64,000 nt of DNA. It comes from an uncultured Candidatus Saccharibacteria bacterium. GTDB lineage: Bacteria > Patescibacteriota > Minisyncoccia > Phycocordibacterales > CSBR16-119. The notes under the pieces were generated by a model, which saw nothing but the letters and a program-made list of their open reading frames with translations, searched no databases and was not told where the DNA came from. The DNA is taken from positions 129,512-193,511 of the forward strand of contig CAZBAG010000001.1 in NCBI GenBank assembly GCA_964490365.1, in the 5' to 3' direction. Of the stretch, positions 1 to 64,000 are shown piece by piece (within the stretch, counting starts at the first letter, position 1; each line of letters starts with the position of its first letter). The translations under genes were made by a program, and so were the position numbers.

Positions 1-224
1 GTTGTGTCTAAATCTGACACAGCGTTACCCAACGTATTTGATTTATCATTAATAACCTTGAGCTCTGCTTGTAATTTTTGAAGCTCTGACTGCAGAGCTT
101 GCATGTCAGCATTACGCTCCTTTATTTGATCTTCTAGTTCAGATACAGACTGCGCAAAGACCTGTGGACTAGCTAGGAGCCCCATGGAAAGCAAGTAAAG
201 AGTTGTAATAAGTATTTTCAGCAT
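1..224 (-). CDS. Secreted coiled-coil protein, N-terminal part (start codon at 222-224; 3' end lies beyond the window edge)
   Basis: Minus-strand translation MLKILITTLYLLSMGLLASPQVFAQSVSELEDQIKERNADMQALQSELQKLQAEL... shows a signal peptide followed by a heptad-like region. This often forms the N-terminus of M23/LytM-type or other envelope proteins. Confidence 0.4.
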   Translation of the reverse strand, partial: MLKILITTLYLLSMGLLASPQVFAQSVSELEDQIKERNADMQALQSELQKLQAELKVINDKSNTLGNAVSDLDT

Positions 225-277
225 TATCCCTATAATACCCTATTTTATGGGCCTCATTGTGGATAAATACAAAGTAC

Positions 278-306
278 TTGACAAATATATTTATATATGC
301 TATTAT
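278..306 (+). promoter_or_regulatory. Sigma70-like promoter TTGACA-17nt-TATTAT upstream of the 327..530 gene
   Basis: ttgaca at 278-283 and tattat at 301-306 with a 17-nt spacer, followed by the leader atatacaaatcctgaacacc and then ATG. Confidence 0.6.
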
Positions 307-326
307 ATATACAAATCCTGAACACC

Positions 327-530
327 ATGAAAAAGTTCATCCTGCTGTCGTTCCTTCTCATCTTCTGCTTCTCTACCCCTGTCTCTGTGTCGGCCACTGA
401 TGTGGTTGCCACCAGCGAGCAGGCTGAGTCGGGTTTCGATCGACCCAAGAAGCACAAAAAAACTTACGGTGTACGTAAGCAACCGAAGTTCCGTTCCTGC
501 AAAAATGCCAGGAAGAAACTCCGTCGCTAA
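327..530 (+). CDS. Small secreted, highly basic protein (67 aa); member of the GC-rich cassette class
   Basis: MKKFILLSFLLIFCFSTPVSVSA signal peptide, then a K/R-rich tail. G+C is clearly above the flanking DNA. It has its own consensus promoter and hairpin terminator. Confidence 0.55.
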   Translation: MKKFILLSFLLIFCFSTPVSVSATDVVATSEQAESGFDRPKKHKKTYGVRKQPKFRSCKNARKKLRR

Positions 531-547
531 GCCCTAGGGCTTACGAA

Positions 548-581
548 AAAAGACCCCCGCAAACACGCGAGGGTCTTTTTC
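548..581. terminator. Rho-independent terminator hairpin (gacccccgc...gcgagggtc followed by a T-run), likely bidirectional
   Basis: A GC-rich inverted repeat followed by tttttcttttt. It lies between the end of the 327..530 gene and the convergent end of gltX. Confidence 0.6.
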
Positions 582-584
582 TTT

Positions 585-1931
585 TTACGAAACTATTTCT
601 TGTATCTTTTTATATGCCACATTCAATCTTTGGATTGTTTCTTCTTTTCCTAATATATACGCTAGCGTGAATGGGTCAGGAGATTTTTGAAGCCCCGAAA
701 GCGCAAACCGAATTGGCCACAACACATCACCTCTTCCCTTTTCCTCAGCGTAATCCCAGACTGAAGATTTAATTGATTCTACAGAAGAAAAGTCAGCATT
801 TCCCAAAAAAGAAATAACGTTTTCCAAATGTGTCTTAGTTTGATATTCGTCAGAATTTTTCCAAATGAGATCGCGTGTTTCGTAATGTGGAAGTGCATTA
901 TAGAATGAAAGGTTTTCATTCTTTAAATCACTAAACTTGTGAATTCTTTCAGTCAGTGTTGGTAGTGCTCGCTCCAACATTTCTTCTGGGATATGTGCAA
1001 AGTGTTTAACACCTAGAAGTACTTCATCTGGTGATTTTTGAACAAGGTACTGTTTATTAAACCAATCCAGTTTTTCAATATTAAACACCCCACCACCACG
1101 TTGCACTTTTTCAAGAGAAAATTCTTTAATCAATTCTGAGAGAGAAAATAATTCCTTTTCAGTTCCAGGGTTCCAACCAATAAATGCCAAAAAGTTAATC
1201 ACGGCCTCCGGGAAATATCCCATATCTTTAAAATCAAGTAAGGCTGTTGCTCCATGTCGTTTAGAAAGCTTTGTTTTATCTGGCGCTAGCACAAGCGGTA
1301 TGTGCGCGTAGATTGGACGAGTAAAACCGAGCGCCTCAAGAATGAGAATTTGCCGTGGCGTATTTGCAATATGTTCCTGAGCACGAATAATATGACTCAC
1401 TTCCATAAGTCCATCGTCAACAACAACAGTAAGGTGATACAGTGGTGTCTCAATATCTTTTGCAATCACGAAGTCGCCCAAGTCAGTGGTGTCTACTTCA
1501 ATGTCACCTAGAATAACATCATGAAATGTTATATTTGTATTTGGATTTTTAAAACGAATCACCGATGCTCTTCCTGGTCCAGTCCTAGTTAATTTGGTAA
1601 GTGCTTGCCCATTAAATTCTTGTGTTTCATCAGAAATATACGCATGTCCAGAATCAAGAAGCTTTTGGATGTGCTCTTTATAGATCTCTGTACGCTCTGA
1701 TTGTCGGTAAAAAGAATCATAGTTCAAGCCAAGCCATGAGAATGAATCAATAATATTTTCTTCGAACTCTGGTTTTGAGCGTTCTTTGTCAGTATCCTCG
1801 ATACGTAAAATAAATTCTCCTCCATGTTTTTTTGCAAAGAGATATGAAAAAAGCGCCGTACGAGCAGAACCAACGTGAAATTTTCCCGTTGGGCTCGGAG
1901 CCATTCTTGTTACAATTTTTCGTTCTGACAT
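585..1931 (-). CDS. gltX: Glutamyl-tRNA synthetase
   Basis: Class I aaRS with a HIGH-type motif (PSPTGKFHVGS) and a KMSKS-type motif (KLSKR); 448 aa. Confidence 0.9.
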   Translation of the reverse strand: MSERKIVTRMAPSPTGKFHVGSARTALFSYLFAKKHGGEFILRIEDTDKERSKPEFEENIIDSFSWLGLNYDSFYRQSERTEIYKEHIQKLLDSGHAYISDETQEFNGQALTKLTRTGPGRASVIRFKNPNTNITFHDVILGDIEVDTTDLGDFVIAKDIETPLYHLTVVVDDGLMEVSHIIRAQEHIANTPRQILILEALGFTRPIYAHIPLVLAPDKTKLSKRHGATALLDFKDMGYFPEAVINFLAFIGWNPGTEKELFSLSELIKEFSLEKVQRGGGVFNIEKLDWFNKQYLVQKSPDEVLLGVKHFAHIPEEMLERALPTLTERIHKFSDLKNENLSFYNALPHYETRDLIWKNSDEYQTKTHLENVISFLGNADFSSVESIKSSVWDYAEEKGRGDVLWPIRFALSGLQKSPDPFTLAYILGKEETIQRLNVAYKKIQEIVS

Positions 1932-1932
1932 A

Positions 1933-3060
1933 TTAGTTTTCGTGAGTCAAGCCTAGTTTAATAATCTCTTCTGCAATCTTATCTTCTGCATCAGGATGTA
2001 CGAATTCTTTTGTTCCCTCCTTCATCTTTGTTCGAATTTCTTCATTTTCCAAAATTCGAACAAGTTCAGATACGAACAAGTGTGGGGTCAAATTTTTTTC
2101 TTCGATAACCTGACATGCACCGGTTGCCGCATAGTTGTAAGCATTTTTCCTTTGATGATCACCATTTGATTTTGAAATCGGCACAATAATAGAAGGCACA
2201 CCCCACGACGCAATCTCGGCAATAAATCCTGCGCCAGCACGAGAGACAATAACATCGGCAACTCCCGCAGACATACGTAGAGCCAATTTGTTTAAATATG
2301 GATAACAGTTATAGCGCTTCTTGTGCATATTATCTTTTAATACCACATCTGCAAGACCTTGCATTTCTTCAAAATTCTTTGTACCAACTTGGTGAATAAT
2401 TTGATACTTTTCAACAAGTTCAGGTAGTGAATTAATGACAGCATCGTTAATTGCTTTTGCTCCTTGTGAACCACCCACAATCATAATGGTTTTAAGACCA
2501 GTGTTGAGTTTCAAATATTCATATGCACCAACAGGTAGTGGGTCGCGTACGTCTTTACGCACAATATTTCCGACAAACGCTGTTTTTTCTTTTGGTAAAT
2601 ATTCAACCGCTTCTTTATATGAAATAGCAATTTTCTTTGCCCATTTTGCAGCCATTTTGTTCGCTCGTCCTGGATACGAATCAGATTCGTGGATTACTAA
2701 TGGAATACCTAAAAATTTTGCTGCAATAACAACGGGCACTGCAGGATACCCTCCTTTACTAAACACCACGTCAGGAAAAATTCGATACAGCAACATAATT
2801 GCCTTAAGCGTTGCAAAAAATGTTTTGACTGCATCAAAAATATTTTCTATTGAAAAGTAGATTCTATTCTTCCCTGTTGGCAATTCGTAAAATCTAATGT
2901 TCGCATCGTCGAGAGCTCGCTGATCGTAGGGTGAGTCAGAGATATAAATAAGCTCGTGCTGTATAATTTTTTCTCGAAGCGCAACTTGATTAATCGCCTC
3001 AGCGACAGCAATCATTGGGTAGAAATGTCCTCCTCCACCTCCGGTTAGTACTATTTTCAT
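1933..3060 (-). CDS. murG: UDP-GlcNAc:undecaprenyl-PP-MurNAc-pentapeptide GlcNAc transferase
   Basis: The N-terminal G-rich loop LTGGGGGHFYP is typical of the GT28 family. It sits next to ftsW and mraY in a conserved cluster. Confidence 0.85.
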   Translation of the reverse strand: MKIVLTGGGGGHFYPMIAVAEAINQVALREKIIQHELIYISDSPYDQRALDDANIRFYELPTGKNRIYFSIENIFDAVKTFFATLKAIMLLYRIFPDVVFSKGGYPAVPVVIAAKFLGIPLVIHESDSYPGRANKMAAKWAKKIAISYKEAVEYLPKEKTAFVGNIVRKDVRDPLPVGAYEYLKLNTGLKTIMIVGGSQGAKAINDAVINSLPELVEKYQIIHQVGTKNFEEMQGLADVVLKDNMHKKRYNCYPYLNKLALRMSAGVADVIVSRAGAGFIAEIASWGVPSIIVPISKSNGDHQRKNAYNYAATGACQVIEEKNLTPHLFVSELVRILENEEIRTKMKEGTKEFVHPDAEDKIAEEIIKLGLTHEN

Positions 3061-4163
3061 ATATGTATTGTAGGTTTTTGACGCGAAATATTTAATATAA
3101 TACCCACCACCGCTAACGAAAACATGAGAGATGTTCCTCCATGACTTATAAAGACAAGGGGTACCCCGGTAAGTGGAAACGCTCCAACGCTCGAGGCAAT
3201 ATTCATAAATGACTGGGCAATAATCAGTATAACAAGACCAACCACCATAAGTCTAGAAAATGAATCTGGCGCATGAAATGCAATTCTCATGCCCCGTAAA
3301 GCAAAAGCTAGATACAGAACAATCAGAAGACAGGTGCCGAAAAATCCAAATTCTTCACCAATGACGGCAAAAATAGAATCTCCTTGGGGTTCTGGTAAAT
3401 ACGTAAATTTTTGGACACTTTTTCCAAGTCCTCGTCCAAAAATTTCTCCTGAACCAATAGCAATGAGCGACTGGTTAAGTTGATACGATGTATCCATGAC
3501 ATCGTGAGCAGGGTTAATAAACGTCATCACTCGATCGCGTAAATATGGTTTTGTGAGCACCATGCCAGCAAAGATGAGTATACTCACACCTGCAGTTCCT
3601 AAAATATATTTCCACGGAACACCCGATGCCACGAGCATTCCGCCAGATGCAAGCACGATCAAAATAATACTTTTATGATCGGGCTGTTTAACGAGAATTA
3701 CAGTAATAACAGCAAGAATAATGAAAAGCGGTAATACACCGTATTTAAGTTCTTTTGCTTTACTTTTTACCCATGAAAGCCAGCCCGCAAAATAGAAAAT
3801 GAAAGAAATCTTGAGAAATTCAACAGGTTGAAAACTGATACCGCCAATATCGATCCAACGTGTAGCGCCGCCGTGTTTTTGCCCAAGACCCGGGATAAAC
3901 ACCAGCAATGTACAAATAAGCGACGCAAAGAAAAAATAAAATGCATAGGTTCTCCAAAATTTATACGGGACACGAGAACATACATACATAAGCACAAGGC
4001 CGATCACGAGTCCAAATGTTTGACTAAACAAGACTCCAGCAAATTTTGCTTCATTTTTTGCTAAGATTCCAAATGATGCAGACACAAAAGAAAAAAGCCC
4101 AAACACCAGAAGTGCAATCACGATACCTAAAAATATAGTGTCGACTTTTCCTTTTCGTTCCAT
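3057..4163 (-). CDS. ftsW: SEDS-family peptidoglycan glycosyltransferase (FtsW/RodA)
   Basis: A 10-TM protein in the mraY-ftsW-murG cluster context; its stop overlaps the murG start. Confidence 0.75.
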   Translation of the reverse strand: MERKGKVDTIFLGIVIALLVFGLFSFVSASFGILAKNEAKFAGVLFSQTFGLVIGLVLMYVCSRVPYKFWRTYAFYFFFASLICTLLVFIPGLGQKHGGATRWIDIGGISFQPVEFLKISFIFYFAGWLSWVKSKAKELKYGVLPLFIILAVITVILVKQPDHKSIILIVLASGGMLVASGVPWKYILGTAGVSILIFAGMVLTKPYLRDRVMTFINPAHDVMDTSYQLNQSLIAIGSGEIFGRGLGKSVQKFTYLPEPQGDSIFAVIGEEFGFFGTCLLIVLYLAFALRGMRIAFHAPDSFSRLMVVGLVILIIAQSFMNIASSVGAFPLTGVPLVFISHGGTSLMFSLAVVGIILNISRQKPTIHI

Positions 4164-4169
4164 AGGTAA

Positions 4170-5273
4170 TTAAAGAAGTGCAATCACAATACCTGTTATT
4201 GCAAACACAACAGAAATAATCCAGTATCGCATAGTAATCTTTGCCCGTGACCACCCGATTGCTTCAAAGTGATGATGGACGGGAGCTACTCTAAAAATTC
4301 TACCGTTTGGCCCATAGAGTTTCTTTGAAATAATTTGCAAGAAAGAAGAAAGTGAAGTGAAAAACAATGGAAATCCAATCACTGGAAGTAAAAGTACTTG
4401 ATTGGTAAGAAACGCAATAACGGTAAGCGTAAGCGTAAGAGCTAACATACCTGTCTCCCCCATATAAAAACGAGCTGGTGGAATATTGAACCATAGGAAT
4501 GCAAGTATTGCCCCAGCAACAACAGCAGAAAAAGCTGCAATATCAATTTGGTTTTGGAAAAATGCAATCGTTGCATAGGCTGAAAATGTTGTAGCCATAA
4601 CGCCCCCCGCCAAACCGTCAATGCCGTCAATGACTCCACTTGAAAATACTGCGAGCATGACGAGTGCAAACACAGGAATAAACAACCAACCGAATTCAAG
4701 TACACTGTTAAATGTAAATGGAATATCGATAGCACTAATACCAAGCTTTGTGAAAAACCAATACCCAAAAGAAAGTCCTACGAGCGCCACAAAAGAAAAC
4801 ATCATTTTTCTTGGAAAACCATTTGCAAATTTTCCTTTCATGATAAACGAACACATGAGGTCATCTGCAAGCCCCCAGAGCGCACCTAATATGAGCGCAA
4901 TAAATGGCAAGAGTGTTTGGTTTTTACTCACGAAATTTATTTTCTGTGTCGCTACATTTGGAAAAAACTCTGCCAAGAGAAATAAGATTCCTGCACAAAG
5001 AGCAATACTGAGCCAAATCACAATACCACCCACCCGTGGAGTTTTCAGTTCTTCATGTGCGTTGTTAATTTTCTGAAATTCAGGAGAAATATCACCCGGC
5101 CTAACACCGAACTTGTTGAGCGGTGCCTCCTCGTCAATTTTATTTTCTTTACGCGCAACCTTTTTCCAAAGTTTATATCTATAAAAAATATTGGTAAGTC
5201 CTGGAGTAATAAGAATGCCCAACATGAAGGTGAGAACAACTGGCAAAAAAAGTTTTAGGAGACTTAAATCCAT
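4170..5273 (-). CDS. mraY: Phospho-N-acetylmuramoyl-pentapeptide transferase
   Basis: Polytopic membrane protein carrying the MraY-diagnostic motif (RVAPVHHHFEAIGW). Confidence 0.85.
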   Translation of the reverse strand: MDLSLLKLFLPVVLTFMLGILITPGLTNIFYRYKLWKKVARKENKIDEEAPLNKFGVRPGDISPEFQKINNAHEELKTPRVGGIVIWLSIALCAGILFLLAEFFPNVATQKINFVSKNQTLLPFIALILGALWGLADDLMCSFIMKGKFANGFPRKMMFSFVALVGLSFGYWFFTKLGISAIDIPFTFNSVLEFGWLFIPVFALVMLAVFSSGVIDGIDGLAGGVMATTFSAYATIAFFQNQIDIAAFSAVVAGAILAFLWFNIPPARFYMGETGMLALTLTLTVIAFLTNQVLLLPVIGFPLFFTSLSSFLQIISKKLYGPNGRIFRVAPVHHHFEAIGWSRAKITMRYWIISVVFAITGIVIALL

Positions 5274-5276
5274 ATT

Positions 5277-6269
5277 TTATAATTGTACTTCATTTATAAG
5301 CTTTAGCGTAGTACTTGATAACTTCTCGATATCGGTAAAACGATGCGCAAATGTTGAACCTAAGACGTTAGCAATAATCGTTTTTCCTTCTGGGGTTTTG
5401 AACGAAACAATTAGGTTTCCACCTGAAATATTCGTAAATCCAGTTTTTGATGCCGAAATACCAGCTACAAGTCCTGGGTTTGGATTTGTATTTATTGCAG
5501 TGTGTGAGGTGTTGCTTGCTGAAGTAAAGAGTTGTGAGTTAAACGATGTTGAAGAAAAGATATCTGGGTAAATCGAAACAGCGTAGTCAAAAAGATGCAC
5601 AATTTCTGAAGAAGTACTATAGCCACCATTTTTACCATCTTCTAAATCTAAACCTGATTCATTCAGAAAAACTGTATGGCTGAGTCCAAAACTTTGGGCT
5701 TTTGCATTCATAAGGTCAACAAAATACTGTACGGATGATTCTTCGGTGAGAAACCCTGCCTTGTGACCAACATGAAGCGACAATGCTCGTGTAGCGTCAT
5801 TTGAAGATGTAATTAACATAAAGCGAAGTAATTCATCTCTTCCCCATTTTTCATCGGCTAAAAGACCATTATCGCCCGTGAGACTGAGCGCTTCTTTTGG
5901 AATCGTAATGATTTCAGTTTGACTGATCTGCTCCATCGAAACAATTGCTGTCATGATTTTTGTCAGTGAAGCAAGAGGCATCACGGTTTCTGTGTCTTTG
6001 CCATAAATCACCTGCTTTGTTCCTGAATCAACGATCAAGACTGATGAGGCTTTTAAATCTAAAGATTCAAAAAAAACACTGAGTTTACTGTCAGTCATTT
6101 GAGAGATCAGTTCGTCTTGAGTTTCTTTGCTGATTTCTTCTGCAGAAATGTGCCTATGTGTTCCAAAAATATACGAAGACGCAAGCAACAGTGTCAACGC
6201 AAGAACGCCCAAACTTTGGCGCTCGCTTTTTGTAAGTTCATCGGTACGACTATACTGCAGAATTTTCAT
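5277..6269 (-). CDS. D-alanyl-D-alanine carboxypeptidase (PBP5/6-type serine peptidase S11)
   Basis: The SxxK (SLTK), SxN (SSND) and KTG (SKTG) motifs appear in order after an N-terminal anchor. Confidence 0.8.
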   Translation of the reverse strand: MKILQYSRTDELTKSERQSLGVLALTLLLASSYIFGTHRHISAEEISKETQDELISQMTDSKLSVFFESLDLKASSVLIVDSGTKQVIYGKDTETVMPLASLTKIMTAIVSMEQISQTEIITIPKEALSLTGDNGLLADEKWGRDELLRFMLITSSNDATRALSLHVGHKAGFLTEESSVQYFVDLMNAKAQSFGLSHTVFLNESGLDLEDGKNGGYSTSSEIVHLFDYAVSIYPDIFSSTSFNSQLFTSASNTSHTAINTNPNPGLVAGISASKTGFTNISGGNLIVSFKTPEGKTIIANVLGSTFAHRFTDIEKLSSTTLKLINEVQL

Positions 6270-6813
6270 GGGAAATTTGATCTACTTTTTGCTGTAAATT
6301 GTTAACAATAGTTTCGTAGTCTGGAAGTTCTGACACGTTTGAAACGCCAAGATATGAGAGCAGCTCTAAGGACGGACCATACACTGAAATTCTTGAGTCT
6401 TTTGCGTCTACTGTTTTATCGACAAGGCCACGCACTTGCAGGTTTCGTAAAATAAAACCAGAATTCACACCTCGAATATAATCTATGTCAGCTCTTGAAA
6501 CTTTTTCTTTATACAAAACAATAGACAGTGTTTCGAGTGAAGCACGAGAAAGTTCTTTATTAAGTTCTTCTTTACGAAGTTCTTCAAAAAAAGAAGAGAG
6601 CTCTTTTGCGGTACCGAGCATTACCTCTTGCTCATTTACAACAAGTGACAACCCTCTGTGTGAAAGCGCTTCTCCAAGCATGGACACAGCATTTCGAATT
6701 TCCGCATCTTCAACTTTAAATGCTTTTGCCAACTCTTTAAAAGAAACAGGCTCTCCTTTATAAAAAAGAAGTGCTTCAATTTTTGCATCTAAACTAAGAT
6801 CTGTGTGTTCCAT
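6250..6813 (-). CDS. scpB: Segregation and condensation protein B
   Basis: A winged-helix repeat protein of about 187 aa, immediately downstream of scpA. Confidence 0.8.
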   Translation of the reverse strand: MEHTDLSLDAKIEALLFYKGEPVSFKELAKAFKVEDAEIRNAVSMLGEALSHRGLSLVVNEQEVMLGTAKELSSFFEELRKEELNKELSRASLETLSIVLYKEKVSRADIDYIRGVNSGFILRNLQVRGLVDKTVDAKDSRISVYGPSLELLSYLGVSNVSELPDYETIVNNLQQKVDQISHENSAV

Positions 6814-6816
6814 AAA

Positions 6817-7608
6817 TTAATTATCGTTAGATTCATCCTCACCCTCACTATGTATCTCGGTGAGAGGTTGTTGTAACTCCTGTTTTTCAATATTAATATC
6901 ACCCGTTTCGTCCTGAAAGGCTTCCATAATACCCGATCTCACTAATTCTAGCACAGCCAAAAAACTTACGATAACTGTGACTCGCTCCTCTTTTTTACTG
7001 GCAAAATTTTGCCCTTTCCAAAGATCTTTAAAGTTTGTTTTCTCAAAACTTTTCATAACTCGGTCAGTCAGATCATCAATCATTTCTTTCAGACTTTTCA
7101 CTTTTACCACTTCGACTTCTTTGAGTTTTGGTGCTCGAGGCAACGGTATTTCTGCAATGGCAGAAAAGCTGAGTTCTTTCATCAGATCTTTCGTTATGTG
7201 TTTATCAGGACTAAACACTCGGAGCTCATTTTTTTTTATAAGCTTTGGGAAAATTATTTCTTTACCATATTTTTTCTGAATATCTTGTCCAACATCTTGG
7301 ATAATTTTATATAACCGAAGTCGTGCTTCCAGGTCATCTATTTGAGTTTCTTCTTCTGTCGTCAGAGTGAGGTTTGGGAGAAGCGAACGAGATTTAATTA
7401 GAATCAGTGTTGCCGCAACAGTGATAAAGTGCGCGTAGTGATCTATTTTTTTATTTTCTAGATTTTGAATATAACGAATATAATCATCAGTAATTTCAGC
7501 CAGAGAAATCTCATTAATAAAAAGCTTTCTTTTTTCAATTAGATTTAAAAGAACCTCAAGAGGCCCTTCAAATTGAGTAGATTTTACGCTATATGGAGTT
7601 TCCGTCAC
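6817..7608 (-). CDS. scpA: Segregation and condensation protein A (kleisin)
   Basis: The N-terminal sequence EGPLEVLLNLIEKRKLFINEISLAEITDDYIRYI is typical of ScpA. The gene uses a GTG start. Confidence 0.8.
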   Translation of the reverse strand: MTETPYSVKSTQFEGPLEVLLNLIEKRKLFINEISLAEITDDYIRYIQNLENKKIDHYAHFITVAATLILIKSRSLLPNLTLTTEEETQIDDLEARLRLYKIIQDVGQDIQKKYGKEIIFPKLIKKNELRVFSPDKHITKDLMKELSFSAIAEIPLPRAPKLKEVEVVKVKSLKEMIDDLTDRVMKSFEKTNFKDLWKGQNFASKKEERVTVIVSFLAVLELVRSGIMEAFQDETGDINIEKQELQQPLTEIHSEGEDESNDN

Positions 7609-7666
7609 GTATAGATTTTAACACGACACTTAATATATTACCCATTTTATCTGGGTAATATATACA

Positions 7667-7695
7667 TTGACAATAATAATTTAATATGTTATTAT
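7667..7695 (+). promoter_or_regulatory. Sigma70-like promoter TTGACA-17nt-TATTAT
   Basis: ttgaca at 7667-7672 and tattat at 7690-7695, followed by the C/A-rich leader caacgtaaaccaacacaacaacc and ATG at 7719. Confidence 0.6.
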
Positions 7696-7718
7696 CAACG
7701 TAAACCAACACAACAACC

Positions 7719-8063
7719 ATGGGAGAAACTCTCAACCTTACTAAGCGAATGATCTGGAACGGTCCAACGGAATTTGAACTTGTTCAATCACTCCTAAGGG
7801 GCTCTGAAGTGAATTTCTGGATCCTGTCCGAAGATAGTGATCCGGGCGAAATTCCACCAGACAACCGGCCTTGTGTCGTGGTTGGAATAGAACGATCTTT
7901 TGATGAACCAATGGAGTACCATCTTGCGGTGCAAATGATCGGACTCAAGACACCAGCACGACAATACTTCAAGTATCGGCCTCTCACCCACCAAGGTGAA
8001 TGGGTTGGATGCTTGGACATGGGTCACAAGGCATACGAGGGTCACAGCTTCCGTATGCCTTGA
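7719..8063 (+). CDS. Hypothetical protein (114 aa), GC-rich cassette gene
   Basis: G+C is elevated by eye. The product has no recognisable family. It is flanked by its own promoter and a hairpin terminator. Confidence 0.5.
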   Translation: MGETLNLTKRMIWNGPTEFELVQSLLRGSEVNFWILSEDSDPGEIPPDNRPCVVVGIERSFDEPMEYHLAVQMIGLKTPARQYFKYRPLTHQGEWVGCLDMGHKAYEGHSFRMP

Positions 8064-8080
8064 GCTTACAACACGCACAA

Positions 8081-8112
8081 AAAAGCCCTGCACATCGCGG
8101 GGCTTTTTTCTT
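8081..8112 (+). terminator. Hairpin terminator after the 7719..8063 gene
   Basis: aagccctgcacatcgcggggc followed by ttttttctttt. Confidence 0.5.
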
Positions 8113-9531
8113 TTACTTATCTTTCTTCGTAATCTTAATACTTAATTCATCCATTTGAGCTTGTGAGATTTCACTTGGTGAATCCATCATCGGATCCCTT
8201 CCCTCTCGTGTTTTTGGAAAAGCGATTACCTCTCTAATATTTGGTTCATTTTGAAGAATCATCATGAGTCGATCAAATCCCCAGGCTATTCCTCCGTGGG
8301 GGGGCGTTCCTGAACCAAGAGCCTTCAACATGTGTCCAAAATTACTTTGAATTTTTTCTTCAGAGTGACCGAGGATTCCTAGAATATTTTTAAGAATTTC
8401 TGGGTCATGTGCTCGAACAGAACCTCCACCAATTTCATAACCATTCAACACAATATCGTATTGCGCTGCAATCACATCACCAATATTTTTTCTCTCTTTG
8501 AGATTCTCGACATGTTCTGGTTTTGAAAGAGAAAACGGATTGTGGGTAAATGTCCATTCACCTTCCGCTTGTGGGTTGTCAGACGCACTGGTCTTTTCAA
8601 AAAACGGGAAATCTACGACCCAGCAAAACGCCAAAAGGTTTTGATCGTCTTTATTCTCTCGAATATCTGGTCGGTCGCTTCCATATTTTTCCATTGCCTC
8701 TTTATATGGGATTTTTGGAAATGGAATTTGTTGTATTTTTTTCTCTGGGTAGAGCTTCGTAACAAGTTCGATCAGAAGATTTTCTGTGACTGACATAACC
8801 TCTTCTTCAGATGCAAAGGAAAGTTCCATGTCGAGCTGTGTGAATTCTGGCTGTCGGTCACCACGCAAATCTTCGTCTCGCATACATCGTGCGAACTGAT
8901 AGTATCGTTCAATACCTCCAGCCATGAGAAGTTGTTTGTACTGCTGAGGAGATTGTGGAAGTGCGTAAAACTTTCCTGGATACACTCGTGAAGGCACGAC
9001 ATAGTCGCGCGCACCTTCTGGAGTTGATTTGGTGAAGATAGGAGTTTCGACTTCAACAAAGTTCTGTTCGTCGAGTTTTGACCGAACAAAATTTTGAACT
9101 TTGTGTCGAGTACGAAGATTCTTTTGAAGTCGTTCACTTCGTAAATCTAAATATCTGTTTTCGAGTCGTGTTTCTTCATTTACCTCTCGAGTGTCAGCGC
9201 CGATATTAAATACAGGTGTCTCTGCTTTATTCAAAACTTCCATCTCTAACACCTCAACTTCAATATCGCCATTCATCACCCCTTCTTTGATATTTCGTTC
9301 AGGGCGCTTGTTGATTTTCCCTTTTACAGAAACAACCCACTCTGTTCGAGTTTCTTTTGCAGTTTCCATGGCAAGAGATGCTGGTAACACCACGCCTTGC
9401 ACAGTTCCTGTTGCATCACGAAAATCAAAGAAAATCATTTTCCCTTGATCTCGCCTGACAGAAATCCAACCTTTTATTAAAACTTCTTGTGAGGCTGTTC
9501 CTCCTAGGTTTTTGATATACGTTCTTTGCAT
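8113..9531 (-). CDS. aspS: Aspartyl-tRNA synthetase (compact, without the GAD insertion)
   Basis: The class II motif RDEDLRGDRQPEFTQLDME matches AspRS. At 472 aa it is about 120 aa shorter than bacterial-type AspRS. Confidence 0.85.
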   Translation of the reverse strand: MQRTYIKNLGGTASQEVLIKGWISVRRDQGKMIFFDFRDATGTVQGVVLPASLAMETAKETRTEWVVSVKGKINKRPERNIKEGVMNGDIEVEVLEMEVLNKAETPVFNIGADTREVNEETRLENRYLDLRSERLQKNLRTRHKVQNFVRSKLDEQNFVEVETPIFTKSTPEGARDYVVPSRVYPGKFYALPQSPQQYKQLLMAGGIERYYQFARCMRDEDLRGDRQPEFTQLDMELSFASEEEVMSVTENLLIELVTKLYPEKKIQQIPFPKIPYKEAMEKYGSDRPDIRENKDDQNLLAFCWVVDFPFFEKTSASDNPQAEGEWTFTHNPFSLSKPEHVENLKERKNIGDVIAAQYDIVLNGYEIGGGSVRAHDPEILKNILGILGHSEEKIQSNFGHMLKALGSGTPPHGGIAWGFDRLMMILQNEPNIREVIAFPKTREGRDPMMDSPSEISQAQMDELSIKITKKDK

Positions 9532-9570
9532 ATGGCGCTATTCTAGCAGAAAATTTGAAAATATTAAATG

Positions 9571-9625
9571 AAAAAGACCCCAGAGCATAGCTCCGGGGCC
9601 CTTGCGTCCTCTCTTTGAGGACACA
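9571..9625 (-). terminator. Double hairpin terminator downstream of the 9641..10309 gene
   Basis: On the minus strand, gtcctcaaagagaggac and ccccggagctatgctctgggg are followed by tcttttt. Confidence 0.5.
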
Positions 9626-9640
9626 CTTCTTCTGCCTTTG

Positions 9641-10309
9641 TTAGGCGGGCACCTCTTCGGTGAAGAACTGTTGCGCCTTGAGCGTCTCGAGCGACTGCTC
9701 GTAGGTCGAGCGCGAGCTCTGCACCAAGTTCTGCGTCCAGCGTGCGATCGCCTTCATGGTCGTGTAGAAGTAGCGCTTTGCGAGGGCTTCGTACATCTCT
9801 TCGGTGATCTCACCGTTCTTCTCGATGTAGTCGTTCACCTCCTTGAGCTTCTTCGCACTCGTGTACACGATCTTGCCGGCGTTGGCTGCCGTGGTCGCCG
9901 CAGCGATGCTGTTGTAGTGGAGTGCGTTCTGAACCTCGCTGAAAGGTTCACCTTCGCTCACCACACCAGCGGTCTCGGCGATCTCAACCACCACGATGTT
10001 GAAGGGGATCTTCTGATCCTTTCCTTTTGTCACATCGAAGCTTGTGATACGTGCCATCATCCCCAACGGGAATCCGCTCTTGGGATACCCCTGGTGCATG
10101 ACCACCCCATCCTCGGTCTTCGTGAAATCCTGGTTCTTCACGCCAGCATTCGCGAGCAGGTTATACACCTTCGGTGATGCCTCGATCTTACCGCCGAGCT
10201 TGCTCAAGCGGTTGAGTTCGTGCACCATCTCAGGGCTCACTGCCGTACCCATGACCAGGGCTTGGATGCTTCCTTTGGTCGTCTTGCTCATGTGCTTTAC
10301 CGTCACCAT
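9641..10309 (-). CDS. Hypothetical protein (about 222 aa), strongly GC-rich cassette gene
   Basis: The highest G+C in the window by eye (roughly mid-50s %). The start is ambiguous between MVTVKH, MSKTTK and MQVHIK. The product is unrecognised and Ala/Val-rich. Confidence 0.5.
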   Translation of the reverse strand: MVTVKHMSKTTKGSIQALVMGTAVSPEMVHELNRLSKLGGKIEASPKVYNLLANAGVKNQDFTKTEDGVVMHQGYPKSGFPLGMMARITSFDVTKGKDQKIPFNIVVVEIAETAGVVSEGEPFSEVQNALHYNSIAAATTAANAGKIVYTSAKKLKEVNDYIEKNGEITEEMYEALAKRYFYTTMKAIARWTQNLVQSSRSTYEQSLETLKAQQFFTEEVPA

Positions 10310-10358
10310 CCTGTATATTGGGTTTTTGATGTGAACCTGCATTGGCTCACAAAGGAGT

Positions 10359-10386
10359 ATATTAACCAAATAGAAAATATTGTCAA
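10359..10386 (-). promoter_or_regulatory. Sigma70-like promoter (TTGACA, 16-19 nt spacer, TAATAT/TATACT) for the 9641..10309 gene
   Basis: The minus strand reads gcccTTGACAatattttctatttggttaaTATACT. It lies immediately downstream of a hairpin. Confidence 0.5.
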
Positions 10387-10405
10387 GGGCTCAAAAGGTG
10401 GATAA

Positions 10406-10431
10406 CAAAAACCCCTTTTTGAGGGGTTTTT
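10406..10431. terminator. Hairpin terminator (aaaaaccccttttttgaggggttttt)
   Basis: A perfect G/C stem flanked by A and T runs. It follows the stop of the 10438..11175 gene on the minus strand. Confidence 0.55.
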
Positions 10432-10437
10432 GAGTCT

Positions 10438-11175
10438 CTATTTTTTAAACATTACTGAGCCTGAATCGTATGGAAGCAAGAGTACAAGATTTCCAGAGGT
10501 GTCGAAGAAAACTTGATTTGATTGTGACACAAAATTACTAAATTCTGTCTCTTGTGACCCTTCACAGAACATGAGCGTACTCATAAACGGCCCAAACGTA
10601 ATCATGTTATCGCTATCCACTTTATAGGTTCCAGAAAAATCATTACAGTCAGTATCACCAGAAACATTTCCATCTTTTGTAAATGTCAGTGAATATGCTC
10701 CAGCTTTTTTAGGAGTTACAACAGTATCATCGTTCATAACTGTCTTATCCCAAATCCATTTAGTGCCAACAAGTTCACCTTTTTTACTTGATTCACCCTT
10801 CGGCGCTTCTTCTGTTCAGTTAATAGTTGAGTCTTGAAGTGTTCCGCTGAAAATAACTGTTCCGTTTTGAGAAAGTACAGCAATTTGTCCAACATCTACA
10901 AATGTGATAGATCCATCTTCATTTTTATATGTTACTCCAGATGCGGTTGGAACTCCTGTCAGAGTAAGATTTCCTAGTCCTGAAAATGAAATCTTTGCAG
11001 ATTCTATAGTTACCGTTGCCCGAAGTTCTTTTCCTGAACTATCCGTATACACTTTTGCAGATTCTACAAACTCTTGATCTCCTTCATTATTATTCATACC
11101 TCTATCTTTTTTTGCAAGGAATACAATTGCCACAACAACTAGAATTCCTAATATAACCCATACTACATTTTTCAT
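10438..11175 (-). CDS. Two-domain envelope protein (signal/TM + DUF4377-like domain + META/HslJ domain) interrupted by one in-frame TGA at 10816-10818
   Basis: The ORFs 10816..11175 and 10438..10737 share a frame and are separated only by TGA. The read-through peptide ...TIN*TEEAPKGESSKKGELVGTKWIWDKTVMNDD... supplies the expected first strand of the META domain, which carries the GDTDCNDFSGTY motif. Confidence 0.5.
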
Positions 11176-11209
11176 ACAATAACTTTTAACTATTATTAAT
11201 AATTACTTT

Positions 11210-11647
11210 TTAAATATTGTCTCCTGAGACCATCGGCTCTACTAGAAATGTTACCACATAATCTTTTGGTGCAATAATTTTTGTTGAAAGTGCTGGTGGA
11301 TTTGTGTTTACAATAGAAATCTTGTACTCAGCAAATTCAAGAGGAATTTCGTCCGATGGTTTGTTCAGTGTACGTTCTTCTTCCGGCGCAACAAGGGTAA
11401 TGTTCGCAACAACGGCGCCGGCTTGGATACACTGCACATCAATTGGACACCTGTAGTCGGCAATAAATTCATTAAAGGTGAGTGAAAGATTTGAAAACCT
11501 GGCCGTTTCGCCAACAGCAAGAGAAATTTCTCCTGGTGCCATCACGCGCGAATTTTCGATGGTATCTTGAGGAACATCTTTCTTTTTATCAACATATAAG
11601 AAAATACTGATCCCCAAGAGTGCAATAATTACAATAATTTTTTTCAT
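11210..11647 (-). CDS. Secreted hypothetical protein
   Basis: An MKKIIVIIALLGISIFLY signal, native low-GC composition and no recognised domain. Confidence 0.5.
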   Translation of the reverse strand: MKKIIVIIALLGISIFLYVDKKKDVPQDTIENSRVMAPGEISLAVGETARFSNLSLTFNEFIADYRCPIDVQCIQAGAVVANITLVAPEEERTLNKPSDEIPLEFAEYKISIVNTNPPALSTKIIAPKDYVVTFLVEPMVSGDNI

Positions 11648-11699
11648 ACCATCTATCATATAAAATCTAGCTGTTACATACAGACTGTTATGTGGAAAA

Positions 11700-12191
11700 T
11701 TATTTGTCTAAATATGTAGTGAAGTAAATAGCGTGACACGTATATCCTCCAGGATTTTTTTGTAAGTAGTTTTGATGATAGCTTTCTGCTGGCCAAAATG
11801 TTTTGAATTCTTCAAGTGTAGTCACCGCTGGATCTTTCCACTTACCAGAATTATTCACAGTCTTAATAAAATCTTCTGCTATCTTTTTTTCTTCTTCATT
11901 TTGAAAAAAGATAGCAGAACGATACGAGGTTCCCTTATCGTTTCCCTGCTGATTGAGCGTTGTTGGGTTATGAATACAGAAGAAGAAGTCTAGTATACGT
12001 TTATACGAAATTATATTTGGATCGTACACAACCTCAAGAGCTTCTGCGTGTCCTGGGTGGTTTTCGTAGGTTGGATGTTCGTTACTACCACCTGTATACC
12101 CTGTTTCGGTTGATAGAACGCCAGGCAAACCTCGGAAGAGTTCTTCCATACCCCAGAAACAACCTCCTGCAAGATATGCTTTGTGTGTCAT
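11700..12191 (-). CDS. msrA: Peptide methionine sulfoxide reductase A
   Basis: The GCFWG active-site motif lies near the N-terminus; 163 aa. Confidence 0.9.
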   Translation of the reverse strand: MTHKAYLAGGCFWGMEELFRGLPGVLSTETGYTGGSNEHPTYENHPGHAEALEVVYDPNIISYKRILDFFFCIHNPTTLNQQGNDKGTSYRSAIFFQNEEEKKIAEDFIKTVNNSGKWKDPAVTTLEEFKTFWPAESYHQNYLQKNPGGYTCHAIYFTTYLDK

Positions 12192-12192
12192 A

Positions 12193-12702
12193 TTATTTAC
12201 ACGTCGCTGATAGATAGATTATTTCAGTAGCTTCTTTCGTTTTGTCTGGAACGAGCATATCGTCTTTATCAACAAGCGGATAGCGCAATTTAATCAAGTT
12301 CCCATCTTTTTGCATGTATTCTTCTTGTTCTTTTTGACTAGAACCTTCTACGGTGTAACTAAACACAACAGTTATCTTACCTTCGTCGACGTTACCCGAA
12401 AAGGTTCCTTCATATCCATTTGTCATATCCGGACCAGCCTGAGTTCCCTGTTTTGTTCCAAATACTGTACTGTTTTCAATCTTTAGCTCGATATATTCTT
12501 CTACTGAATACGGCGCATCTTCTGTTACTGATTGGGTACGAGCAAAACACAGCGCATTAGAAGCGGGAACTTTCGGCGTTACAACAGATTCTTCTTCCGA
12601 AATTTCTCCAGGAACAACTATAGGTTTTGTATCTAAAATAAACCAAAATACTGCTGAATACGCAGCGAGAGCAAGTATAAGAATGATAATTATTTTTTTC
12701 AT
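12193..12702 (-). CDS. Secreted hypothetical protein
   Basis: An N-terminal signal/TM segment (MKKIIIILILALAAYSAVFWFI) and no recognised domain. Confidence 0.5.
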   Translation of the reverse strand: MKKIIIILILALAAYSAVFWFILDTKPIVVPGEISEEESVVTPKVPASNALCFARTQSVTEDAPYSVEEYIELKIENSTVFGTKQGTQAGPDMTNGYEGTFSGNVDEGKITVVFSYTVEGSSQKEQEEYMQKDGNLIKLRYPLVDKDDMLVPDKTKEATEIIYLSATCK

Positions 12703-12704
12703 AT

Positions 12705-12795
12705 TTCCTAGCGAGGAGTATCGACAAGCTTGCTTGTATGATCTCCGAACGACGGAAATATACGAGACGAGCGAAGCGAGTGCTCTTATATTAAT
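12705..12795. repeat. Intergenic repeat element, copy 1 (about 85% identical over about 56 nt to the copy at 34878..34965)
   Basis: Shared core ATGATsTCCGArygACGrAAATATAyGAGACGArCGmAGyGAGTGCTCTTAT, plus a shared left edge tatttyctagcgag. Confidence 0.5.
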
Positions 12796-12813
12796 ATAAA
12801 CCTGTTTATTATA

Positions 12814-13557
12814 TTAATCTATTTTTTGAATATTTGTTAGAGCGACATCATTTCCATTTCGTGTGTATGAAAAGCTTGCTTCGCCAGCAATATGTCCGTC
12901 TTCATACTTCATAGTTCCTGTTTTTGTAGCAGGGTCAATACGTATTGCAAAGGCATAAAAAGTTCCACCAAGCACGGGCTCTTCTGGCACCAGAGAAGTA
13001 ATGTTCGCTCGTATGTATTCTGGTACTAATTTTCTGTCGTCGATATCAGAACATACAACGTCGCTAAGTTGTTGCCAGTAAGTCATATTTTCTTTATCAG
13101 AATATACGTACACACCATCACCACGATCAACAAGTGTTCCGTAGCCGACCGAGGCTGTGCCTTCGCCAAACATAATGCGAAGTTCTTGTTTTGTTATCAT
13201 TCCTTCTGACATTGCATCCCACCAGACATCAGCTATTCTTACCATCATCTCCGGAATAACAGGAGTTACTGTGCCTTCAAACGTACCAACATTCCGATCT
13301 TTTTGTGCTGGTATATTATAAAATTCTCCGGTTACCACGCCGCCTTGCAAATTCATTCGAAGCCACGCTGCGTCAACATAGTTAGAGTCCATTGTTGGGG
13401 TTTCTGTGTAGAAACAAAGTTCAACTATTTTTGGCGTTGGAATTGGATTTACTTCAGTGAATTCTCGTTCAGGAGGAGCAGTTTTTTCTTGAACACCTGA
13501 AAAAACCAGAGTGGCAATTCCAGCAACAAGTATCATAAGTAAAATGTTTTTGAACAT
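12814..13557 (-). CDS. Secreted hypothetical protein
   Basis: An N-terminal signal peptide; 247 aa; no recognised domain. Confidence 0.5.
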   Translation of the reverse strand: MFKNILLMILVAGIATLVFSGVQEKTAPPEREFTEVNPIPTPKIVELCFYTETPTMDSNYVDAAWLRMNLQGGVVTGEFYNIPAQKDRNVGTFEGTVTPVIPEMMVRIADVWWDAMSEGMITKQELRIMFGEGTASVGYGTLVDRGDGVYVYSDKENMTYWQQLSDVVCSDIDDRKLVPEYIRANITSLVPEEPVLGGTFYAFAIRIDPATKTGTMKYEDGHIAGEASFSYTRNGNDVALTNIQKID

Positions 13558-13598
13558 AGGAATATTTTACCATACATAACTTTAGCAATACATAAAAT

Positions 13599-13627
13599 AA
13601 AAAGTCCGCCGGCAAAACCGGCGGACT
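13599..13627 (-). terminator. Hairpin terminator downstream of the 13635..14330 gene
   Basis: gtccgccgg caaaa ccggcggac, with a T-run on the minus strand. Confidence 0.55.
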
Positions 13628-13634
13628 GAAATTG

Positions 13635-14330
13635 TTATTCAAGACCCAAACTTTCCTTTTTTCTCACACCACGCTTGTAGGACTTGCGGATATCTCGCTC
13701 ACGGAGTTTGCGTCCTTTACGTACTCGTACTACTTTTTCATAGTACCATATGTACTTCACCCACTTTTCATGGAAATCACGAAGCTCTTTGGTTGGCAAC
13801 ATTAATCTATTTATGAACACTTGAAGATCTCCCTTGCGTTTACCCTTCCACATATATGGATGAAGAGGAACATCTCCTGCACAAGACTCAAGTTCTGTTA
13901 GTAAGGTTACATTGGATTTGTCATGCGGACGCTTTTCAAGAGCAATTGAAAGCATTTCCATCATCCAAAGTGCTCTTTGTAGGAACTTCCCTGTGCGAGT
14001 AGTTTTCCAAGGAATTATTACTTCCTCCTTACCCTTCTTACTGAGGGTTGTGATGAGTACCCACAACTTGCCGGCTTTGGTAAACTTGTGCTCTTTAGGA
14101 TCATAGCTCGTTATCACTCGTATTGTCAGGTTGTCTACCTGTTTTTGCACGATAACTTGTCCAGCAACCTCCCGAATGCGAGGACTATCAGGCGGGACGA
14201 TACCCTGCATTACCTGATTACGAGCTTCACGCTCTGGAGAGATGGGTGCAAAACCCAGTTTCCCAGCTTTTGCGAGAAATGACTCGAACTTTTGTCGAGC
14301 ATAACGAAGAGAAATAAACTTCTTTTTCAT
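13635..14330 (-). CDS. Hypothetical highly basic (K/R-rich) protein, 231 aa, cassette gene
   Basis: G+C is moderately elevated. The leader is C/A-rich (aacgaacgaaacaaacgtacaaagcaATG). It has its own TTGACA -35 box and its own terminator. No recognised family. Confidence 0.5.
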   Translation of the reverse strand: MKKKFISLRYARQKFESFLAKAGKLGFAPISPEREARNQVMQGIVPPDSPRIREVAGQVIVQKQVDNLTIRVITSYDPKEHKFTKAGKLWVLITTLSKKGKEEVIIPWKTTRTGKFLQRALWMMEMLSIALEKRPHDKSNVTLLTELESCAGDVPLHPYMWKGKRKGDLQVFINRLMLPTKELRDFHEKWVKYIWYYEKVVRVRKGRKLRERDIRKSYKRGVRKKESLGLE

Positions 14331-14355
14331 TGCTTTGTACGTTTGTTTCGTTCGT

Positions 14356-14384
14356 TATGTTGCCAGAGATTTTAGAAAATGTCA
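14356..14384 (-). promoter_or_regulatory. Promoter with a consensus TTGACA -35 box and a weak -10, for the 13635..14330 gene
   Basis: On the minus strand, TTGACA (forward tgtcaa at 14379-14384) lies directly after the hairpin at 14388..14420. Confidence 0.4.
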
Positions 14385-14387
14385 AAA

Positions 14388-14420
14388 GAAAAGACCTACC
14401 ACTCTTGAAGTGATAGGTCT
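14388..14420 (-). terminator. Hairpin terminator downstream of the PNP gene
   Basis: agacctacca...tgataggtct followed by ttttctttt on the minus strand. Confidence 0.55.
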
Positions 14421-14426
14421 TGAGAC

Positions 14427-15299
14427 TCAAAGCCTTTCAACAAGATCTGCGATCAATTTCGCAAAAGCTGGACCACCTTCTTTTGCTTTTAAAAGGTTAT
14501 CCTTGTGAGACAAACCATGGGCACCAGCAACATTCGAGACCTGAGACAAAACACAGATCTCTATCCCATTGCGATCCTTCTTTGCACCAGCATCTTTTCG
14601 CTCTTCTGCACCGGCCATGTGGTTTAGGGCGGTTACATCGGGAATAGTTGACATACCCACCGTGTTAGCGCCGAGCATTCGTAAAGCACGCACGTCCGCA
14701 CGGGTCTCAAACTCACGACCAGGACGCATTGCCAGTACAACCTCTTGAATACGAGGATCAATCTGTTTAACGAGATCAATCATTCTGCGAGAATAGGGTT
14801 GGCTCATATCTACATGAAGACTGCTGCCCACCCCACCAATCCTCTCGAGAATATCAGCATTCCCCATCAACGGATATGAGTCGGAGAAAAGAGAAAGATG
14901 ATCCTCTACAACAACAATTGAACCAACGGGAAACTTTTCATCAAGAGATCCCACAAGGTTAGTGCTAATAAACTGAGAGCACCCCCACCACGCAAGAGTT
15001 CGAGATGTTGTCACGGTTTTGTGAATATCACCATGCTCGTTGAGGTGAGTTCTGCCGGGAAACCAAATTGCTGATTTTCCAGCAAGCTCTCCGTAAATAA
15101 CATGGTGAAAGTGACCATCTACTGTTGGCAAAGGAAAATGATCTTCTAGTTCAACCTCTTTCACATGTGTAAACTGATCTCTTAGGTCATGAGGTCCCGA
15201 AGATCCGGTAATAATTGCAAGTTCTGGTGCCTTGCCGAACTTATTAGCAAGCCACTTTGCACCTCCAGTAATATTGTTAAAATGCTCCAGTGTAAGCAT
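14427..15299 (-). CDS. Purine nucleoside phosphorylase (trimeric PNP/MTAP family)
   Basis: Alignable by eye to mammalian-type PNP (..AIITGSSG.., ..GANTVGMSTIPDV.., ..VVVEDHLSLFS..). G+C is elevated. It has its own promoter and terminator. Confidence 0.8.
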   Translation of the reverse strand: MLTLEHFNNITGGAKWLANKFGKAPELAIITGSSGPHDLRDQFTHVKEVELEDHFPLPTVDGHFHHVIYGELAGKSAIWFPGRTHLNEHGDIHKTVTTSRTLAWWGCSQFISTNLVGSLDEKFPVGSIVVVEDHLSLFSDSYPLMGNADILERIGGVGSSLHVDMSQPYSRRMIDLVKQIDPRIQEVVLAMRPGREFETRADVRALRMLGANTVGMSTIPDVTALNHMAGAEERKDAGAKKDRNGIEICVLSQVSNVAGAHGLSHKDNLLKAKEGGPAFAKLIADLVERL

Positions 15300-15337
15300 G
15301 GGAACAGGTTTTAGTGTTTAAAGTACGCCGACTTCAA

Positions 15338-15366
15338 ATACTATAGTATTCTTTTAATTTTTACAA
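15338..15366 (-). promoter_or_regulatory. Sigma70-like promoter TTGTAA-17nt-TAGTAT for the PNP gene
   Basis: The minus strand reads TTGTAAaaattaaaagaatactaTAGTAT, directly downstream of the hairpin at 15374..15399. Confidence 0.45.
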
Positions 15367-15373
15367 TCAAAAC

Positions 15374-15399
15374 AAAATACTCGCGATGGCGAGTATTTT
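15374..15399. terminator. Hairpin (aaaatactcgcgatggcgagtatttt)
   Basis: A perfect inverted repeat with flanking A and T runs. Confidence 0.5.
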
Positions 15400-15406
15400 G
15401 TTTAAA

Positions 15407-15781
15407 CTATTTAAGTTTGATATAAAATCCTTCACTTCCATAGAGTGTGTATGTACCATCTCCAGAATCTTTTGCATACACCTCAACTTCTTTTCCAATA
15501 TGATTTTCTAAGTCACCAAAACCTTCTACTCCCTGCACACTTCCCACAGTTTCCTGACTCCATCCCATAATAGCGGTTACATGTTTGCCATCAACCACCA
15601 CGTAACATTCCCCGTCAGCAAAACATCCTGTGTTCACCTCTTCAAGTGGTCCAGAAAAATTAGCGACTTTTAATTTACCTTCAGATATTTGTGGCTCATT
15701 CACTGATGTATTTCCATGCATCTGCATATATACAACTACTCCAGCGACAATCAAAAGTATAACGATAATAAGTTTTTTCAT
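15407..15781 (-). CDS. Secreted hypothetical protein (124 aa)
   Basis: An MKKLIIVILLIVAGVVVYM signal and no recognised domain. Confidence 0.5.
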   Translation of the reverse strand: MKKLIIVILLIVAGVVVYMQMHGNTSVNEPQISEGKLKVANFSGPLEEVNTGCFADGECYVVVDGKHVTAIMGWSQETVGSVQGVEGFGDLENHIGKEVEVYAKDSGDGTYTLYGSEGFYIKLK

Positions 15782-15942
15782 GAATTTGGTTAATGTGAAA
15801 TTAGTAATGCAACTAGTATATCACTAAATAGCGCTTGCCACTTAAAATAAGGTAGTGTTTGAAATAATTACATTTTTATGTAAAATCCTTGAGAAATCAG
15901 GAAATAAGCCTGATAAGCTCTTTAGCACAAAACAAACCGAAG

Positions 15943-17262
15943 ATGGAGCTCATACCCCTCATCATCCCGACAATTTTTATCCTTGGGTACCTTTGTATAG
16001 CAATAGAGCATAGACTCTCTATCAACAAAGCTGCCCCGGCGGTACTGACTGGTTTTTTGATCTGGACATTTTTATCCACACAACAAGGAGACACGGCAGT
16101 TCATGAGTTTGGACACCATGTTGGCGAGATCGCTGAAATACTCTTCTTTTTGCTCGGTGCAATGATGGTCGTTGAGATGATTGATTCCCATCAAGGGTTT
16201 GAAATTATCACCAATACCATCAGGCTCACAAACAGAGTTTCTCTGTATTGGGTCATTGGGTGGCTGACGTTCTTTCTGTCAGCAGCCCTCGACAACATGA
16301 CAACAGCAATTGTCATGTCGGCTCTACTACGGAAACTGATCGAAGATAAACGAGAGACTTGGGTTTTTGCTGGTATTGTCATCATTGCCGCAAACGCCGG
16401 TGGTGCCTGGTCGCCCATTGGTGATATCACAACGATCATGCTTTGGATGGGAGGACAAGTAAGTAGTGGAAATATCATTGCCGGACTTTTCATTCCAAGT
16501 GTGGCATCGCTCATAATTCCTCTTATTTGGTTTAGCGTGCGGAATCGTGGACACCTTGTTTTGAAATCAGAAGCAACAAATCCTGCTCACAACGGTGAGA
16601 CAAGTGAAGGTGGCACACAAGCCAATCTACGAGAATGGGAAAAGCGACTTATCCTCATCGTAGGACTTCTGTCGCTACTTCTGGTGCCCGTGTTTAAGAA
16701 CTACACACACCTACCTCCATTCATGGGGATCATGGGTGGACTTGGTCTCATGTGGGTAATCACAGAGATCTTCCACCATCGCCACCCAGATCACGAAGAG
16801 CGAGAGAGGCGAAAACACATCACAGCTGCATCCATCTTGAAAAAGATAGATCATGCTAGTATTTTGTTCTTTCTTGGTATCCTCGTTGCTGTTGCAGGAT
16901 TACAAACAGGAGGATATCTCAAGGGTGCAGCGCATTTCCTCGACGAACGTGTTGGAAATGTGTACATCATCAATACCATGATCGGACTCTTGTCTGCGAT
17001 TGTGGACAATGTTCCACTCGTCGCCGCTGCCATGGGTATGTATCCACTAGATATGTATCCACAAGATCATATCTTTTGGGAACTCCTTGCTTTGTGCGCT
17101 GGTACCGGTGGAAGCATTTTGATCATTGGCTCTGCAGCAGGAGTTGCAGTGATGGGGATCTTGAACATCAATTTTTCCTGGTATCTCAAGAACATTGCCC
17201 TGCCTGCACTTCTTGGATACTTGGCATCGATCGGAACATTCTGGCTACAGCAAAACATGTAG
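15943..17262 (+). CDS. NhaD/ArsB-superfamily Na+/H+ antiporter-like permease
   Basis: A polytopic membrane protein, about 440 aa from MELIPLII. The ion-transporter-like segments ALDNMTTAIVM and AANAGGAWSPIGDITTIMLW are present. G+C is elevated, the leader is C/A-rich (acaaaacaaaccgaagATGG) and a strong terminator follows. Confidence 0.6.
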   Translation: MELIPLIIPTIFILGYLCIAIEHRLSINKAAPAVLTGFLIWTFLSTQQGDTAVHEFGHHVGEIAEILFFLLGAMMVVEMIDSHQGFEIITNTIRLTNRVSLYWVIGWLTFFLSAALDNMTTAIVMSALLRKLIEDKRETWVFAGIVIIAANAGGAWSPIGDITTIMLWMGGQVSSGNIIAGLFIPSVASLIIPLIWFSVRNRGHLVLKSEATNPAHNGETSEGGTQANLREWEKRLILIVGLLSLLLVPVFKNYTHLPPFMGIMGGLGLMWVITEIFHHRHPDHEERERRKHITAASILKKIDHASILFFLGILVAVAGLQTGGYLKGAAHFLDERVGNVYIINTMIGLLSAIVDNVPLVAAAMGMYPLDMYPQDHIFWELLALCAGTGGSILIIGSAAGVAVMGILNINFSWYLKNIALPALLGYLASIGTFWLQQNM

Positions 17263-17282
17263 CCTTAGAACAAACTCAAATA

Positions 17283-17317
17283 AAAAGCACCAACCTCAGG
17301 GTCGGTGCTTTTTTATT
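17283..17317 (+). terminator. Hairpin terminator after the antiporter gene
   Basis: aagcaccaacctcagggtcggtgc followed by ttttttatt. Confidence 0.55.
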
Positions 17318-17331
17318 GTCTTTTTTAATAT

Positions 17332-17733
17332 TTACTCACTTGTTACTCCATCAAAATCCTCTTCGTGTCTCATTGCATCTTCTTTTGTTTCTCTGACAAT
17401 ACCATCTTTATGATGCGGCACAGCGTAAATAGTATAGAACTGTAGATTTTTTGTATTACTCATGTTGAGCACATTATGTTCAGAACCAGCCGGAACAATA
17501 ATCACGTCTCCGTCTGTCACTTCATATGATGTTCCGTCGATAAACACTCTACCCTCCCCACCTTCGAAGCGGAAAAATTGATCATTATCAGGATGCACTT
17601 CCACGCCAATATCTTCTCCTGGTTTTAACGACATCAGCACTAATTGCATGTGTTTTGCTGTGTACAGCACTTTTCTAAAATTTTTATTTTCAAGTGTTGA
17701 TGCCTCAACTGCATTATAGAATCCTCGTTTCAT
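17332..17733 (-). CDS. Cupin-domain protein
   Basis: Cupin_2-like His/Glu motifs (HPDNDQFFRFEGGEG...VPAGSEH); 133 aa. Confidence 0.65.
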   Translation of the reverse strand: MKRGFYNAVEASTLENKNFRKVLYTAKHMQLVLMSLKPGEDIGVEVHPDNDQFFRFEGGEGRVFIDGTSYEVTDGDVIIVPAGSEHNVLNMSNTKNLQFYTIYAVPHHKDGIVRETKEDAMRHEEDFDGVTSE

Positions 17734-17735
17734 AA

Positions 17736-18122
17736 TTATTTTTCTTTTAAGCTAATAATACTCACAATACCTTCCATCGTATATTCTTGCCACCACAGTG
17801 AACTCAACGCCTCTTTTGGTGTGAATGTTCCGTGAATTATATATATCGTATTGGTATCCACTTTTGACCAGTCAGATGTCTCAAGAAATTGTGCATCGAT
17901 TGAATAGTAGTAGCCTGCATCACTCACAAAACCCTGTCTACACTCTTTCTCTGTCACCTTATTAACGAGCGGCAAGCACACAAACTTTCCAGTCAACACC
18001 GTAGCATTTGGCAAGCTTTCAAATTCAGGTGGAACTGAAATTTGTCTTATCGAAATAAAATACCAGCCAGCAAAACCGACGAGCACAAGCACAATAACTG
18101 ATTGCCATAATTTCATGCACAT
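17736..18122 (-). CDS. Membrane-anchored hypothetical protein
   Basis: An N-terminal TM helix and no recognised domain. Confidence 0.45.
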   Translation of the reverse strand: MCMKLWQSVIVLVLVGFAGWYFISIRQISVPPEFESLPNATVLTGKFVCLPLVNKVTEKECRQGFVSDAGYYYSIDAQFLETSDWSKVDTNTIYIIHGTFTPKEALSSLWWQEYTMEGIVSIISLKEK

Positions 18123-18148
18123 AGTGTATCATGAAAAAATTTCAATGA

Positions 18149-18178
18149 GAAAACCCACACGCTTGGTGTGGGTTTTCG
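18149..18178 (-). terminator. Hairpin terminator downstream of the 18198..18473 gene
   Basis: cccacac gcttg gtgtggg with a T-run on the minus strand. Confidence 0.5.
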
Positions 18179-18197
18179 AGTATGTTACCCCGGACAG

Positions 18198-18473
18198 TTA
18201 TCGGAGGGTCTTCTCTATGAAGGCTTCCACTGCTTTCAGGTGACCGTTTTTGATCGCTTGCTTTGGTGAGCACCCAAAGACAATATGGGGTGCATTAAGC
18301 CATTTCTCGAGCCACTTTTCAGGTTTTTTATCACCACAATACTTTTTTGAAAAAGCAGTGGTCAACTCCCCCGTTAAGAAGTCCTCTGTGCGATGTGGGT
18401 TTTCTTCTCTTCCGCGAATAGGAGTAACGGCTGTTTCAGCTCCGACGGTCATAAGATTCAAGTCGAGGTCCAT
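18198..18473 (-). CDS. Hypothetical protein (91 aa), GC-rich cassette gene
   Basis: The leader is ctaaaaccaaacccATGG. G+C is elevated. It has its own TTGACA promoter and terminator. The family is unrecognised. Confidence 0.5.
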   Translation of the reverse strand: MDLDLNLMTVGAETAVTPIRGREENPHRTEDFLTGELTTAFSKKYCGDKKPEKWLEKWLNAPHIVFGCSPKQAIKNGHLKAVEAFIEKTLR

Positions 18474-18509
18474 GGGTTTGGTTTTAGGTGAAGTACGTTC
18501 TTCAACTAT

Positions 18510-18538
18510 AAAATATCACAAAACTAAAGAAGTGTCAA
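18510..18538 (-). promoter_or_regulatory. Sigma70-like promoter TTGACA-17nt-TATTTT
   Basis: The minus strand reads TTGACActtctttagttttgtgaTATTTT. Confidence 0.45.
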
Positions 18539-18554
18539 CTAATCCTTTCCTTTG

Positions 18555-19951
18555 TTATCGTCGATACGAGGGTTTTCTTTTTGAGGAAAAATTTCTTCTT
18601 GGAGATGAGGTCTTAGTCTCTGGTGATTTGTGTATATCAGATTCATGCACAAACGTAAGCGCTGTTCCCTTGTTTGCTCCACGACCTGTTCGCCCAATGC
18701 GGTGCGTGTAGTCTTCGTTTGTTTGTGGAATCGTATAGTTGATAACGTGTGTTACACCTTTAATATCAAGTCCTCGAGCAGCAACATCAGTCGCAACAAG
18801 TATCGTTACGTGGTTCTTTTCAAACGAATCAATCGCTTTTCTTCGTTGATTTTGTCTCTTATCACCGTGAATAGACTCAACCAAAAAGCCGTCTCGTGAG
18901 AGTTCTTTTGAAAGTTTGTCTACTTGTCTTTTTGTTTCAGTAAACACAAGCACTTTGTCAAAACCATCTTCACTCAAGAGTCGCTTAAGCTCACTTAATT
19001 TGTGTGCTTCGTCAGTAACTTTGACAATGTCTTGATCGATATTACTTACACTACTTCGTGACGCCACTTCAACAGTCACCGGATTGTTAGTGAATTTTTC
19101 AATCAAACTTTTAATATTACTTGGCATGGTCGCTGAGAAGAACAGAGATTGTCGTTCTTGTTTCAGGTTGTTTAATACAAGAGTAATAGGTTCAATAAAG
19201 CCCATATCGAGCATGTGGTCAACTTCATCGAGCACAATATTCCCGATCGTAGCATATCGAATATTTCCTCGATCGCTTAAATCTTTAACGCGACCCGGAG
19301 TTCCGATAATAAAATTTGGTTTTCTATTGAGGTCGTTAATTTGTTTCCAAATTGGCATACCACCAACGCACAGAGCAGAATACATGCCCATACCCATAGA
19401 AAATGCTTTAAATTCTTTATCAATTTGTATTGCCAACTCGCGAGTAGGTGCAAGGATGAGAACGATGTTACTTTTATCAGCAACTACTTTTGTAATGAGT
19501 GGCAGAAGAAAGGCACCCGTCTTTCCTGTTCCCGTGTTTGCAAGCCCAACAACATCTCGTCCTTCTAAAATATACGGAATTGATTGGTCTTGAATATGAG
19601 TTGGTGTAATAAATCCTTTTGCTTTTAGATTTTCTTGTAGTTTATTTGAAAATTTAAAATCTGCGAAGACATGTTTAATCGCTGGAAGCGTAACTTCTGA
19701 GACTTCCGAAGAAGCTTTTCGTACAAATTTTGAAATATCTGCAGTACTTTTTCGTGGGCCTCTCTTATTGTTACCCTTACCACCAAAACGCTTTCGCGGA
19801 GAAAACTTTTTTGAAAAACCACCAGAAGAAGAAAATGTTTTTCGTTCACCTGATTGTCCGTTTCCAGATTTTTGTTTTGAGAAACTTCTTTTTGGACGAG
19901 AAGAGTTTTTGCCTGATGATCGGCTGTGCGTCATATTGTTCATACTATACA
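18555..19951 (-). CDS. DEAD-box ATP-dependent RNA helicase with a basic low-complexity N-terminal extension
   Basis: Motifs Q, I (ANTGTGKTGAF), II (DEVD), III (SAT) and VI (HRIGRTGR) are present. The N-terminal about 100 aa are S/G/K/R-rich. The likely start is MNNMTH or MYSMNN. Confidence 0.8.
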
Positions 19952-20100
19952 TACCGTGGCAGTGCCACTTTAAATTATTAAAATCTCGAATTGCCTCATA
20001 GAACATCGAAATTAATAACTTTTTCGGAAATCTACAGAACAATATTTGATTGTAAGACAATTATACCACGACTTTATTTAAAATGCAAGGCTCAATCTAC

Positions 20101-20388
20101 CTATATAAATATCAGTCTCACTGTAATGGTCTCCCCAGCAAAAATATCTTCTTTTTCACGAACTGCTTTTTTAAGCGCAACCAAGTACGTCTCTTCCCTT
20201 GTATATGGAAAAAGTGATGTTTGCCAAGAGGTTTTTCCAACTTTTGCCAGAACTCTTACAAAACCACCACCATATGTTTTTTGAGTTTTTCGTATTTTTA
20301 CTGCAATATCCTTTGGTAAATACACAAAATGCCAACCCAGATTTCCCGTCCAGATAACAACTTTTGCTGAAAAACTGACTCTTTTCAT
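20101..20388 (-). CDS. DUF1905-family protein
   Basis: The 95-aa beta-rich sequence is typical of DUF1905. Confidence 0.6.
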   Translation of the reverse strand: MKRVSFSAKVVIWTGNLGWHFVYLPKDIAVKIRKTQKTYGGGFVRVLAKVGKTSWQTSLFPYTREETYLVALKKAVREKEDIFAGETITVRLIFI

Positions 20389-20390
20389 TA

Positions 20391-20609
20391 CTAGAGCTTA
20401 CTAATTTCTTTGAGGTCTCCGTCCGGAAGGAAAAGGATAAGAAGTCCGAGTAGGATACCACCAATAGCGGTAAAAGTGTGACTTCCCCCAAACACTGCAA
20501 TGTCGATATAGTCGAGTATGTACCAAACGCCTCGCCACATCAGCACTAACCCGATAACAATTGAAAGATTTTGGGCAATATACCCGATACTTATATTACT
20601 TTTTTTCAT
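20391..20609 (-). CDS. Small membrane protein
   Basis: Two predicted TM helices; 72 aa. Confidence 0.4.
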   Translation of the reverse strand: MKKSNISIGYIAQNLSIVIGLVLMWRGVWYILDYIDIAVFGGSHTFTAIGGILLGLLILFLPDGDLKEISKL

Positions 20610-20687
20610 GTACGAATTATATCATTTTTATTTGTATGATAAAATAAAAAAACGCTTGCGCGTACTTATTAGCTAATATAAAAAAAC

Positions 20688-21353
20688 ATGAAAATAGTAT
20701 TACTACTTATTTTAATTGCTGGCGCCACTTTTCTGTATTTCAAATCAGATAAAAAAACAACAACTCCAGAAACAGCAAATGAATCTACTTCCCCACAAGG
20801 TGAAGAGGTTTCAAAAGATGTTGAAGGAACATTTGTTGTTGATGGTGACACGAGTAGTGCAAAATGGACTGGAAGTAAAAAAATTATTAAGAACTACTAT
20901 GACTCTGGAACTATCGTAATCAAAAGCGGGTCGGCTTCTTTTGATCAAGGAATTGTGACAAAAGGTGAAGTTGTTTTTGATATGAAATCAATTACAGCAA
21001 CGTCAACAGGTAAAGGTGACGGACAAGATAAACTGACTAGTCATTTACAATCAGACGACTTCTTTGCTGTTACAACACACCCTGAAGCAAAATATGTTGT
21101 AACCTCATCAGAAAAAACAAGTTCTGGTATTCTCTTAAAAGGAAACCTAACACTTAAGGGTAAAACTGCTCCGCTTGATATTCCAGCAGTAGTAACCATG
21201 GACAACGGAAATGTTGTAATCATTGGAACTGCAGAGGTGAACCGATCAACATGGGATGTAAAATACGGCTCAGAAACATTCTTCGATAACCTTGGAGACA
21301 ATGTGATTAACGACATGTTTACTCTAGAATTTAAAGTTGTAGCGAGACCATAA
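20688..21353 (+). CDS. YceI-family periplasmic protein
   Basis: A signal peptide followed by a YceI-like beta-barrel pattern (..KWTGSKK..TLKGKTAPLD..). Confidence 0.7.
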   Translation: MKIVLLLILIAGATFLYFKSDKKTTTPETANESTSPQGEEVSKDVEGTFVVDGDTSSAKWTGSKKIIKNYYDSGTIVIKSGSASFDQGIVTKGEVVFDMKSITATSTGKGDGQDKLTSHLQSDDFFAVTTHPEAKYVVTSSEKTSSGILLKGNLTLKGKTAPLDIPAVVTMDNGNVVIIGTAEVNRSTWDVKYGSETFFDNLGDNVINDMFTLEFKVVARP

Positions 21354-21360
21354 GACACAA

Positions 21361-21392
21361 TAAAACACCGTCCTTCCGGACGGTGTTTTATA
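21361..21392 (+). terminator. Hairpin terminator (caccgtccttccggacggtg followed by T-run)
   Basis: A perfect 8-bp stem with a ttcc loop, then ttttatattt. Confidence 0.5.
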
Positions 21393-21396
21393 TTTC

Positions 21397-21990
21397 TTAA
21401 AACTTAGTAGTAAGCCACCCTTTCATTTGCTTCACTTCTTTGTCTTGAGCTTCAAGAATAGCATTACTTATAGTGATAATTTCTTCTCTTTTTGAAAAAC
21501 CAAGTGCTTGCCCAGCCATCATGATCGCACCCATGTGGTGTACGATCATATCTTCCAAAAACACTTTATCTAATTCTTTTCCAGACAGTTTGGTTACATC
21601 TCTCATCATTGGTACATATGATGTATCTGCAACATATGGTGCGTCAAACCAAATCTCGTGCCAGCGTTTCATTTCTTGAATTTCAGTAGTTTGTGAAGAA
21701 ACAATATTTTCTGCAAGAGTCTTTATCTCAGGAAAGCTTCCACCCCGAGCCAAAACCTCCTGTGCGGTATCCACTGCTTCTTGATGATGAGGTATCATAC
21801 CTTGGATAAATTCCTGATCATTTTCTACTTTCATAGATGAGTGACCGCTACTATTCATAATCGTACCGTCTGACATAACGTGCATACCATTTTCCATCAT
21901 TGCTGGATGAGATGTGCTTTTCAGGATAAAAAATAAAGCAAGTCCAAGCAGAATTATTAATGCGACAATTTTTATATTTTTGTATTGCAT
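21397..21990 (-). CDS. DUF305-domain protein
   Basis: Two His-rich motifs (MIPHHQEAV and MIVHHMGAIMMA) typical of DUF305, plus a signal/TM N-terminus. Confidence 0.65.
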   Translation of the reverse strand: MQYKNIKIVALIILLGLALFFILKSTSHPAMMENGMHVMSDGTIMNSSGHSSMKVENDQEFIQGMIPHHQEAVDTAQEVLARGGSFPEIKTLAENIVSSQTTEIQEMKRWHEIWFDAPYVADTSYVPMMRDVTKLSGKELDKVFLEDMIVHHMGAIMMAGQALGFSKREEIITISNAILEAQDKEVKQMKGWLTTKF

Positions 21991-21993
21991 ATA

Positions 21994-22971
21994 TTATATA
22001 AAACCTACGAGTTTTTTTACTTCGAGCATTTTCTGTTGCGCTAAAATTTTAGCTTTTTTCTCCCCTTCTTCTAGAATAGCGTAAACTTTTTCTGGATTTT
22101 TCTGCAGTTCGTCATAACGTTCTTTCATCGGTGCAAAATATGCCAACACCTTTTCAAGCAACATCTTTTTGGCATCTCCATACCCCATACCACCCTCTGA
22201 TAAACCTCTTTCCATTGCTTTTTGCTCATCTTCTGTGGCAACAAGTTTATAGAGCTGATAGATAACAACCTCTTCTGGATTTTTCTTGTCTTCTGGATTT
22301 TTCGAATCGGTTACAATACCCATAACAGCTTTTTTAATCTCATCTTCAGAACCAAACAGCGGTATAACATTTTTATAACTCTTGCTCATTTTTTGTCCGT
22401 CTATTCCTGGTACCACAGCCACTTCTTCACGAATCATTTCTTTTGGCTCCTTAAAGACTTCTCCGAAAGCTTGATTAAATTTACGGGCAAGCTCTCGTGC
22501 CATCTCAACGTGTTGCGCTTGATCTTGTCCCACAGGAACAACATCTGCGTCATACATTAAGATATCTGCCGCCATAAGCACCGGATAATCAAATGTACCG
22601 ACATTTATTTCTTTATCCTTAGCTTCTGCGTCTTTAAAAGCATGAGCACGCATAAGCCATGGCATCGTTACAAGCGTATTGAGAATCCAAGTAAGCTCTG
22701 TATGTTCAGGTAAGGTTGATTGTCTATAGAGTGTCACTTTTTCAGGATCAAGCCCGACGGCAAGATATGCGCAGATTAAGTCAAAAGACAGTTTCTTCAT
22801 TTCTTCCCTGTTTGAGATAGAGTTTAGTGCGTGATAGTCAGCTAAAAACACATGCGAATCAAACTCACCAGAGTTTTGCATTTCTACGAATTGCTTTATC
22901 GCACCAAAATAATTTCCAAGATGGAGATTTCCTGTTGGCTTAATACCAGACACTAATATTTTTTTAGACAT
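21994..22971 (-). CDS. trpS: Tryptophanyl-tRNA synthetase
   Basis: The N-terminal sequence GIKPTGNLHLGNYFGA and the motif KMSKS; 325 aa. Confidence 0.9.
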   Translation of the reverse strand: MSKKILVSGIKPTGNLHLGNYFGAIKQFVEMQNSGEFDSHVFLADYHALNSISNREEMKKLSFDLICAYLAVGLDPEKVTLYRQSTLPEHTELTWILNTLVTMPWLMRAHAFKDAEAKDKEINVGTFDYPVLMAADILMYDADVVPVGQDQAQHVEMARELARKFNQAFGEVFKEPKEMIREEVAVVPGIDGQKMSKSYKNVIPLFGSEDEIKKAVMGIVTDSKNPEDKKNPEEVVIYQLYKLVATEDEQKAMERGLSEGGMGYGDAKKMLLEKVLAYFAPMKERYDELQKNPEKVYAILEEGEKKAKILAQQKMLEVKKLVGFI

Positions 22972-23003
22972 AGCGTTATTGTAACAAAATTCACTTTATA
23001 TAC

Positions 23004-23036
23004 AAAAAGAACCCCGCTCTGGTAAGGAGCGGGGTT
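23004..23036 (-). terminator. Hairpin terminator (aaccccgctc tggtaagg agcggggtt) ending a non-coding minus-strand unit
   Basis: On the minus strand the stem is followed by tctttttgta. It lies just upstream of the trpS start. Confidence 0.55.
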
Positions 23037-23371
23037 CCGGAGCGGGGATCACCTCTGTCACGCCTTCAACTTGGAACCAAGGTAAGGTTTTGGATACATT
23101 TGAATCAGGTTAAACAAAAGTTACCCCTACATTCTGCCCACAAAAAAGACGACCATTTTGCGGGGCAGCCAAAGAACGTCTGATCGTCGAAGAGAATTAT
23201 ACGCTTCTCTTATTAAAAATGAAAGAACCCATCGCCTTGGCGATGGGTTCTCAGTTGGGATTGCAAACCCCAGGAGAACTGCGATTCTCCAAACTGCAGA
23301 AAAATTTTTTGTGCGCGTGAGGTTGAATCTAACAACAGCTGCCGCCCCGTGGCGGGATTCAAAAGAACAGG
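23037..23371 (-). ncRNA. Candidate structured non-coding RNA (about 335 nt) transcribed from the promoter at 23378..23405
   Basis: No ORF of 60 aa or more on the minus strand. It is bracketed by a consensus promoter and a terminator. It contains long perfect hairpins (gaacccatcgcc/ggcgatgggttc, ccgcc ccgt ggcgg). G+C is elevated. Confidence 0.3.
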
Positions 23372-23377
23372 AATTTG

Positions 23378-23405
23378 ACTATATCATATTTAATATATTT
23401 GTCAA
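23378..23405 (-). promoter_or_regulatory. Sigma70-like promoter TTGACA-16nt-TATAGT inside the 23.0-23.7 kb gene-free gap
   Basis: The minus strand reads gacgcTTGACAaatatattaaatatgaTATAGTcaaattcc. Confidence 0.5.
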
Positions 23406-23410
23406 GCGTC

Positions 23411-23445
23411 TATAGAAACAACAAAGGAGCCTCTAAGGCTCCTAG
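23411..23445 (-). terminator. Hairpin (aggagcc ttag aggctcct) plus T-run on the minus strand
   Basis: The minus strand reads ctaggagccttagaggctcctttgttgtttc. It separates two ORF-less units. Confidence 0.4.
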
Positions 23446-23610
23446 GTTAGAAATTATTTCTCAATCTGGAGGGGCGCGAATCTCCGAATATGCCTTGCAA
23501 GAAATGATGGGTTCTCAGCCCTATTTCCTGTTTAGATTGTGAATATAACTCCTGTGAAAGAACTATTACGGCGGTCGTGACTGTGTCATCCGTTTTACTT
23601 TTTGTTTTGG
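23446..23610 (-). ncRNA. Second candidate ORF-less transcript (about 165-190 nt)
   Basis: It lies between a TTGACA box at 23640-23645 (minus strand, with a weak -10) and the hairpin at 23411..23445. No ORF is present. Confidence 0.2.
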
Positions 23611-23644
23611 ATTTACTTTTTAAACTATTTTAAAGAAAATGTCA

Positions 23645-23682
23645 AGAAAAAAGCCAAACTCACCTTGTGAGTTTGGCTTTTT
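23645..23682 (-). terminator. Hairpin terminator downstream of the 23698..24033 gene
   Basis: gccaaactcac cttg tgagtttggc with T and A runs on both sides. Confidence 0.55.
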
Positions 23683-23697
23683 AGTAGGCACGTTGAC

Positions 23698-24033
23698 CTA
23701 CTTCTTCTTCCCGGTCTTCGTCTTGTGAGTATAGACAGATGATCGACCGAGCGCAGTAGTAAGCTGTCCGAATGGAACAATTCGAAGTCTCTTTGTTCCG
23801 AGAAGATTGGTGATGTACCGACGATCACTGCCGTCGGGCTTTGGGGACTCATCCTGATAAGGACTTGCCATGGGACGAACCTTGGCGGTAGCACAGCCAG
23901 AGGTCGCATGGTCCACACGATCATCACACTCGTCTTCGAAAAACTTGAGGATCTCAGGAGATGCCACATCTTCATCGGCACCACCTTCTTGAACAACAAG
24001 AATCTTCTTGTCTACTACTTCTGTCCTAAGCAT
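23698..24033 (-). CDS. Hypothetical acidic protein (111 aa), GC-rich cassette gene
   Basis: The leader is aaaaaaaaccaaaccaaaccATG. G+C is elevated. The family is unrecognised. Confidence 0.5.
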   Translation of the reverse strand: MLRTEVVDKKILVVQEGGADEDVASPEILKFFEDECDDRVDHATSGCATAKVRPMASPYQDESPKPDGSDRRYITNLLGTKRLRIVPFGQLTTALGRSSVYTHKTKTGKKK

Positions 24034-24078
24034 GGTTTGGTTTGGTTTGGTTTTTTTTGGAAGATCAACTCAAGCAAT

Positions 24079-24106
24079 ATTATACTATATTAATTTTATA
24101 TGTCAA
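24079..24106 (-). promoter_or_regulatory. Sigma70 consensus promoter TTGACA-16nt-TATAAT
   Basis: The minus strand reads TTGACAtataaaattaatatagTATAATattgcttg. Confidence 0.6.
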
Positions 24107-24169
24107 ACTCTTTTTCCACTCTATCCACACAGAAACTTCTCACCACATCAATATGCTAAAATCAGACCA

Positions 24170-25573
24170 ATGAGTAATCCACACACCATGCGAATACCTC
24201 CCCACAGTCTTGAATCAGAACGGGCTGTTTTAGGTTCAATCATGCTTCGCCCAGATGCGCTGAACGAAATTATCGACACCATCTTCGCCGATTCTTTTTA
24301 TGCTGAAAAACATCGGATGATTTATAAATCGATGCTCGATTTGTTTAATAAAAATGAACCGATTGATCTTCTTTCAGCTACAACAAAACTTAAAGAAAAA
24401 AACCAACTTGAAGCAATTGGTGGACGTTCGTACATTGTTGAACTCACCACGTCGGTACCAGCCTCAACAAACGTTAAGCACTACGCGCAAATTGTGTTTA
24501 AAAAACACGTCCTAAGAAAACTTATCGAGGCTGGAGAATTTATGGCTGAAACAGCTTTTGCTGAAAGTACCGATGCCGTGGAAGATATTTTAGATAGCGT
24601 CGAGAAAAAAGTATTTGCTGTTACCAACGCTGGTGGTGGTGATAAAAAGTTTGTCAGCATCAAGCAATCACTTCACGAAACATGGGAAGAAATCGAAAAA
24701 CTCCAAGAGGCAAAGGGTGGCATGCGAGGTGTGCCAACAGGTTATCCAGCACTCGATAATATTTTGGCAGGGTTACAAAGGTCAGATCTTATTATTCTTG
24801 CTGCTCGTCCATCAGTCGGTAAAACCACGCTAGCGCTCGATATTGCTCGAAATGCAGCAACTAAACACGCGGCGTCTGTGGCTATTTTCTCACTTGAAAT
24901 GAGCGCTAACCAATTAACACAACGAATGCTTGCCGCTGAATCAAAAGTAAATGCTTGGAAACTTCGAACAGGTAAACTTTCTACCGAACAAGAGTTCTCT
25001 GCTCTTCGAGACTCGTTGAACGAACTTTCTAAAGCAAAGATTTTTATCGACGACCAAGCCGGAAACTCTATTATGAAAATGAAGTCCGTTGCACGCAAAA
25101 TGAAAAGTGAACATGGGCTCGATCTAATTGTTGTCGATTACTTGCAACTTATGATGACCAGTAAAAACCACGACTCAATGGTAAACCAAGTTACCGAAAT
25201 TTCACGATCACTTAAGGGGCTCGCTCGTGAACTTGATGTACCCGTGCTTGCGCTTTCTCAGCTTTCCCGAGCCGTGGAGTCTCGTGGTGGTAAACCTCGC
25301 CTTTCAGACCTTCGAGACTCTGGATCTATCGAGCAGGACGCCGACGTCGTTATGTTTATCCACCGAGAAGACCGGGCTGGTAATACAAGATCAGATACTG
25401 AAAGTACCGGTATGACCGAAGTACTTGTCGAAAAGCACAGAAATGGACCACTTGGAAAAGCCGATCTGTACTTCGACGAAAAGAATTCAACATTTCTTCC
25501 TATTGAAAAACACATGGAAGGATACACTGCGGCCACCGAGTCTGGAGCGACTTCAGCGTTTAACGACTTTTAA
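24170..25573 (+). CDS. dnaB: Replicative DNA helicase
   Basis: The DnaB N-terminal sequence (PHSLESERAVLGSIML) and a RecA-like domain with Walker A (ARPSVGKTT). The true start is taken at MSNPHTM (24170). The tracked ORF starts earlier because it reads in-frame through the upstream promoter region. Confidence 0.85.
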   Translation: MSNPHTMRIPPHSLESERAVLGSIMLRPDALNEIIDTIFADSFYAEKHRMIYKSMLDLFNKNEPIDLLSATTKLKEKNQLEAIGGRSYIVELTTSVPASTNVKHYAQIVFKKHVLRKLIEAGEFMAETAFAESTDAVEDILDSVEKKVFAVTNAGGGDKKFVSIKQSLHETWEEIEKLQEAKGGMRGVPTGYPALDNILAGLQRSDLIILAARPSVGKTTLALDIARNAATKHAASVAIFSLEMSANQLTQRMLAAESKVNAWKLRTGKLSTEQEFSALRDSLNELSKAKIFIDDQAGNSIMKMKSVARKMKSEHGLDLIVVDYLQLMMTSKNHDSMVNQVTEISRSLKGLARELDVPVLALSQLSRAVESRGGKPRLSDLRDSGSIEQDADVVMFIHREDRAGNTRSDTESTGMTEVLVEKHRNGPLGKADLYFDEKNSTFLPIEKHMEGYTAATESGATSAFNDF

Positions 25574-25576
25574 CAC

Positions 25577-26179
25577 ATGACAAATTCTATTGAAAAACTA
25601 GCAGAGCTTTTTGAAAAATTTCCTGGTGTTGGAAAACGACAAGCAAAACGATTTGTGTATTTTTTACTGCGTAAAAATTCTGGATACAGCAAAGATATTG
25701 CCGATGCAATCTTAAACCTTAAGAAAAATATCAGACTCTGTGAAGAAAGTTTCCAGTTTTTCTATTCAGAAACTGGACAGACGCTTTCACCTATCGCTCG
25801 CGACGAACACCGAGACAGTGCAAAACTCATGGTTGTAGAAAAAGATTCTGACCTTGAGAATATCGAACGCATGGGCGTTTACAATGGAAAATATTTTGTA
25901 CTTGGTGGTTCAATACCAGTACTTTCAAAAGAACCCGCACAATATATTCGCGAAGCAGAACTTCAGAAACTTCTTGAAAAGAAAAAAGATATCATTAAGG
26001 AAATCATTTTAGCACTGAGCTTAAACCCACAAGGAGAAAACACGTTGGAATATTTACAAAAACATTTAGAAAAATTTGGTATTAAAATTTCTATTCTCGG
26101 ACGAGGCCTCTCAACAGGTACCGAACTTGAATATTCAGACAAAGATACGTTTCTTTCGGCGTTTGATAACAGGAAATAG
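25577..26179 (+). CDS. recR: Recombination protein RecR (the C4 zinc-finger cysteines are absent)
   Basis: An HhH N-terminus (FPGVGKRQAKRF) and a Toprim domain (MVVEKDSDLENIERMG...YFVLGG). The usual CxxC...CxxC positions are LCEESF...IARDEH. Confidence 0.8.
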   Translation: MTNSIEKLAELFEKFPGVGKRQAKRFVYFLLRKNSGYSKDIADAILNLKKNIRLCEESFQFFYSETGQTLSPIARDEHRDSAKLMVVEKDSDLENIERMGVYNGKYFVLGGSIPVLSKEPAQYIREAELQKLLEKKKDIIKEIILALSLNPQGENTLEYLQKHLEKFGIKISILGRGLSTGTELEYSDKDTFLSAFDNRK

Positions 26180-26180
26180 A

Positions 26181-26210
26181 AAAGAGCTAGCAGTACTGCT
26201 AGCTCTTTTT
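26181..26210. terminator. Hairpin terminator (agagctagcagtactgctagctct followed by ttttt)
   Basis: A perfect 10-bp stem. It serves the end of recR and the convergent end of the 26227 gene. Confidence 0.55.
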
Positions 26211-26226
26211 GCTTGACCACGCGTGG

Positions 26227-26634
26227 TCACAGTTTCGGCATCACCGGCTGGATGTAGGTCCCACCGTACAAGTTCCTGATCTCCAACATGTAGGTGGGGA
26301 CACCGTTCGGAAGCAGGGTAAACTTCACACCCTGTACAGCTTCCCAACCAATAGCTGAATCTGCAGAAGTGATACGCTCAAGGGTATCACGACCCTGAAT
26401 GAAGTACATCGGGAATTGAAGTGTGTCTTCTTTGTTGTACTTCACTGTTACGGTGCAGGTGCCTTTTCCTGTTTCAGGATTACGGCACTCCTCTTCCATA
26501 CCAACGATCTCCACCGACCTGCCGGCCATGTTGTGGAAATTCAACCCGACAGAGTCATTCGTAGCCTGTTGAGCACTCAGCGTGCTTGTGAATCCGAAAA
26601 CCATCGCGAACATGAGAAGGAGCTGTTTCATCAT
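26227..26634 (-). CDS. Small secreted protein (signal ...FTSTLSAQQ), GC-rich cassette gene 1 of 3 in tandem
   Basis: The start is MMKQLLLMFAMVFGFTSTLSAQ. G+C is elevated. It has its own consensus promoter. The mature part is unrecognised. Confidence 0.5.
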   Translation of the reverse strand: MMKQLLLMFAMVFGFTSTLSAQQATNDSVGLNFHNMAGRSVEIVGMEEECRNPETGKGTCTVTVKYNKEDTLQFPMYFIQGRDTLERITSADSAIGWEAVQGVKFTLLPNGVPTYMLEIRNLYGGTYIQPVMPKL

Positions 26635-26674
26635 CTGTTTGTTTGTACCCTGGTAAGAGGGTGGTTCGTTATCT

Positions 26675-26702
26675 ATTATACACAAAATAGCCTTTTTGTC
26701 AA
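26675..26702 (-). promoter_or_regulatory. Sigma70 consensus promoter TTGACA-16nt-TATAAT
   Basis: The minus strand reads TTGACAaaaaggctattttgtgTATAAT. Confidence 0.6.
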
Positions 26703-26718
26703 GTATATAAATCCAAGA

Positions 26719-26747
26719 GGAAACCCCTGCTGTGTGCAGGGGTTTTC
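26719..26747. terminator. Hairpin (aacccctgc tgtgtg caggggtt) plus T-run
   Basis: It separates tandem cassette genes 1 and 2. Confidence 0.5.
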
Positions 26748-26763
26748 TTACGTTATGATGTCC

Positions 26764-27195
26764 TTATTCAGGAACCAAGCCGGATGATTGTTCTTCTGTC
26801 GGCCAGACTTCAAAGGCAGTAACTTGTTGCCCCCCGAAGCATAGCTTCTCATCTTGAACTGAGAACATAGCCGTAGTGGCAAATTCATAGCCACCAAAAA
26901 CCTTGATAAGAAAGATAGGGGTTGTGCGAAAGTTCTCTTCTCCAACAACTCGTGGATAAAGGTAGAACTGTCCAACGACAGACTTATCCACGGCATCACC
27001 AGGAAGGAATAGTCGTGGTTTCCCCTCTTGTGTTGTGGAAACTTCGACACGTGACACATCGAACGAGATACCGCTGTGTTGCTGGTGTACAGGATTCAAC
27101 ACGTAGCCGCCATCACCAGTAGCTTTGGCATACTGAGCATTGGACATTACCGCGCCGATCAAACAGCAAAAAAGAAAGGACAGGAAAAATTTCAT
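26764..27195 (-). CDS. Small secreted protein (signal ...GAVMSNAQ), GC-rich cassette gene 2 of 3
   Basis: The start is MKFFLSFLFCCLIGAVMSNAQ. G+C is elevated. It has its own promoter. Confidence 0.5.
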   Translation of the reverse strand: MKFFLSFLFCCLIGAVMSNAQYAKATGDGGYVLNPVHQQHSGISFDVSRVEVSTTQEGKPRLFLPGDAVDKSVVGQFYLYPRVVGEENFRTTPIFLIKVFGGYEFATTAMFSVQDEKLCFGGQQVTAFEVWPTEEQSSGLVPE

Positions 27196-27213
27196 CTGGT
27201 TTTATTTTTTGCT

Positions 27214-27242
27214 ATAGTATCTAAATTTTCTTATTATGTCAA
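27214..27242 (-). promoter_or_regulatory. Sigma70-like promoter TTGACA-17nt-TACTAT
   Basis: The minus strand reads cTTGACAtaataagaaaatttagaTACTAT. Confidence 0.6.
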
Positions 27243-27243
27243 G

Positions 27244-27269
27244 AAAAAGCCCCCTCTTTCGAAGGGGCT
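27244..27269. terminator. Hairpin (gcccc tctttcgaa ggggc)
   Basis: It separates tandem cassette genes 2 and 3. Confidence 0.5.
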
Positions 27270-27290
27270 GGGAGTGTGGGCGCCGTAAAT

Positions 27291-27680
27291 CTACGGATAC
27301 CCTTGAGCGGTGTCGTCTAGGGTCACGCGCATTGCGTTTACCGGTAACTTGTCCACGTAAAGACGCTGGCCATCGAAGCTAAGGCGACCCTGGGGGTCAG
27401 GAACGAAAATCGCTCGTTCACCTTGAAGACTTTTCTTTATACGAACAGTAAACGTATGTTCGCATGAGCCAACCCCAAAGTGCACTGAGGTCACTGCATT
27501 CATTGATCCCTCATACAAGAAGATGAGGCCTATCGCCCCGTCACGATCATCTTGGAAAAGATCGATTTTGGGAGAAAGGACTTTTTCCTCCGTCACTTCT
27601 TGCACTTCTTTTTGCGCTGATACTGGGGCTGTCCAAGATGGGAACAGCACCAGAAGGCTGAAAATCTTAAGGTACTTCAT
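27291..27680 (-). CDS. Small secreted protein (signal ...SWTAPVSAQ), GC-rich cassette gene 3 of 3
   Basis: The start is MKYLKIFSLLVLFPSWTAPVSAQ. G+C is elevated. It has its own promoter. Confidence 0.5.
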   Translation of the reverse strand: MKYLKIFSLLVLFPSWTAPVSAQKEVQEVTEEKVLSPKIDLFQDDRDGAIGLIFLYEGSMNAVTSVHFGVGSCEHTFTVRIKKSLQGERAIFVPDPQGRLSFDGQRLYVDKLPVNAMRVTLDDTAQGYP

Positions 27681-27700
27681 GGTATCTTGGGTTTGTATTA

Positions 27701-27729
27701 ATCGTAGCGAAAACAAGAAGGTGTGTCAA
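27701..27729 (-). promoter_or_regulatory. Sigma70-like promoter TTGACA-17nt-TACGAT
   Basis: The minus strand reads gTTGACAcaccttcttgttttcgcTACGAT, and the leader is taatacaaacccaagataccATG. Confidence 0.55.
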
Positions 27730-27732
27730 ACA

Positions 27733-27758
27733 AAAAATCCCCTCTTGGGGATTTTTTG
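27733..27758. terminator. Hairpin terminator (aaaaaatcccc tctt ggggatttttt) directly after the rplU stop
   Basis: A perfect stem flanked by A and T runs. Confidence 0.55.
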
Positions 27759-27759
27759 T

Positions 27760-28074
27760 TTAAGAGATTTTCGCAATCTTTACTTTGAAAAATGGTTGTC
27801 GGTGACCTCGTTTTTTAAAGTAGTTACTTTTTGCTTTGTATTTAATAACAGTAACTTTATCTTCTCGGTCAATTTTTTCTAGCTTACCTTCAACTTTATT
27901 TGATACCTTTGGAGTTCCCATAGTTGTTGAAGCTCCATCGTCAACTAAAAGCACATCGTCAAAAACGATTGTGTCGCCTTCTTTGTATTCTCCAGAAAGC
28001 TTTTCAATTTGGACAGATTGTCCTTCTGAGACCTTATATTGCTTTCCTCCTGTTCTAATTACTGCGAATTTCAT
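27760..28074 (-). CDS. rplU: 50S ribosomal protein L21
   Basis: MKFAVIRTGGKQYKV matches the L21 N-terminus. The expected rpmA (L27) gene does not follow it here. Confidence 0.8.
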   Translation of the reverse strand: MKFAVIRTGGKQYKVSEGQSVQIEKLSGEYKEGDTIVFDDVLLVDDGASTTMGTPKVSNKVEGKLEKIDREDKVTVIKYKAKSNYFKKRGHRQPFFKVKIAKIS

Positions 28075-28209
28075 AACAGGGACCATTCTAACCTATTTTA
28101 AGAAAAATGCAATACCCAGATATAAGAGCCCGCCAAAGGGGTGAGATATCCCCAAAAACCCATGGTTATAAGCCTTTATTTTATAAATATACGATATAAT
28201 TTGACTAAC

Positions 28210-29133
28210 ATGATTTCTAAATATAAGCATAAAAATATCACGTGGATTGATATTGAAAAACCGACGCGAAATGAGATTATTGAAATAACTCCAGACTATA
28301 AAATCCCTAAGGTTGCAAGCGAAGAACTCCTCACTGAAACACTCAAATCTAAGGTTGATTTTTACGAAAAAGAAGAGGTAATTTACTTGGTACTTCATTT
28401 CCCTTTCTTTGATAAAAAAGAAAAAATAGTTATAGAAAAAGAGATTGATTTTCTTATTGGAAAGAATTTTTTGATTACCACTCACTACCAAGAGATAGAT
28501 TCGTTCCACACATTTGGAAGAATTTTTGAAGATAGTAGTATTCTTGAAACAAACAAAATTGGAGAAAATCCTGGGTTTTTATTTGTCTACATTCTAAAAC
28601 AACTCTATAAAACACTCGACAATGAACTTGACGGCATCGGTGTGAACCTCGAGAAAATCGAAAGTGATATTTTTGACAGCAAAGAACGAGATGCCGTAAA
28701 CAGTATTTCATATGTAAACAGAAAAATTATTCGTTTTAAAAAGGCGCTCAGTTTCCATGGCGATATCATAAAATCAGTTGAACCAATTGGCGCCGAGATG
28801 TTTGGTAGTGGTTTTTCATTTAACATGAGCATGATTGTCAGTGAATACAACAAAGTAAACAGCACTGTTGCTTGGTATAAAGAAATCTTAAACGATATGC
28901 GTGACACCAACAACACACTTCTTACGACAAAAACAAATGAGACAATTAAAACACTTACGATCATCAACTTTATCATGTTGCCTATTGCTTTGATCACGCA
29001 AGTCTTTGGTATGAACGTAAATGATGAGATCGTTCTCATTCAAACATTGCCTGACTTTTTTGTAGTTATTGGCACGATGATCCTCACGGGCCTCATTATG
29101 TTTGTGTATTTCAAAGGTAAGAAATGGCTGTAG
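28210..29133 (+). CDS. corA: Magnesium/cobalt transporter CorA
   Basis: The C-terminal TM pair carries the GMN signature (QVFGMNV). Confidence 0.8.
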   Translation: MISKYKHKNITWIDIEKPTRNEIIEITPDYKIPKVASEELLTETLKSKVDFYEKEEVIYLVLHFPFFDKKEKIVIEKEIDFLIGKNFLITTHYQEIDSFHTFGRIFEDSSILETNKIGENPGFLFVYILKQLYKTLDNELDGIGVNLEKIESDIFDSKERDAVNSISYVNRKIIRFKKALSFHGDIIKSVEPIGAEMFGSGFSFNMSMIVSEYNKVNSTVAWYKEILNDMRDTNNTLLTTKTNETIKTLTIINFIMLPIALITQVFGMNVNDEIVLIQTLPDFFVVIGTMILTGLIMFVYFKGKKWL

Positions 29134-29148
29134 TGAACAAACCTATAT

Positions 29149-30498
29149 ATGTTGAAACTTTTTAATTCCCTCACGAAAAAAGAAGAGATTTTTAAACCAA
29201 TTAAGCAGGGTCATGTTGGGCTCTATTCTTGTGGACCAACAGTCTACAACTATCCACATATTGGAAACTATCGAGCGTTTATCTTTGCTGACATACTTAA
29301 ACGATATTTTGAATACTCTGGATACGACGTGATGCATATCATGAATATCACCGATGTGGATGACAAAACTATTCGTGACTCAAACGCTCGTGGAGAAAGC
29401 TTGCTCGACTTCACAGAACACTACACAAAAGAATTTAACAAAGAGCTTGGGAAATTAAATATCAAACCCGTAACAAAACAACCAAAAGCAACCGACCACA
29501 TTAAGGAAATGGTTGCTATGACAGAAGAACTTCTTAGGAAAGATATTGCGTACAAAGGAGACGACGGCTCTATTTATTTTGATATTGCAGAATATAAAGA
29601 CTACGGAAAACTTTCTGGACTTGATCTGAAAGCTATCCAACAACACTCACAAAGTCGAATCAAAAAAGACGAATACGACAAAGAACATGCTGAAGATTTC
29701 GCACTTTGGAAAGCATGGGACGAGAGTGATGGTGACGTGTATTGGGACACACCACTTGGTCGTGGACGACCTGGTTGGCATATTGAATGTTCAGCGATGT
29801 CAACAAAATATTTAGGAAATCATTTTGATGTACACACTGGCGGAGTTGACCTCACCTTCCCTCACCATGAAAACGAAATTGCTCAGTCTGAATGTGCCTC
29901 AGGCGAACATTTTGTAAACTACTGGCTTCACAACGAGCATCTTCTTATTAATGGTAAAAAAATGTCGAAGTCGTTAAAAAATGATTACCGATTAAGTGAC
30001 CTTGAAGAACGAGGCTTTTCGGGAATTGACTATCGATACTGGCTTCTTCAAGCAAACTACCGAACGATTGTGAACTTTACGTGGGAAGGACTCGAATCTG
30101 CAAAATCAGCACTCAAAAAGCTAAAAGTGTTTGTGCTTTCTCTGGATCATCAGGGTTCTATCGCCCATACATATAAAAAAGATTTTGAGGAAGCAATGAA
30201 TGACAATCTTAACACTAGTGAAGCATTGGGCGTGCTTTGGAAACTTGTAAAAGATGAAACTGTTTCAAACGCTGATAAAAAAGCAACGCTCCTTCATTTT
30301 GACGAAGTGTTTGGACTTGGTATGAAGCACTGGAAAAAAGATGAAATTCCTGCAGAAATAATCAAGCTCGTACAAGACCGCGAACATGCACGCAAAGCAA
30401 AAGACTGGAGCGCCGGAGACCACGCACGAAGTGTTATCCAAAACCTAGGATACGATATAAAAGATACACCAGAAGGAACAGAGATTTTTAAGTTATAA
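29149..30498 (+). CDS. cysS: Cysteinyl-tRNA synthetase
   Basis: LYSCGPTVYNYPHIGNYRAF contains the HIGH motif, and KMSKS is present. Confidence 0.9.
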   Translation: MLKLFNSLTKKEEIFKPIKQGHVGLYSCGPTVYNYPHIGNYRAFIFADILKRYFEYSGYDVMHIMNITDVDDKTIRDSNARGESLLDFTEHYTKEFNKELGKLNIKPVTKQPKATDHIKEMVAMTEELLRKDIAYKGDDGSIYFDIAEYKDYGKLSGLDLKAIQQHSQSRIKKDEYDKEHAEDFALWKAWDESDGDVYWDTPLGRGRPGWHIECSAMSTKYLGNHFDVHTGGVDLTFPHHENEIAQSECASGEHFVNYWLHNEHLLINGKKMSKSLKNDYRLSDLEERGFSGIDYRYWLLQANYRTIVNFTWEGLESAKSALKKLKVFVLSLDHQGSIAHTYKKDFEEAMNDNLNTSEALGVLWKLVKDETVSNADKKATLLHFDEVFGLGMKHWKKDEIPAEIIKLVQDREHARKAKDWSAGDHARSVIQNLGYDIKDTPEGTEIFKL

Positions 30499-30504
30499 AC
30501 GTAT

Positions 30505-31173
30505 ATGAAGCACAGAGATAAAATTATCTTAATCATCGAGGATATTTTAGCGCTCATAACGCTTATTTCTCTTATAGTAATAGCTTTTGAAACCATTCCA
30601 AGTGCAAAAGAATACTTACCACTCTTTCAAACTATCGAATACATTGTCGTTGCCATCTTTACCCTAGAATACATAACCAGAATCATGACGGCAAAAAACC
30701 CGTTTGCCTACATATTTAGTTTCTATGGAGTTGTCGATCTTATTTCTGTTTTACCAACACTCGTTGGTGCGGGCGGATTTGTATACCTCAAATCACTTCG
30801 TATTATCCGAATATCACGGTCACTCCGAATGCTTCGAGTATTTAAATTTGCAGAAGTAGCAGACGACATCAACGCACGAGAAAAAAAGGAACGAGAGATT
30901 GGATTTTTCTTCTACCTACAATCACTTGTTATTTTTACCGTCATTTTTGGAGTACTCATGTATATCGTTGAATTCAACCACTACGCTCTTATAACACTTC
31001 CCGACAGCTTGCTGTGGGCTCTAACACTTCTTGTGGGGATGACACCGGTTATAGAGCCGACCATGCTCGTAGGCGAAGCAATTAAAATTGGAGCCATGGT
31101 TGCCGGCTTTATGTTGTTTGGAGTTTTGGTGTATATTGTTAGAAACGTTATAGCAAACAAATTTACACGATAA
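30505..31173 (+). CDS. Minimal voltage-sensor-containing ion channel-like protein (about 6 TM, 222 aa)
   Basis: An S4-like helix LKSLRIIRISRSLRMLRVFK has Arg at every third position. A pore-helix-like segment and a final TM follow. The filter-like sequence TLLVGMT is not a canonical TxGYG. Confidence 0.55.
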   Translation: MKHRDKIILIIEDILALITLISLIVIAFETIPSAKEYLPLFQTIEYIVVAIFTLEYITRIMTAKNPFAYIFSFYGVVDLISVLPTLVGAGGFVYLKSLRIIRISRSLRMLRVFKFAEVADDINAREKKEREIGFFFYLQSLVIFTVIFGVLMYIVEFNHYALITLPDSLLWALTLLVGMTPVIEPTMLVGEAIKIGAMVAGFMLFGVLVYIVRNVIANKFTR

Positions 31174-31183
31174 CTTAACTACT

Positions 31184-31552
31184 ATGGAACAATCACCACA
31201 CATACCAAATGAACTTGAGCAAAAAATACTTTCTACAAAAGAACTACTTACCTTTGAGGAATTTTGTGGCAACAGGTCTGCCGATCTAACAGTAGTAAGT
31301 GGTTTTTATGGTTTGTTTATTAAAGAATCAATGATGTCTGACATTATTCGTGGGCAAGATTTCTTTGTACGATTTCAGAATGAAAATAAAGAACTTGAAG
31401 CATCCCTCACCAAAAGAATTTCAGAGTGGTCAGAAAATGAGAATAAGAGCACAAACGCTATACCAGAAGATATGCTCGAAGATCTCTACAAAGCATATAC
31501 AATTATGCTTGCCTACGATGAAGTAACAACAAACAGTGATCTACTGAAATAA
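31184..31552 (+). CDS. Hypothetical protein
   Basis: 122 aa; no recognised domain. Confidence 0.4.
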   Translation: MEQSPHIPNELEQKILSTKELLTFEEFCGNRSADLTVVSGFYGLFIKESMMSDIIRGQDFFVRFQNENKELEASLTKRISEWSENENKSTNAIPEDMLEDLYKAYTIMLAYDEVTTNSDLLK

Positions 31553-31579
31553 AAGCCTCGCATATGTGAGGCTTTTATT
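31552..31579. terminator. Hairpin terminator (aaaagcctcgcatatgtgaggctttt) shared by two convergent genes
   Basis: A perfect inverted repeat followed by a T-run. Confidence 0.5.
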
Positions 31580-32464
31580 TTATAGTCCACTTTCTTTTAG
31601 TTGTTCAATAAGTTTCTTTTGCTCTTTGTTTAATTTTTCTGGAATATCAAGATGCACAATAATGATAAGATCTCCTTTGTGAAATGCTCCACCCGGCACA
31701 CCTTTTCCGCGCACACGAAGCATTTGTCCATGATTAATTCCCTTTGGGATTTTTACACCGACTTTTCCATCAACAGTATCTACGTCATAGGTTGCACCTA
31801 AAATACTGTCTGTGAGCTTTATCGACAAATCAGTAATCAAATTCATGCCCTCTTTACGGAGCGTTTTGTGTTTTTCAACAGACACTCTGATAAGCAAATC
31901 CCCTGCTTGTCCATCTTCTACTGGTTCACCATAACCTTGGACTTTCAAACTTTGACCATGTTCAATACCGGGTGGAAAATTTATTTCAATTTCCTTCTTT
32001 TGCTTATACATTGCACTTTCTGTCGGCACGCTAAACTTTTCAGTGAATCCTAGAATAGATTCTTTGAATGTTATATTTGTAGTGAGAGTAATATTTCTCC
32101 CTTTTCGTATTCGCTGACCAAAAGGGTTGAACCCGCCACTACCAGTGAATGCTCCAAAAATGTCGTTGAGGTCAAATTCAAAATCTCCGCCTTGTCCACC
32201 AAAACCAGAGAAGTCGAAACCGCCAAAGCCTTGCCCTCCTTGGCCACCAAAGTTTGGTCCAGCACTTCCAAAACGATCGTATTGAGCACGCTTTGTGTCG
32301 TCAGAGAGCGTTTGGTAGGCTTCGTTTATTTCCTTGAACTTAGCTTCGTCTCCTGTCTTTTTATCTGGGTGATGTTCATGTGCAAGTTTACGAAAAGCCT
32401 TTTTAAGCTCGTCTTTTGACGCACCTTTTTCAACTCCTAGAATTTTGTAATAGTCTTTTGACAT
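31580..32464 (-). CDS. dnaJ: DnaJ-family co-chaperone, type II (J-domain + G/F region + C-terminal domains; no Cys-rich zinc finger)
   Basis: The J-domain contains HPDK. A Gly/Phe-rich linker follows. CxxCxGxG repeats are absent. Confidence 0.75.
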   Translation of the reverse strand: MSKDYYKILGVEKGASKDELKKAFRKLAHEHHPDKKTGDEAKFKEINEAYQTLSDDTKRAQYDRFGSAGPNFGGQGGQGFGGFDFSGFGGQGGDFEFDLNDIFGAFTGSGGFNPFGQRIRKGRNITLTTNITFKESILGFTEKFSVPTESAMYKQKKEIEINFPPGIEHGQSLKVQGYGEPVEDGQAGDLLIRVSVEKHKTLRKEGMNLITDLSIKLTDSILGATYDVDTVDGKVGVKIPKGINHGQMLRVRGKGVPGGAFHKGDLIIIVHLDIPEKLNKEQKKLIEQLKESGL

Positions 32465-32486
32465 TTTTTAATCTATAATTTTACCC

Positions 32487-32750
32487 ATGGAACACACACT
32501 AGGGACAATACTTTTAATTGCAAGTTTGGGTGTGGTTTTTATTGCTTTCCCTTCTCAAATTTATAAGAACTGGAAAACAAAAAGTTTTGGGATATCTCTT
32601 ACACTGGTTGGTTTTGGTATTTTAATTTACTTAACCAGAATTCCTTACACCTTTCTCAGATCAGATTATTATATCTTAATCCCAGACATTATTGGATTGA
32701 TACTGCATATAATTTTAATCTATCAATTTTTCTTATACCGAAACAAATAG
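32487..32750 (+). CDS. Small membrane protein
   Basis: Three predicted TM helices; 87 aa. Confidence 0.4.
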   Translation: MEHTLGTILLIASLGVVFIAFPSQIYKNWKTKSFGISLTLVGFGILIYLTRIPYTFLRSDYYILIPDIIGLILHIILIYQFFLYRNK

Positions 32751-32938
32751 TTTTCGACCCTACACGAGAACACCGTTTCAAAAATACTAGTATGTTGCTT
32801 TAGAAAATGATGCTGTTTGAGGAAAGTAATGACTTTCCAAGTTCATAATTTTCTCAGCTAAACATTTAGTATTTTTAGGTGTGGAGTGTGGGTCTAGAGT
32901 TTTTGTTACTTTTTTGTCATGAAAAAAGTAAATTAAAA

Positions 32939-34825
32939 CTATTTATTTTCTACCTCAGCATCAATAGTACCATCTTTATTCTCTTGCGCAGCAGATGCTG
33001 GATTAGCTTCGGCTGATTTTGCCATCGCTTCGTGAATCTTTTGCATTTCTGTTGCAAGTTCTTCTGATGCAGATTTAATCGCTGCTCCACCATCAGTGTG
33101 TTCTGGAAGCTCTTTTACAGACTTTAATTTAGCAACCTTTTCCTCTACAGATTTCTTCACATCTTCTGGAACTTTTCCTTCTGAATCTTTGATTGCTTTC
33201 TCAGCAGTAAACAGTGTCATCTCAGCATTGTTTTTAATATCAGCTAGATCTTTCTTTTGCTTGTCTGTTTCTGCATTTAACTCTGCGTCTTTTTGCATTT
33301 TCTTAATCTCTTCATCGGTAAGACCAGAAGACGCTTCAATACGAATTGATTGTTCTTTTCCGGACGTCTTATCTTTTGCTTTTACATTTAAGATTCCGTT
33401 TGCGTCGATATCAAACGTTACCTCAACTTGTGGCACACCTCGTGGTGCAGGTGGAATTCCTTCCAAGACAAATCGTCCGAGAGATTTGTTGTCTCCTGCC
33501 ATCGGCCTCTCACCTTGCACGATATGAATTTCCGTTGATGTTTGATTATCTGCTGCTGTTGAGAAGACTTGAGACTTACTCGCTGGAATAGTCGTATTCT
33601 TTTCGATAAGTTTTGTTGCTACACCACCGAGTGTTTCAATACCAAGAGACAATGGGATAACGTCGAGAAGAAGTACGTCTTTCACATCTCCTTGAAGTAC
33701 TCCTCCTTGAATCGCAGCACCAAGCGCCACCACTTCGTCTGGGTTCACTGAAAGGTTTGCTTTTTTGCCAAAGAATTTTTCTACCGCTTCTTGCATTGCT
33801 GGCATACGAGTTTGTCCCCCAACCAAAATCACTTCATTGATTTCGTTAATCTTAAATGGAGACGCTTCTACGGCTCGCTTGGTAATCATAAGAGCTCGGT
33901 CGATAAACTCACGAGTGATCTCTTCAAGTTCTGCTCGCTTCATAGTGCGAACAAGGTGCAGTGGTCCTGCTTCGCCAGACGTTACGAATGGAATATTGAT
34001 TTCTGATTGAATAGCTGTTGAAAGCTCAATTTTTGCTTTTTCTGCAGCGTCGTCGAGACGTTGTTTTGCCAGGGCATCTTTTCGTAGATCAATACCATTT
34101 TCTTGTTGGAAACCATCCGCCAACCAATCCATGATCTTTTGGTCGATATCTTTACCTCCCAAGTGAGCATCTCCGTCTGTTGATTTTACTTCAATAGTAT
34201 CTTCAGAAACTTCAAGAATAGAAACGTCAAAGGTTCCACCTCCGAAGTCGAAAACTGCAACTTTTTCATCTTTCTTTTTGTTAAATCCGTATGCAAGAGC
34301 TGCTGCTGTTGGTTCGTTAATGATTCGTTTTACATCAAGACCTGCTATTTTACCTGCGTCTTTTGTTGCTTGTCGTTGCGCGTCGTTGAAATACGCTGGC
34401 ACGGTGATGACCGCTTCGGTTACTTTCGCACCAATTTTCGCTTCTACGTCAGCTTTAATCTTTTGCAAGATCATTGCAGAGATTTCCTCTGGTCGCTTCC
34501 AGTCTTCACCGAGTTTTACTTCAATACCACCGTTAGCACCTTTTCGAGTTTCAAATGGCACTGCTTTGATATCTTTTTGCACTTCTGGTTCGTCGAAGTT
34601 GTGACCAATGAATCGTTTGATTTGATAAATGGTGTTTTTTGGATTGGTGATTGATTGTCGTTTTGCGGTAACACCCACCATAATGTCTCCATTCTTCGCA
34701 AGCGCAAGAATGGAAGGCGTTGTTCGCATACCTTCTGCGTTTTCAATAATCTTTGGTTGACCACCTTCGATGATGGCAACCGCTGAGTTTGTTGTTCCAA
34801 GATCAATACCTATAATTTTACTCAT
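32939..34825 (-). CDS. dnaK: Chaperone protein DnaK (Hsp70)
   Basis: [21 protein letters not shown] and the full Hsp70 architecture; 628 aa. Confidence 0.95.
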
Positions 34826-34877
34826 ATAAATTTAAATTGTTATTTAATAATGTTTTGAAATACTCCAATTATATTTT

Positions 34878-34965
34878 CTAGCGAGAACGCAGGAAAATTT
34901 ATTTTCATGATGTCCGAGTGACGAAAATATATGAGACGAACGCAGTGAGTGCTCTTATTTTAGAC
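34878..34965. repeat. Intergenic repeat element, copy 2 (upstream of dnaK); matches 12705..12795
   Basis: About 85% identity over the ATGATGTCCGAGTGACG...GAGTGCTCTTAT core, plus the shared tattttctagcgag edge. Confidence 0.5.
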
Positions 34966-35003
34966 ATATATTTTTTATTATTACTTTATAGTTTTTAAAT
35001 ATT

Positions 35004-35234
35004 TTATTTAATAAAAACTGACACAATTGTTGCAACTACTTGTGCCACCCCAACAAAGACCAAAGCACGGGTTAGCCTTCTCATCGCCAAAGAACCCTTA
35101 TCTGCAGAAGCAATCGCACCTCTTGTTATATTTGTGTAATCTTTTAATTGATAACCGAGTGTCTTCATTTCATCTGCAATTCTATTAAAACTTAAGTTGT
35201 GCATGATTGCCCGGTCGTCTTCTTTTGTAAACAT
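35004..35234 (-). CDS. Small hypothetical protein with a C-terminal TM helix, located between grpE and dnaK
   Basis: 76 aa, native composition, no recognised family. Confidence 0.35.
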   Translation of the reverse strand: MFTKEDDRAIMHNLSFNRIADEMKTLGYQLKDYTNITRGAIASADKGSLAMRRLTRALVFVGVAQVVATIVSVFIK

Positions 35235-35245
35235 ATATTTTATCT

Positions 35246-35818
35246 TTACTTAGTAATAAATATCTTTACTTTTGCTGGACGGATAACACTTTTCGCACCC
35301 TTGTATCCTTTTTGGATAACTTCAGAAACGCTGTGGTCTTTACTTGTATCGTCTGTTGCTATTTCTTCTACTGCCGTGTGAATATCTGGATTAAACTTTT
35401 CTCCCACTTTACCTATAACCTCTATTTGGTTATTCGCAAGAATACTTGTAAGTTGGATATAAATATATTCGATACCTTTCCGCCAGTTTTCATTTACCGA
35501 TTCCCACGTCTCTTTGTTCTTCATCGCCATATCAAACGAATCAAGCACCGGCAGCAATTCTTCTATGAAGCCTTCGAGAACATATCCTTTCAATTCTTTT
35601 ACTTGTTCTCCTGAATCTTTTTTTAGGTTTGCATAGTCAGCGAGAGCGCGTTGCCAACCGTCCATATGTTCAGCTGCTTTCTTTTGAGTTTGTTTAAGCT
35701 CTTCTTTAAGCTTCTTGAGTTTATCTTTTTCTGTGGCGCCAAATTCTTCAAACTCTACGTCAGCATCTTCATCGTGCTCTAGCAATACTTCGTCTTCATT
35801 GTTATCACTTTTTATCAT
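35246..35818 (-). CDS. grpE: Nucleotide exchange factor GrpE
   Basis: An acidic N-terminus, a coiled coil and a C-terminal beta domain; 190 aa; upstream of dnaK. Confidence 0.85.
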   Translation of the reverse strand: MIKSDNNEDEVLLEHDEDADVEFEEFGATEKDKLKKLKEELKQTQKKAAEHMDGWQRALADYANLKKDSGEQVKELKGYVLEGFIEELLPVLDSFDMAMKNKETWESVNENWRKGIEYIYIQLTSILANNQIEVIGKVGEKFNPDIHTAVEEIATDDTSKDHSVSEVIQKGYKGAKSVIRPAKVKIFITK

Positions 35819-35883
35819 AGATTTTCTTCGCTTTCGCGTGATTAATTAAATTTATAACTTGATTATATAAACTTATTTAAATT

Positions 35884-35919
35884 TTGACAAGTTTTTTATG
35901 CTCGTAAAATACTTGTCAA
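35884..35919. promoter_or_regulatory. Perfect 9-bp inverted repeat TTGACAAGT-N18-ACTTGTCAA in the divergent grpE / PaaX-like intergenic region (operator and/or overlapping -35 boxes)
   Basis: ttgacaagt at 35884-35892 and acttgtcaa at 35911-35919. A third half-site, attgtcaat, lies just before the 35944 start codon. Confidence 0.45.
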
Positions 35920-35943
35920 ATATTATAAGAATCTGCTAAAATA

Positions 35944-36474
35944 TTGTCAATGGCGAAAGTAAACAAAATCCAAGAAAAAATCCTTGAATTCCTAAACGGC
36001 AAAAAAGCCTCAGAAAAGAGTGTTTTATTTGAAGGCGTAGAAAGTACTGAGAACAGCAAGTACGCCCTTTCTAGGACGCTTAAAGGCCTTAAAGAGGGTG
36101 GTTTAGTGGAGGAAATAGAAACAGAACGATCGGCTTTCTACAAAATAACCCCTGAGGGACGAAACAAGCTCAGAAATATCCGCCTGTCTTCCCCAACAAG
36201 CTTGGTGTCTACAAACTGGGATGGTTTTTGGAGAATCGTGATCCTCGACCTTCCAGAAGATCGAAAAAGTGAAAGAAATTCCCTGCGCTATATTTTAAAA
36301 AAGGCGGGGTTTGTGTGTCTCAAAAATTCAGTTTGGTTTTCACCTTACCCGCTCGAACATTTGTTTATGAATATTAAAAAAGATATGGGACTCGGTGATG
36401 AATTGATTATTCTTGTCACACAATATATCGACCCAATTTCTGAAGAAAAGCTATTAGAGGTTTTTAAAGGGTAG
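35944..36474 (+). CDS. PaaX-like winged-helix transcriptional regulator
   Basis: An N-terminal wHTH plus a conserved WDGFW-containing C-terminal region, as in PaaX-family repressors. It is transcribed divergently from grpE. Confidence 0.5.
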   Translation: MSMAKVNKIQEKILEFLNGKKASEKSVLFEGVESTENSKYALSRTLKGLKEGGLVEEIETERSAFYKITPEGRNKLRNIRLSSPTSLVSTNWDGFWRIVILDLPEDRKSERNSLRYILKKAGFVCLKNSVWFSPYPLEHLFMNIKKDMGLGDELIILVTQYIDPISEEKLLEVFKG

Positions 36475-36916
36475 ATCTTTGAATAAGCTTAGATTGAATC
36501 CAATCTCTTAGATCACTTTTCACATTTTCAAAATCGGTGGCGTTAGACATCGCTACTTCAAGAGCTTTATTTGTAAGTTCATTTGCTGTTACATTCATTT
36601 CCATATCATTAATAATTAAAAAGAAAAGGAGAAAGGCAACAGATAATCTTTTATTTCCATTAGGGAATATATGACCTTTATTAATCTCATAAAATATAAA
36701 AGCTGCTTTATCTGATAATGTTGGATATAAATCTAAACCATCAAATTGAACTTTGGGCATTTCAATGACATTTTTTATTTTTGATTTATCAATTATTTTG
36801 TATGGTTCTATTGGCTCACCAATATCTAAAAACCTGTCGTAAAAGACATTGTAAATAACCCTAGCATTTTCCATGCTTATGTAATTAATTTGAGAGGATT
36901 TTTTCTCCTCGATCAT
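36464..36916 (-). CDS. doc: Doc/Fic-family toxin (death-on-curing)
   Basis: The Fic/Doc motif HxFx(D/N)GNKR is present as KGHIFPNGNKR; 150 aa. Confidence 0.75.
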   Translation of the reverse strand: MIEEKKSSQINYISMENARVIYNVFYDRFLDIGEPIEPYKIIDKSKIKNVIEMPKVQFDGLDLYPTLSDKAAFIFYEINKGHIFPNGNKRLSVAFLLFFLIINDMEMNVTANELTNKALEVAMSNATDFENVKSDLRDWIQSKLIQRSTL

Positions 36917-37049
36917 GACGAGCTAAATCACGAAAGGTTTTTTCGTACTTTGTAAAAATCCTATTTGACTCTTTTTCAACAGAAATGACAGATGGAGACT
37001 TATCCATCTTATTGTTATTTTTTTTAAAAATAAACCAAATATTTTTCAT
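36885..37049 (-). CDS. Putative antitoxin (54 aa) overlapping the doc start (Phd-like position)
   Basis: MKNIWFIFKKNNNKMDKSPSVISVEKESNRIFTKYEKTFRDLARHDRGEKILSN. Its stop overlaps the doc ATG by about 30 nt in the +1 frame. It falls below the ORF-track size cutoff. Confidence 0.45.
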   Translation of the reverse strand: MKNIWFIFKKNNNKMDKSPSVISVEKESNRIFTKYEKTFRDLARHDRGEKILSN

Positions 37050-37100
37050 TAGTTAAATTATACTACTTCTTAGCAACTATTTGTCAATACAGTGTTAATA

Positions 37101-37153
37101 AATATATTGACCCAATTTCTGAAGAAAAATTATTGGAAGTTTTTAAAGGATAA
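37101..37153 (+). repeat. Direct duplicate of the 3' end of the 35944..36474 gene (matches 36418..36474 at about 90%)
   Basis: ATATTGACCCAATTTCTGAAGAAAAATTATTGGAAGTTTTTAAAGGATAA matches ATATCGACCCAATTTCTGAAGAAAAGCTATTAGAGGTTTTTAAAGGGTAG and encodes the same YIDPISEEKLLEVFKG* peptide. The two copies flank the doc-antitoxin module. Confidence 0.6.
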
Positions 37154-37154
37154 G

Positions 37155-37184
37155 AAAAAGGGCGTTCCGTTTGGAACGCCCTTT
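37155..37184. terminator. Hairpin terminator (gggcgttcc gttt ggaacgccc)
   Basis: A perfect 9-bp stem with A and T runs on both sides. It lies downstream of the 37211..37834 gene on the minus strand. Confidence 0.55.
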
Positions 37185-37210
37185 GCTTCGCTTCTAGTGA
37201 GGAGTACCGA

Positions 37211-37834
37211 TCAGTAATCTCCTTCAAACATTCTGTCGAACCGCTCATCTGCGCGTCGCTGATTATCGTCATCTTCGCGTTGCTGGTCACTTACTTCTTG
37301 CATCTGATCAGCCACCTGGTCCAGAGACATGTCATCGAGCTCAGGATCTTCCTCTTCCCAAGCCCTACTTTGTTCATGACTCCACTCAAGTTGCATGATC
37401 TTGTTCGCACGACTCTCATTGGTGATCTCATGCCGAGTCCGCTTCAATACAAAGCGAGAAATCGTTGGGATATTATTTCCCTGATCATCCCACTTCGTTG
37501 AAGAGTTTACCCGGCGAACCACGATAGTGCGAGTTCCAAAGAAGTAGAACTCATCACCTTCTCTGAAGAAGGTTGCCCACGACTCGGTATTTGAGACATG
37601 GATCATGGGTCGCGGTTCACCTCGGCGGACCCTCAGAGTATCATTGAGCATCCAATGAGAGCTCACCATGGCGATCCACCAATCACTGACATCGAGATTG
37701 ATCGGAAGGCCGGCAACTTTCTTCGGGAGCACACTATCCTCGTGTTCTGTTTCAACGACCTCTCCCGCAAAGAAGTTCTTGAGACGTCCGATCAAAAGAC
37801 CCAGCACTTTATCAGAAAGAATGATCTTCTGCAT
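37211..37834 (-). CDS. Hypothetical protein with a highly acidic C-terminal tail (207 aa), GC-rich cassette gene
   Basis: G+C is elevated. It has its own TTGACA-17-TATATT promoter and its own terminator. The family is unrecognised. Confidence 0.5.
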   Translation of the reverse strand: MQKIILSDKVLGLLIGRLKNFFAGEVVETEHEDSVLPKKVAGLPINLDVSDWWIAMVSSHWMLNDTLRVRRGEPRPMIHVSNTESWATFFREGDEFYFFGTRTIVVRRVNSSTKWDDQGNNIPTISRFVLKRTRHEITNESRANKIMQLEWSHEQSRAWEEEDPELDDMSLDQVADQMQEVSDQQREDDDNQRRADERFDRMFEGDY

Positions 37835-37890
37835 CTTCGTAGGTTTTGAGCCAAGTTTCCTCGGCGGTTTGTACTTATTTTCTTAACTAT

Positions 37891-37919
37891 AATATAGCAT
37901 ATTTAATGCTATATGTCAA
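37891..37919 (-). promoter_or_regulatory. Sigma70-like promoter TTGACA-17nt-TATATT
   Basis: The minus strand reads aTTGACAtatagcattaaatatgcTATATT. Confidence 0.55.
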
Positions 37920-37922
37920 TAC

Positions 37923-39596
37923 TTACCTATTGAGGAACACTCTCGCTAATTGCACATCAAAATACGAAGTATTCCCCCCTACTTTACTTTTCACCGGTGA
38001 AAGATTCAGTTCGCCTGTTGCATCATAGAGTTTTTGAAACGTCACCAGAATATCTTTAAACTTCTTTCCCTTTGGCTTAAGATACGAGACTTCTTCTTTT
38101 TCAATCTTCCCTTCCATTACCAATTTTTCAATATGAGTTAAGACAGTTTCTTTCGTTAAGCCTCTTTCGACTGCAATATCATCAATACTTTTTTGTTCGA
38201 GCAGCAAAACTTTTGTTTTTTCAAACGTACTTGTTTTATCAAGTTCAGCTTCACGAGCTTGTACGTCAATCACTTGGATTGATCCTTCAGATCGAATGAT
38301 AAAATCTTCTTGGGATTTTTGTATTTCCTCTGGTGTTTTTTTGTGTAAATAGTCTTGTATGTGGGCCGACTTACTTCGAAACTTTTTATCAGCTTCAATA
38401 ATTTTTGGATGTACCATCAGCGCTTGAGCATTGAATCCCAAAAGCTTAAGCCCTTCTAACGTTCGTACACGAGAAAGCGCCACGTAGCCTTGTCCATATT
38501 CAAAAGCACGACCTAAATCGATCTCAGCGGCATCTAGGGACATTCCTTGGCTTTTGTGGACCGTAATAGCCCACGCCAGACGAAGTGGTACCTGGGCAAT
38601 AGAGGCGATGATTTTATCGCCATCTTCAATACTCCACGACACAGGTTCGATGAGTAATTCTTTACCTTGATTCGTGACAATAATCGGGTACCCAGTTTCC
38701 TTTTCAAAATCAATCACCTCACCGAGTGTGCCGTTTACATACCCCACTTCGAAATTGTTTTTCGTACACATCACCACCGCTCCGATTTTCAAACATAGAT
38801 TTTCTGGAGAAAGACAACTTTCTTTTAAACGTTGCACGTGGTTCCCCTTTCCCTTTGAAACCATCTCATAGTACTCTTCATCTTGATCAATTTTTGCGAG
38901 TTCTTCTTGGTTTATTTTATCGACATCTGCGTTGTGCGTATACAGTTTTGTGGACTTAATCACATCTTCAAAAGAAACATCGAGCCTGTCACGAAGTTCT
39001 TCAAATTCTTCTTCAACATCTCCACTACGGATACGGTCAAGAATCCCCAGCAAAGCATGATCTTCTTGACGGTGTTGTTCGGTGATATAGGCAACGAGCG
39101 GATTTACCTCTTTCCAAGCAGCTGACTCAAAAGCAAATTGGGTCGCTTCACCTTTTTTCGTGATTGGTGGAAGCTGAAAAAAGTCGCCCACGACGATAAC
39201 CTGCATGCCACCAAACGGTAGATTATTTCTCCTAAACGATTTACAGACTTTATTGACCGAATCAAAAAGATCTCCGGAGAGCATTGAAATTTCATCAATG
39301 ATGAGAACTTTTGTTTGCTCGTATCGCTTCCAAAGATATTTTTTACCTTCAAGTTCATCAACTTCGTAGTCAGTGATTTTCTGCCGAGCGCCAATGCCTG
39401 ACCATGAGTGAATGGTTACTCCGCCAATGTGTGTTGCGGCAATACCGGTTGAAGCAGTTATTGCCGCAGAAATATCATGTTCTTTCAGATACTTTGTGTA
39501 TTGATTTAAGACATATGTTTTACCCGCACCAGGAGCACCAGTGAGAAAAACATTGGCGCCAGTTTTTAGGATTGTGAGAGCGTCTGATTGAGTCAT
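37923..39596 (-). CDS. RecD/Pif1-like ATP-dependent DNA helicase (AAA_30 + UvrD_C-like) with a C-terminal HTH
   Basis: Walker A GAPGAGKT, Walker B IIDEISM and SF1 helicase motifs (...VHKSQG...); 557 aa. Confidence 0.7.
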   Translation of the reverse strand: MTQSDALTILKTGANVFLTGAPGAGKTYVLNQYTKYLKEHDISAAITASTGIAATHIGGVTIHSWSGIGARQKITDYEVDELEGKKYLWKRYEQTKVLIIDEISMLSGDLFDSVNKVCKSFRRNNLPFGGMQVIVVGDFFQLPPITKKGEATQFAFESAAWKEVNPLVAYITEQHRQEDHALLGILDRIRSGDVEEEFEELRDRLDVSFEDVIKSTKLYTHNADVDKINQEELAKIDQDEEYYEMVSKGKGNHVQRLKESCLSPENLCLKIGAVVMCTKNNFEVGYVNGTLGEVIDFEKETGYPIIVTNQGKELLIEPVSWSIEDGDKIIASIAQVPLRLAWAITVHKSQGMSLDAAEIDLGRAFEYGQGYVALSRVRTLEGLKLLGFNAQALMVHPKIIEADKKFRSKSAHIQDYLHKKTPEEIQKSQEDFIIRSEGSIQVIDVQAREAELDKTSTFEKTKVLLLEQKSIDDIAVERGLTKETVLTHIEKLVMEGKIEKEEVSYLKPKGKKFKDILVTFQKLYDATGELNLSPVKSKVGGNTSYFDVQLARVFLNR

Positions 39597-39618
39597 ACAG
39601 AAAGCATTTTACCATGAA

Positions 39619-39652
39619 ATAAAAAACGCCGACCCTTTAGGGGTCGGCGCTG
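39619..39652 (-). terminator. Hairpin terminator (gccgaccc ttta ggggtcggc) downstream of the 39671..40078 gene
   Basis: A perfect stem with a T-run on the minus strand. Confidence 0.55.
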
Positions 39653-39670
39653 CTTCTTTAGGTTTGTACT

Positions 39671-40078
39671 TTATCGTAGGGCCGCCAAGGCTTCTCCAAT
39701 TTTATTGTCGCCGTCACGATCAGGTGCAATGGCGATGATCTTATCCAGAAGCGCTTCCAGTGCTTGATTAGTGCTGTACCCACCAACTGGAGCCTGGCCA
39801 TCTAGCAAGTGCCCGCCTCCGTAGAACAATTTGAGTTTACATTTGGGCACGTGAGGCTGGGCATCACTGTCTAAAAAGAATATGACTTTGATGAGGCACA
39901 TCTTTCTGATGCTGTACTGGGAGTTCAAGTTTCGAGGCATAAAGCCAAACCCTGATGGTGCATGATGATCGATACAGTAATTAACCATCACGTTTGATCC
40001 TTTCCAATTCTTCTCAACAATCGTCTTCAGATCGTGGAGCTTCAATAAGGTCACATTGTATTCGAGCATGTCTTTCAT
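39671..40078 (-). CDS. Hypothetical protein (135 aa), GC-rich cassette gene
   Basis: The leader is gaaatagaaaccaaacccaaaccaacgtaccATG. G+C is elevated. The family is unrecognised. Confidence 0.5.
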   Translation of the reverse strand: MKDMLEYNVTLLKLHDLKTIVEKNWKGSNVMVNYCIDHHAPSGFGFMPRNLNSQYSIRKMCLIKVIFFLDSDAQPHVPKCKLKLFYGGGHLLDGQAPVGGYSTNQALEALLDKIIAIAPDRDGDNKIGEALAALR

Positions 40079-40109
40079 GGTACGTTGGTTTGGGTTTGGT
40101 TTCTATTTC

Positions 40110-40139
40110 ATACTATGTCATGTACAATAATTTTGTCAA
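40110..40139 (-). promoter_or_regulatory. Sigma70-like promoter TTGACA-18nt-TAGTAT
   Basis: The minus strand reads gTTGACAaaattattgtacatgacaTAGTAT, directly after the hairpin at 40146..40171. Confidence 0.5.
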
Positions 40140-40145
40140 CATAAG

Positions 40146-40171
40146 AAAGGCGCTCCGTAAGGAGCGCCTTT
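40146..40171. terminator. Hairpin (aggcgctcc gtaa ggagcgcct)
   Basis: A perfect 9-bp stem with a GNRA-type loop. It separates two tandem cassette genes. Confidence 0.55.
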
Positions 40172-40178
40172 GAAGAAG

Positions 40179-40703
40179 CTAGCGATGTACTCTGTTTGCC
40201 CTGTAGACACTAAACATGATCACTTGGTGGAGTGTCTTTGGATCAACGAACCGTGCCCTGATGTAAGTACGGCAATTTTTTGGATGAACACCTTGTAGCC
40301 CATTCAAAAACTTCAGTTTGAACATCCGCCTATTGATCAGGTACTGATCTTCACTACTACCCACGCCACTCGGTGCTGGAGTTGTGAAAACATACTCCAC
40401 GAGTCGCATATCGGAAGGTGGAACAAGAACCTCTTCTTCTCCATGCTCGGAAGAAGAGCCATTTTGACCTTCATACACAATTGGCACCGAAGCGTTGTTA
40501 TAGAAGGTTCTATAACGCCAGCGTTTAATGCAACCTGCCTTGCGCCACATTTTACGGTCAAAGTCTCGCCACTGCTTGAATGCTTCGATGAACTGCCTCT
40601 GATGTTCAGGAGATTCTCTTGTTCCAGATTTTATAATCTGAAAAGATTCCTCTAAGAGCTTGGTCCGCAACATAACGAGCTGACGTAGTTTGTCTGTAGC
40701 CAT
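40179..40703 (-). CDS. Hypothetical Trp/Arg-rich protein (174 aa), GC-rich cassette gene
   Basis: The start context is ccaccATGG. G+C is elevated. The family is unrecognised. Confidence 0.5.
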   Translation of the reverse strand: MATDKLRQLVMLRTKLLEESFQIIKSGTRESPEHQRQFIEAFKQWRDFDRKMWRKAGCIKRWRYRTFYNNASVPIVYEGQNGSSSEHGEEEVLVPPSDMRLVEYVFTTPAPSGVGSSEDQYLINRRMFKLKFLNGLQGVHPKNCRTYIRARFVDPKTLHQVIMFSVYRANRVHR

Positions 40704-40728
40704 GGTGGAACGTGGTTTGGTCTGGTTA

Positions 40729-40758
40729 TAAAATACAAGATTTAAGAGTCGTGGTCAA
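40729..40758 (-). promoter_or_regulatory. Sigma70-like promoter TTGACC-18nt-TATTTT
   Basis: The minus strand reads aTTGACCacgactcttaaatcttgTATTTT, directly after the hairpin that ends rpsI. Confidence 0.45.
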
Positions 40759-40766
40759 TAAAAACG

Positions 40767-40790
40767 AAAATCCCCCATAGGGGGGGATTT
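40767..40790. terminator. Hairpin terminator (atccccc atag gggggat) immediately after the rpsI stop
   Basis: A perfect stem followed by a T-run on the minus strand. Confidence 0.55.
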
Positions 40791-40791
40791 A

Positions 40792-41205
40792 TTATCGTTT
40801 GCTCCATTGCTTTCTCTTTCGAGCAGCTTGTGCGAGACCGGCCTTTCGTCGTTCTCGTGATCGTGGATCTCGTTTGAGGAAACCAAGTTTCTTCATTGAA
40901 GACCGAAGAGATTCATCAAATTTTACGAGAGCTCGAGTGATACCATGTCGGATAGCATCTGCTTGTCCGTTGATACCCCCTCCGGAAACCATAACTGAAA
41001 CAGTGAATGATTTTGGTGCTTCTTGTTTATCAAAAGGATCAGTAACAACTTTTCGTAGATTATCTACGGTAAAGTATTCGTTTAAATCTTTATCATTAAT
41101 AACAAAAGATGTTTTTGACGCAGGAGAAATGCGAACACGCGCTGTCGATGTTTTTCTTCGTCCTACTGCTTCTATGTATTTTTCTTTTGTTTTAGCTGTT
41201 ACCAT
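40792..41205 (-). CDS. rpsI: 30S ribosomal protein S9
   Basis: GRRKTSTARV and the C-terminal ...RKRKQWSKR. Confidence 0.9.
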   Translation of the reverse strand: MVTAKTKEKYIEAVGRRKTSTARVRISPASKTSFVINDKDLNEYFTVDNLRKVVTDPFDKQEAPKSFTVSVMVSGGGINGQADAIRHGITRALVKFDESLRSSMKKLGFLKRDPRSRERRKAGLAQAARKRKQWSKR

Positions 41206-41208
41206 GGA

Positions 41209-41553
41209 TTAGTCGTTAATAGTTAAGTTCTTCATGAGTTTGTCTCGTAGTTTATTTCCTGGAAGCATTCCGTATACTGCGTTTTTGATTACTTCACTGT
41301 ATCCCTTTTTCTCGATTAATTTCTTAAGACTGTCAGTTCGGAAGCCACCTGGATATCCTGAATATCGTTCATATTCTTTTTCTTCAAGCTTTTTAGGATC
41401 AATAGAGAGTTTTGATGCATTCAAAACCACAACACTGTTACCAGCGATTGTGTGCTTTTCGAAATCTGGAGTATTTTTACCCATAAGGATAGAAGCTATT
41501 TGATTAGCTACTCGTCCGATTTTCTTATTTTCTGCATCAATTTTATATTCCAT
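41209..41553 (-). CDS. rplM: 50S ribosomal protein L13
   Basis: L13-like sequence (…KIGRVANQIASILMGK…), located upstream of rpsI. Confidence 0.85.
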   Translation of the reverse strand: MEYKIDAENKKIGRVANQIASILMGKNTPDFEKHTIAGNSVVVLNASKLSIDPKKLEEKEYERYSGYPGGFRTDSLKKLIEKKGYSEVIKNAVYGMLPGNKLRDKLMKNLTIND

Positions 41554-41572
41554 AAAAGTCTATTTAGTATAC

Positions 41573-41929
41573 TTATTTAACAAATTCAATCAATGCCATC
41601 GGTGCCGCATCTCCTGCTCGTGGAGGAAGTTTCATAATTCGTGTATAGCCACCTGAAATGTCTTTAAACTTTGGCGCAATTTCTTCTACAAGCTTCTTTG
41701 TTTCTGGAGCACGATTCATAAGTCGTGACATGATAACCCTTTTTGTGTTTACGTCACCTTTAAGAGCTCGAGTGATGAGCTTTTCTACCATTGGACGAAT
41801 TTCTTTCGCTTTTGCATCAGTAGTTTTGATTCTACCGTGAATAATAAGAGACAACACTAAAGACTTCAGAAGTGCGCTTCTGACCTTTGTTTTTCTACCG
41901 AATTTTCTATTGTGATTACCGTGTCTCAT
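41573..41929 (-). CDS. rplQ: 50S ribosomal protein L17
   Basis: The N-terminal MRHGNHNRKFGRKT and its position downstream of rpoA. Confidence 0.85.
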   Translation of the reverse strand: MRHGNHNRKFGRKTKVRSALLKSLVLSLIIHGRIKTTDAKAKEIRPMVEKLITRALKGDVNTKRVIMSRLMNRAPETKKLVEEIAPKFKDISGGYTRIMKLPPRAGDAAPMALIEFVK

Positions 41930-41952
41930 ATGTTGTTATTTAAATTATTTGA

Positions 41953-42936
41953 CTACTTTAGCAGAATTCCAAAATTACTCAAGGCCCGCTTTATTTCTTG
42001 AATTCCCTTCTCTCCCATACCTTCTAGTTCCAGGAGATCTGCTTCACTCTTTCGAGCGATACCACCAACAGTTCGAATCTTACCGTTTGCAAGAGCATTA
42101 AGTGTTCGAGTTGAGAAATTAAGATCTTCAATTCGAGTTTTCATGATCTCTTGTTCTTCATCTTCACCAGATTCTTTTGATTCTTCTTGCACATCTTCTA
42201 CTTCTTTTTGAACAGCCTCGATAATAGCTTCTGGCTTTTCATCGAGACCTTTAAAATCGTGGATAGCCTGAAGTTGCACGATCATTGTTTCAATAGATTT
42301 TTCAACAGCTTCTCGTGGAGAATATGTTCCGTCTGTTTCAACTGAGATGATGAGACGGTTATAGTTTGTTGAGTCTCCAACTCGCATGTTTTCTACATCG
42401 TAGGCAACACGTCGGATTGGCGTAAAGATTGCATCGAGAGCAATGTGTCCGATTTCCATCTTTTCTTTTTGGATCTCATCTTTTGATACGTAGCCAAGAC
42501 CTTTTTGGATTGTCATTTCAATTTCAAGGTCAATCTTGCCTGTTACCTCACAGATGTATTGATCAGGAGTAAGCACCTCAACTTGTCCAACCCCTTTAAT
42601 ATCAGAAGCAAACACTTCTTTTGGCCCCTTTACTTTAAGGGTAAGTGTTTGAGACTCATCAGTAAGTAACTTAAATCGTATCTTCTTTAAGTTAAGAATG
42701 ATGTTGATAACATCTTCTTTTACTCCGTCCATCGTTGCAAATTCGTGATCTGCACCAGAAATCTTGATTGACGTTATTGATGCTCCTGGAAGTGATGAAA
42801 GAATAATTCTTCTAAGAGAATTACCGAGCGTATGACCGTAACCTGGATATAGATTGTCGATCTCATATATTCCTTTGTTTCCCTCTTCTTTTACTAGACG
42901 AGGCTTTGACGGCAAGATGATGTTTGTATCAATCAT
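41953..42936 (-). CDS. rpoA: DNA-directed RNA polymerase alpha subunit
   Basis: N-terminal assembly domain plus a C-terminal domain; in the rpsD-rpoA-rplQ context. Confidence 0.9.
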   Translation of the reverse strand: MIDTNIILPSKPRLVKEEGNKGIYEIDNLYPGYGHTLGNSLRRIILSSLPGASITSIKISGADHEFATMDGVKEDVINIILNLKKIRFKLLTDESQTLTLKVKGPKEVFASDIKGVGQVEVLTPDQYICEVTGKIDLEIEMTIQKGLGYVSKDEIQKEKMEIGHIALDAIFTPIRRVAYDVENMRVGDSTNYNRLIISVETDGTYSPREAVEKSIETMIVQLQAIHDFKGLDEKPEAIIEAVQKEVEDVQEESKESGEDEEQEIMKTRIEDLNFSTRTLNALANGKIRTVGGIARKSEADLLELEGMGEKGIQEIKRALSNFGILLK

Positions 42937-42976
42937 AAATTAAATTGACTACTAATAATAAGTTAACAACAATGAA

Positions 42977-43585
42977 TTAACGACTATAGAATTCAAGAAC
43001 GGTGTTGAAATCAAGAAATGCATCTTCTTTCTTTGGTTTTCCTTTTATCTCTGCTTCAAGTTTTGCAGTACTGAGCGAAAGCCATGCTGGTGTTTGGAAC
43101 TTTTCAAGCTTCTTGTCCATATCTTGGAAGAGTACTGAAGACTTACTTCCTTCTCGTACAGCGATTTTGTCTCCGATTTTAAGTCGATATGAAGGAACAT
43201 TTGTTTTACTACCGTTTACTGTAAAGTGTCCATGAGATGCCATTTGACGAGCAAGACGTCGTGTTGACGCTAGTCCGAGTCGGTAAATAGTGTTATCAAG
43301 TCTTGTTTCGAGGAGTTCGTAGAGTTTTTCAGAAGCAATAGAACCTTTTGAACTTGTAGCTTCTTCTACATAGTTTTCAAGTTGTCGTTCAGAAATACCG
43401 TAAGAAAAACGAATTTTTTGCTTTTCGTTTAGTTGTTGACCATATTCAGAAAGTTGTTTTTTTGGTCCTTTCTTAGCAAGTTTAGATTTCTTGCCTTCAG
43501 ACACCATAAATTTCTGCGTTTGACATTGATCAAACACTCCACTTCCTAAACGTCTACAAATTTTATATTTTGGTCCTATTATCAT
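42977..43585 (-). CDS. rpsD: 30S ribosomal protein S4
   Basis: N-terminal domain plus S4 RNA-binding domain; 202 aa. Confidence 0.9.
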   Translation of the reverse strand: MIIGPKYKICRRLGSGVFDQCQTQKFMVSEGKKSKLAKKGPKKQLSEYGQQLNEKQKIRFSYGISERQLENYVEEATSSKGSIASEKLYELLETRLDNTIYRLGLASTRRLARQMASHGHFTVNGSKTNVPSYRLKIGDKIAVREGSKSSVLFQDMDKKLEKFQTPAWLSLSTAKLEAEIKGKPKKEDAFLDFNTVLEFYSR

Positions 43586-43606
43586 AACGGGGTCGTATTA
43601 CTTATA

Positions 43607-44041
43607 TTAAACTCTTCGTGGCTTCTTAGCCTTTGGTCCATTAAACGGAATTGGTGTTGTATCTTTGATTGAATTGAGTTCAATACCACGTGACATGAAT
43701 GCTCGAATAGCAGATTCTCGGCCAGTACCAACACCCTTTACAACAACATCAGCTTCTTTTACACCAATAGCTTCTGCTTTTTCACCAATAAGGTCTCCCA
43801 CTTTTGCCGCAGCAAATGGAGTTCCTTTCTTAGCACCACGGAAACCAAGGGCACCTGAAGATGACCAGAAAATAACGTTACCCTTTTTATCAGAGAAAGA
43901 AACTTTTGTGTTATTAAATGTAGCTTCAACAAAAAGCACGCCGTCTGCCAACTTTCGTTTCGAAGTTTTAGCCAAAGCTCGACTTTTGAGCTCTTTGTTA
44001 ACACCTCCTGCTTTTGTTTTTATAATTCTTTTCTTTCCCAT
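43607..44041 (-). CDS. rpsK: 30S ribosomal protein S11
   Basis: S11 family sequence; 144 aa. Confidence 0.9.
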   Translation of the reverse strand: MGKKRIIKTKAGGVNKELKSRALAKTSKRKLADGVLFVEATFNNTKVSFSDKKGNVIFWSSSGALGFRGAKKGTPFAAAKVGDLIGEKAEAIGVKEADVVVKGVGTGRESAIRAFMSRGIELNSIKDTTPIPFNGPKAKKPRRV

Positions 44042-44044
44042 ATG

Positions 44045-44428
44045 TTATGTCTTACTTGCGATAACTCTACCTGAACCCATTGTCTTTCGAACGTTTCCTC
44101 GAACTGTTCGAGAATTTGTTTTTGTTCGTTGACCACGCACTGGGAGACCTCGTGAGTGTCGTGAACCTTTATACGAGCCAATATCTTTAAGACGCTTAAT
44201 GTTCGCAGAGACTGTTCGTTTAAGGTTTCCTTCTATCGTAAAGTTGTCTTCAATGATCTTTCTAATAGTGTTTTCTTCGTCAGTAGTGAGGTCTTTTGGA
44301 AGTTTACCGTATTCAACTTTTGCTTCATCAAGAATTTTGTGAGCTCTTGAACGACCAATACCATAGATGACGGTAAGCGCCATCTCAATTCTTTTATTAT
44401 CTGGAATTGTTATACCTGAAATTCGCAT
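44045..44428 (-). CDS. rpsM: 30S ribosomal protein S13
   Basis: MRISGITIPDNKRIEMALTVIYGIGRSRAHKIL matches the S13 N-terminus. Confidence 0.9.
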   Translation of the reverse strand: MRISGITIPDNKRIEMALTVIYGIGRSRAHKILDEAKVEYGKLPKDLTTDEENTIRKIIEDNFTIEGNLKRTVSANIKRLKDIGSYKGSRHSRGLPVRGQRTKTNSRTVRGNVRKTMGSGRVIASKT

Positions 44429-44448
44429 AATCTCGTTATAAAATAAAA

Positions 44449-44571
44449 CTAACCTTGTCGAGCTTTTCGGCGAGGATTCTTTTTGTTAATTCTGTATATT
44501 CGTCCGTTTCGTTTGACGATTTGATCTCCTTGAGCGAGATCTTTTTTCTTGATAGAAGTCTTAATTTTCAT
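44449..44571 (-). CDS. rpmJ: 50S ribosomal protein L36 (Cys-less, zinc-independent type); absent from the supplied ORF track
   Basis: The minus-strand [43 protein letters not shown] (40 aa) has the L36 spacing and occupies the canonical slot between infA and rpsM. Confidence 0.6.
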
Positions 44572-44680
44572 GAAAATTGTAACCTTTTTGTGAACTCAAA
44601 CTAAGGTTTTTGAACCGTTAGTAACAATTCGGTATATTAACTTATAACCTAAAAAAAAGCAAGTAATGCACTGGAACACC

Positions 44681-44896
44681 CTACATTCTTCGAGATATTC
44701 TGCCTTTTCCGCCATATGGATCTATGACGACTTCAACTTTATCTCCAATAAGAACCTTGATTTTAAACCTTCTCATCTTCCCCGACAAATAGGCTATCAT
44801 GGGGTCTTCTTGACCATCGAGTATGACTCGAAACATAGCGTTTGGTAAAGATTCCACAATAGTACCGATTGATTTTTGTTCTTGTTTTTGATTCAT
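44681..44896 (-). CDS. infA: Translation initiation factor IF-1
   Basis: S1-like OB fold (..GTIVESLPNAMFRVILDGQ..KMRRFKIKVLIGDKVEV..). Confidence 0.85.
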   Translation of the reverse strand: MNQKQEQKSIGTIVESLPNAMFRVILDGQEDPMIAYLSGKMRRFKIKVLIGDKVEVVIDPYGGKGRISRRM

Positions 44897-44941
44897 TGTA
44901 AGAGTTGTATAATCCTAACAGAAAAATATGAGTTGGTCAAA

Positions 44942-46261
44942 CTATTCCGTTTCAACAGTGTTTACCACATCAATTCGCTCAAGGTCAGTTGGGACTGTTG
45001 TTTTCCAGATTGGTTTAATGATCAGTTCTGCCTTTTCAATACTCTTGAACTCAGAGACAACTGATTGGAATTTTCGCTCTTTAATACCAACAAGCACGTC
45101 TTTAATTGCTTCTTCATCTATTTGCCAAATTATTTCAGTATTACCTTTAGCTGAGATACTGATTGAGTCAACATCGGCTGGGTCAATTTCACTTGCTGAC
45201 ATCAGCGATATCGATAGATTTTCTATATCTTTAATGACAACTTTATTTTTATCAAAATCAGCAACAGCTTCTTTTACGAGTTCTCGAGTTAGATTTTCTT
45301 CTTTAAAGATAAAAGCATGTATTTTACCTTTTTGTACAAGTTTTGTTCCCTCACCAGACGACACAGCTTCTGGGGCATCTTTTTCAAGAATTACTGCTTC
45401 ATCGTAAATGATAAATCCTTCTGGGAGTTCAGTACGTGCTTCAGTAAGAAGGTTTTCTTTAAGTTTTGTCTCTAGTAATAGTTGTTGTTCCTTTTCTTCC
45501 GCTTCAGAGAGCGCAAAAGTCTCACCTTTAAAACCTCCTGTGATTTCACCAATAGACTTAGCGTAAATTGTTTCGTATTTTGGATTTCCTTTAAAACCAA
45601 AAATTTTAAAGTCTGTTTCTTTTCTGTTGTATTCAGTACTAGCAACATCGGCATAAATGTCAACATCGATTGACCCTGCGACTTTTTTACCATCATCAGT
45701 TTTTTGCCCTGGCACGGTTACCGGTTTTGTTGTTTTGTAGATTTTACCATCATCAGCAACAAGTCGTGTATCGATCAACAATTTCTGAGGTTCAGCACTA
45801 TGGTTGTTGAAAAAACGAACTTTACCTGTCGCCTTTCGTTCGATATATTTCTTTTCAGTATTTTCAACACTTACCGATTCTTCGCCGGAAAGTGTCACTA
45901 CGTCGAATGCCAAAGCTTTACTATCGAGTGGGTCTTTGTTCGCAACAATGAGTTTATTTACCTCAATAGTTCCTTGGCGTGGAGTTACCAAGACCTTTGC
46001 GCTTGAGAAAAAGAATGAAAGAGCGAACACGAGTGCGAGAATGCAGAAAACAGCAACGTACCAAATTGCTTTTCCGCCACCTGATTTTTTCTCGTACATA
46101 TACGGATTGTCGTATACTTCACGCTCTCGTCGTCTTCGTGGAGGAGCTACCTCTTCTTCTTGTTCTTCAAAATCATCCTGTTCGAGTCGGCGAGACGCAT
46201 AACCAGGGCTTTTTCGAAGCTTGGTTGAAGGTTTAATATCATGTATTGAATTTCTTGGCAT
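44942..46261 (-). CDS. Hypothetical membrane-anchored protein (Arg-rich N-terminus, one TM, large extracytoplasmic domain)
   Basis: 439 aa, native composition, no recognised domain. It sits directly upstream of infA. Confidence 0.4.
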   Translation of the reverse strand: MPRNSIHDIKPSTKLRKSPGYASRRLEQDDFEEQEEEVAPPRRRREREVYDNPYMYEKKSGGGKAIWYVAVFCILALVFALSFFFSSAKVLVTPRQGTIEVNKLIVANKDPLDSKALAFDVVTLSGEESVSVENTEKKYIERKATGKVRFFNNHSAEPQKLLIDTRLVADDGKIYKTTKPVTVPGQKTDDGKKVAGSIDVDIYADVASTEYNRKETDFKIFGFKGNPKYETIYAKSIGEITGGFKGETFALSEAEEKEQQLLLETKLKENLLTEARTELPEGFIIYDEAVILEKDAPEAVSSGEGTKLVQKGKIHAFIFKEENLTRELVKEAVADFDKNKVVIKDIENLSISLMSASEIDPADVDSISISAKGNTEIIWQIDEEAIKDVLVGIKERKFQSVVSEFKSIEKAELIIKPIWKTTVPTDLERIDVVNTVETE

Positions 46262-46267
46262 AGGTAC

Positions 46268-47425
46268 TTATGTTTTGCTTATATTATTAATAAAAATTGA
46301 TTGTATAGTAAGACGAGCGTCGTATTGTATATTCATGGCCGTCGCATAAAAATCGTGTAAGTTTTTACTATTAGCTAGTATAACATTAAACGAATTTTCG
46401 GTAGTTGTGAATTCCGAGAAATTATCTTTTTGTAGTAAATGTAAGAACCAGGTCTCAGACGATGGGTCGGTGATTAAGAAAATATCATGCGGTATCAATA
46501 AATCAACGAAGAGACTTCGGAAGACTTTTTTAATGGCACCTGTCCACAAAGAGCCTTCTGTACGAACAATCTGTTCAATTTGCTTTGCATACGATTCGTC
46601 CAAGTGACCATCTCTATACATTGCTAAAAGTGAAGCAGTGTGGGCTGCATCTTTACCAAGACTCTTTGCAATATGGTGAACAAGCGTGCTCTTGCCGTAT
46701 GGAAATGATGAAGTTCCGACAAGAAAATCATTTCTCATCACTGAAACTTCTGTGGACTCTTCGTGAATATCAACAATAACAAAGTCGTTAAGCCCGTCAA
46801 ACACATCTCGCACAACAAGAAAATCAGAGAAGAGCGACGAAGTACACTTAACCCGTCTGTCGTAGGTTTGTGTAATAACCTCTTCAACACGTTCAACGAG
46901 TTCCTCTGATGAAAGACTGAGGAAAATTTGCAACTCTAATTCTTTTACGCGTTTGCCGTGAGGCTTTTGCACTTCGTAACCATTCAAAAGAACATTCACC
47001 ACACGTCGATCAATAATTTCATCGAACTCAGTGTGTTGTTTTTTGAATTTTGAAATTTCTTCTTTGATTAACTCTTTGGCATAGCTCTCAGTAAACACAA
47101 ATCCTTCCTTTCGGTGTCGTTGTATTCTTCTGAGTTCACCTGTTGACCATGGCGAGGCGATAACCGCAAATACCTTATCGGGAACAGCATGAATATCTTT
47201 TTGGAGAAGCTGCGCGACTTCTTGTAGCGTCTGCAACAGCGGACGATGAGTACCGTTTGGAATAAAACGACAACGGAATGAAGAAATAATGGTTGGTTTT
47301 TTGTGCGATTCCATAAGCACTATCGCACCCCCAACAGAGCCAGATGCAATATCGAACACGGCAATAGTTTCTTCTTTATTTTTTTGAGAAAAGAAAAACA
47401 TATACGCAATTAGTATATCACGCAA
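46268..47425 (-). CDS. Actin-like (ASKHA-fold) ATPase-domain hypothetical protein
   Basis: The N-terminal IAVFDIASGSVGGAIV resembles a phosphate-1 loop of sugar-kinase/actin/Hsp70-superfamily proteins (Ppx/GppA, PilM or FtsA-like). Confidence 0.35.
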   Translation of the reverse strand: MRDILIAYMFFFSQKNKEETIAVFDIASGSVGGAIVLMESHKKPTIISSFRCRFIPNGTHRPLLQTLQEVAQLLQKDIHAVPDKVFAVIASPWSTGELRRIQRHRKEGFVFTESYAKELIKEEISKFKKQHTEFDEIIDRRVVNVLLNGYEVQKPHGKRVKELELQIFLSLSSEELVERVEEVITQTYDRRVKCTSSLFSDFLVVRDVFDGLNDFVIVDIHEESTEVSVMRNDFLVGTSSFPYGKSTLVHHIAKSLGKDAAHTASLLAMYRDGHLDESYAKQIEQIVRTEGSLWTGAIKKVFRSLFVDLLIPHDIFLITDPSSETWFLHLLQKDNFSEFTTTENSFNVILANSKNLHDFYATAMNIQYDARLTIQSIFINNISKT

Positions 47426-47428
47426 CTT

Positions 47429-49150
47429 TTATACAAGCACTGCTTTAATACGTCGAACCCCGGCAGATGACGCTTCTTCTTTTTGGATCTTAAATGTTCC
47501 GAGAATATTTGTATGCTCTACGTGTGGACCACCACAAAATTCTTTTGAAATTGCATCACCTTTTTCATCTTCTATAAAATACACAGAAACAACATCTTCA
47601 TACTTCGCACCGAATTCCATTTCTGCGCCAATCTGCTCTGCTTCTTGTTTTGGCATTTCTCTTTTTATAACCTTGAAATCTTTTCGTATACCCTCATTCA
47701 CTATTTTTTCAACTTCTGCTTTTTCTTCATCTGTCATCTTTCGATCAAATGAAAAATCAATTCGAAGTCGTTCTTCGGTAATGTTTGAACCTCTTTGTTT
47801 TACTTCTTTTCCAAGCACTTTTTGAAGTGCAGCTAACAGTAAATGGTGGGCAGTATGCAGCTTCACAATAGCTTCACTCGTTCCAGCAAGACCGCCTTTA
47901 AATTTTTGTTCGCCACCAGCACGTGACTTGTCTTGATGTTCTTTCATTTTTTTATCAAAGAGATCTAGATCAATAGATTCTCCTTTTTCTTTGGCGAGCT
48001 CTGTGGTCATCTCAATCGGAAAACCATATGAAGTGAAGAGCAGGAACGCGTCACGCTCGCCTTTTTCAAATTCTTTTAACCCCTTCTCTAATGTATTAAG
48101 AAATTTTTTTTCTTCTCCATCAACTACAGATTTTATATGCATAGCATCTAGGTTGTACGAGTTCTTATAGTTCTCACAAATAGCATCAATGAGCGAAACG
48201 ACTGAATCAAGTCCGAGTTTTTTTGCGTGTCGTATTGCACCACGTAAAAGCCTTCTTAGAATATAGGCTCTGTCTGAGTTCCCTGGAATTACACCGTCTT
48301 CAATAAGAAAACAACTTGCACGCATGTGGTCGGCGACAATTCTTCTTGATCGCTCGTCGCCACTTGGCAACACATTAAAAATATATTCAAAAGCATCAGT
48401 GTCATAGACACTTTCTCTTCCGTTCACCACAGCCGTGATTCTCTCAAGACCCATACCTGTGTCTACATTTTTCTGAGAAAGCTTTCCGATAACTTTGCCC
48501 TCTTTTGATTCGTATTCCATGAATACGTTGTTCCAAATCTCGATTACTTTTTCTTCTTTTTGAGCTTGTAAAAAGGCTTCAGGTGAAAGCTCACCGCACA
48601 TACCAGTGACGTCGTAGAAAATTTCTGTATCTGGCCCACATGGTCCGTTTTCTCCTGGGCCCCACCAGTTATCTTCTTTACCTAGAAAATAAATACGAGA
48701 TTCTGGGATTCCGTTTTTCATCCAAATAGTTTTTGATTCTTCGTCGCGTGGAGCACTGTTATCACCTTCAAAACAAGTAACATAGAGCCTTGTTGCATCA
48801 AGACCAAGACCTTTTTCTTTTGATGTTAAAAATTCAAAACTCCAAGCAATAGATTCTTCTTTGAAGTAGTCACCGAGTGACCAATTTCCAAGCATTTCAA
48901 AAAATGTTAAGTGACGATTGTCACCAATATCATCAATGTCTCCTGTGCGAAGACATTTTTGTGCGCTTGCGAGTCTTGTACCCTTTGGATGTTCTTTTCC
49001 CAGCAAGTAAGGAACGAGAGGTTGCATACCGGCTGTTGTAAAGAGGACTGAGTTGTCATTTTCAGGAATAAGTGATGCTGAAGGTAGAATCGTGTGACCT
49101 TTTTCTTCAAAGAATGCTAGGAATTTTTCGCGAATTTGGTTACTTGTCAT
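47429..49150 (-). CDS. alaS: Alanyl-tRNA synthetase, short form (catalytic + tRNA-binding + editing domains; no C-Ala domain)
   Basis: The AlaRS N-terminus (FLAFFEEKGHTILPSASL...FTTAGMQ) and the editing-domain motif HTAHHLL. About 573 aa versus about 870 in typical bacteria. Confidence 0.8.
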   Translation of the reverse strand: MTSNQIREKFLAFFEEKGHTILPSASLIPENDNSVLFTTAGMQPLVPYLLGKEHPKGTRLASAQKCLRTGDIDDIGDNRHLTFFEMLGNWSLGDYFKEESIAWSFEFLTSKEKGLGLDATRLYVTCFEGDNSAPRDEESKTIWMKNGIPESRIYFLGKEDNWWGPGENGPCGPDTEIFYDVTGMCGELSPEAFLQAQKEEKVIEIWNNVFMEYESKEGKVIGKLSQKNVDTGMGLERITAVVNGRESVYDTDAFEYIFNVLPSGDERSRRIVADHMRASCFLIEDGVIPGNSDRAYILRRLLRGAIRHAKKLGLDSVVSLIDAICENYKNSYNLDAMHIKSVVDGEEKKFLNTLEKGLKEFEKGERDAFLLFTSYGFPIEMTTELAKEKGESIDLDLFDKKMKEHQDKSRAGGEQKFKGGLAGTSEAIVKLHTAHHLLLAALQKVLGKEVKQRGSNITEERLRIDFSFDRKMTDEEKAEVEKIVNEGIRKDFKVIKREMPKQEAEQIGAEMEFGAKYEDVVSVYFIEDEKGDAISKEFCGGPHVEHTNILGTFKIQKEEASSAGVRRIKAVLV

Positions 49151-49186
49151 ATACAGCAAAGTATAGTTGAAAGAGGGTAAAATAGA

Positions 49187-49216
49187 AAGTCCCGTCAGCT
49201 TTGCTGACGGGACTTC
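49187..49216 (-). terminator. Hairpin terminator (agtcccgtcagc tttg ctgacgggact)
   Basis: A perfect 12-bp stem with a T-run on the minus strand, between the tiny 49238 gene and the alaS start. Confidence 0.5.
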
Positions 49217-49237
49217 TGCCACCACTTCACACACTGA

Positions 49238-49399
49238 TCAACTGATCACCTCCGCTTTCGGGTATCGCTTCTTCCAGAACTCAAGCGCCTTGGAATTGGC
49301 GACAGTGATAACCGTTCGGTGATCAAGTTGAACCTTGATAGCCTTGAGACCCTCTTTCACTGGTTGTGTGAGAACCACCGCCTTCTTCTTTCGTGGCAT
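49238..49399 (-). CDS. Tiny basic protein (53 aa), GC-rich cassette gene; below the ORF-track cutoff
   Basis: MPRKKKAVVLTQPVKEGLKAIKVQLDHRTVITVANSKALEFWKKRYPKAEVIS. It has a perfect TTGACA-16-TATAAT promoter and its own terminator. Confidence 0.4.
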   Translation of the reverse strand: MPRKKKAVVLTQPVKEGLKAIKVQLDHRTVITVANSKALEFWKKRYPKAEVIS

Positions 49400-49437
49400 G
49401 ATAATTTGGTTGATTTGGTGAACTAACTCATTTTTAT

Positions 49438-49465
49438 ATTATAACATATTTAAGATTATTGTCAA
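49438..49465 (-). promoter_or_regulatory. Sigma70 consensus promoter TTGACA-16nt-TATAAT
   Basis: The minus strand reads gcgtaaTTGACAataatcttaaatatgtTATAATataaaaatg. It abuts the mnmA stop. Confidence 0.6.
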
Positions 49466-50509
49466 TTACGCAATAATACCACCGCCAATACACTCTTCAC
49501 CTTTATATACAACAACTGACTGCCCTGAACTAACCATTGCTTGGTCCTCTTCGAAGACCACACGGCCATTTTCAATAACACAATTTTGTAGGGCTTGTTG
49601 ATATCGTATTCGCGCGCCATATACCTTTCCCTCTTGCGGTGCAGTAATCCAGTTTACATGCTCTAGTTGTATATTTTTCTTCTCTTGCCCTGTTTGATGA
49701 ACGTCTTCTGAAACCGTAATTATGTTTTTCTCTATGTCTCGATCGACAACATACAACCTTTTATCTTCTGTCCCCTTTTCGGTAATAGTAAAACCATGTC
49801 GTTCTCCCAACGTATGGAACAATGCGCCGTCGTGTTCTCCGACCACTCTACCTTCACGATCAATCACATTTCCTTTTTTCACATCAATAAAGTGTTTCAG
49901 AAAATCCTTCATATCAATTGGACCTAAAAAACACACGCCTTGAGAATCTTTTTTTTCAGCAGTCAGCAATCTGTATCGTTCTGCAATCTGACGAACTTCT
50001 GTTTTTTGTAAGTAGCCAATTGGAAATAGTACTTTATGTAATTGACTTTCTGTTAGTGTCCACAGAAAGTAGCTCTGATCTTTGGCATTATCAACACCTT
50101 TAAAAAGTTTACCGTCCTTTGTTTGTGCATAGTGTCCTGTGGCGACATAGTCAGCACCGAGCTCTAAAGCTTTTTTTAGAAACACTCCAAACTTTACTTC
50201 CTTATTACACATCACATCTGGGTTTGGCGTTCGACCAGCACGGTACTCGTTGATCATGTACATACCAACAGCGTTCTTATATTCTTCTTCTGCGTCAATG
50301 GTAAGAAATGGCACATTAAGTGAAGCACAAATGCGCATTGCATCGCGTCGCTCTTCTTTCCAAGTGCATTCTATAAAATCTGGTTGCCATGTTTTAATAA
50401 AACAACCAACAACATTGAAACCTTGCTCTTTCAGAATTGCCAAAGAAACGGAGCTATCAACTCCGCCAGAAACACCCACAAAAACTGTTTCTCTTTTCTT
50501 CATGAGCAA
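49466..50509 (-). CDS. mnmA: tRNA-specific 2-thiouridylase MnmA
   Basis: The PP-loop VGVSGGVDSSVS and the full MnmA architecture. Confidence 0.85.
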   Translation of the reverse strand: MLMKKRETVFVGVSGGVDSSVSLAILKEQGFNVVGCFIKTWQPDFIECTWKEERRDAMRICASLNVPFLTIDAEEEYKNAVGMYMINEYRAGRTPNPDVMCNKEVKFGVFLKKALELGADYVATGHYAQTKDGKLFKGVDNAKDQSYFLWTLTESQLHKVLFPIGYLQKTEVRQIAERYRLLTAEKKDSQGVCFLGPIDMKDFLKHFIDVKKGNVIDREGRVVGEHDGALFHTLGERHGFTITEKGTEDKRLYVVDRDIEKNIITVSEDVHQTGQEKKNIQLEHVNWITAPQEGKVYGARIRYQQALQNCVIENGRVVFEEDQAMVSSGQSVVVYKGEECIGGGIIA

Positions 50510-50533
50510 GAATCTAGCACGACTCAGAGAGTA

Positions 50534-51079
50534 TTACAAATTCATCAATTTTTCGTAGACCAAAAATGTTGCTTTTGCATCCGCAAGTGCTGTGTGAGCA
50601 CGTTCGTTGGTAATAGCAAAATATTCGCAGAGCTTTTGAAGTCGAAACTTATCTACTTGAGGATTGTCGTGCAATTTTGCATAGGCAACTGAAATCGTAT
50701 CAAGTTTTGGGTAAAACATTTTATTTTCAACGCCAGTTTTTTTAAATGCATGCTCGATAAATGAATAATCGAAGGTAAGGTTGTGAGCAGTAAATATCGC
50801 GTTGTCTGTTTTTGCAGCAAAAATAGTCATTGCCTCAGTAAGTGTATTTGCAAAAATCCATTGGCTTGGATCATAGCCATTTACTTTAAGAGCCTGAGGA
50901 TCTGCATCTTCAATACGTTCTGGCTTAATCTTTAATTCGATTTCTTCAAGTACTTCGAATTGTTTACCCGCATCCCCCAATTGCTTCACCAGAACAACAC
51001 CGAGCTCAATGATTTCGTGCTTATCCGGATCAAACCCAGTTGTTTCAATATCAACAAATGCTAGTGTATGTCGTTTCAT
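50534..51079 (-). CDS. DnaQ-like 3'-5' exonuclease (DEDDh family)
   Basis: The Exo I motif FVDIETTGFD and a C-terminal H-x4-D. Confidence 0.7.
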   Translation of the reverse strand: MKRHTLAFVDIETTGFDPDKHEIIELGVVLVKQLGDAGKQFEVLEEIELKIKPERIEDADPQALKVNGYDPSQWIFANTLTEAMTIFAAKTDNAIFTAHNLTFDYSFIEHAFKKTGVENKMFYPKLDTISVAYAKLHDNPQVDKFRLQKLCEYFAITNERAHTALADAKATFLVYEKLMNL

Positions 51080-51082
51080 ATA

Positions 51083-52072
51083 TTAACGTAAGAAATTATT
51101 TTTATTCTGAACATGTCCTGCATGGTCAATTGCATAATACACCTGACCGGAGTTACTGTGAAGATAGAAGTAGTATGGCGATGAAATTGGATAGAGCGCT
51201 GCTCTCATCGCCTTAATACTTGGAGAACCAATCGGTCCTGGAGGTAATCCGTAATTCTTATAAGTATTGTAGTCATGTTCCATTGCCAAATCATCGAGTG
51301 TTAATTTTGAAGATGGCTTGCCGGTGATATATTTCAAGGTTGCATCAACTTGGAGTCTCATATTTTTGTCGATACGTTTCCACAAAATACCAGAAATAGT
51401 TTGTTGTTCACTGTAAATATTGTAGGCTTCTTTTTGAATAATAGATGCCATAGTAACAACATCTACCATAGTTTTACCCGACTTATCAATGTCGGCAAGT
51501 AACGGCGCAACCTTTGTATCAAAATTTGATAACATTTTATCAACAACATCTGAAGTTTCTGTAGTAACAAAGAAAATATAGGTATCTGGGAACAAATACC
51601 CTTCAAGACCTTTGGTCAGGAAAAGAAAATCATCTTGTGAAAAATTCAAGAGCTTCGCATCAAAGAGCTCCGCTATTTCTTCCCGAGTTGATCCTTCTGG
51701 AATCGTCACGCGGACAGAATCAATACCGTGGATACCATTAATAATTCTGTGAGCAACTTCAAGGACTGTAAGCGGTCTCTCGAACGAATAGTCTCCGGCC
51801 ACAATACTTTTATCACCACCAAAAATAATTACAAAAGCATCGAGCATTCTTGGAAATTTCACCACACCTTCTGCATGTAACATTTCAGATGCTTCCATTA
51901 GACTGCTTCCCTTTTCGATTTCAATAATTGTATCTTTTGGGAAGTTGGCGGGCGCAGTAAAGAGAACTCCGAAAGCAAACACTACAACAACAAAAAGAAG
52001 TCCGAGCACAAGGAATATTTTTTGATGAACAGATATACTGCTTTTTGGTTTTTGATAATTTATATGTTGCAT
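51083..52072 (-). CDS. mltG: Endolytic murein transglycosylase MltG (YceG family)
   Basis: An N-terminal TM segment plus a YceG-like domain; 329 aa. Confidence 0.7.
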   Translation of the reverse strand: MQHINYQKPKSSISVHQKIFLVLGLLFVVVVFAFGVLFTAPANFPKDTIIEIEKGSSLMEASEMLHAEGVVKFPRMLDAFVIIFGGDKSIVAGDYSFERPLTVLEVAHRIINGIHGIDSVRVTIPEGSTREEIAELFDAKLLNFSQDDFLFLTKGLEGYLFPDTYIFFVTTETSDVVDKMLSNFDTKVAPLLADIDKSGKTMVDVVTMASIIQKEAYNIYSEQQTISGILWKRIDKNMRLQVDATLKYITGKPSSKLTLDDLAMEHDYNTYKNYGLPPGPIGSPSIKAMRAALYPISSPYYFYLHSNSGQVYYAIDHAGHVQNKNNFLR

Positions 52073-52077
52073 AGGTG

Positions 52078-53307
52078 TTAGATAGGCAGATTAGTAGGTG
52101 GCTCTGATTTATTAGACTCAATACGACTTAGGCTTGGTGTCTCAGATACCCGACCAGGAAAGTGAAATATAGTTGCAAGTTCTTCAGACGTAAGTACAAA
52201 GTGTGGTCTGACATACGGAGGATAGAACCAAGACCTTTGTGCATAGGCGTCTAACATCTCTCTCTTAAGGGCAATAGTCTTATTTCCTGATGGATCCTGC
52301 CATGGATAGTCAAAACCAGTTGTGTTGTTTGGCGCAAAACCGTTAAGGGTAAAGGAGTTGTACTGCTTCATAATACCAGTTAACCCGGTAATATTCATAC
52401 CGTCAAAATATTCTTTTGGTGAAAGATAGATTGCGCGTATCCCACAATCAAAACCTTGTTTGTTGAGGGTTCGAGAAATAGCGGAAATGACTTGCTTATC
52501 TTCTTCAGTCATTGCCAAGCGCTTAAACTGATCATCACCCGTTGGTTCAAACTTTGCACGCTCTTCTTTAAGTAAGGCTTTTGTTCTCTCTTTATAGTCT
52601 TCATATCCACCCATGAGCCCACTCTTTCTATATGTCCATTTTGAAACACGAACAATAATTTGAAACCAGACTTGTTCGTTTGGACCAATACCTCCCATCC
52701 ATTCAATCATAGGGGTAATTGGGTCGATTCTTTGGTTTTCTTCTGTTGAACCAATTGCTTTATCGAGTCCGTAGTCAGTGTAGGTTTTGATTGGGTACGC
52801 ATCTTGTTTCGTAAGTTTAAACTCAGTACCAAAAAGTGCCCACTCACGTTTATGCATATCAGCAATTGCTTCTTCAACATAGTCTGCAGCTTCAAATATT
52901 TCTGCTTGAGGATACTGAGCATATATCTGTGTTTCAATAACTCGGCGAAAAAGAATTGGTGTGCGAACAAGGAAATGAATTTCTCCACCAAGAGAAACGA
53001 TTTCAAGAGAAAACCAGTTAATCACTCGTCCTTGCCAGTACAGTTGATAGTTATTTCCCACACCACCACCTTGAGAGAGTGCGTTTGAAAGCGCGAGCTC
53101 CATAGCTGCTGGAGATTTAAAAACTTCTTTTGGTACTTTAATTTCAAGTAACACCCACTTTACGGTCGAGAGCCATTCTTCACGAATATAGCCGACCCAC
53201 AGTTTCCAACCCAAAAAGACAAGTACGAGTGGTAACCAAAAACGAACTGTTTTAAAAATGATACCTGGGATATTTTGAAATGTTGTAAGAAAAATATCAG
53301 CTTCCAT
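52078..53307 (-). CDS. Hypothetical membrane protein
   Basis: N-terminal TM helices plus a large soluble domain; no recognised family. Confidence 0.4.
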   Translation of the reverse strand: MEADIFLTTFQNIPGIIFKTVRFWLPLVLVFLGWKLWVGYIREEWLSTVKWVLLEIKVPKEVFKSPAAMELALSNALSQGGGVGNNYQLYWQGRVINWFSLEIVSLGGEIHFLVRTPILFRRVIETQIYAQYPQAEIFEAADYVEEAIADMHKREWALFGTEFKLTKQDAYPIKTYTDYGLDKAIGSTEENQRIDPITPMIEWMGGIGPNEQVWFQIIVRVSKWTYRKSGLMGGYEDYKERTKALLKEERAKFEPTGDDQFKRLAMTEEDKQVISAISRTLNKQGFDCGIRAIYLSPKEYFDGMNITGLTGIMKQYNSFTLNGFAPNNTTGFDYPWQDPSGNKTIALKREMLDAYAQRSWFYPPYVRPHFVLTSEELATIFHFPGRVSETPSLSRIESNKSEPPTNLPI

Positions 53308-53328
53308 GTTCTTTATTGTACACCAACA

Positions 53329-53901
53329 CTATGAATTAGCTTTGTCGACTGGCACATCGCTACTAATGGTAATCGGAATAGTCATTGTTTTTTCTGAATT
53401 CTGCAAACTTTCAAAGACAATCTCAAACGCACCCTCTGTAGCCGGAAGATCTTGAACTACAAAATGAAACTGAGTTGAAACAGGAGAAGTATCTGTTTGG
53501 TTACGAGGCACAAGAAAAGGTCTACCAATTATGTTCTTTTCAGCGTCATAGATTTTCATCGTGGCCACATAGTTAAGGAATGGTTCCCAACCACATCCGC
53601 TCACATATCCTGATATTTCAAGCGGTAACGACACCACTGAGCCGATTTGAGGCTGCGTGACCGAAATACCACAATACAATTCACTTGTATCAACACTTGC
53701 AACTGGCACAATTGGATCTTCTTCTATTTTTGAATTTGTAAAAATAAAGAGCAAAAAACCAAACAAAACGACAATAAGGAGTATAAGAAAGAGCTCAATA
53801 GTAAGAAGTGTTTTTTTCACTCTTCTATTATACACAAAAATTCCCCACAAACTGTGGGGAATTTTTGTATTACTTGAGAGCTGTGTATTTACCGTCTCCA
53901 A
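53329..53901 (-). CDS. Hypothetical membrane-anchored protein with a pilin-like N-terminal helix
   Basis: KKTLLTIELFLILLIVVLFGFLLFIF resembles a class III signal / pseudopilin N-terminus (conserved Glu), but the canonical G-F/TLIE motif is absent. Confidence 0.35.
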   Translation of the reverse strand: METVNTQLSSNTKIPHSLWGIFVYNRRVKKTLLTIELFLILLIVVLFGFLLFIFTNSKIEEDPIVPVASVDTSELYCGISVTQPQIGSVVSLPLEISGYVSGCGWEPFLNYVATMKIYDAEKNIIGRPFLVPRNQTDTSPVSTQFHFVVQDLPATEGAFEIVFESLQNSEKTMTIPITISSDVPVDKANS

Positions 53902-54901
53902 GCTTCTTGAAATGCTTTGAATTTTGAAGATTTACAAGAATAGTATTTCGCTTGAGGAAGCGTTCTTTAAGCACCGCATCAACAACTTCATCTTTTGTCA
54001 TTGGTCCATGTGTTACCAAGATGTCTTTGATAACATCTCGTACAATACCTGGTTTATAGCCCCATTCTCGAAGAGCATATTTACCTCGGCCAACAAGCAC
54101 AAATCGTGGATCTTTAATGAGCTCATTGTGTGTTGTTGCGGCAAGTGTTTTCTTGCCAAATGTTTTTGTGATCGCCTCTGCAACTTCTTTAAAGTGCATT
54201 GGTTCTCCGTGTTTTCGAAGCACTAAAAATGTATAGTCTTTTACTCCTCGTGTTTTTACATTTTTTGATTCTGCTCGCCCCCACTCATTGAGAGGATTTT
54301 TAGCAATTTTTTTCGAAAGTCTGAGCCATCGTCGTAGAATTTCTTCATCTCGATATTCGTCAGAAACATCTTTTACGTTTTTAAGGAAACGATTGATCAT
54401 TTCACTTTCAGCTACGAGCTCATCTGCACTGAGAGATTTGTACAGATTTTTAAGAGCATCATGAATAGTATTGGCAGTTTCATCTTCGACAACCCATCGT
54501 GTTTTAAACTGATCATCTTCTTTGTGTTGCGTGAAAGCATCACCAAGCACGAGGTAAAAGTTAATATGGTTTTGTGTAGATTCATCTCCAGAAATGTGTT
54601 CGAGAAGTTCATCTTCGTGAACAACTGAACCAAGAGATTCTACTAATTGTTTAAGTTCTGCAAACACTGCATCCTCTGACTTCATGACTTCTGATTTTCG
54701 GATAGATGAAAGAGCAGCATTTTCTATTTGCCGTACTCGTTCTCGAGTGATCCCGTATTTTTGTCCAATTGCTTCAAGAGTTTTTCTCTTTGTGTCTTCT
54801 CCAAGACCGTATCGATTTGAAATAATATCAAGCGATCGATCCTTAAGAACAGACAGAAGCTTTTTGCTTACATGCTTTGGTCTAAATGAAATAATTGCCA
54901 T
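53870..54901 (-). CDS. DNA-binding protein with a sigma-70 region-4-like HTH (N-terminal) and a HARE-HTH (C-terminal)
   Basis: YGITRERVRQIENAALSSIRK is sigma r4-like. The C-terminal ...VGRGKYALREWGY is typical of a HARE-HTH. Confidence 0.5.
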   Translation of the reverse strand: MAIISFRPKHVSKKLLSVLKDRSLDIISNRYGLGEDTKRKTLEAIGQKYGITRERVRQIENAALSSIRKSEVMKSEDAVFAELKQLVESLGSVVHEDELLEHISGDESTQNHINFYLVLGDAFTQHKEDDQFKTRWVVEDETANTIHDALKNLYKSLSADELVAESEMINRFLKNVKDVSDEYRDEEILRRWLRLSKKIAKNPLNEWGRAESKNVKTRGVKDYTFLVLRKHGEPMHFKEVAEAITKTFGKKTLAATTHNELIKDPRFVLVGRGKYALREWGYKPGIVRDVIKDILVTHGPMTKDEVVDAVLKERFLKRNTILVNLQNSKHFKKLGDGKYTALK

Positions 54902-54975
54902 ACGTATTAACTGTTACTATAAGGTGAAATTATTCTAGCATTAATACAATTTTATGTCAAATCTTTGTCAAGAGC

Positions 54976-56067
54976 CTAGAAAAGCTTGGCAATGTCGCGG
55001 AAGGTAATAAACACCATGAGTGTAATGAGGATTAAGAACCCAATTGAGTTCAGCGCATTGGCAACTTTTGGCGAAATTGGGCCACCTTTTACCTTCTCAA
55101 CGAGTAAAAAGAGGATTCTTCCTCCATCGAGCGCAGGAAATGGAATAAGGTTAATCACTCCAAGATTGACCGAAATCAGAGCGACGAACATGAGAAGATA
55201 CACGAGACCTAGGTTGCTTGCGTCACCAACCAAAGAAACAATGCCAACAGGGCCAGTAAGTTGGGACACGTCTGCCTGTCCTTTAAATGCGTCGATAATC
55301 AGTATTACCAGACCAACAGCAATTTGCATAATCATTTCACCTGCGACTTTAAAACTTTCAAGAAAAGCTTTGAGAAAAGGTGGCTTATAGATGCCGACTG
55401 TTTGTAATCCAACACCAATTGCTGGTTTTTCATCGATAGTAAAGTCACCGATCGTAATAACTCGTTCAACAATATTTCCATCTCGGACAAATGTTACGTC
55501 AACGAAATTATTTTTTGTAGTGTTCATGCCTGAAAAATCAACATCAGTCAGTGATGTGTATGTTTTATTTTCAAAAGAAACACCTTTCACCACATCACCA
55601 ACCATGACCCCTGCACGATCCGCGGGAGAATCTTCGATCACTTCGGTAACCACCGTTTGTATATTTTTAATATGTGCTTCATTTCGTGAATCAACCGCTG
55701 AAGGAAGACCGATGAAAAGGATAGCGAGCACGATAACCCATGCAAACAAGAAATTAAACAGCGGACCCGCAAACATCACCGTTGCCTGAGCAAATCTTGA
55801 TTTACTCGTTAACGCCATCTGCTTTCCTTCCCCGTGAAGCGATTCGTCACTTTGGTCTTCTCCAAAAATTTTTACAAAACCGCCAAACGGAATCCAGTTT
55901 AAGGTAAAGAGTGTTCCCTTTCTTTTAAAGAGCACTTTTGCGCGAGGTGGATACCCTAGTCCAAACTCATCAACTCGAATACCCCATTTTTTTGCAACGA
56001 TAAAATGACCGTATTCGTGGACGATGATAAGTACTGCAAGTATAAGTATGAAGATAAGGATAGACAT
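54976..56067 (-). CDS. rseP: Site-2 zinc metalloprotease RseP
   Basis: HEYGHF (HExxH) in TM1, a PDZ domain and a C-terminal TM bundle. Confidence 0.8.
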   Translation of the reverse strand: MSILIFILILAVLIIVHEYGHFIVAKKWGIRVDEFGLGYPPRAKVLFKRKGTLFTLNWIPFGGFVKIFGEDQSDESLHGEGKQMALTSKSRFAQATVMFAGPLFNFLFAWVIVLAILFIGLPSAVDSRNEAHIKNIQTVVTEVIEDSPADRAGVMVGDVVKGVSFENKTYTSLTDVDFSGMNTTKNNFVDVTFVRDGNIVERVITIGDFTIDEKPAIGVGLQTVGIYKPPFLKAFLESFKVAGEMIMQIAVGLVILIIDAFKGQADVSQLTGPVGIVSLVGDASNLGLVYLLMFVALISVNLGVINLIPFPALDGGRILFLLVEKVKGGPISPKVANALNSIGFLILITLMVFITFRDIAKLF

Positions 56068-56621
56068 TATTGAGCGAGCACTACCGATTCTTTTTGCGAA
56101 AAGATTTCTTCGAGTGTTTTATTAACTTCGTCGACAGCTTTTTGAACTTCGTTCTTTGCAAATTTTACATCGTCTTCAGACATACTCGCATCTGCTTTTC
56201 GAGCCTCAACATCTTTCATGGCAGTTTCTCGCTCTTTACGAACAGAAATACGAGCATCTTCAAGTTTGCCCTTCAAAACCTTCACAAGCTTTTCTCTTGT
56301 CTCGCCCGTAAGCGCTGGGAAAATAACTCGAAGACCAGAATCATCGGTTGCCACAGAAAGTCCAATATCCGAAGTAATAATCGAGTTTTCAATTTCTTTC
56401 ATTTGGCTTTTGTCCCATGGAACAACGCGAAGTGTTTTTGGATCTTCAATAGAAATCGAAGCCACGTTTTTTACTGGTTGACGTGTACCATATGAATTAA
56501 CGGTAATTCCATCAAGCACCGAAGGATTTGCCTGACCCGTATGAAGTGAAGAATACTCTTTTCGAAGCCATTCACTGATTTTAGCCAAATCAGCCTTTAG
56601 CGATGTTGTATTGTATGTCAT
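56067..56621 (-). CDS. frr: Ribosome recycling factor
   Basis: RRF family sequence; the start is taken at MTYNTTSLKADL. Confidence 0.8.
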   Translation of the reverse strand: MTYNTTSLKADLAKISEWLRKEYSSLHTGQANPSVLDGITVNSYGTRQPVKNVASISIEDPKTLRVVPWDKSQMKEIENSIITSDIGLSVATDDSGLRVIFPALTGETREKLVKVLKGKLEDARISVRKERETAMKDVEARKADASMSEDDVKFAKNEVQKAVDEVNKTLEEIFSQKESVVLAQ

Positions 56622-56687
56622 ATACCACCATAGTAGCAAAAAGTAAGAAATTACAGAAGGGGTCAAGAGCCCCGAAGAAAACAGTGC

Positions 56688-57362
56688 CTAGAGAGTCAAC
56701 GCCAAGAGCTCTAATAGATTTTTTACTGAAGCTCCTTGGTCATGCAGATAATCTTTTACTTTCCACAGTAACGAAATATCAAAAAGGTGTTTATCATCTC
56801 TTTTTGAAAGACTCTGTTCTAATTCATTAATAAAAGAAACTGCGTAGACCTTAAGCGAAATACTTGTTTCTTCCTTTTCAAATTTTTTAATAATCTGACC
56901 AATGATTAAAAGTCTGTCTTCTTTTTCACTTGCTATAAATTCTTCTACTTGTTTTTGGATTTCTTTACTCGAAGATTCTTCTTTTTGGATTTCAAGATCG
57001 ATGAGTCGTGAACGGAGTGTCGGAAGGAGTATTGCAATGACCGGAGTAATGAGAAAAAAGTGAACACCCGTTGCAGGCTCTTCAAAAACTTTCAAAAGCG
57101 CATGCTGAGATTGGTGTGAAAGATACTCTGCCACAATCACAATTATTTTTCTGTCACCCATCACAGGCTTTTCTGATTGAAAAACTTTAATTTCGCGAGC
57201 ATCGTCAATCGTAAATGTTTCTACGTGCTTAGTGATAACGTCTGGATTGTTTTGAACAACAAACCCAATATCTACCAAACCATCCAAGAAACGCTCTAAA
57301 ATACTCGTCTCTCGTGCAACAAGATACGCATGGTGAAGATTTTCTTTTTGTAACGTAAACAT
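56688..57362 (-). CDS. holB: DNA polymerase III delta-prime-like clamp-loader subunit
   Basis: The sensor motif ...LLKVFEEPATGVHFFLIT...LPTLRSR is typical of delta-prime/AAA+ clamp loaders. The start is taken at MFTLQKENLHHAYLV. Confidence 0.5.
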   Translation of the reverse strand: MFTLQKENLHHAYLVARETSILERFLDGLVDIGFVVQNNPDVITKHVETFTIDDAREIKVFQSEKPVMGDRKIIVIVAEYLSHQSQHALLKVFEEPATGVHFFLITPVIAILLPTLRSRLIDLEIQKEESSSKEIQKQVEEFIASEKEDRLLIIGQIIKKFEKEETSISLKVYAVSFINELEQSLSKRDDKHLFDISLLWKVKDYLHDQGASVKNLLELLALTL

Positions 57363-57363
57363 A

Positions 57364-58377
57364 TTAACGTTTAGCAATAATTGAACGTTTATAGGTATCG
57401 AGGTGTTCAAGAGCAATACCTGTTCCCTTCACCACACAAAAGAGTGGATCGTCGGCCAATCTTGCTTTTACTCCTGTTCGTCGATAAACGAGTTCCGGCA
57501 GATTACGAAGCATCGATGAACCACCTGTCATTATTATACCCTGATCAATAATATCACTCGCTAACTCTGGCGGAGTTTCTTGCAATACATCTTTAATAGC
57601 TTTGATAATAAGTTTTAGTTCTTTATCGATAGCCTGCACAATTTCATTGGTCGTAATCCGAGCAGTTCGTGGCAAACCTTGCACAAAATCTCGTCCTTTA
57701 ATGGTTGCAACGAGAGGCTCTTCTAGTGTAATCGCTGAGCCAATTTTAATTTTTACTTGCTCTGCAGTTCTATCACCAATAGCAAGATTAAATGTTTTTT
57801 TAATATAGTCGGCAATAGCATGATCAATTTTATTTCCAGCACACTTTACTGAGTTTGCTGCAACAATACCTCCAAGAGAGATCACTGCCACGTCAGTGGT
57901 ACCGCCACCAATATCAACCACCATGTGCCCTTTTGATTCATGAATAGGAATACCGGCGCCAATAGCTGCCAAGATTGGCTCTTTCACCACGTACGCATTT
58001 TTTGCTCCAGCCTTAATAGCTGCTTCAACAACAGCACGCCTCTCTGTTGAAGTAACTCCTGCTGGTACTGAGATCATCACTTCTGGTTTAATGAGGCTAA
58101 ACGACCCCAGAGCTTTGTTCATAAAATAGCGGAGCATTGCTTCAGTTACACGATAGTCAGCAATAACACCATCTTTCATGGGACGATACGCAATAATATT
58201 TTCTGGGGTACGGCCTATCATTTGTTTTGCTTCAAGACCAATAGCTAAGATTTTATTATCTTGTTCTGACACAGCGACGACTGCTGGTTCATTTAAGACG
58301 ATTCCTTTGCCCGGCACAAAAACAAGCGTATTCGCTGTTCCAAGGTCTATTCCCAATTTTTTAGAGAAAAATCCCAT
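57364..58377 (-). CDS. mreB: Rod shape-determining protein MreB
   Basis: An actin-fold protein of the MreB family (…LGIDLGTANTLV…). Confidence 0.9.
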   Translation of the reverse strand: MGFFSKKLGIDLGTANTLVFVPGKGIVLNEPAVVAVSEQDNKILAIGLEAKQMIGRTPENIIAYRPMKDGVIADYRVTEAMLRYFMNKALGSFSLIKPEVMISVPAGVTSTERRAVVEAAIKAGAKNAYVVKEPILAAIGAGIPIHESKGHMVVDIGGGTTDVAVISLGGIVAANSVKCAGNKIDHAIADYIKKTFNLAIGDRTAEQVKIKIGSAITLEEPLVATIKGRDFVQGLPRTARITTNEIVQAIDKELKLIIKAIKDVLQETPPELASDIIDQGIIMTGGSSMLRNLPELVYRRTGVKARLADDPLFCVVKGTGIALEHLDTYKRSIIAKR

Positions 58378-58437
58378 AAGGTAGAGGGATTATAGCATAC
58401 TTAAAATAACTATGAAAAATAAGATTTTTATGGTATT

Positions 58438-58779
58438 TTGAAGACAAACCACAGCACAATGCCGACCCCAAATGAAGCACTCTCCAATCAAGCATTTATT
58501 GAACACTTTTCAGAAGGCTTACTCATTGACTTTAAGCGTTTCGATTTTAAAAATGCTGACAAACTAGAACCCCTGCTTACGCATATAGGTGGGAAGGCGG
58601 TTATGTTGGAGTTCAGAAAACACCGCAGCATAACCAAAGAGGATTTGTGTTGGTCATTCGTTGATCTTGAAGTGGCAAGGACACTTATAAAGATGCATCT
58701 TTTCCACATACAAGAGAATATAGTGATTCGTTTCGAATCAACAGACATCATTAGGGTTTGTCTCTACGTACGCTCGTAA
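58438..58779 (+). CDS. Hypothetical protein (113 aa)
   Basis: A C/A-rich leader (gaagacaaaccacagcacaATG) and a hairpin terminator, but no clear consensus promoter. Possibly another cassette-class gene. Confidence 0.4.
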   Translation: MKTNHSTMPTPNEALSNQAFIEHFSEGLLIDFKRFDFKNADKLEPLLTHIGGKAVMLEFRKHRSITKEDLCWSFVDLEVARTLIKMHLFHIQENIVIRFESTDIIRVCLYVRS

Positions 58780-58797
58780 ACCGAGCGTACTTTTTTA
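58769..58797. terminator. Hairpin terminator (gtacgctcg taaac cgagcgtac followed by ttttttatt)
   Basis: A perfect 9-bp stem. Confidence 0.5.
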
Positions 58798-59538
58798 TTC
58801 AGAAAACTTTTCTAGTTTATGTTTTTTCATTGCCTCTTTGTGCCCCACAAGAAAATCTTTAAATTCTTCTTTGTCTTGAATATCAGCACTCATATTTTTC
58901 TGTGTCGGAATATCAAATATTTTTGCAGGATCAATTACAACAATATTCCCCTTGTCGTCACGAAATTCTATTTGAAGATGCAGATGCACGTGAACCCCTT
59001 CTGAGTTCCCCGAACTACCCATGCCACCAAGAGTAGTGTCTTCTTTAATCTCGATAGTTGGATAGTGATTGAAGCTTACTTGTCGTAACATTTTTTGATA
59101 TGAAGAAAACTTTACCTGTACATTTTTTAAGTGCATATAAATTGAATAGAGTTTAAAACCATCTTCAGTCAGAACTTCTGGATGTGAAAGAAAAACATAG
59201 TTTCCGTTCACCAGACCAAAACCAGAATATTCTAAGACACCTTTCAGAATCGGAGTTATGGGTGTCTTTGCTTTCCCGCTAATGTCTATACCGAGATGAA
59301 AATATTTTGGTTCATGTTTTGTAGGATGAAAACGAAAACCAAAATAACCAAAGTAAGGATTAATATGTTCTTCACTTCGAACTACGGGAAATGAAAAAAG
59401 AAAACGCGTTCGTAGTAACGTGTAGAATGCTTCCCAAAACTCATCATATTCGTCGTTCGGAACCAAGTGTTTGTCTTTACCTGCATCTCTGCCAGGACGA
59501 ACATGGGTCATGTCTAAAATAGATGGCAAATGCTCCAT
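58795..59538 (-). CDS. M23-family (LytM-domain) metallopeptidase
   Basis: HLGIDISG and ...GVHVHLHLQ match the HxxxD and HxH motifs. Confidence 0.75.
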   Translation of the reverse strand: MEHLPSILDMTHVRPGRDAGKDKHLVPNDEYDEFWEAFYTLLRTRFLFSFPVVRSEEHINPYFGYFGFRFHPTKHEPKYFHLGIDISGKAKTPITPILKGVLEYSGFGLVNGNYVFLSHPEVLTEDGFKLYSIYMHLKNVQVKFSSYQKMLRQVSFNHYPTIEIKEDTTLGGMGSSGNSEGVHVHLHLQIEFRDDKGNIVVIDPAKIFDIPTQKNMSADIQDKEEFKDFLVGHKEAMKKHKLEKFSE

Positions 59539-59602
59539 AAACTCAATTCTACCATGTGTGTCAACCTATTTAAAACGATGGTGTTAGTGCTAAAATGCCA
59601 GT

Positions 59603-61510
59603 ATGAAGCTTGTTACGATTATCCCATTTTTAAAAACACTCACCACAGAAACACTGACATATTTCTCTGGCAAAGAAGTGTCTATTGGAGATATTGTGGT
59701 GGCTCCACTCCGAAACAAACATATTGAAGGAATGATAACGAACGTTGAAGAAGTAAGTACACAAAAAGGAGACGTAAAAGATGCAGAATTTCATTTAAAA
59801 AAAATAAAAGAGGTGCGCGGCACATCTGTTTTTTTACCTTCATTTATTACCTCATGCGAACTTATTAAAGATTATTTTGTTGCAAATACTGGACAATTAC
59901 TCAACACCCTCATACCAAATGTACTCCTTGCCTATTATGAAGATCTAAAAAAAGAAAAAGTAAACGACCATATTCGCGGGCCATTAGCTAGAGAAAAGTA
60001 TGCTTTCCAAGCACCAACAGAAGACAGGCTCGTTATCTACAAAACCTACATACGTGAATCATTCGCAAAAAAAGAGTCTGTGTATTTGTGCTTCCCTACA
60101 GTGAGCGAAGCAAAATATTTTTATGACATTCTTCATAAAGGAATTGAAGATTATTCTTTTTTTCTTCACGGAAGCGTACCTAAAAAAGATTTTGTAATGA
60201 GTTACAACAGCATCGTTAGTAGTGAACACCCTATTGTGCTTTTTAGTACGCCAAGTTTTTTCTGCATACCACGAAATGATTTTGGCACCATTATTCTTGA
60301 ACGTGAAAGTTCAAGCTCGTATGTATCACTACAAAAACCATATCTCGATGCACGTATTTTTGCTGAAGCACTTTCATACGAACAAAACACAAAAATTATT
60401 TTTGCCGACTCAATCCTTCGGAGCGAAACAATCTGGAGAACAAAAGTAGGAGAACTTGCTGAATTCAGGCCTCTGAACTTTCGTCTTCCAGAAAAAGAAG
60501 AGGAAGAGATTATTAACATGAAAGAAAACACTGACAAAGATTTTCAGATTATTTCACGGAAAGTGTTTCAAAAAATAAAAGAAAATATTCAAACTGGCAA
60601 ACAGATGATTTTATTTACCCTGAGGAAAGGCTATGCCACAACAACCATTTGCAATGATTGTGGGACGGTTGTAACAGAAAATGGCGAACCTCTTATTTTA
60701 TTCGAAGATCGAGAACGTGGGATTCGATACTTCAAAGCAACAAAAAGTAAGAAGGTGCTCAGTGCGGAAAGACTGTGTGATCACTGCGGAAGCTGGAATC
60801 TTATTGCCCTTGGTATTGGAACACAAAAAGTGTACGAGGAAGTATCGCACATTGTAAGTAAAGAAAAAATCTTCCTCCTTGATAAAGAAGAGGCTGGAAC
60901 AGAAAAACGTGCTGAGAAAATTGTTCGCGACTTTGAAGGAACCCCTGGGTCGATTCTTGTCACCACCGAGATGGCACTCTTTTACTTAAAAAAAGATGTT
61001 GATACTGTAGCAGTTGTTTCATTCGATAGTCTGTTTAATATTCCGCATTACAATATTTATGAAAAAATAATTGATCTTGTGGTCTCACTCAATTCGTACA
61101 CTAAGAAAAGTATGCTGGTACAGACAAGAAATTCTGATGAGAAAATTTTACATCACATACAGAATCGCAACCTGCTTCAGTTTTATAAAGATGATATTGA
61201 TCATAGAAAGCAGTATAAATATCCGCCCTTTTATACGCTTATCAAAGTAAGTTATGAAAGCAATCTACAAGAAAAGACTGAGGTAGTGGCATATCTTGAA
61301 GCAACCTATGGCTCCTACAGACCAGTTATTCATGAGCGAAGAGTAGGTAAGAACCAAGTAACTATTACTATGATCATACGTATTGAGAGACAAGGATGGC
61401 TAAACCGCTGCATCGCTGTTGAAGGGGTTCAGGACAAAGAACTTCTTGAAAAGCTGAGAACCCTTCCCTCATATTGGTCAATCCAGATAAATCCAAGCCA
61501 GTTGTTTTAG
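59603..61510 (+). CDS. priA: Primosomal protein N' (PriA)-like helicase with a degenerate Walker A motif
   Basis: PriA architecture including the Cys4 zinc cluster (CNDCG...CDHCG). The GxGKT position reads LCFPTVSEAKY. Confidence 0.6.
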   Translation: MKLVTIIPFLKTLTTETLTYFSGKEVSIGDIVVAPLRNKHIEGMITNVEEVSTQKGDVKDAEFHLKKIKEVRGTSVFLPSFITSCELIKDYFVANTGQLLNTLIPNVLLAYYEDLKKEKVNDHIRGPLAREKYAFQAPTEDRLVIYKTYIRESFAKKESVYLCFPTVSEAKYFYDILHKGIEDYSFFLHGSVPKKDFVMSYNSIVSSEHPIVLFSTPSFFCIPRNDFGTIILERESSSSYVSLQKPYLDARIFAEALSYEQNTKIIFADSILRSETIWRTKVGELAEFRPLNFRLPEKEEEEIINMKENTDKDFQIISRKVFQKIKENIQTGKQMILFTLRKGYATTTICNDCGTVVTENGEPLILFEDRERGIRYFKATKSKKVLSAERLCDHCGSWNLIALGIGTQKVYEEVSHIVSKEKIFLLDKEEAGTEKRAEKIVRDFEGTPGSILVTTEMALFYLKKDVDTVAVVSFDSLFNIPHYNIYEKIIDLVVSLNSYTKKSMLVQTRNSDEKILHHIQNRNLLQFYKDDIDHRKQYKYPPFYTLIKVSYESNLQEKTEVVAYLEATYGSYRPVIHERRVGKNQVTITMIIRIERQGWLNRCIAVEGVQDKELLEKLRTLPSYWSIQINPSQLF

Positions 61511-61585
61511 TATAACTAGAGAGGGTTAGAAAAGGTAGGAAAAGCCTTGCATTCCCTAAAATACTATGTTAATCTATCGAGACAT

Positions 61586-61813
61586 ATGGCAAAAGCGTTA
61601 ATACAAGTAGCAAAAAAACAAGGTGAAAACAGTGCAAGTCTTATGCGCCGTTTTTCTCGTAAGGCAAAAGATTCTGGTCTTGTAAAAAAGGTTAGATCAC
61701 TTCGCTATGCAGAACGAAAACTCTCTGCATTCGTTCTTAAGAAAAATGCTCTCAAAAGAATTAGCCGACAAGCAGAACGAGAACACCTACAAAAAATGGG
61801 TAAAATCAAATAA
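61586..61813 (+). CDS. rpsU: 30S ribosomal protein S21-like
   Basis: A short basic protein (...LMRRFSRKAKDSGLVKKVRSLRYAERK...) with S21-like spacing. Confidence 0.45.
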   Translation: MAKALIQVAKKQGENSASLMRRFSRKAKDSGLVKKVRSLRYAERKLSAFVLKKNALKRISRQAEREHLQKMGKIK

Positions 61814-62208
61814 TGAACATTATTGAGGCGCACAATCTCACTGTACAACGAATGACAAAAGGCAAGCTTCCCGGCTTGCCTTTTGTTCGTATGAAAGAGC
61901 AGATACTCGGAAAAAACTACGTAGTAAGTATTACATTTGTTCACAAACACACCATAGAAACCTTAAGTAAGAAATTTAAAGGCAACAAAGATCACAAAAA
62001 CATCTTGAGTTTCCCTCTTGATACACACTCTGGGGAAATTATTCTTAACCTAGAGACAATACGACGCGAAGCAAAGAATTTTGAAAAAACATACTTCAAT
62101 TATTTAGGGTTTTTAGTTATCCACGGAATGCTCCATTTGAAGGGAATGACACATGGTAGTAAAATGGAATCTGAAGAAAAAAAATTCGTAAAGATGTTTC
62201 ATCTTTAG
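61813..62208 (+). CDS. ybeY: rRNA maturation endoribonuclease YbeY
   Basis: The motif HGMLHLKGMTH matches the YbeY HxxxHxxGxxH site. Confidence 0.8.
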   Translation: MNIIEAHNLTVQRMTKGKLPGLPFVRMKEQILGKNYVVSITFVHKHTIETLSKKFKGNKDHKNILSFPLDTHSGEIILNLETIRREAKNFEKTYFNYLGFLVIHGMLHLKGMTHGSKMESEEKKFVKMFHL

Positions 62209-62230
62209 TTTTTCTTTGTGAAAAATTCCA

Positions 62231-63394
62231 ATGTCAAAAAATATCACAGTAGGAATAGATCTCGGTAGTCACTTGATCAAAGTGATGATTGTTGAGCATT
62301 TAAAAGAACGTGATAAAAAAACGTCTCGTATTATTGGTACCGGAAAATCAGAAGCTCGCGGTATCAAAAATGGATACATTAACGAACCTGAGGAAGTTGT
62401 GAGAAGTATTATGAAATCGGTTCGGGAAGCTGAACACCGCTCAGGTATTAAAATTCGCCAAGCAACGCTTGCGGTTGGCGGCATTAGTCTTGAATCAAAG
62501 CTTGCAAAAGGCACCGCGATTATTTCACGTGCTGATAATGAAGTCTCTGCTCTCGATGTTCAAAATGCCGTACGAGAAAGCGAACAAGGACTGAAACTTT
62601 TAAACCGACACGTTATTGATTCTATCCCCTACATGTATCGCCTCGATGGAAAAGATTTATACGGCAGACCTGAAGGTCTTCGAGGAGTAAAACTTGAAGT
62701 CACTAGTTTGTTTGTGACCTGTATTAACCAACATCTTGAAGCACTGGTGAATTCAGTAAACAACGCCGGTGTGGATGTTGTAGACGTTATTGCTGCCCCA
62801 CTTGCATCAAGTGTTGCCGTACTTTCAAATCAACAAAAAACTGCTGGTTGTATTCTGGTAGACATTGGCGCTGAAACGGTGTCTCTCTCAGTATTTGAAG
62901 ATGGAGATATTATTTCTATTAAAGTATTACCGCTCGGTGGTATGGATATTACAAAAGACTTAGCGCTTGGTCTGAAAATTAATCTTGATGAAGCAGAAAA
63001 AATTAAAAAAGGTGAAATTACTGGCAACTTTACCCAAAAAGATGTTGAAGAAATTGCCGAGGCTCGTATCACTGAATTTTTTGAAATTATTCAAAAGTAT
63101 TTAAAAAAGATTAACAAAGATGGACGACTTGCTGGTGGTGCAATTATTGTTGGGGGCGCAACAAATAACGAAATGACCGAACGTATTGCTAAAAATATTT
63201 TAAATTTACCAATCACTATGGCAGGATCAGTAGGATCTGGCGTTCTCAAAGACCCCGCATGGTATGTTGTGTATGGCCTCTGTATGTCTGGTAAATACAA
63301 CCAAGGACACAACAGCTATTCAAACCCTTTTGTTAAAATCATAAAATCTCTAGGCGACTTTTTCAAAAACCTTGGAAAACAATTAATGCCCTAA
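62231..63394 (+). CDS. ftsA: Cell division protein FtsA
   Basis: An actin-like fold with the FtsA 1C-subdomain; directly upstream of ftsZ. Confidence 0.8.
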   Translation: MSKNITVGIDLGSHLIKVMIVEHLKERDKKTSRIIGTGKSEARGIKNGYINEPEEVVRSIMKSVREAEHRSGIKIRQATLAVGGISLESKLAKGTAIISRADNEVSALDVQNAVRESEQGLKLLNRHVIDSIPYMYRLDGKDLYGRPEGLRGVKLEVTSLFVTCINQHLEALVNSVNNAGVDVVDVIAAPLASSVAVLSNQQKTAGCILVDIGAETVSLSVFEDGDIISIKVLPLGGMDITKDLALGLKINLDEAEKIKKGEITGNFTQKDVEEIAEARITEFFEIIQKYLKKINKDGRLAGGAIIVGGATNNEMTERIAKNILNLPITMAGSVGSGVLKDPAWYVVYGLCMSGKYNQGHNSYSNPFVKIIKSLGDFFKNLGKQLMP

Positions 63395-63398
63395 ATGA

Positions 63399-63428
63399 AA
63401 AAGCACTCCGCTGGCGGGGTGCTTTTTG
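63399..63428. terminator. Hairpin terminator after ftsA
   Basis: aagcactccgctggcggggtgc followed by tttttgtt. Confidence 0.5.
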
Positions 63429-63445
63429 TTGGTTCAGATCCTTAT

Positions 63446-63652
63446 TTAAATAATCTTCTTCTCAGTAACACTCAAACCAGCAAGGGCGAGAGCAATAAGT
63501 GAGAAAAGTACCAAGGGCCCAAAACCAAGCTTAGGAAACTGTATCCACGCAAACAGGACTGCAATCAATGCTACCAGGCATGGAATTCTATATTGTAAGC
63601 TCATGACTCTTAATTTTAGATTCGTTAGCTTCTTTTCGCGTAAATATATCAT
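63446..63652 (-). CDS. Small membrane protein
   Basis: Two TM helices; 68 aa. Confidence 0.35.
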   Translation of the reverse strand: MIYLREKKLTNLKLRVMSLQYRIPCLVALIAVLFAWIQFPKLGFGPLVLFSLIALALAGLSVTEKKII

Positions 63653-63763
63653 ACAAAAATATTTTTGTCAATCCTTTTCCCTGTTTTCGCTTTTCTGGTA
63701 TTATGTGTGAACACGATTATTACTAGAAATTCGAATTCACCCCGCCCTGGCGGAATTAACATA

Positions 63764-64000
63764 TGGCAAAAATTACAACTGACGTCGAAACATTTGCGAG
63801 AATCAAAGTTGTTGGAGTTGGTGGTTCAGGATGCAATGCGGTAAACCACATGATCGCTTCTAAAGTAAAAGAAGTTGGTTTTATTGTGATGAATACTGAC
63901 ACACAAGACCTTCACAAATCTCTTGCAGATCGAAAAATTCACCTTGGAAAAAACCTGACAAAAGGTTTGGGTGCTGGTATGAACCCAGAAATTGGAAAGA
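63764..64000 (+). CDS. ftsZ: Cell division protein FtsZ (N-terminal part; continues beyond the window)
   Basis: [27 protein letters not shown] matches the FtsZ N-terminus and the start of the GTP-binding loop. Confidence 0.85.

Follow-up and report, generated by a model that had tools for sequence, protein, structure and literature searches.

Between the conserved genes recR and rplU of this bacterium lie three small genes, which appear to be transcribed one by one and to encode secreted proteins of no recognized family. What these genes are, and how they came to occupy this position, is the question addressed here by analysis of the window (the whole stretch of 64 kb) and of related loci. 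The block is probably a hypervariable islet for secreted binding proteins that is specific to its lineage and has grown in an ancestrally tight recR/rplU junction within one subclade of Paceibacteria.

Organization of the locus

The preliminary description placed three open reading frames, here called A, B and C, between recR and rplU; their coordinates were borne out, all three on the minus strand. The features of the locus are, in window coordinates:

25577..26179, plus strand: recR (Pfam Toprim_4, 2.8e-12; RecR_HhH, 1.5e-07), conserved flank converging on the islet
26180..26209, minus strand: recR-side hairpin, a 13-bp palindrome found by terminator scan
26227..26634, minus strand: gene A, 135-aa pre-protein; predicted signal peptide at residues 1-21 (26572-26634), LSA-QQ; mature part of 114 aa
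26647..26662, minus strand: gene A leader hairpin, ACCCU-CUUACC-AGGGU, within a leader of ~33 nt
26675..26702, minus strand: predicted gene A promoter, TTGACA-16-TATAAT, 12/12 consensus
26712..26743, minus strand: gene B terminator hairpin, CCCCUGC-ACACA-GCAGGGG and then a U-rich tail, read from the sequence; abuts the A promoter
26764..27195, minus strand: gene B, 143-aa pre-protein; predicted signal peptide at residues 1-20 (27136-27195), SNA-QY; mature part of 123 aa
27214..27242, minus strand: predicted gene B promoter, TTGACA-17-TACTAT
27248..27269, minus strand: gene C terminator hairpin, 9-bp stem with 6 GC pairs and then UUUUUC, found by terminator scan
27291..27680, minus strand: gene C, 129-aa pre-protein from ATG; predicted signal peptide at residues 1-22 (27615-27680), VSA-QK; mature part of 107 aa
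27701..27729, minus strand: predicted gene C promoter, TTGACA-17-TACGAT
27732..27757, minus strand: rplU terminator hairpin, AAAAAAUCCCC-AAGA-GGGGAUUUUUU, read from the sequence; upstream boundary of the islet
27760..28086, minus strand: rplU, ribosomal protein L21 (Pfam Ribosomal_L21p, E 1.8e-30), conserved flank

Within ~2.5 kb on either side the genes are dnaB, recR, rplU, corA and cysS. The plus strand of the block also carries long antisense open reading frames. Forms of the minus-strand frames extended to a TTG codon begin upstream of the predicted transcription starts.

All three promoters were recovered exactly as given earlier and received the top three scores in the region, and the two strands of the 64-kb window together contain only 18 motifs of the form TTGACA-N15-19-TAnnnT. 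Most cassette genes of other species carry a TTGACA-type promoter at the equivalent position. The A promoter is kept at the A orthologues aligned in L005, L009, L011, L012, L014, L015 and L038, and the C-type TTGACA directly after the rplU terminator also occurs in L009, L010, L011 and L012. The -35 box of the B promoter merges with the T-run of the preceding terminator, a layout shared by most B orthologues. The hairpins noticed between the genes are terminator-like stems that follow rplU, C, B and A, and for gene B the terminator scan gave a partial match at 26729-26714. With its own promoter and its own terminator hairpin, each gene appears to form an independent transcription unit, as had been proposed. 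The hairpin at 26180..26209 is probably a bidirectional terminator common to gene A and the convergent recR; an equivalent GC-rich hairpin is present 3' of every A orthologue. The hairpin of rplU is 82-100% conserved in L009-L012 and L015.

The leaders of A, B and C are short and free of a Shine-Dalgarno sequence. The same applies to the genome as a whole (Shine-Dalgarno match in 5/57 genes), which indicates that the cassettes use native expression signals. The leader of A stands out by its hairpin. In a comparison of 8 species, 94.9% of the cells are paired, compensatory change is seen in 3/5 pairs and the loop CUUACC is invariant. Among 57 loci this motif was found once per locus and in A leaders only, and the DNA of the leader keeps an identity of 81-84% between loci whose A proteins share 30-44%. 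A search of the window against Rfam gave no match at gathering thresholds, and at a permissive threshold it returned terminator-like noise only (22900-24200).

Signal peptides and the A-Q site

Signal peptides had been noticed on all three proteins, and both a rule-based reading and conservation identify them as canonical Sec-type signals ending A-Q. Their sequences are MMKQLLLMFAMVFGFTSTLSA, followed by QQ, in gene A, MKFFLSFLFCCLIGAVMSNA, followed by QY, in gene B, and MKYLKIFSLLVLFPSWTAPVSA, followed by QK, in gene C. All three begin with a charged n-region, continue with an h-region of 12-15 hydrophobic residues and carry a small residue at position -1; the cleavage positions were assigned by the -3/-1 rule, a rule-based reading without a prediction score. 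The A-Q pair is kept in all aligned members of family A (10/10) and of family C (4/4). These rules and this conservation suggest that A, B and C are secreted and cleaved between Ala and Gln. In the mature parts, no lipobox, sortase motif or C-terminal transmembrane segment was found that could serve as an anchor.

Gln directly after the predicted signal peptidase I site, as seen in A, B and C, is the mark of the Q-rule, and Gln at +1 of signal peptidase cleavage has been described as exclusive to Bacteroidetes (PMC5837995, PMC10653852). The site is, however, shared by an M23 peptidase beside the window, which short Logan contigs extended by 4.9 kb on the left. This peptidase begins ...VFA-QS, has the base composition of the host (GC3 0.33), and its orthologues keep A-Q in 8/12 lineages, down to 24-30% identity. 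A conserved gene of host composition with the same site argues that A-Q is native here and is not evidence of transfer from Bacteroidetes. Among signal-peptide candidates outside the cassettes, roughly 14 with Q and 7 without were counted by eye in ~540 kb, a small sample.

Protein families and predicted folds

The mature domains, described earlier as unrecognizable, remained so in profile searches of A, B and C against Pfam, NCBIfam, PHROGs, PADLOC and PDB sequences, none of which gave a family. PHROGs yielded no match and PADLOC nothing above chance level (best E 0.028), tblastn of mature A, B and C against phages gave no matches, and a scan of viral contigs revealed no relatives of family C. 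Gene A touched Pfam DUF6520 at 16.9 bits (E 0.0085), below the gathering threshold of 25.4 bits and over residues 4-73, signal peptide included, and this assignment was rejected. That the mature parts are not obviously paralogous was likewise confirmed. Profile-profile comparison aligned the signal peptides only, so that mature A, B and C are not detectably paralogous.

Family A is rare, with ~8 clusters in a full HMMER scan of 1.84 billion representatives. All of them (8/8) show the A-Q signal end and 6/8 are small stand-alone proteins. The large repeat proteins P0010, P0013 and P0014 were rejected as members, being summed weak repeat matches or garbage translation. With an alignment of 10 sequences, AlphaFold2 returned an all-beta model of A (pLDDT 78.5, pTM 0.73), compared with pLDDT 42.8 from a 3-sequence alignment. 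Family A models as a putative Ig-like beta-sandwich of ~90 residues, in which its two invariant Cys probably form a disulfide (Cys29-Cys39). Known Ig-like chains share 6-14% sequence identity with the model at Foldseek E-values >0.04. In the alignment of family B 13 columns are invariant, among them those of the motif F.P.DA..(x)..VGE..R, and family C comprises 4 members of 30-43% identity; gene C matched only itself in a word-index search of 5.8 billion proteins. B and C may also be beta-sandwiches.

Distribution among relatives and the ancestral junction

The assignment of the host to the CPR agrees with the annotation of its relatives as Paceibacterota, Parcubacteria or Patescibacteria. Homologues of A, B and C were found in close relatives only, and always in the recR/rplU gap. 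When the three family profiles were run with hmmsearch against all open reading frames of the window and 57 loci (538 kb), matches occurred in this gap only, and independent contexts of P0009 and P0016 showed the same placement. recR is 67-91% identical in the islet-carrying relatives, and in the closer relatives the gap holds 1-5 small genes with A-Q signals. In L022-24, L026, L029 and L030, recR and rplU are convergent with 23-39 bp between the matched coding regions; the recR of relatives with this tight junction is 45-50% identical. From these gene orders, the tight convergent junction would be the ancestral state.

The preliminary description further held that the block sits where rpmA (L27) usually follows rplU. 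This view did not stand, since in the distant relatives rplU ends 23-39 bp from recR, and L27 lies upstream of corA-cysS-dnaB-recR in L021, L022, L024 and L027, on the side of the cluster opposite rplU (~2 kb upstream in tight-junction relatives). No L27 match was obtained in the 64-kb window by tblastn with E. coli L27. Since the junction of 23-39 bp would be ancestral and rpmA is placed elsewhere, the block is no replacement of rpmA, and its displacement by the block was rejected on the synteny of the relatives.

The content of the islet varies among relatives, being C-B-A, C-A, B-A, C-Y-A, C-B-A-A2, X-B or A alone. L010 carries an unrelated gene X in place of C; the replaced segment is bounded exactly by the rplU terminator and the B promoter, although rplU and B show an equal dS of ~0.31, and the C terminator hairpin is retained downstream of X. 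In L012, A is duplicated and one of the copies carries a fused extension of 150 aa. No family was found for X and Y of the relatives in PHROGs or PADLOC, nor for Y in Pfam. Family A is vertically syntenic beside recR across the clade. It is the oldest resident, always adjoining recR, and B, C, X and Y have joined on the rplU side.

Rates of evolution and base composition

The cassette genes evolve rapidly. Their dN (0.20-0.25 for A, 0.061 for B against L010 and 0.515 for C against L009) is higher by a factor of 3-7 than in the flanking recR, rplU and dnaB, where it lies at 0.02-0.08 over the same pairs. For most pairs dS is saturated. Omega amounts to 0.10-0.33 in the cassette genes versus 0.02-0.08 in the flanking genes (0.19 for B against L010, with dS 0.319, and 0.33 for C against L009). 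Such values indicate that the cassettes are real, constrained and fast-evolving genes. Omega is well below 1 throughout, so that diversifying selection is not demonstrated; equal averages would also result from relaxed constraint.

The GC content of the block is 0.47-0.49 versus 0.33-0.39 in adjacent genes, and GC3 of A, B and C is 0.44-0.61 versus a host mean of 0.31. In every low-GC lineage, cassette GC3 reaches 0.42-0.70, compared with 0.18-0.37 in the flanking recR and rplU (corA <=0.43). The raised GC3 of the cassettes is a counterpoint which the islet model does not account for.

Origin and function of the islet

The gene order, expression signals and rates described above point to the following scheme for the hypervariable islet. 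Each gene would be a self-contained unit, in which the preceding terminator is followed by a TTGACA -35 box, a -10 box and a short leader free of a Shine-Dalgarno sequence. A, B and C would each be transcribed as a monocistronic mRNA, to which the leader of A adds a conserved 5' hairpin. The pre-proteins would be exported by the Sec route, after which signal peptidase I would cleave the Ala-Gln bond, and the new N-terminal Gln probably cyclises to pyroglutamate, which would confer resistance to aminopeptidases. The mature products would be soluble domains of ~12 kDa without an anchor, A being a putative Ig-like beta-sandwich. Given the episymbiotic lifestyle assumed for the host from general knowledge of the CPR, these domains may act extracellularly as binding modules between the presumed episymbiont and a variable partner, for which a host-cell surface, a scavenged ligand or phage are candidates. 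A variable partner would explain why the proteins diverge fast and why cassettes are gained, lost, duplicated, fused and replaced among close relatives.

That the three frames are chance frames in a non-coding spacer of higher GC might be suggested by the antisense frames of the plus strand and by the lack of database annotations. The conservation pattern refutes this reading. The minus-strand frames keep their length and sequence in >=10 species at the omega values given above, they contain invariant motifs and cysteines, each species has its promoters, start codons and terminators in the proper place, and A has a confident fold model. The signal peptides had been called Bacteroidetes-like rather than CPR-like, a claim which stands as far as Gln at +1 of all three is concerned and fails on the homologues in CPR genomes and on the A-Q site of the native M23 peptidase. 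A recent import of three secreted proteins from Bacteroidetes, with Q-rule signal peptides and higher GC as the foreign signature, could draw on the published exclusiveness of the +1 Gln (PMC5837995, PMC10653852), on GC3 above the host mean and on the sub-threshold match of A to DUF6520, which starts inside the signal peptide. Against this, no homologue was found outside the Paceibacteria subclade, either in the word-index search of 5.8 billion sequences with A, B and C or in the full HMMER scan with family A. Homologues in CPR genomes, at the recR/rplU locus only, are in part the outcome which the preliminary description had named as its own refutation. The cassettes also carry sigma-70-type TTGACA/TATAAT promoters, from which the Bacteroidetes promoter consensus differs, and leaders that, as elsewhere in the genome, lack a Shine-Dalgarno sequence. 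The dS of B (0.32) between the window and L010 equals that of rplU (0.31), which indicates co-divergence, and a high GC3 in all lineages despite saturated dS speaks against an unameliorated recent import. Together with the deep conservation of A-Q in the M23 peptidase of host composition, these data largely refute an import from Bacteroidetes, which we regard as very improbable.

The modular layout with a hairpin after each open reading frame, the precise replacement, gain and loss of cassettes among close relatives and the atypical base composition would also be expected of an integron-like or otherwise mobile cassette array, in which the hairpins would be recombination sites and a site-specific recombinase would capture the genes. 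Yet the ~2.5 kb flanks are filled by dnaB, recR, rplU, corA and cysS and leave no space in which an integrase, transposase or phage gene could lie, and the hairpins are short GC-rich stems with T-runs, as in intrinsic terminators, unlike attC sites with their imperfect repeats of 57-141 nt. The cassettes of integrons typically lack promoters, whereas a TTGACA promoter precedes each cassette here. Throughout the clade, family A shows vertical synteny beside recR, and neither matches nor relatives were obtained from PHROGs, from phage tblastn or, for family C, from viral contigs. A mobile array was rejected on the grounds of intI, attC and cassette promoters, and its likelihood is very small. 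A role in phage interaction, in which secreted or surface-retained domains would hide or imitate the receptors of phages, with the turnover as the trace of an arms race, is unlikely to a lesser degree. It would likewise be consistent with the excess in rate and the presence/absence variation, a pattern identical to that expected of a host interface, and Ig-like folds are common at phage-bacterium interfaces; a parallel would be found in the hypervariable islands of surface genes that streamlined marine bacteria possess. However, PADLOC gave no match beyond the chance-level E 0.028, matches to phage proteins or structures were lacking, the proteins have no anchoring motif for surface retention, and the present data do not separate binding of phage from binding of a host.

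We are inclined to doubt, while granting it more than the rival readings weighed so far, a more far-reaching view of the islet. According to it, this CPR lineage independently evolved a Bacteroidetes-style Q-rule, with N-terminal Gln/pyroglutamate on most signal peptidase I substrates, and maintains at recR/rplU an exchangeable set of Ig-like binding proteins that are secreted and highly expressed. The GC3 excess would then come from frequent recombination (GC-biased gene conversion) or continual exchange between strains, and the whole would form a rapidly adapting toolkit for the host or phage interface.

Comparison with known systems

CPR/Patescibacteria account for much of the diversity of bacteria and, on the prevailing view, live attached to other cells; to our knowledge, almost nothing is known of the molecules mediating this contact. 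The recR/rplU islet offers a compact and comparable set of candidates for such contact molecules, with three orphan families and at least two more in relatives, and its constant position at one recognizable chromosomal address makes it easy to find and track in metagenomes. If confirmed genome-wide, the Q-rule-like A-Q motif would occur outside Bacteroidetes, against the literature that calls it exclusive there, and high-GC3 orphan genes with consensus promoters would be scattered through an AT-rich genome without Shine-Dalgarno sequences. On present evidence the locus is of an ordinary kind, an accessory islet, small and hypervariable, of a lineage that has received little study, and involves no new mechanism.

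Similarly to the Q-rule substrates of Bacteroidetes (PMC5837995, PMC10653852), every cassette protein with a clear signal end has a small residue followed by Gln at +1, as does the native M23 peptidase; the organism and all its relatives belong, in contrast, to Paceibacterota / Patescibacteria. By analogy, the protection of an N-terminal pyroglutamate against aminopeptidases would suit proteins released by a wall-less-outer-membrane cell. The predicted structure of family A resembles DUF3244 (PDB 3d33), the VirB9 C-terminal domain (2n01, 7o3j) and FN3/BIg adhesin modules (2yn3) at the level of fold class only, and no Pfam or PDB sequence match to Ig-like domain families was obtained. Identification of A as a VirB9 C-terminal domain was rejected: VirB9/TrwF/TraO chains share 6-14% identity with it, there is no Pfam match, and no T4SS genes occur among those identified within ~2.5 kb or in the related loci. 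The cassette proteins share with the small secreted effector repertoires of symbionts and pathogens that they are short, orphan, fast-evolving, variably present and individually expressed and possess signal peptides, but they appear to use the bacterial Sec/signal peptidase I route and no dedicated secretion machinery is found nearby. A literature search on small secreted proteins of CPR bacteria returned nothing usable.

Hypervariable islands are also known from streamlined free-living bacteria, as the HVR regions of SAR11 and the genomic islands of Prochlorococcus. In contrast to these, the recR/rplU islet is tiny (1-5 genes, 0.4-2.5 kb), consists only of monocistronic small-protein units, each with a consensus promoter and terminator, is devoid of glycosyltransferase or other envelope-biosynthesis genes, and sits in a convergent terminator junction of a CPR genome. 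Like them, it holds a fixed position between housekeeping genes, gains, loses and replaces, from strain to strain, lineage-specific genes whose products are exported or lie at the surface, and combines an atypical base composition with a divergence far faster than that of its flanks.

Gene organization and expression signals

The gap between recR and the convergent rplU holds three small genes, A, B and C, and the ORF calls place them exactly at the coordinates of the preliminary description:

25577-26179, plus strand: recR (Pfam)
26227-26634, minus strand: A, ORF of 135 aa, promoter TTGACA-16-TATAAT
26764-27195, minus strand: B, ORF of 143 aa, promoter TTGACA-17-TACTAT
27291-27680, minus strand: C, ORF of 129 aa, promoter TTGACA-17-TACGAT
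27760-28086, minus strand: rplU (Pfam)

The three sigma-70-type promoters are the top three promoter-like scores in the region, each 11-40 nt upstream of an ATG, which upholds the earlier view of individually promoted genes; both strands of the whole window contain just 18 sites of this type. On the 3' side, rplU, C, B and A each end in a GC-rich hairpin and a T-run, the hairpin of A being a 13-bp palindrome common to the convergent recR, and at each unit the terminator T-run leads without spacing into the next -35 box. The GC content of the block is 0.47-0.49 versus 0.33-0.39 in its surroundings. The leaders are A/C-rich and lack a Shine-Dalgarno motif, like 52 of 57 other window genes, and a motif of this kind was found upstream of just 5 of 57 window genes, suggesting that translation is Shine-Dalgarno-independent genome-wide, with short leaders or none. 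In keeping with this, a -10-like box lies within 10-20 nt of the ATG in many window genes.

In all close A orthologues the leader of gene A (26647-26662, minus strand, in the window) contains a conserved hairpin of 5 bp whose CUUACC loop is invariant. Compensatory changes occur in 3 of its 5 pairs (8 species), and the YCTCTTACCRGR motif is present once per locus and confined to the A leader across 57 loci. The hairpin may serve to stabilise the mRNA or to regulate the gene.

Synteny and cassette turnover

Gap contents were obtained by tblastn of the window genes against RecR loci, followed by ORF extraction. The arrangement of forward dnaB-recR facing reverse rplU is kept down to 45% RecR identity, and the recR and rplU ends lie 23-39 bp apart in six relatives (L022, L023, L024, L026, L029, L030). 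The block had been described as occupying the place where rpmA (L27) would follow rplU. The window gave no L27 match, and wherever rpmA was seen (L021, L022, L024, L027) its position is upstream of corA-cysS-dnaB-recR, with that cluster separating it from rplU; since rplU ends this close to recR in the six relatives, the block has not taken the place of rpmA, and in this lineage rplU has long stood alone, convergent with recR. The corA-cysS pair is located downstream of rplU in the subclade of the window (28141-30498) and upstream of dnaB-recR in distant relatives (L021-L031), so that a local rearrangement took place either before the islet arose or along with it.

Small genes occupy the gap only in relatives whose RecR is at least 67% identical, and family A adjoins recR in all cases.

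Gene order in the recR/rplU gap, from the rplU side to the recR side (L, related loci; X and Y, cassette genes of relatives)
Window: C-B-A
L010: X-B-(A leader)
L009: C-A
L005-8: B-A
L038: B-A
L011: C-Y-A
L012: C-B-A-A2
L014, L015: B-A
L017, L039: A
L016: single unassigned protein with an Ala-Gln signal end

Between the window and L010, the least saturated comparison, C is swapped for the unrelated X (129 aa, Ala-Gln signal end), the exchanged segment being bounded by the rplU terminator and the B promoter, although dS is the same for rplU (0.31) and B (0.32). Here a whole cassette was replaced within a short span of evolutionary time. The second family A copy of L012 (6669-7466, minus strand) carries about 150 aa of additional C-terminal sequence, a fused extension without recognisable domain (compare database proteins P0011 and P0015), and the A domain can thus be built into larger secreted proteins as one of their modules. 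The site beside recR draws genes for exported proteins beyond the A/B/C clade. At 52-55% RecR identity, the gene converging on recR in L018 (6676-9078, minus strand) and L020 (6682-10026, minus strand) encodes a protein of 800 or 1114 aa, respectively, with an Ala-Gln signal peptide and no Pfam domain above threshold.

Rarity, constraint and fold

A word-index search of 5.8 billion proteins returned, besides the queries themselves, two relatives of A (66-69% identity), one of B (89%) and none of C. An exhaustive HMMER search with the A profile, covering 1.84 billion cluster representatives, gave 11 matches, about 8 of them genuine, all with the Ala-Gln signal end and six being small stand-alone proteins; three long repeat proteins were dismissed, their scores being sums of weak repeats. 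Run against all ORFs from the window plus 57 loci (538 kb), the three profiles matched nowhere but in the recR/rplU gap. The genes are orphans, as previously proposed, with no family match in Pfam, NCBIfam, PHROGs, PADLOC or PDB sequences, and neither tblastn of the three mature domains against phage genomes nor a viral-contig scan with family C gave a match. Profile-profile comparison aligned the signal peptides alone, in agreement with non-paralogous mature domains.

The three frames are under purifying selection. By the Nei-Gojobori method, dN was 0.20-0.25 for A (omega 0.10-0.23), 0.061 for B against L010 (omega 0.19) and 0.52 for C against L009 (omega 0.33), while recR, rplU and dnaB in the same pairs gave dN 0.02-0.08 and omega 0.02-0.06; replacements are thus 3-7 times faster than in flanking genes. 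At species level, identity is 77-93% for housekeeping proteins versus 30-46% for A, B and C. The block is clearly non-random and forms a small, hypervariable accessory islet whose genes belong to new orphan families of predicted secreted proteins.

AlphaFold2 gave pLDDT 43 with three close A sequences, and pLDDT 78.5 and pTM 0.73 with ten mature family A sequences. The latter model consists entirely of beta structure, in eight strands, preceded by a disordered N-terminal stretch of about 10-20 residues, where pLDDT stays under 50 over residues 1-9 and averages 59 over residues 11-20. By this model family A has the generic fold of a small beta-sandwich and, together with its two invariant cysteines, this suits a protein located outside the cytoplasm.

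Base composition and other orphan ORFs

GC3 reaches 0.61 in A, 0.44 in B and 0.51 in C versus 0.314 ± 0.03 in 22 housekeeping genes. Every low-GC relative repeats the excess (cassettes 0.42-0.70, recR/rplU 0.18-0.35, corA 0.34-0.43); in the basal, more GC-rich L016, L017 and L039, flank GC3 is 0.41-0.69. With dS between these lineages at saturation, something must be actively maintaining the excess. Expression-linked codon bias is rejected as its cause, the third positions of rplU being AT-rich; candidate causes are a recombination hotspot with GC-biased gene conversion, ongoing strain exchange, or selection.

Raised GC or GC3 was also observed in at least eight further orphan ORFs (297-530, 7719-8063, 9641-10342, 18198-18473, 23698-24033, 37211-37834, 39671-40078, 40179-40703), with GC3 of 0.46-0.79 where measured (highest at 9641-10342) against a host mean of 0.31. 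Most of them lie directly 3' of a perfect TTGACA promoter between housekeeping genes, and the genome appears peppered with high-GC3 orphan islets. At 22980-23405 (minus strand), a consensus promoter (23405-23378) faces a GC-richer stretch of about 350 nt between trpS and dnaB, with no convincing ORF and at most terminator-like noise in Rfam, which may be an unrecognised non-coding RNA.

Signal peptides and proposed function

Read by rule, A, B and C begin with classical Sec signal peptides (n-region Lys, 12-15 hydrophobic residues, a small residue at -1, then Gln), and the sequences contain no lipobox, sortase motif or C-terminal membrane segment. Each unit would be transcribed singly from its strong promoter to its own hairpin terminator, and the pre-protein would be exported by Sec and cut between Ala and Gln, with the N-terminal Gln probably converted to pyroglutamate. 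The freed 12-kDa domain may then bind an extracellular target. The rate excess and cassette turnover suggest that the partner varies; it could be the surface of the cell that carries the presumed episymbiont, a scavenged ligand, or a phage.

A hypervariable islet of this sort is an already familiar phenomenon, here found in an under-explored lineage; the leads for specialists are the persistent GC3 excess and a possible CPR Q-rule (Gln at +1).

Host and origin of the Ala-Gln junction

A RecR scan of species-representative genomes yielded 24 loci. Since 21 of the 22 at 45-91% RecR identity are labelled Paceibacterota, Parcubacteria, Patescibacteria or (auto-assigned) Saccharibacteria MAGs, the CPR host proposed earlier is correct.

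The Ala-Gln junction, present in essentially all cassette proteins seen (about 25), had been taken as Bacteroidetes-like, which would imply foreign origin. However, an EnvC-like M23 peptidase of host-like GC3 (0.33), immediately left of window position 1 (3556-4863 of the adjoining contig L036), has the N-terminus MLKILITTLYLLSMGLLASPQVFA followed by QSV, with the predicted cut between VFA and QS. Its orthologues share the junction in L040-42 (80-86% identical) and, at 24-30% identity, in L047-49, L051, L053 and L057; those of L045, L052, L054 and L055 lack it. Further non-cassette examples are L015 11178, L018 6676 (800 aa), L020 6682 (1114 aa) and L025 8489. A visual count of non-cassette candidates gave about 14 with Gln and about 7 without; other exported proteins of the genome mostly carry uncleaved N-terminal anchors, and the small secreted protein at 297-530 reads VSA followed by TD.

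The motif is thus native to the genome. Together with host expression signals, dS co-divergence and zero Bacteroidetes homologues of A, B and C in our searches, this rejects transfer from Bacteroidetes. What survives of the preliminary description is an individually promoted trio of non-paralogous orphans in a CPR host, predicted to be secreted; a Bacteroidetes character implying foreign origin, and the displacement of rpmA, do not.

A Q-rule-like bias in a CPR lineage is tentatively proposed, and conservation of the M23 junction at 24-30% identity hints at a Bacteroidetes-style rule in a Paceibacteria lineage. In the literature, whose surveys did not cover CPR bacteria, Gln at +1 is described as exclusive to Bacteroidetes, with a mean Q-value of 71% versus usually below 20% in other phyla (PMC5837995, PMC10653852). 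In contrast to that phylum-exclusive rule, the junction is found here on the cassettes and on a native M23 peptidase of Paceibacteria.

What the first reader, a model, noticed from the sequence alone, without database searches (positions are those of the whole stretch)
36418..37184. Doc/Phd-like toxin-antitoxin module inserted with a 50-bp direct duplication of the neighbouring gene's 3' end
36464..36916 encodes a Doc/Fic toxin (HIFPNGNKR). A 54-aa ORF (36885..37049, untracked) overlaps its start in the classic antitoxin position. The module is flanked by two 50-bp copies about 90% identical (36418..36474 and 37101..37153), each encoding YIDPISEEKLLEVFKG* from the end of the PaaX-like gene. 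That is the footprint of an insertion that duplicated its target. It is a small selfish element sitting next to the heat-shock locus.
Basis: seen in the sequence. Interest (0 to 1): 0.6.

Follow-up and report, generated by a model that had tools for sequence, protein, structure and literature searches.

The report
Toxin-antitoxin cassette bracketed by two gene-end alleles
A small Doc toxin-antitoxin gene pair has been inserted behind a regulator gene in an ultra-small (Patescibacteria) bacterium, and the two flanking "repeats" behave like two alleles of that gene's last 17 codons rather than a transposon footprint, a pattern that recurs at other genes and points to spread by recombination, not by an integrase.

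Summary
A 52-53 nt direct repeat (36422-36474 and 37101-37153, 88% identical) brackets a 0.63-kb AT-rich cassette. The cassette encodes a Doc-type Fic toxin (HIFPNGNKR) and a conserved 54-aa upstream partner.

It is an insertion. Close relatives have the PaaX-like gene followed directly by its terminator, and none of 79 related species loci carries the duplication.

The "target duplication" reading is only partly right. All 7 codon differences between the copies are synonymous. The relic keeps its frame and stop codon. In a sister lineage (L118) the same relic at the same junction again differs almost only at third codon positions, although it is not an ORF.

The same architecture recurs around homologous Doc cassettes at gyrB, an M16 peptidase gene, an M1 aminopeptidase gene and an ABC ATPase gene. 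At the ABC ATPase gene it forms a two-cassette array with HicAB. In total 35 of 53 differences fall at third positions (P about 1e-6).

The cassette has no integrase, inverted ends or attC.

Best reading: the cassette was imported and is exchanged by recombination between diverged relatives, leaving both alleles of the gene's 3' end. The mechanism is inferred, not shown. The partner protein is a narrow, unannotated helical family, not Phd/YefM.

The parts
35944..36474 (+). PaaX-like regulator gene (wHTH plus PaaX_M/Cas2-like domain), the target gene. It is divergent from grpE-dnaK.
   Evidence: Pfam PF20803 PaaX_M, E = 2.3e-20. There are 668 homologues, named Paceibacterota/Minisyncoccia/Nomurabacteria where a name is given. 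The start may be ATG 35953.
36422..36474 (+). Copy 1: the working last 17 codons plus stop (TAG) of the PaaX-like gene. Its last 11 nt also provide the last codons and the stop codon of doc on the other strand.
   Evidence: GC3 is 6/17, like the rest of the gene at 0.40.
36475..37100 (-). Inserted 0.63-kb cassette: promoter, 54-aa gene and doc. It is absent from empty-site relatives.
   Evidence: GC 27-29% against about 40% in the flanks. Empty sites in L038, L039, L042 and L002-5. The same cassette is 83-85% identical in L007 and L118 (alignment). No inverted terminal repeats.
36464..36916 (-). Doc-type Fic toxin gene, 150 aa. The catalytic loop is HIFPNGNKR.
   Evidence: Pfam Fic, 1.2e-9. 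A profile of 24 homologues hits PDB 9vzc 'death-on-curing family protein' at 6.3e-16 and P1 Doc 3k33 at 1.1e-3. M1 and the motif are invariant in the family, so the 150-aa start is right and the 136-aa database call is short.
36885..37049 (-). 54-aa partner gene in the antitoxin position. It overlaps the doc start by 32 nt. The predicted structure is a short N-terminal basic helix, a linker, and a kinked C-terminal helix.
   Evidence: A homologous 52-64-aa ORF lies upstream of doc in 25 of the 27 metagenome Doc loci, L007 and L118; residues F39, D41, L42, A43 and D46 are invariant in an alignment of 21 of these partner sequences. 35 representative clusters in 1.84 billion proteins, all 43-94 aa. 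AF2 gives helices 4-13, 24-34 and 36-46, with pLDDT 81-92 in the C-terminal part. No Pfam, NCBIfam or PDB family.
37057..37087 (-). Promoter-like site of the cassette: TTGACA, 19 nt, TATAAT (or TTGACA, 16 nt, TAGTAT). The -10 box ends 7 nt before the ATG, which suggests a leaderless transcript.
   Evidence: and reading of the sequence. The same arrangement is conserved in L007 and L118. Function is inferred.
37101..37153 (+). Copy 2: displaced ('relic') copy of the last 17 codons plus stop (TAA) of the PaaX-like gene, still joined to the gene's original terminator.
   Evidence: There is no start codon in its frame from 37034. The L118 counterpart is preceded by in-frame TAA TAA, and no ORF of 20 aa or more covers it. 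It aligns to the real gene end of the empty-site relative L038.
37157..37184 (.). G+C-rich hairpin: the original terminator of the PaaX-like gene, which also ends the convergent 207-aa gene.
   Evidence: 12-bp perfect inverted repeat. Terminator-like site. Empty-site relatives have an equivalent hairpin about 10 nt after the stop codon.

Best explanation
Bases 36475-37100 are a self-contained toxin-antitoxin cassette. It has its own promoter, a 54-aa helical partner protein and a Doc kinase-type toxin. It sits between the working 3' end of the PaaX-like regulator gene (copy 1) and a displaced second version of that 3' end (copy 2), which still abuts the gene's original terminator.

The two copies are two alleles of the same 17 codons, not a duplication made from one template. 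The most likely history is as follows. The cassette was first placed right after the stop codon of this conserved gene in some relative. It then entered this lineage, and is exchanged among lineages, by recombination with DNA of a diverged relative. That recombination would pair homologously in the conserved gene on one side and make a joint 51 nt upstream of the stop codon on the other side. The route could be homology-facilitated illegitimate recombination, or Campbell-type or ends-out recombination with the roughly 50-nt copy as the short arm.

This leaves donor and recipient versions of the gene end on either side of the cargo and keeps the target gene intact. Once in place, the Doc toxin would penalise loss of the cassette. 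By analogy with P1 Doc, it is presumed to phosphorylate EF-Tu and stop translation unless held by the partner's C-terminal helix.

Shown here: the insertion, the empty sites, the allelic nature of the copies, the recurrence at other genes, and the absence of recombinase or terminal sites in the cassette.

Inferred: the recombination route, DNA uptake as the vehicle, toxin activity, and addiction.
For: (1) Empty site in close relatives with conserved grpE-PaaX...Pif1 synteny. None of 79 species loci has the duplication.

(2) Copy 1 against copy 2: 7 differing codons, all synonymous, with differences by codon position [1,0,6]. Of the G/C sites, 5 of 6 at third positions changed but only 1 of 12 at first or second positions (read from the sequence).

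(3) L118 is the closest relative by Pif1 (92% aa, 83.6% nt). It has the same cassette/relic junction and a relic differing from the window's by [1,0,6]. The relic there follows in-frame stop codons, and no ORF covers it.

(4) Homologous Doc cassettes are bracketed by 37-87-nt copies of the 3' end of the neighbouring gene. Wherever both ends can be read (window, L015, L018, L019), the repeat ends exactly at the stop codon. The cases are gyrB (L018: 7 synonymous, 0 nonsynonymous), M16 peptidase (L019), M1 aminopeptidase (L021, L028) and ABC ATPase (L015, three copies separating HicAB and Doc cassettes). The cassette can lie in either orientation. 35 of 53 differences are at third positions, P = 1.2e-6.

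(5) The repeats differ between loci, so they come from the targets and not from the element.

(6) The cassette has room for only two genes, has no inverted ends, is AT-rich, and has no relatives on IMG/VR viral contigs.

(7) The targets are conserved housekeeping-type genes, which make good homology anchors between diverged genomes.

(8) Patescibacteria are reported to carry homologous-recombination genes and comEC/pili for DNA uptake (PMC12455944). [quoted passage not shown]
Against: - No donor or recipient genome pair was identified, so the direction of transfer is unknown. Copy 2 has the more cassette-like GC3 (2/17 against 6/17), but L118's relic does not.
- Cassette divergence between the window and L118 (85%) is about equal to genome divergence (83.6% in Pif1). 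This fits old vertical inheritance. Under that history a non-coding relic should have decayed, so repeated re-creation or refreshing by recombination has to be postulated.
- Recombination across about 12-20% DNA divergence with a roughly 50-nt arm is expected to be inefficient.
- The tight range of relic lengths (37-87 nt) in six loci is not obviously predicted by random illegitimate joints.
- L007 has the cassette without a relic. This may be the primary state or a secondary deletion between TAAA microhomologies.
- No empty allele was seen in the window's own population.
Confidence: 0.55

Rival explanations
1. Cargo-only satellite of a site-specific integrative element. The cassette plus one copy of the gene end is an attP-bearing mini-element that is integrated and excised by a tyrosine or serine recombinase encoded elsewhere. 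It carries a substitute 3' end so that integration does not truncate the target gene, as e14 and phage 21 do in icd.
For: The geometry matches icd/e14/icdC: the duplication runs from a crossover point to the stop codon, it preserves the coding sequence, and the differences are mostly synonymous (icd-icdC described in PMC13626634). The junction is identical in the window and L118. The tandem array in L015 resembles serial integration at one att site. Alternating integrated and excised states would explain why both copies evolve like coding sequence.
Against: The 0.63-kb insert has no recombinase gene. Closely related cassettes sit at five unrelated target sequences with no shared motif, which one site-specific enzyme would not recognise. 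The cassette lies in either orientation relative to the repeats. The cassette boundary relative to its promoter differs between loci: 51 nt from the ATG in the window and 19 nt in L018. No viral relatives were found.
Confidence: 0.15
2. Ancient single insertion inherited vertically. The relic is kept coding-like by repeated gene conversion or recombination with functional gene ends, either copy 1 in the same genome or empty alleles taken up from the population. Alternatively, cycles of RecA-mediated excision and re-insertion between the two copies keep it coding-like.
For: Window and L118 are sister lineages, both carry the cassette and relic with the same junction, and cassette divergence is similar to genome divergence. 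The repeats are long enough for occasional RecA recombination; the longest identical block is 20 nt.
Against: Copy 1 and copy 2 within the window are no closer to each other (7 differences) than either is to L118's relic (7-8 differences), so there is no sign of concerted evolution. It also does not explain how brackets arose at five different genes. This rival overlaps the best explanation, because both use homologous recombination with functional alleles.
Confidence: 0.15
3. Classical duplicative insertion. The element's insertion copied about 52 bp of target, and the copies have since diverged.
For: The direct repeats flank the insert exactly, and empty sites exist.
Against: 52-87 bp is far beyond known transposase target duplications. 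There are no terminal inverted repeats and no transposase. All 7 differences are synonymous, whereas a neutral copy should change at all codon positions. Between the window and L118, 1 of 34 first/second positions changed against 6 of 17 third positions. At a 35% neutral divergence my hand calculation gives P of about 1e-5. The same bias is seen in L018, L015 and L028.
Confidence: 0.07
4. Assembly artefact: two strain haplotypes, one with and one without the cassette, were chained into one contig.
For: The data are metagenome-assembled genomes, and several related contigs break near this locus.
Against: The junction sequence needs real reads. Three other assemblies from different runs show the same structure, two of them base-for-base. 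A diverged lineage from an unrelated sample (L118) has the same junction.
Confidence: 0.02

Closest known systems
Phd-Doc of phage P1 and chromosomal Doc toxins (Fic/DOC family, PF02661)
   Same: Fic fold signature and the Doc-type loop H-x-F-x-[DN]-[AG]-N-K-R. A small partner gene lies upstream and overlaps the toxin gene. The partner has a predicted kinked C-terminal helix, and in Phd the C-terminal inhibitory sequence alone can inhibit Doc (PMC10728895, PMC9207808).
   Different: About 25-40% identity to annotated plasmid Doc toxins. The partner is 54 aa, has no Phd/YefM or AbrB-type DNA-binding domain, and has no detectable homology to Phd. Autoregulation, if any, must work differently. 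Toxicity and EF-Tu phosphorylation are untested.
e14 / phage 21 integration into icd, leaving the icdC pseudo-3' end
   Same: The mobile DNA is bracketed by the working 3' end of a conserved gene and a displaced alternative 3' end. The two differ mostly by synonymous changes and both run to the stop codon, so the target gene stays intact (PMC13626634, citing Hill et al. 1989).
   Different: e14 is a 15-kb prophage with its own integrase and one fixed att site. Here the insert is 0.63 kb, has two genes and no recombinase, and related cassettes use at least five different genes in either orientation.
Homology-facilitated illegitimate recombination and transformation-generated duplications in naturally competent bacteria
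   Same: Foreign DNA is integrated using a one-sided homologous anchor in a conserved gene (PMC3240628). Transformation can create partial duplications by alternative pairing of repeats (PMC3784515). Patescibacteria are inferred to be competent (PMC12455944).
   Different: To my knowledge, described HFIR events usually delete recipient DNA at the illegitimate joint. A regular 37-87-nt duplication of the gene end has not, to my knowledge, been described as its outcome.
Minimal mobile elements of Neisseria (cassette slots between conserved genes, exchanged by transformation) - recalled from memory, not checked here
   Same: The slot downstream of a conserved gene holds different cargo in different strains: the TA pair, a 170-aa gene, small unknown genes, or nothing.
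   Different: As I recall them, MMEs are exchanged by double homologous recombination in both flanking genes and carry no duplicated gene end.
ParE/ParD-like module of Microcystis aeruginosa fenced by direct repeats (PMC7935541)
   Same: A chromosomal TA pair downstream of a gene, flanked by direct repeats.
   Different: Those repeats are identical, 152 bp long, intergenic and contain inverted repeats. They are not copies of the neighbouring gene's coding 3' end.

Membership tests
Doc toxin (Fic/DOC, PF02661) | Fic/DOC domain above Pfam's gathering score | tested here: met
   39.3 bits against a cutoff of 24, E = 1.2e-9.
Doc toxin (Fic/DOC, PF02661) | Doc-type catalytic loop H-x-F-x-[DN]-[AG]-N-K-R (K where AMPylating Fic proteins have G; motif from established knowledge of the family) | tested here: met
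   HIFPNGNKR at residues 82-90, invariant in 24 homologues.
Doc toxin (Fic/DOC, PF02661) | Sequence relationship to structurally solved Doc proteins | tested here: met
   The family profile hits 9vzc_A 'death-on-curing family protein' at 6.3e-16 and P1 Doc 3k33_A at 1.1e-3.
Doc toxin (Fic/DOC, PF02661) | Growth arrest by EF-Tu phosphorylation, neutralised by the partner | not testable with these tools
   Needs expression and biochemical assays.
Type II toxin-antitoxin operon | A small partner gene immediately upstream, co-oriented, conserved together with the toxin | tested here: met
   A homologous 52-64-aa ORF lies upstream of doc, with a conserved 32-nt overlap, in L007, L118 and 25 of the 27 metagenome Doc loci.
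Phd/YefM antitoxin family | Sequence homology to Phd/YefM | tested here: not met
   No Pfam hit at E <= 1. No NCBIfam family above noise. No PDB relative, only a spurious collagen-adhesin match. hhalign against P1 Phd gives probability 2%.
Phd/YefM antitoxin family | N-terminal beta/alpha DNA-binding dimerisation domain | tested here: not met
   The AF2 model has helices only (4-13, 24-34, 36-46), mean pLDDT 73.9, from a shallow alignment.
Transposon or IS insertion with target-site duplication | A short, initially identical duplication, terminal inverted repeats and a transposase | tested here: not met
   The repeat is 52 nt, 88% identical, with only synonymous differences. No inverted repeats at the cassette ends. 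Only two ORFs fit in the insert.
Integrative element with a substitute gene 3' end (e14/phage 21-icd type) | The target gene's 3' end is duplicated up to the stop codon, with coding preserved in both copies | tested here: met
   The same holds in L018, L019 and L015.
Integrative element with a substitute gene 3' end (e14/phage 21-icd type) | An element-encoded site-specific recombinase and one specific att site | tested here: not met
   No recombinase in the insert. Five unrelated target sequences. A recombinase acting in trans is not excluded.
Integrative element with a substitute gene 3' end (e14/phage 21-icd type) | Excision restoring a single hybrid gene end in the same population | not testable with these tools
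   Only filled alleles were recovered from the window's population.
Integron gene cassette | An attC recombination site at the cassette end, a promoterless cassette, and a nearby IntI/attI | tested here: not met
   No imperfect inverted-repeat site at the cassette ends. The cassette has its own promoter-like site. The repeats are locus-specific copies of the target. IntI was not searched for genome-wide.
Cassette slot exchanged by recombination (MME-like or HFIR) | Different cargo at the same position next to a conserved gene in related genomes, with empty sites also present | tested here: met
   TA pair (window, L118, L007), 170-aa gene (L006), nothing (L038, L039, L042, L002-5, L001, L010).
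Cassette slot exchanged by recombination (MME-like or HFIR) | A mosaic or donor-derived tract in the anchoring gene, and an identifiable illegitimate joint with microhomology | tested here: inconclusive
   Sliding identity of the PaaX-like gene against 9 relatives shows no clear breakpoint, because all are about 80% identical in DNA. The joint shares only 'AA'.

The most novel reading that the evidence does not exclude
Patescibacteria harbour a class of integrase-less selfish cassettes (Doc, HicAB and perhaps others) whose mobility unit is 'cargo plus a displaced allelic copy of the last 40-90 nt of a conserved host gene'. The two copies of the gene end act as portable homology arms, so the cassette behaves like a natural gene-targeting construct. 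It can enter any relative that has the gene, rebuilds the gene's 3' end on insertion, stacks into arrays, and uses toxin addiction to resist curing by transformation. This would explain why non-coding relics evolve like coding sequence.
Probability: 0.3. Interest if true: 0.75.

Novelty: new variant of a known kind. Interest (0 to 1): 0.6.

Why it matters
The toxin itself is an ordinary Doc homologue. Three other things are of interest.

First, its partner belongs to a narrow, unannotated family of roughly 55-aa helical proteins with no recognisable DNA-binding domain. It may be a minimal Doc inhibitor.

Second, and more important, is the way the cassette is embedded. Relics of the target gene's 3' end are not ORFs yet differ from the working copy almost only at synonymous sites. 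This recurs at at least five conserved genes and in a two-cassette array. That gives a sequence signature for how accessory genes move in ultra-small, uncultivated bacteria in which no integrase or transposase accompanies the cargo. It ties TA cassettes to recombination-based exchange and to the idea that transformation cures insertions (PMC4795794), since a toxin-antitoxin pair would resist such curing.

Third, the signature is a directly testable handle. It can be searched for systematically, and the excision, re-insertion or homology-arm model can be tested with read-level data and in competent model bacteria.

Tried and rejected
- Rfam scan of the window and four related loci: no family hit at all.
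- Looked for a third copy of the gene end or other bracketed cassettes in the window. The only other repeat is an unrelated one, 12738-12835 against 34907-35004.
- Tested whether copy 2 could be translated. Its frame is open from 37034 but has no start codon. In L118 it follows TAA TAA, and no ORF of 20 aa or more covers it on either strand. The antisense 68-aa ORF 37084-37290 has wobble positions in register with the relic, but it is not conserved in L118, so it was rejected.
- Looked for mosaic structure in the PaaX-like gene. It is uninformative, because all relatives are about 80% identical in DNA.
- Tried to polarise which copy is native from relatives' alleles and from GC3. Weak and contradictory.
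- Exact-protein look-ups for the window's PaaX-like protein with two different starts: not on record.
- Look-up of the 207-aa neighbour to find empty alleles in the same population: only filled alleles were found.
- Doc relatives on viral contigs: none. On plasmids: only distant Doc toxins at 25-41% identity.
- PADLOC and Pfam on the variable neighbouring genes: nothing, apart from HicA in L015 and generic Fic-domain matches for Doc.
- A possible extension of the relic homology upstream (GTGTTAAT against CTGATAAT) was judged to be chance in AT-rich sequence.
- One row of the codon table (L028) was out of frame. It was corrected and left out of the totals.
Full report
**What is there**

The window comes from a Patescibacteria (Paceibacteria/Nomurabacteria-like) genome. 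Homologues of its genes are named that way wherever a source gives a name.

Downstream of dnaK-grpE (minus strand) lies a divergent gene for a 173-176-aa regulator with a winged helix and a PaaX_M (Cas2-like) domain. It spans 35944/35953-36474, with Pfam E = 2.3e-20. Its last 17 codons plus stop occur twice, at 36422-36474 (copy 1, part of the gene) and 37101-37153 (copy 2). The repeat is 52 nt at 88% identity with spacing 679. The blastn E-value is about 1e-12. It is one of only two direct repeats in the whole window.

A 12-bp-stem G+C-rich hairpin follows copy 2 directly (37157-37184). Two minus-strand genes lie between the copies. The structure is identical in two Logan assemblies from other sequencing runs, and a third shares the same gene order.

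**The two genes**

The ORF at 36464-36916 is a Doc-type Fic protein.
- Pfam Fic scores 39.3 bits against a cutoff of 24.
- The loop is HIFPNGNKR.
- A profile of 24 homologues hits the solved 'death-on-curing family protein' 9vzc (6.3e-16) and P1 Doc 3k33 (1.1e-3).
- The family alignment shows an invariant Met1 and an N-terminus M[IT]EEKKS. The 150-aa reading is therefore correct, and the 136-aa call in the public record is too short.
- The window's protein and L007's run about 3 residues past the usual C-terminus. Their stop codon lies inside the PaaX-like gene on the other strand, giving an 11-nt convergent overlap.

The 54-aa ORF at 36885-37049 is a real, conserved partner.
- A homologous 52-64-aa ORF precedes doc, with a conserved 32-nt overlap, in 25 of the 27 Doc loci fetched from metagenomes and in L007 and L118.
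- The consensus is MKDLIRKIFKK - variable linker - TTNAVFEKYKKSFKDLARYDR.
- It has no Pfam, NCBIfam or PDB relative. hhalign against P1 Phd gives probability 2%.
- An exhaustive profile search found only 35 representative clusters, all 43-94 aa.
- AlphaFold predicts a kinked C-terminal helix (residues 24-46, pLDDT 81-92) and no beta strand.
- The role of Doc inhibitor is inferred from position, from conservation, and from the fact that Phd's C-terminal inhibitory sequence suffices to inhibit Doc (PMC10728895).

A TTGACA...TATAAT site ends 7 nt before the ATG in the window, L007 and L118. This suggests a leaderless message.

**It is an insertion**

- In L038 and L039 (94% protein identity), L042 (83%) and L002-L005 (83%), the stop codon of the PaaX-like gene is followed within about 10 nt by a terminator hairpin. 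This is exactly how copy 2 is followed in the window.
- L038, L042 and L002 keep the grpE-PaaX...Pif1 helicase synteny of the window.
- None of 79 species-representative loci with this gene has a second copy of its 3' end, and only one has a Doc homologue anywhere nearby.
- The cassette has 27-29% G+C against about 40% for the flanking genes.

**The repeats are not a target-site duplication**

Copy 1 and copy 2 differ at 7 codons, all synonymous. The differences by codon position are [1,0,6]. Of the G/C sites of copy 1, 5 of 6 at third positions are changed in copy 2, but only 1 of 12 at first or second positions, and that one is synonymous. AT-biased decay of a dead copy therefore does not explain the pattern. 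Copy 2 has no start codon in its frame.

L118 is the closest relative of the window by the neighbouring Pif1 gene (92% aa, 83.6% nt).
- It carries the same cassette joined at the same point to a relic, 'gttaataa|TACATCGAT...AGGTAA', followed by an unrelated terminator and an unrelated gene.
- That relic encodes YIDPISEEKLLEVFKR*.
- It differs from the window's relic by [1,0,6].
- It follows in-frame TAA TAA, and no ORF covers it.
- So 1 of 34 first/second positions has changed against 6 of 17 third positions. By my hand calculation, at the third-position rate this has a probability of about 1e-5 for a neutral sequence.

The relic has therefore spent most of its history as coding sequence.

L007 (Doc 83% identical) has the cassette at the same left junction but no relic. 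The promoter side abuts 'TAAAAAAGAAG' plus a terminator. This is either the primary state or a deletion between TAAA microhomologies.

**The pattern recurs**

Flank-against-flank comparison of the metagenomic Doc loci shows locus-specific brackets in L015, L018, L019 and L021, and partly in L028. That is 6 of about 14 distinct loci with adequate flanks, counting the window.

| Locus | Target gene | What the copies show |
|---|---|---|
| L018 | gyrB, convergent like the window | 16 codons, 7 synonymous and 0 nonsynonymous differences |
| L019 | M16 peptidase | 24 codons in frame, both copies end at TAA |
| L021, L028 | M1 aminopeptidase | bracketed by copies of the gene's 3' end (partial in L028) |
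| L015 | ABC-transporter ATPase | three copies of the gene end |

Target identities come, and the copy comparisons. In L015 the three copies separate a HicB/HicA-like cassette (HicA Pfam 4.8e-11) and the Doc cassette. The outermost copy is an in-frame allele over 29 codons (11 synonymous, 5 nonsynonymous) and is followed by the terminator.

Wherever both ends can be read (window, L015, L018, L019), the repeat ends exactly at the target's stop codon. The cassette can lie in either orientation. The distance from the relic to the partner gene's ATG varies (19 to about 190 nt). Summed over five loci, 35 of 53 differences are at third positions (P = 1.2e-6).

The end at the stop codon is most simply explained as the end of homology between diverged alleles.

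**Most likely mechanism**

The cassette has no room for a recombinase, no inverted ends and no attC. It has no relatives on viral contigs. The brackets are copies of unrelated, conserved host genes. The best-supported account is therefore recombination between diverged relatives, one carrying the cassette next to gene X and one not. Homologous pairing in the conserved gene would be combined with a second joint some tens of nucleotides upstream of the stop codon. The route could be HFIR (PMC3240628), or Campbell-type or ends-out recombination with the relic as a short arm. Transformation is known to generate duplications by alternative pairing (PMC3784515). This leaves both alleles of the gene end and keeps the gene intact.

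Patescibacteria are reported to have recombination genes and DNA-uptake machinery (PMC12455944). Transformation tends to cure insertions (PMC4795794), and a toxin-antitoxin pair would resist that.

These steps are inferred. What is shown is the anatomy, the empty sites, the allelic signature and the recurrence.

**What does not fit**

- Cassette divergence between the window and L118 is about the same as genome divergence. That looks like old vertical inheritance, under which the relic should have decayed. Either each lineage re-acquired the cassette through the shared junction (re-creating the relic from its own gene end), or relics are refreshed from functional alleles, or excision and re-insertion cycles occur.
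- The narrow range of relic lengths (37-87 nt) hints at a mechanistic constraint that I cannot name.
- A recombinase acting in trans, as in an e14/icd-like satellite (PMC13626634), cannot be excluded. It fits poorly with five unrelated targets and both orientations.

**Comparison and verdict**

The toxin is a new member of the Doc family. The partner is an unannotated small family and not Phd/YefM. The embedding is closest in geometry to icd/e14/icdC and in presumed process to HFIR or cassette-slot exchange. It differs from both in being integrase-less, multi-target, and regularly duplicative with allelic copies.

I rate it a new variant of known kinds and moderately to clearly interesting. 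The mechanism remains open.

Noticed in passing
L001 4599-4645; L007 603-557 (-); L006 ~2325-2353; L010 749-782: A 47-nt element, CAAATGTCCTTCGGGATTTCTCCCTTCGGGGAGGGAAAAAACAAAAA, with two UUCG-type hairpins and a TATAAT-like box in front. It lies just downstream of the PaaX-like gene, or of the cargo behind it, in four relatives. It is 100% identical between L001 and L007, although their PaaX genes are each only about 84-88% identical in DNA to the window's gene (they were not compared directly with each other). It is absent from the window and has no Rfam family. Several contigs end just after it. It may be a small RNA or a multi-copy element.
   Followed up: partly
window 12738-12835 and 34907-35004: A 101-nt direct repeat at 78% identity. 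One copy lies in the region upstream of dnaK (start 34825, minus strand). The other lies upstream of the minus-strand gene 12193-12702. It may be a shared leader or regulatory element of heat-shock genes. It has no Rfam hit and is not CIRCE-like.
   Followed up: partly
window 35878-35925 (core palindrome 35884-35919): The palindrome TTGACAAGT-N18-ACTTGTCAA lies between grpE and the PaaX-like gene and overlaps promoter-like sites on both strands. The same palindrome lies upstream of PaaX-like genes in 10 of 79 species loci, down to 48% protein identity. grpE lies within the fetched locus of 61 of 80, directly upstream of the PaaX-like gene in the closest relatives. This PaaX_M/Cas2-like-domain regulator may control the heat-shock operon in these bacteria.
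   Followed up: partly
window 37211-37834 (-): A 207-aa ORF with 49-51% G+C against about 40% background. It has no Pfam or PADLOC family and no homologue in 80 related loci. Relatives have other unknown small genes at this position between the terminator and the Pif1 helicase gene (130+124 aa, 155+154 aa, 152/168 aa). This is a second variable slot next to the first.
   Followed up: partly
window 36464-36916 and 36885-37049: The public gene calls for both cassette genes appear truncated: 136 aa for Doc and 40 aa for the partner. Family alignments support 150 aa and 54 aa. In L007 the shorter starts are not start codons.
   Followed up: yes
L007 124-555 (+) and L015 2173-2753: Other toxin-antitoxin genes sit next to the Doc cassettes: a PemK-family toxin gene in L007 beyond the small-RNA-like element, and a HicB/HicA-like pair in L015, itself bracketed by 96%-identical copies of the ABC ATPase gene end.
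   Followed up: partly
L016 575-620 and 1638-1683: A 46-nt repeat at 80% identity that duplicates the 5' coding part of a 125-aa gene and brackets a 284-aa gene. It may be the same kind of bracket, built from a gene's 5' end.
   Followed up: no
window 36475-37156 (+ strand): No terminator-like site was found on the plus strand between the PaaX-like stop codon and the hairpin at 37157. PaaX-like transcripts probably read through the whole cassette in antisense, so convergent transcription could couple the regulator and the TA operon.
   Followed up: no

Follow-up and report, generated by a model that had tools for sequence, protein, structure and literature searches.

Two predicted accessory gene cassettes with A/C-rich leaders in a hypervariable slot between rpsI and a helicase gene of a Candidatus Saccharibacteria genome

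The window, that is, the whole stretch of 64,000 nucleotides that was analyzed, carries two small genes between the ribosomal protein gene rpsI and a helicase gene. The original prediction had placed open reading frames at 39671..40078 (135 aa) and 40179..40703 (174 aa) in this gap; both are present, and both are read on the minus strand (40703..40179 for the 174-aa ORF and 40078..39671 for the 135-aa ORF). In this direction, the rpsI stop codon is followed by a terminator, a promoter, a leader, the 174-aa ORF, another terminator, promoter, and leader, the 135-aa ORF, its terminator, and the helicase gene. The upstream boundary of this variable slot is rpsI (ribosomal protein uS9; 40792..41205, minus strand), the final gene of the rpoA-rplQ-rplM-rpsI run, which was identified from the ORF list and from the Ribosomal_S9 Pfam label carried by its syntenic counterpart in the related loci L018 and L019. 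The conserved downstream boundary is a gene for a Pif1/RecD-like helicase with a C-terminal HTH_40 domain (37923..39596, minus strand; Pfam PIF1, 2.3e-37). The extended −10 element of the helicase gene (TGGTAAAAT; 39606..39614, minus strand) was recognized from the sequence 9 nt before the ATG, at a position conserved in relatives, which implies that the mRNA is probably leaderless or nearly so.

The claim that a hairpin and a TTGACA/TTGACC promoter stand ahead of each ORF was reproduced by terminator and promoter scans. Because of the minus-strand reading order, the hairpins that seemed to precede each ORF are the intrinsic terminators of the units upstream, and the one ahead of the 174-aa unit (40790..40768) belongs to the ribosomal-protein operon. 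This terminator (40768..40790) has a 9-bp stem with a T-run and is conserved in L006. The 174-aa unit, with all elements on the minus strand, starts with a predicted sigma-70-type promoter, TTGACC-17-TATTTT (40730..40758), which is followed by the 5′ leader ATAACCAGACCAAACCACGTTCCACC (40704..40729), the gene of an Arg-rich orphan protein (40179..40703), and an intrinsic terminator with an 11-bp stem and a T-run (40146..40171), 25/30 bases of which are conserved in L006. The 135-aa unit, likewise on the minus strand, consists of a predicted TTGACA-16-CATAGT promoter (40112..40139), for which the orthologs L007 and L009 have TATAAT as the −10 element, a leader ending in GAAACCAAACCCAAACCAACGTACC / AGAAACCAAACCCAAACCAACGTACC (40079..40111), the gene of the second orphan protein (39671..40078), and an intrinsic terminator, GCGCCGACCC...GGGTCGGCG, with a hairpin and a T-run (39625..39651). 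The promoters and terminators are consensus-scan matches, that is, sequence-level predictions. The leaders of the two units are 26–33 nt long, A/C-rich, free of a Shine-Dalgarno (SD) motif, and predicted to be unstructured.

The G+C content of the slot region is elevated, as had been stated, with 0.449 compared with 0.394 for the window. The GC3 values of the 135-aa ORF (0.54) and the 174-aa ORF (0.45) rank 69th and 62nd among 71 genes with a median of 0.31, whereas rpsI and the helicase gene at the flanks have values of 0.22 and 0.35, respectively. Since the slot junctions were seen again in independent assemblies (L001–L005), a chimeric assembly was rejected. Direct or inverted repeats that could represent insertion scars were not found around the two cassettes beyond the terminators, Rfam and tRNA searches of the window gave no match, and an Rfam-type RNA search of the related slots gave nothing credible.

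Comparison with relatives identified the gap between rpsI and the helicase gene as a hypervariable slot. At a helicase identity of at least 93%, four slot states were distributed over the helicase tree, namely an empty site, the 174-aa and 135-aa pair, the 174-aa homolog alone, and an unrelated 147-aa gene. In the empty site, L014, rpsI and the helicase gene are separated by 55 nt with one terminator between them, and differing occupants were found in L006, L007, L009, L012, L013, L015, L016, L018, L019, and L021; the empty site and the variation among close relatives bear out the description of the genes as inserted cassettes. The 174-aa family was detected only in the window and in its sister and closest relative L006, where it occurs without the 135-aa family, while the latter occurs without the 174-aa family in L007 and L018. 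Since the 135-aa family also stands directly after rpsI in the distant L018 and L019 (helicase identity 73–75%), it is an old resident of the slot, and the histories of the two genes are different. In L012 and L013, the terminator type of the 135-aa unit also stands at the end of slot genes unrelated to it, so that three unrelated genes share this type.

The promoter and leader of the 174-aa gene are identical to those of L006 at 57/60 bases, and identity falls to ~65% from exactly the ATG on (dS ~1.45), a drop observed in a single genome pair. The leader itself is identical at 26/26 bases despite saturated synonymous sites. A recent recombination tract could explain the drop, since the 3′ end of rpsI is identical at 147/150 positions in the same pair. 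No exact match of the 174-aa gene leader was found in JGI metagenome contigs.

Both ORFs are real genes, with dN/dS values of 0.23 for the 174-aa gene and 0.32–0.44 for the 135-aa gene, and their evolutionary rate is ~5–13 times that of the adjoining Pif1-like helicase (dN/dS 0.03–0.06). Neither protein had an above-threshold match in Pfam, PHROGs, PADLOC, or NCBIfam, and sequence-profile searches of the PDB returned nothing for either, in agreement with the proposed lack of recognizable domains. Among 5.8 billion proteins, the 174-aa protein has a single homolog (P0002, 56% identity) and the 135-aa protein has two, with a few further, more distant members of the 135-aa family in 1.84 billion representatives. 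This family is small and confined to the rpsI-helicase slot in related candidate-phyla-radiation genomes, and the profiles of both families match their own orthologs only. The two proteins represent new orphan families. AlphaFold2 gave a low-quality model of the 174-aa protein (pLDDT 44), which was discarded, while that of the 135-aa protein (pLDDT 69) had no fold match in the PDB or BFVD at E ≤ 0.001, with the best TM-scores at ~0.4. The 174-aa protein had been called W/R-rich, which is correct for arginine (10.9% vs. 4.1% in core proteins) but overstated for tryptophan, with just three residues (1.7% vs. 0.9%). A motif resembling the 174-aa family in a 218-aa gene from the L019 slot was too weak (hhalign probability 9%) to be accepted as evidence. 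As a guess, the fast evolution and the presence/absence variation suggest genes of conflict or interaction with a phage, a host, or a neighbor.

The two leaders had been described as highly similar and even near-identical. Their best local alignment comprises 19 matches in 23 columns with two one-base gaps, and its score of 22 ranks ninth among the 2556 pairs of 30-nt gene upstream regions in the window (mean 10.5, SD 2.6), with composition-preserving shuffles giving P = 0.002. The leaders are therefore more alike than chance would produce, but the pair is not unique and, allowing for the 2556 pairs, not an outlier. The term "near-identical" was too strong. The 135-aa gene leader reached an equal score (22) when aligned with that of the unrelated 91-aa gene located at 18473. 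What the two leaders share amounts to CGTNCC and a short word of the (CCAAA)n type; the count of CCAAA units varies among the 135-aa orthologs, and the promoter spacers of the two units are unrelated. On these features, and in the absence of outlier status, the common origin that the original prediction had offered as one explanation is not supported.

The other explanation, a common mechanism, is supported for a whole class of genes beyond this pair. A TTGAC[AC] −35 box was present in 10 of the 11 high-GC3 genes compared with 5 of the 60 other window genes (Fisher p = 6.6e-8), and A+C made up 76% of the last 25 upstream bases in the high-GC3 genes compared with 53% in the others (p = 3e-5). 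The last 25 nt of the two slot leaders contain 88% and 80% A+C, with 8% G, and four cassette leaders hold 7 of the 14 CCAAACC sites of the window. The same design was located on the plus strand at 7719..8063 (TTGACA-17-TATTAT, leader CAACGTAAACCAACACAACAACC, 114-aa orphan with GC3 0.47, terminator) and on the minus strand at 18198..18473 (TTGACA promoter, leader ending in CCTAAAACCAAACCC, 91-aa orphan with GC3 0.47, terminator) and 23698..24033 (TTGACA-16-TATAAT, leader ending in AAAAAAAACCAAACCAAACCAAACC, 111-aa orphan with GC3 0.46, terminator). The segment at 26227..27680 (minus strand) comprises three successive units of this design, each under a separate TTGACA promoter and closed by its own terminator, whose products are signal-peptide-like orphans of 129, 143, and 135 aa (GC3 0.44–0.61). 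About 30 units of this design were counted over the window and the related loci, and the pooled composition of all 35 scanned leaders was A 0.44, C 0.25, G 0.12, and T 0.19. Its recurrence in about a dozen nearby accessory genes means that the design is not peculiar to the slot pair and suggests a lineage-wide expression mode for swappable accessory genes. The leader design is a tendency and not a rule, since the 135-family leader of L019 is of greater length and lacks A/C enrichment. In addition, the leader is short and without CA enrichment in a TTGACA-promoted 233-aa gene at 9641..10342 (minus strand), a compositional outlier of the same class with an extreme GC3 of 0.79. Promoter/terminator units without an ORF were also noted near 23200–23650, where a search for known RNAs gave nothing credible.

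SD-like 4-mers (GGAG, GAGG, AGGA) occurred at positions −20 to −5 in 0/71 window genes compared with 3.0 expected, and the absence of SD pairing is deduced from the lack of such motifs. Where a core first gene bears a −10-like hexamer, the hexamer ends 6–11 nt from the ATG in 12 of 23 cases, and many core genes appear leaderless. The predicted 51-nt folds had minimum free energies of −2.3 kcal/mol for the 174-aa gene leader (z = 0.25) and −1.9 kcal/mol for the 135-aa gene leader, and both leaders have an A at −3, in the start contexts ACCATGG and ACCATGA, respectively. The folding energy of the start region did not differ between the cassettes and the AT-rich core genes; low leader structure was consequently rejected as a trait specific to cassettes, and the equal energies show only that the avoidance of G offsets the higher G+C content of the cassettes.

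Downstream of the helicase gene, a second variable slot contains a further orphan gene of 207 aa (37211..37834, minus strand; GC3 0.53), with an intrinsic terminator from the terminator scan at 37157..37184 (minus strand). It is preceded by a TTGACA-17-TATATT promoter and a 56-nt leader with a GCCGAG-GAAA-CTTGGC hairpin (37835..37919, minus strand). This promoter and 5′UTR are 68–84% identical at four loci, the window, L013, L016, and L025, where they stand ahead of four unrelated ORFs in different genomes. An N-terminal resemblance among the 207-, 154-, and 152-aa proteins was without statistical support.

We assign a probability of roughly 60% to the reading that the slot of this small Patescibacteria genome contains two accessory cassettes, each a single gene and independent of the other, whose leaders follow an SD-independent design common to the accessory genes of the lineage. 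Each cassette would be a full expression unit composed of a sigma-70 promoter close to consensus that includes a −35 box, a leader built almost exclusively from A and C, a fast-evolving lineage-restricted gene with raised GC3, and a terminator, and the two leaders would resemble each other because both follow the common design. In a genome apparently without SD pairing, in which many core genes may be translated from leaderless mRNAs, the leadered accessory mRNAs would provide the ribosome with a landing pad, which would be single-stranded because A and C cannot pair together and G is avoided. The pad would act like the C/A-rich enhancers and standby sites of E. coli and Salmonella, probably via ribosomal protein S1. 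The promoter-leader and terminator modules would persist, with the enclosed ORF diverging or being exchanged for another, and recombination inside the conserved flanks probably drives the turnover of the cassettes.

By analogy, phage-moron-like accessory cassettes in a bacterial chromosome would be the best reading. Phage morons are independent transcription units between conserved phage genes (PMC3594210). Similarly, each slot unit has a single ORF with its own predicted promoter and factor-independent terminator, differs in GC3 from its neighbors, and lies between genes that are adjacent in L014, with a content that varies among close relatives. Unlike morons, the units are chromosomal, lie between housekeeping genes outside any phage or prophage, and have no phage homologs; the 135-aa family has been inherited vertically in the slot for a long time, and the leaders are SD-less and C/A-rich. 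Regarding translation, ACA and C/A-rich motifs of enterobacteria boost translation (PMC3879156), and unstructured CA-series 5′ tails raise it via ribosome standby (PMC5934652). The slot leaders share with these elements an A/C-rich, G-poor, unstructured sequence directly 5′ of the start codon. The enterobacterial elements assist an SD, whereas no window gene has one, so that the leader would have to work alone; it is plausibly a platform to which ribosomal protein S1 or the 30S subunit binds. Ribosome profiling of Flavobacterium johnsoniae reportedly revealed SD-independent initiation in Bacteroidota, with A-rich leaders and a Kozak-like A at −3. The absence of SD motifs, the A-rich and unstructured upstream regions, and the A at −3 in both slot leaders are in line with this mode, but the phylum is another, the promoters are of the classical TTGACA/TATAAT and not the Bacteroidota type, and C-richness is limited to the accessory genes, while the core genes look leaderless.

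It is unlikely that the two leaders are homologous, with one duplicated or transferred promoter-leader module now driving two unrelated ORFs. Such an origin would agree with a similarity above composition-matched shuffles, with the sharing of a module over unrelated ORFs seen in the lineage for the 207-aa cassette leader, and with the perfect retention of the 174-aa gene leader in L006. However, the two units cannot be aligned over their −35 to −10 spacers and −10 boxes, the shared part is ~20 nt of low-complexity A/C sequence, and the 135-aa gene leader scores equally with the unrelated leader at 18473. The varying CCAAA repeat number among the 135-aa orthologs indicates that such words arise easily by slippage, and with 2556 pairs, ~5 would be expected to reach P ≤ 0.002. 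A resemblance due to base composition and chance, with ordinary hypothetical genes that share nothing, is quite improbable. Several AT-rich low-complexity upstream pairs do score equal or higher, and the resemblance was picked by eye, post hoc, but the shuffle test preserves composition, the 174-aa gene leader is invariant across saturated synonymous divergence, and the class-level statistics, which are strong and independent of this pair, largely refute this explanation.

We also regard it as quite improbable that the cassettes are remnants of phages or mobile elements, whether as true morons or as integron-like cassettes that a recombinase brought in. Their own promoters and terminators, deviating G+C, and absence from the site in relatives correspond to the definition of morons (PMC3594210), and a 52-nt duplication flanks a nearby Fic/DOC gene. 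Against this origin stand the core genes on both flanks, the housekeeping nature of 20 of the larger window ORFs, none of which is an integrase or transposase, the lack of protein matches in 50,697 phage records (tblastn) or IMG/VR, the absence of the 207-cassette leader module and the 135-aa unit promoter pattern from viral contigs, and the vertical stability of the 135-aa family in the slot. Integron cassettes are usually promoterless and share a common promoter beside the IntI tyrosine recombinase. The slot resembles them in its tandem single-ORF units at a fixed chromosomal position with variable content between relatives, but every unit here is equipped with a promoter and a simple terminator hairpin of its own. 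The integron model was rejected because none of the three slot spacers contains attC cores (RYYYAAC, GTTRRRY), the slot hairpins being short perfect G+C stems followed by T-runs, and because no IntI or other recombinase was present among the window ORFs scanned, a set covering part of the small ORFs. That the two genes work as a pair under co-regulation by the shared leader, for example as a toxin-antitoxin or two-component defense system, is very improbable. The genes are adjacent on the same strand, and both are small, fast-evolving, and located in a variable region beside Fic/DOC and PaaX-like genes; nevertheless, each has a separate promoter and terminator, each occurs alone (174-aa family in L006; 135-aa family in L007 and L018), and no toxin-antitoxin or defense match was found in PADLOC or Pfam.

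The reading of independent accessory cassettes can be extended to a two-tier scheme of gene expression, which we put forward tentatively and consider rather doubtful. Core genes would be leaderless, and accessory genes would reside in plug-in modules with a strong promoter bearing a −35 box, an SD-less C/A-rich or hairpin leader, and a terminator, whose noncoding ends would serve as homology arms for ORF swaps at core-gene hotspots. This would constitute a promoter-carrying, recombinase-free analogue of integron cassettes or morons, with GC3 kept high by recombination-linked biased gene conversion.

Candidate-phyla-radiation bacteria cannot be grown alone, and their gene expression is largely unexplored. 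If the proposed design is correct, one small genome would use two SD-independent initiation modes, leaderless for core genes and an A/C-rich leader for accessory genes. It would also provide a sequence rule for recognizing accessory genes, better calling of start codons, and short expression signals with which these organisms could be engineered. Regulatory modules that are conserved around exchangeable ORFs would illustrate how a tiny symbiont genome can maintain a rapidly changing gene set with no mobile-element machinery in sight. Accessory and defense hotspots of bacterial pangenomes likewise combine core-gene flanks with rapidly changing cargo. The slot resembles such hotspots in its conserved flanking genes, the turnover of cargo among close relatives, and the empty-site allele, and differs from them in that the cargo consists of one or two tiny orphan genes without recognizable defense domains and in that conservation resides in the regulatory modules themselves.

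The two orphan genes were located on the minus strand between rpsI (41205..40792) and a gene for a Pif1/RecD-like helicase (39596..37923), and the region is described here along that strand. The rpsI gene is followed by a G+C-rich hairpin ending in a run of T (40790..40768) and then by a predicted promoter (TTGACC-17-TATTTT, 40758..40730), a 26-nt leader (ATAACCAGACCAAACCACGTTCCACC) and, directly behind it, the 174-aa ORF (40703..40179). Another hairpin and T-run (40171..40146), the predicted promoter TTGACA-16-CATAGT (40139..40112) and a 33-nt leader with the 3' end AGAAACCAAACCCAAACCAACGTACC lead directly into the 135-aa ORF (40078..39671). A third hairpin and T-run (39651..39625) follows, and TGGTAAAAT stands 9 nt upstream of the helicase ATG. 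Both predicted ORFs were thus present, each with a hairpin and a TTGACA/TTGACC promoter before it, but each hairpin is the intrinsic terminator of the unit before it, so that the region comprises two complete, independent transcription units behind the terminator of the ribosomal-protein operon. Identical junctions in independent assemblies ruled out an assembly chimera. Our reading is that the two units are accessory cassettes, similar to phage morons, at a hotspot of the chromosome.

The raised G+C content of the region was borne out (0.449 versus 0.394 for the window), with third-position G+C (GC3) of 0.54 for the 135-aa gene and 0.45 for the 174-aa gene against a gene median of 0.31. The 174-aa protein, predicted to be rich in tryptophan and arginine, contained 10.9% Arg versus 4.1%, but just three Trp residues. 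As expected from the lack of recognisable domains, neither protein matched a family above threshold in Pfam, PHROGs, PADLOC or NCBIfam, and the PDB sequence profiles gave zero matches for either. Among 5.8 billion proteins, one homolog of the 174-aa protein (56% identity) and two of the 135-aa protein (79% and 72%) were found. Three or four more distant members of the 135-aa family came to light when 1.84 billion cluster representatives were searched with a profile. Purifying selection acts on both genes, as dN/dS was 0.23 (174-aa gene) and 0.32-0.44 (135-aa gene); the same genome pairs gave 0.03-0.06 for the helicase. Judged by these substitution patterns, both are real proteins, evolving several-fold faster than the neighbouring helicase. 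No usable structure was predicted for the 174-aa protein (pLDDT 44). For the 135-aa protein a moderate alpha/beta model was obtained (pLDDT 69, pTM 0.65), which neither solved nor viral structures matched significantly. The fast evolution, together with presence/absence variation, hints at roles in conflict or interaction.

The gap between rpsI and the helicase is a hypervariable slot whose content differed among related loci in other genomes (numbered with the prefix L). It is empty in L014, where 55 nt hold one terminator and the helicase -10 box; in the window it holds the 174/135 pair. L006 and L007 share a conserved non-coding element (about 120 nt), accompanied by a 174 homolog in the first and by a 135 homolog in the second, and L009 has a 135 homolog with a 321-aa secreted protein. 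Unrelated genes occupy the slot in L012 (154 aa), L013 (121 aa), L015 (141 and 152 aa), L016 (147 aa) and L021 (123 aa), and BLASTP and profile searches revealed no mutual relation among the occupants. On the helicase tree, four slot states occurred within genomes of at least 93% helicase identity. The 135 family was also found directly behind rpsI in L018 and L019, at helicase identities of 73-75%, and is therefore an old slot resident that was repeatedly lost or replaced. Members of the 174 family were found only in the window and its sister L006. Against a toxin-antitoxin or defence pair, the two genes form separate units without domain matches, and the occurrence of either gene without the other in relatives speaks against obligate pairing. 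Variable content also marks a second slot, in the gap downstream of the helicase.

Simple recent import with gradual drift to host composition was inadequate for the 135 family, since its GC3 stays at 0.50-0.64 across lineages with saturated synonymous sites. The dS of the 135-aa gene (0.37-0.48) was lower than that of the adjoining helicase (0.9-1.55), a sequence comparison that hints at recombination or synonymous constraint.

Several slot elements stand apart from the two genes. The approximately 120-nt element after the rpsI terminator (L006 176-327, L007 about 60-200, L012 about 1890-2040) is absent from the window, contains the hairpins GGGGAAACAnnTGTTTCCCC and AGAAACCGTGGGTTTCT, had no Rfam match, and is followed in L006 by a second copy of a ACGATAATAAA-plus-terminator motif. 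The 321-aa protein (L009 697-1662) carries a type IX secretion C-terminal sorting domain (Por_Secre_tail), which is surprising for a candidate-phyla-radiation bacterium. The homologous 121-aa (L013) and 141-aa (L015) genes have, unlike the A/C-rich leaders, a long, G-containing, apparently structured 5'UTR (GAAATTCYTnCYGTAyGGTAnGTCG...; L013 about 5470-5563, L015 about 4940-5030), which had no Rfam match and could be a regulatory RNA leader.

When the window was compared with L006, 147 of the final 150 nt of rpsI were identical, as were 57 of the 60 nt of the 174 promoter and leader, the 26-nt leader being unchanged; identity dropped to about 65% exactly at the 174 ATG and climbed again at the terminator, with dS about 1.45 for the 174-aa gene and the helicase alike. 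The 135 leader evolved at about the rate of its coding sequence, keeping its A/C-richness, with a CCAAA unit gained or lost among orthologs. The promoter and 5'UTR of a 207-aa cassette (37834..37211) recurred at 68-84% identity in L013, L016/L022 and L025 before ORFs of 93, 147 and 218 aa, which have nothing in common with one another or with the 207-aa protein; identity over their initial 90 coding bases was at background level (0.48-0.55). A 6-bp hairpin in this module was paired in all four sequences, one pair with a compensatory change; at a sample of four, this is no more than suggestive. The terminator type GCGCCGACCC..GGGTCGGCG was common to the 135-, 154- and 121-aa slot genes. Conserved flanks around unrelated ORFs indicate that promoter-leader and terminator modules outlive the ORFs between them, which would be swapped.

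The leader design was a class trait. Eleven window genes with GC3 of at least 0.44 were compared with the 60 others, and TTGAC[AC] was found 35-100 nt upstream in 10 of 11 versus 5 of 60 (Fisher p = 6.6e-8), with 76% versus 53% A+C in the last 25 upstream bases (p = 3e-5). Half of the 14 CCAAACC sites on both window strands lie inside the leaders of four high-GC3 genes. No known domains were detected among the tested members, several of which encode signal-peptide-like proteins. About 30 units of the same plan were present in the window and related loci, and all 35 scanned leaders pooled had the composition A 0.44, C 0.25, G 0.12 and T 0.19. The most extreme compositional outlier of the window is a 233-aa gene (9641-10342, minus strand; GC3 0.79 versus the median of 0.31) with a TTGACA promoter, whose sole family signal was a weak DUF7303 match (E = 0.003). 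In two minus-strand units (about 23440-23650 and 23200-23430), a consensus TTGACA promoter and a terminator hairpin enclose no credible ORF; the former has one of just 7 codons. Both units may encode small RNAs, with only weak Rfam matches (E < 1) and none at gathering score.

SD-like 4-mers at -20..-5 were found in none of the 71 window genes versus 3.0 expected. A -10-like hexamer ended 6-11 nt from the ATG in 12 of the 23 core first genes having such a hexamer, pointing to leaderless or nearly leaderless core mRNAs, and the position of the helicase -10 box was kept in relatives. TGnTAnAAT also precedes the ATG by 6-11 nt in many first genes throughout the window, which suggests that leaderless mRNAs are widespread in this candidate-phyla-radiation genome. 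The 174 and 135 leaders were predicted to be unstructured (-2.3 and -1.9 kcal/mol, 51 nt), and the cassettes, although higher in G+C as a class, had start regions with no more structure than in AT-rich core genes, which fits G avoidance in the leaders.

The two leaders, originally described as near-identical, aligned with 19 matching bases in 23 columns including two one-base gaps. Their score was 22, against a mean of 10.5 (sd 2.6) over the 2556 possible pairings of 30-nt segments upstream of the window's genes, and it was reached in 0.2% of composition-keeping shuffles. The resemblance is thus real, but neither near-identical nor unique: the pair ranked ninth, and an unrelated 91-aa gene at 18473 has a leader that matched the 135 leader equally well. 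Pure chance is contradicted by the class-level statistics. A common origin of the two leaders is possible, but the promoter parts of the units do not align, the common stretch is of low complexity, and slippage can generate similar words. The original prediction was therefore confirmed as an observation and partly supported as an interpretation, in its shared mechanism or design rather than in the origin of the pair. We infer that the leaders are alike because both use the lineage's design for leadered accessory mRNAs, which would be an SD-independent, single-stranded, G-poor A/C tract before the start codon. C/A-rich and ACA elements raise translation in Salmonella and E. coli (PMC3879156), and unstructured CA-series 5' tails boost it via ribosome standby (PMC5934652); the tract in this lineage would have to work without any SD. 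The autonomous cassettes resemble phage morons and differ from them in their SD-less C/A-rich leaders and their location on a candidate-phyla-radiation chromosome.

The genomes sharing the helicase locus are metagenome-assembled and labelled Candidatus Saccharibacteria or Paceibacterota, which places the source organism in the candidate phyla radiation. The window is ordinary chromosome, with genes for aminoacyl-tRNA synthetases, MurG/FtsW/MraY-type cell-wall proteins, DnaK/DnaJ/GrpE, DnaB and ribosomal proteins; searches of the 64 kb revealed no tRNA and no Rfam family. A phage or integron origin of the cassettes was not supported, as the proteins lack phage or viral homologs, the modules lack viral copies, attC cores were absent, and no recombinase, integrase or transposase was found among the 20 larger window ORFs scanned.

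Two repeats were also observed. A 52-nt direct repeat (36422-36473 and 37101-37152, 88% identical) copies the 3' coding end of a PaaX-like gene (35944..36474) and encloses a segment of very low G+C (0.27-0.30) with a Fic/DOC gene (36916..36464). The PaaX-like gene of relatives runs directly up to the cassette terminator, and the segment looks like an insertion with target duplication. An intergenic repeat of about 56 nt (12738-12793 versus 34907-34962, 84% identical), similar to a sequence in the rpsI-helicase slot of L013 (about 5200-5290), may be a small dispersed repeat or RNA element.
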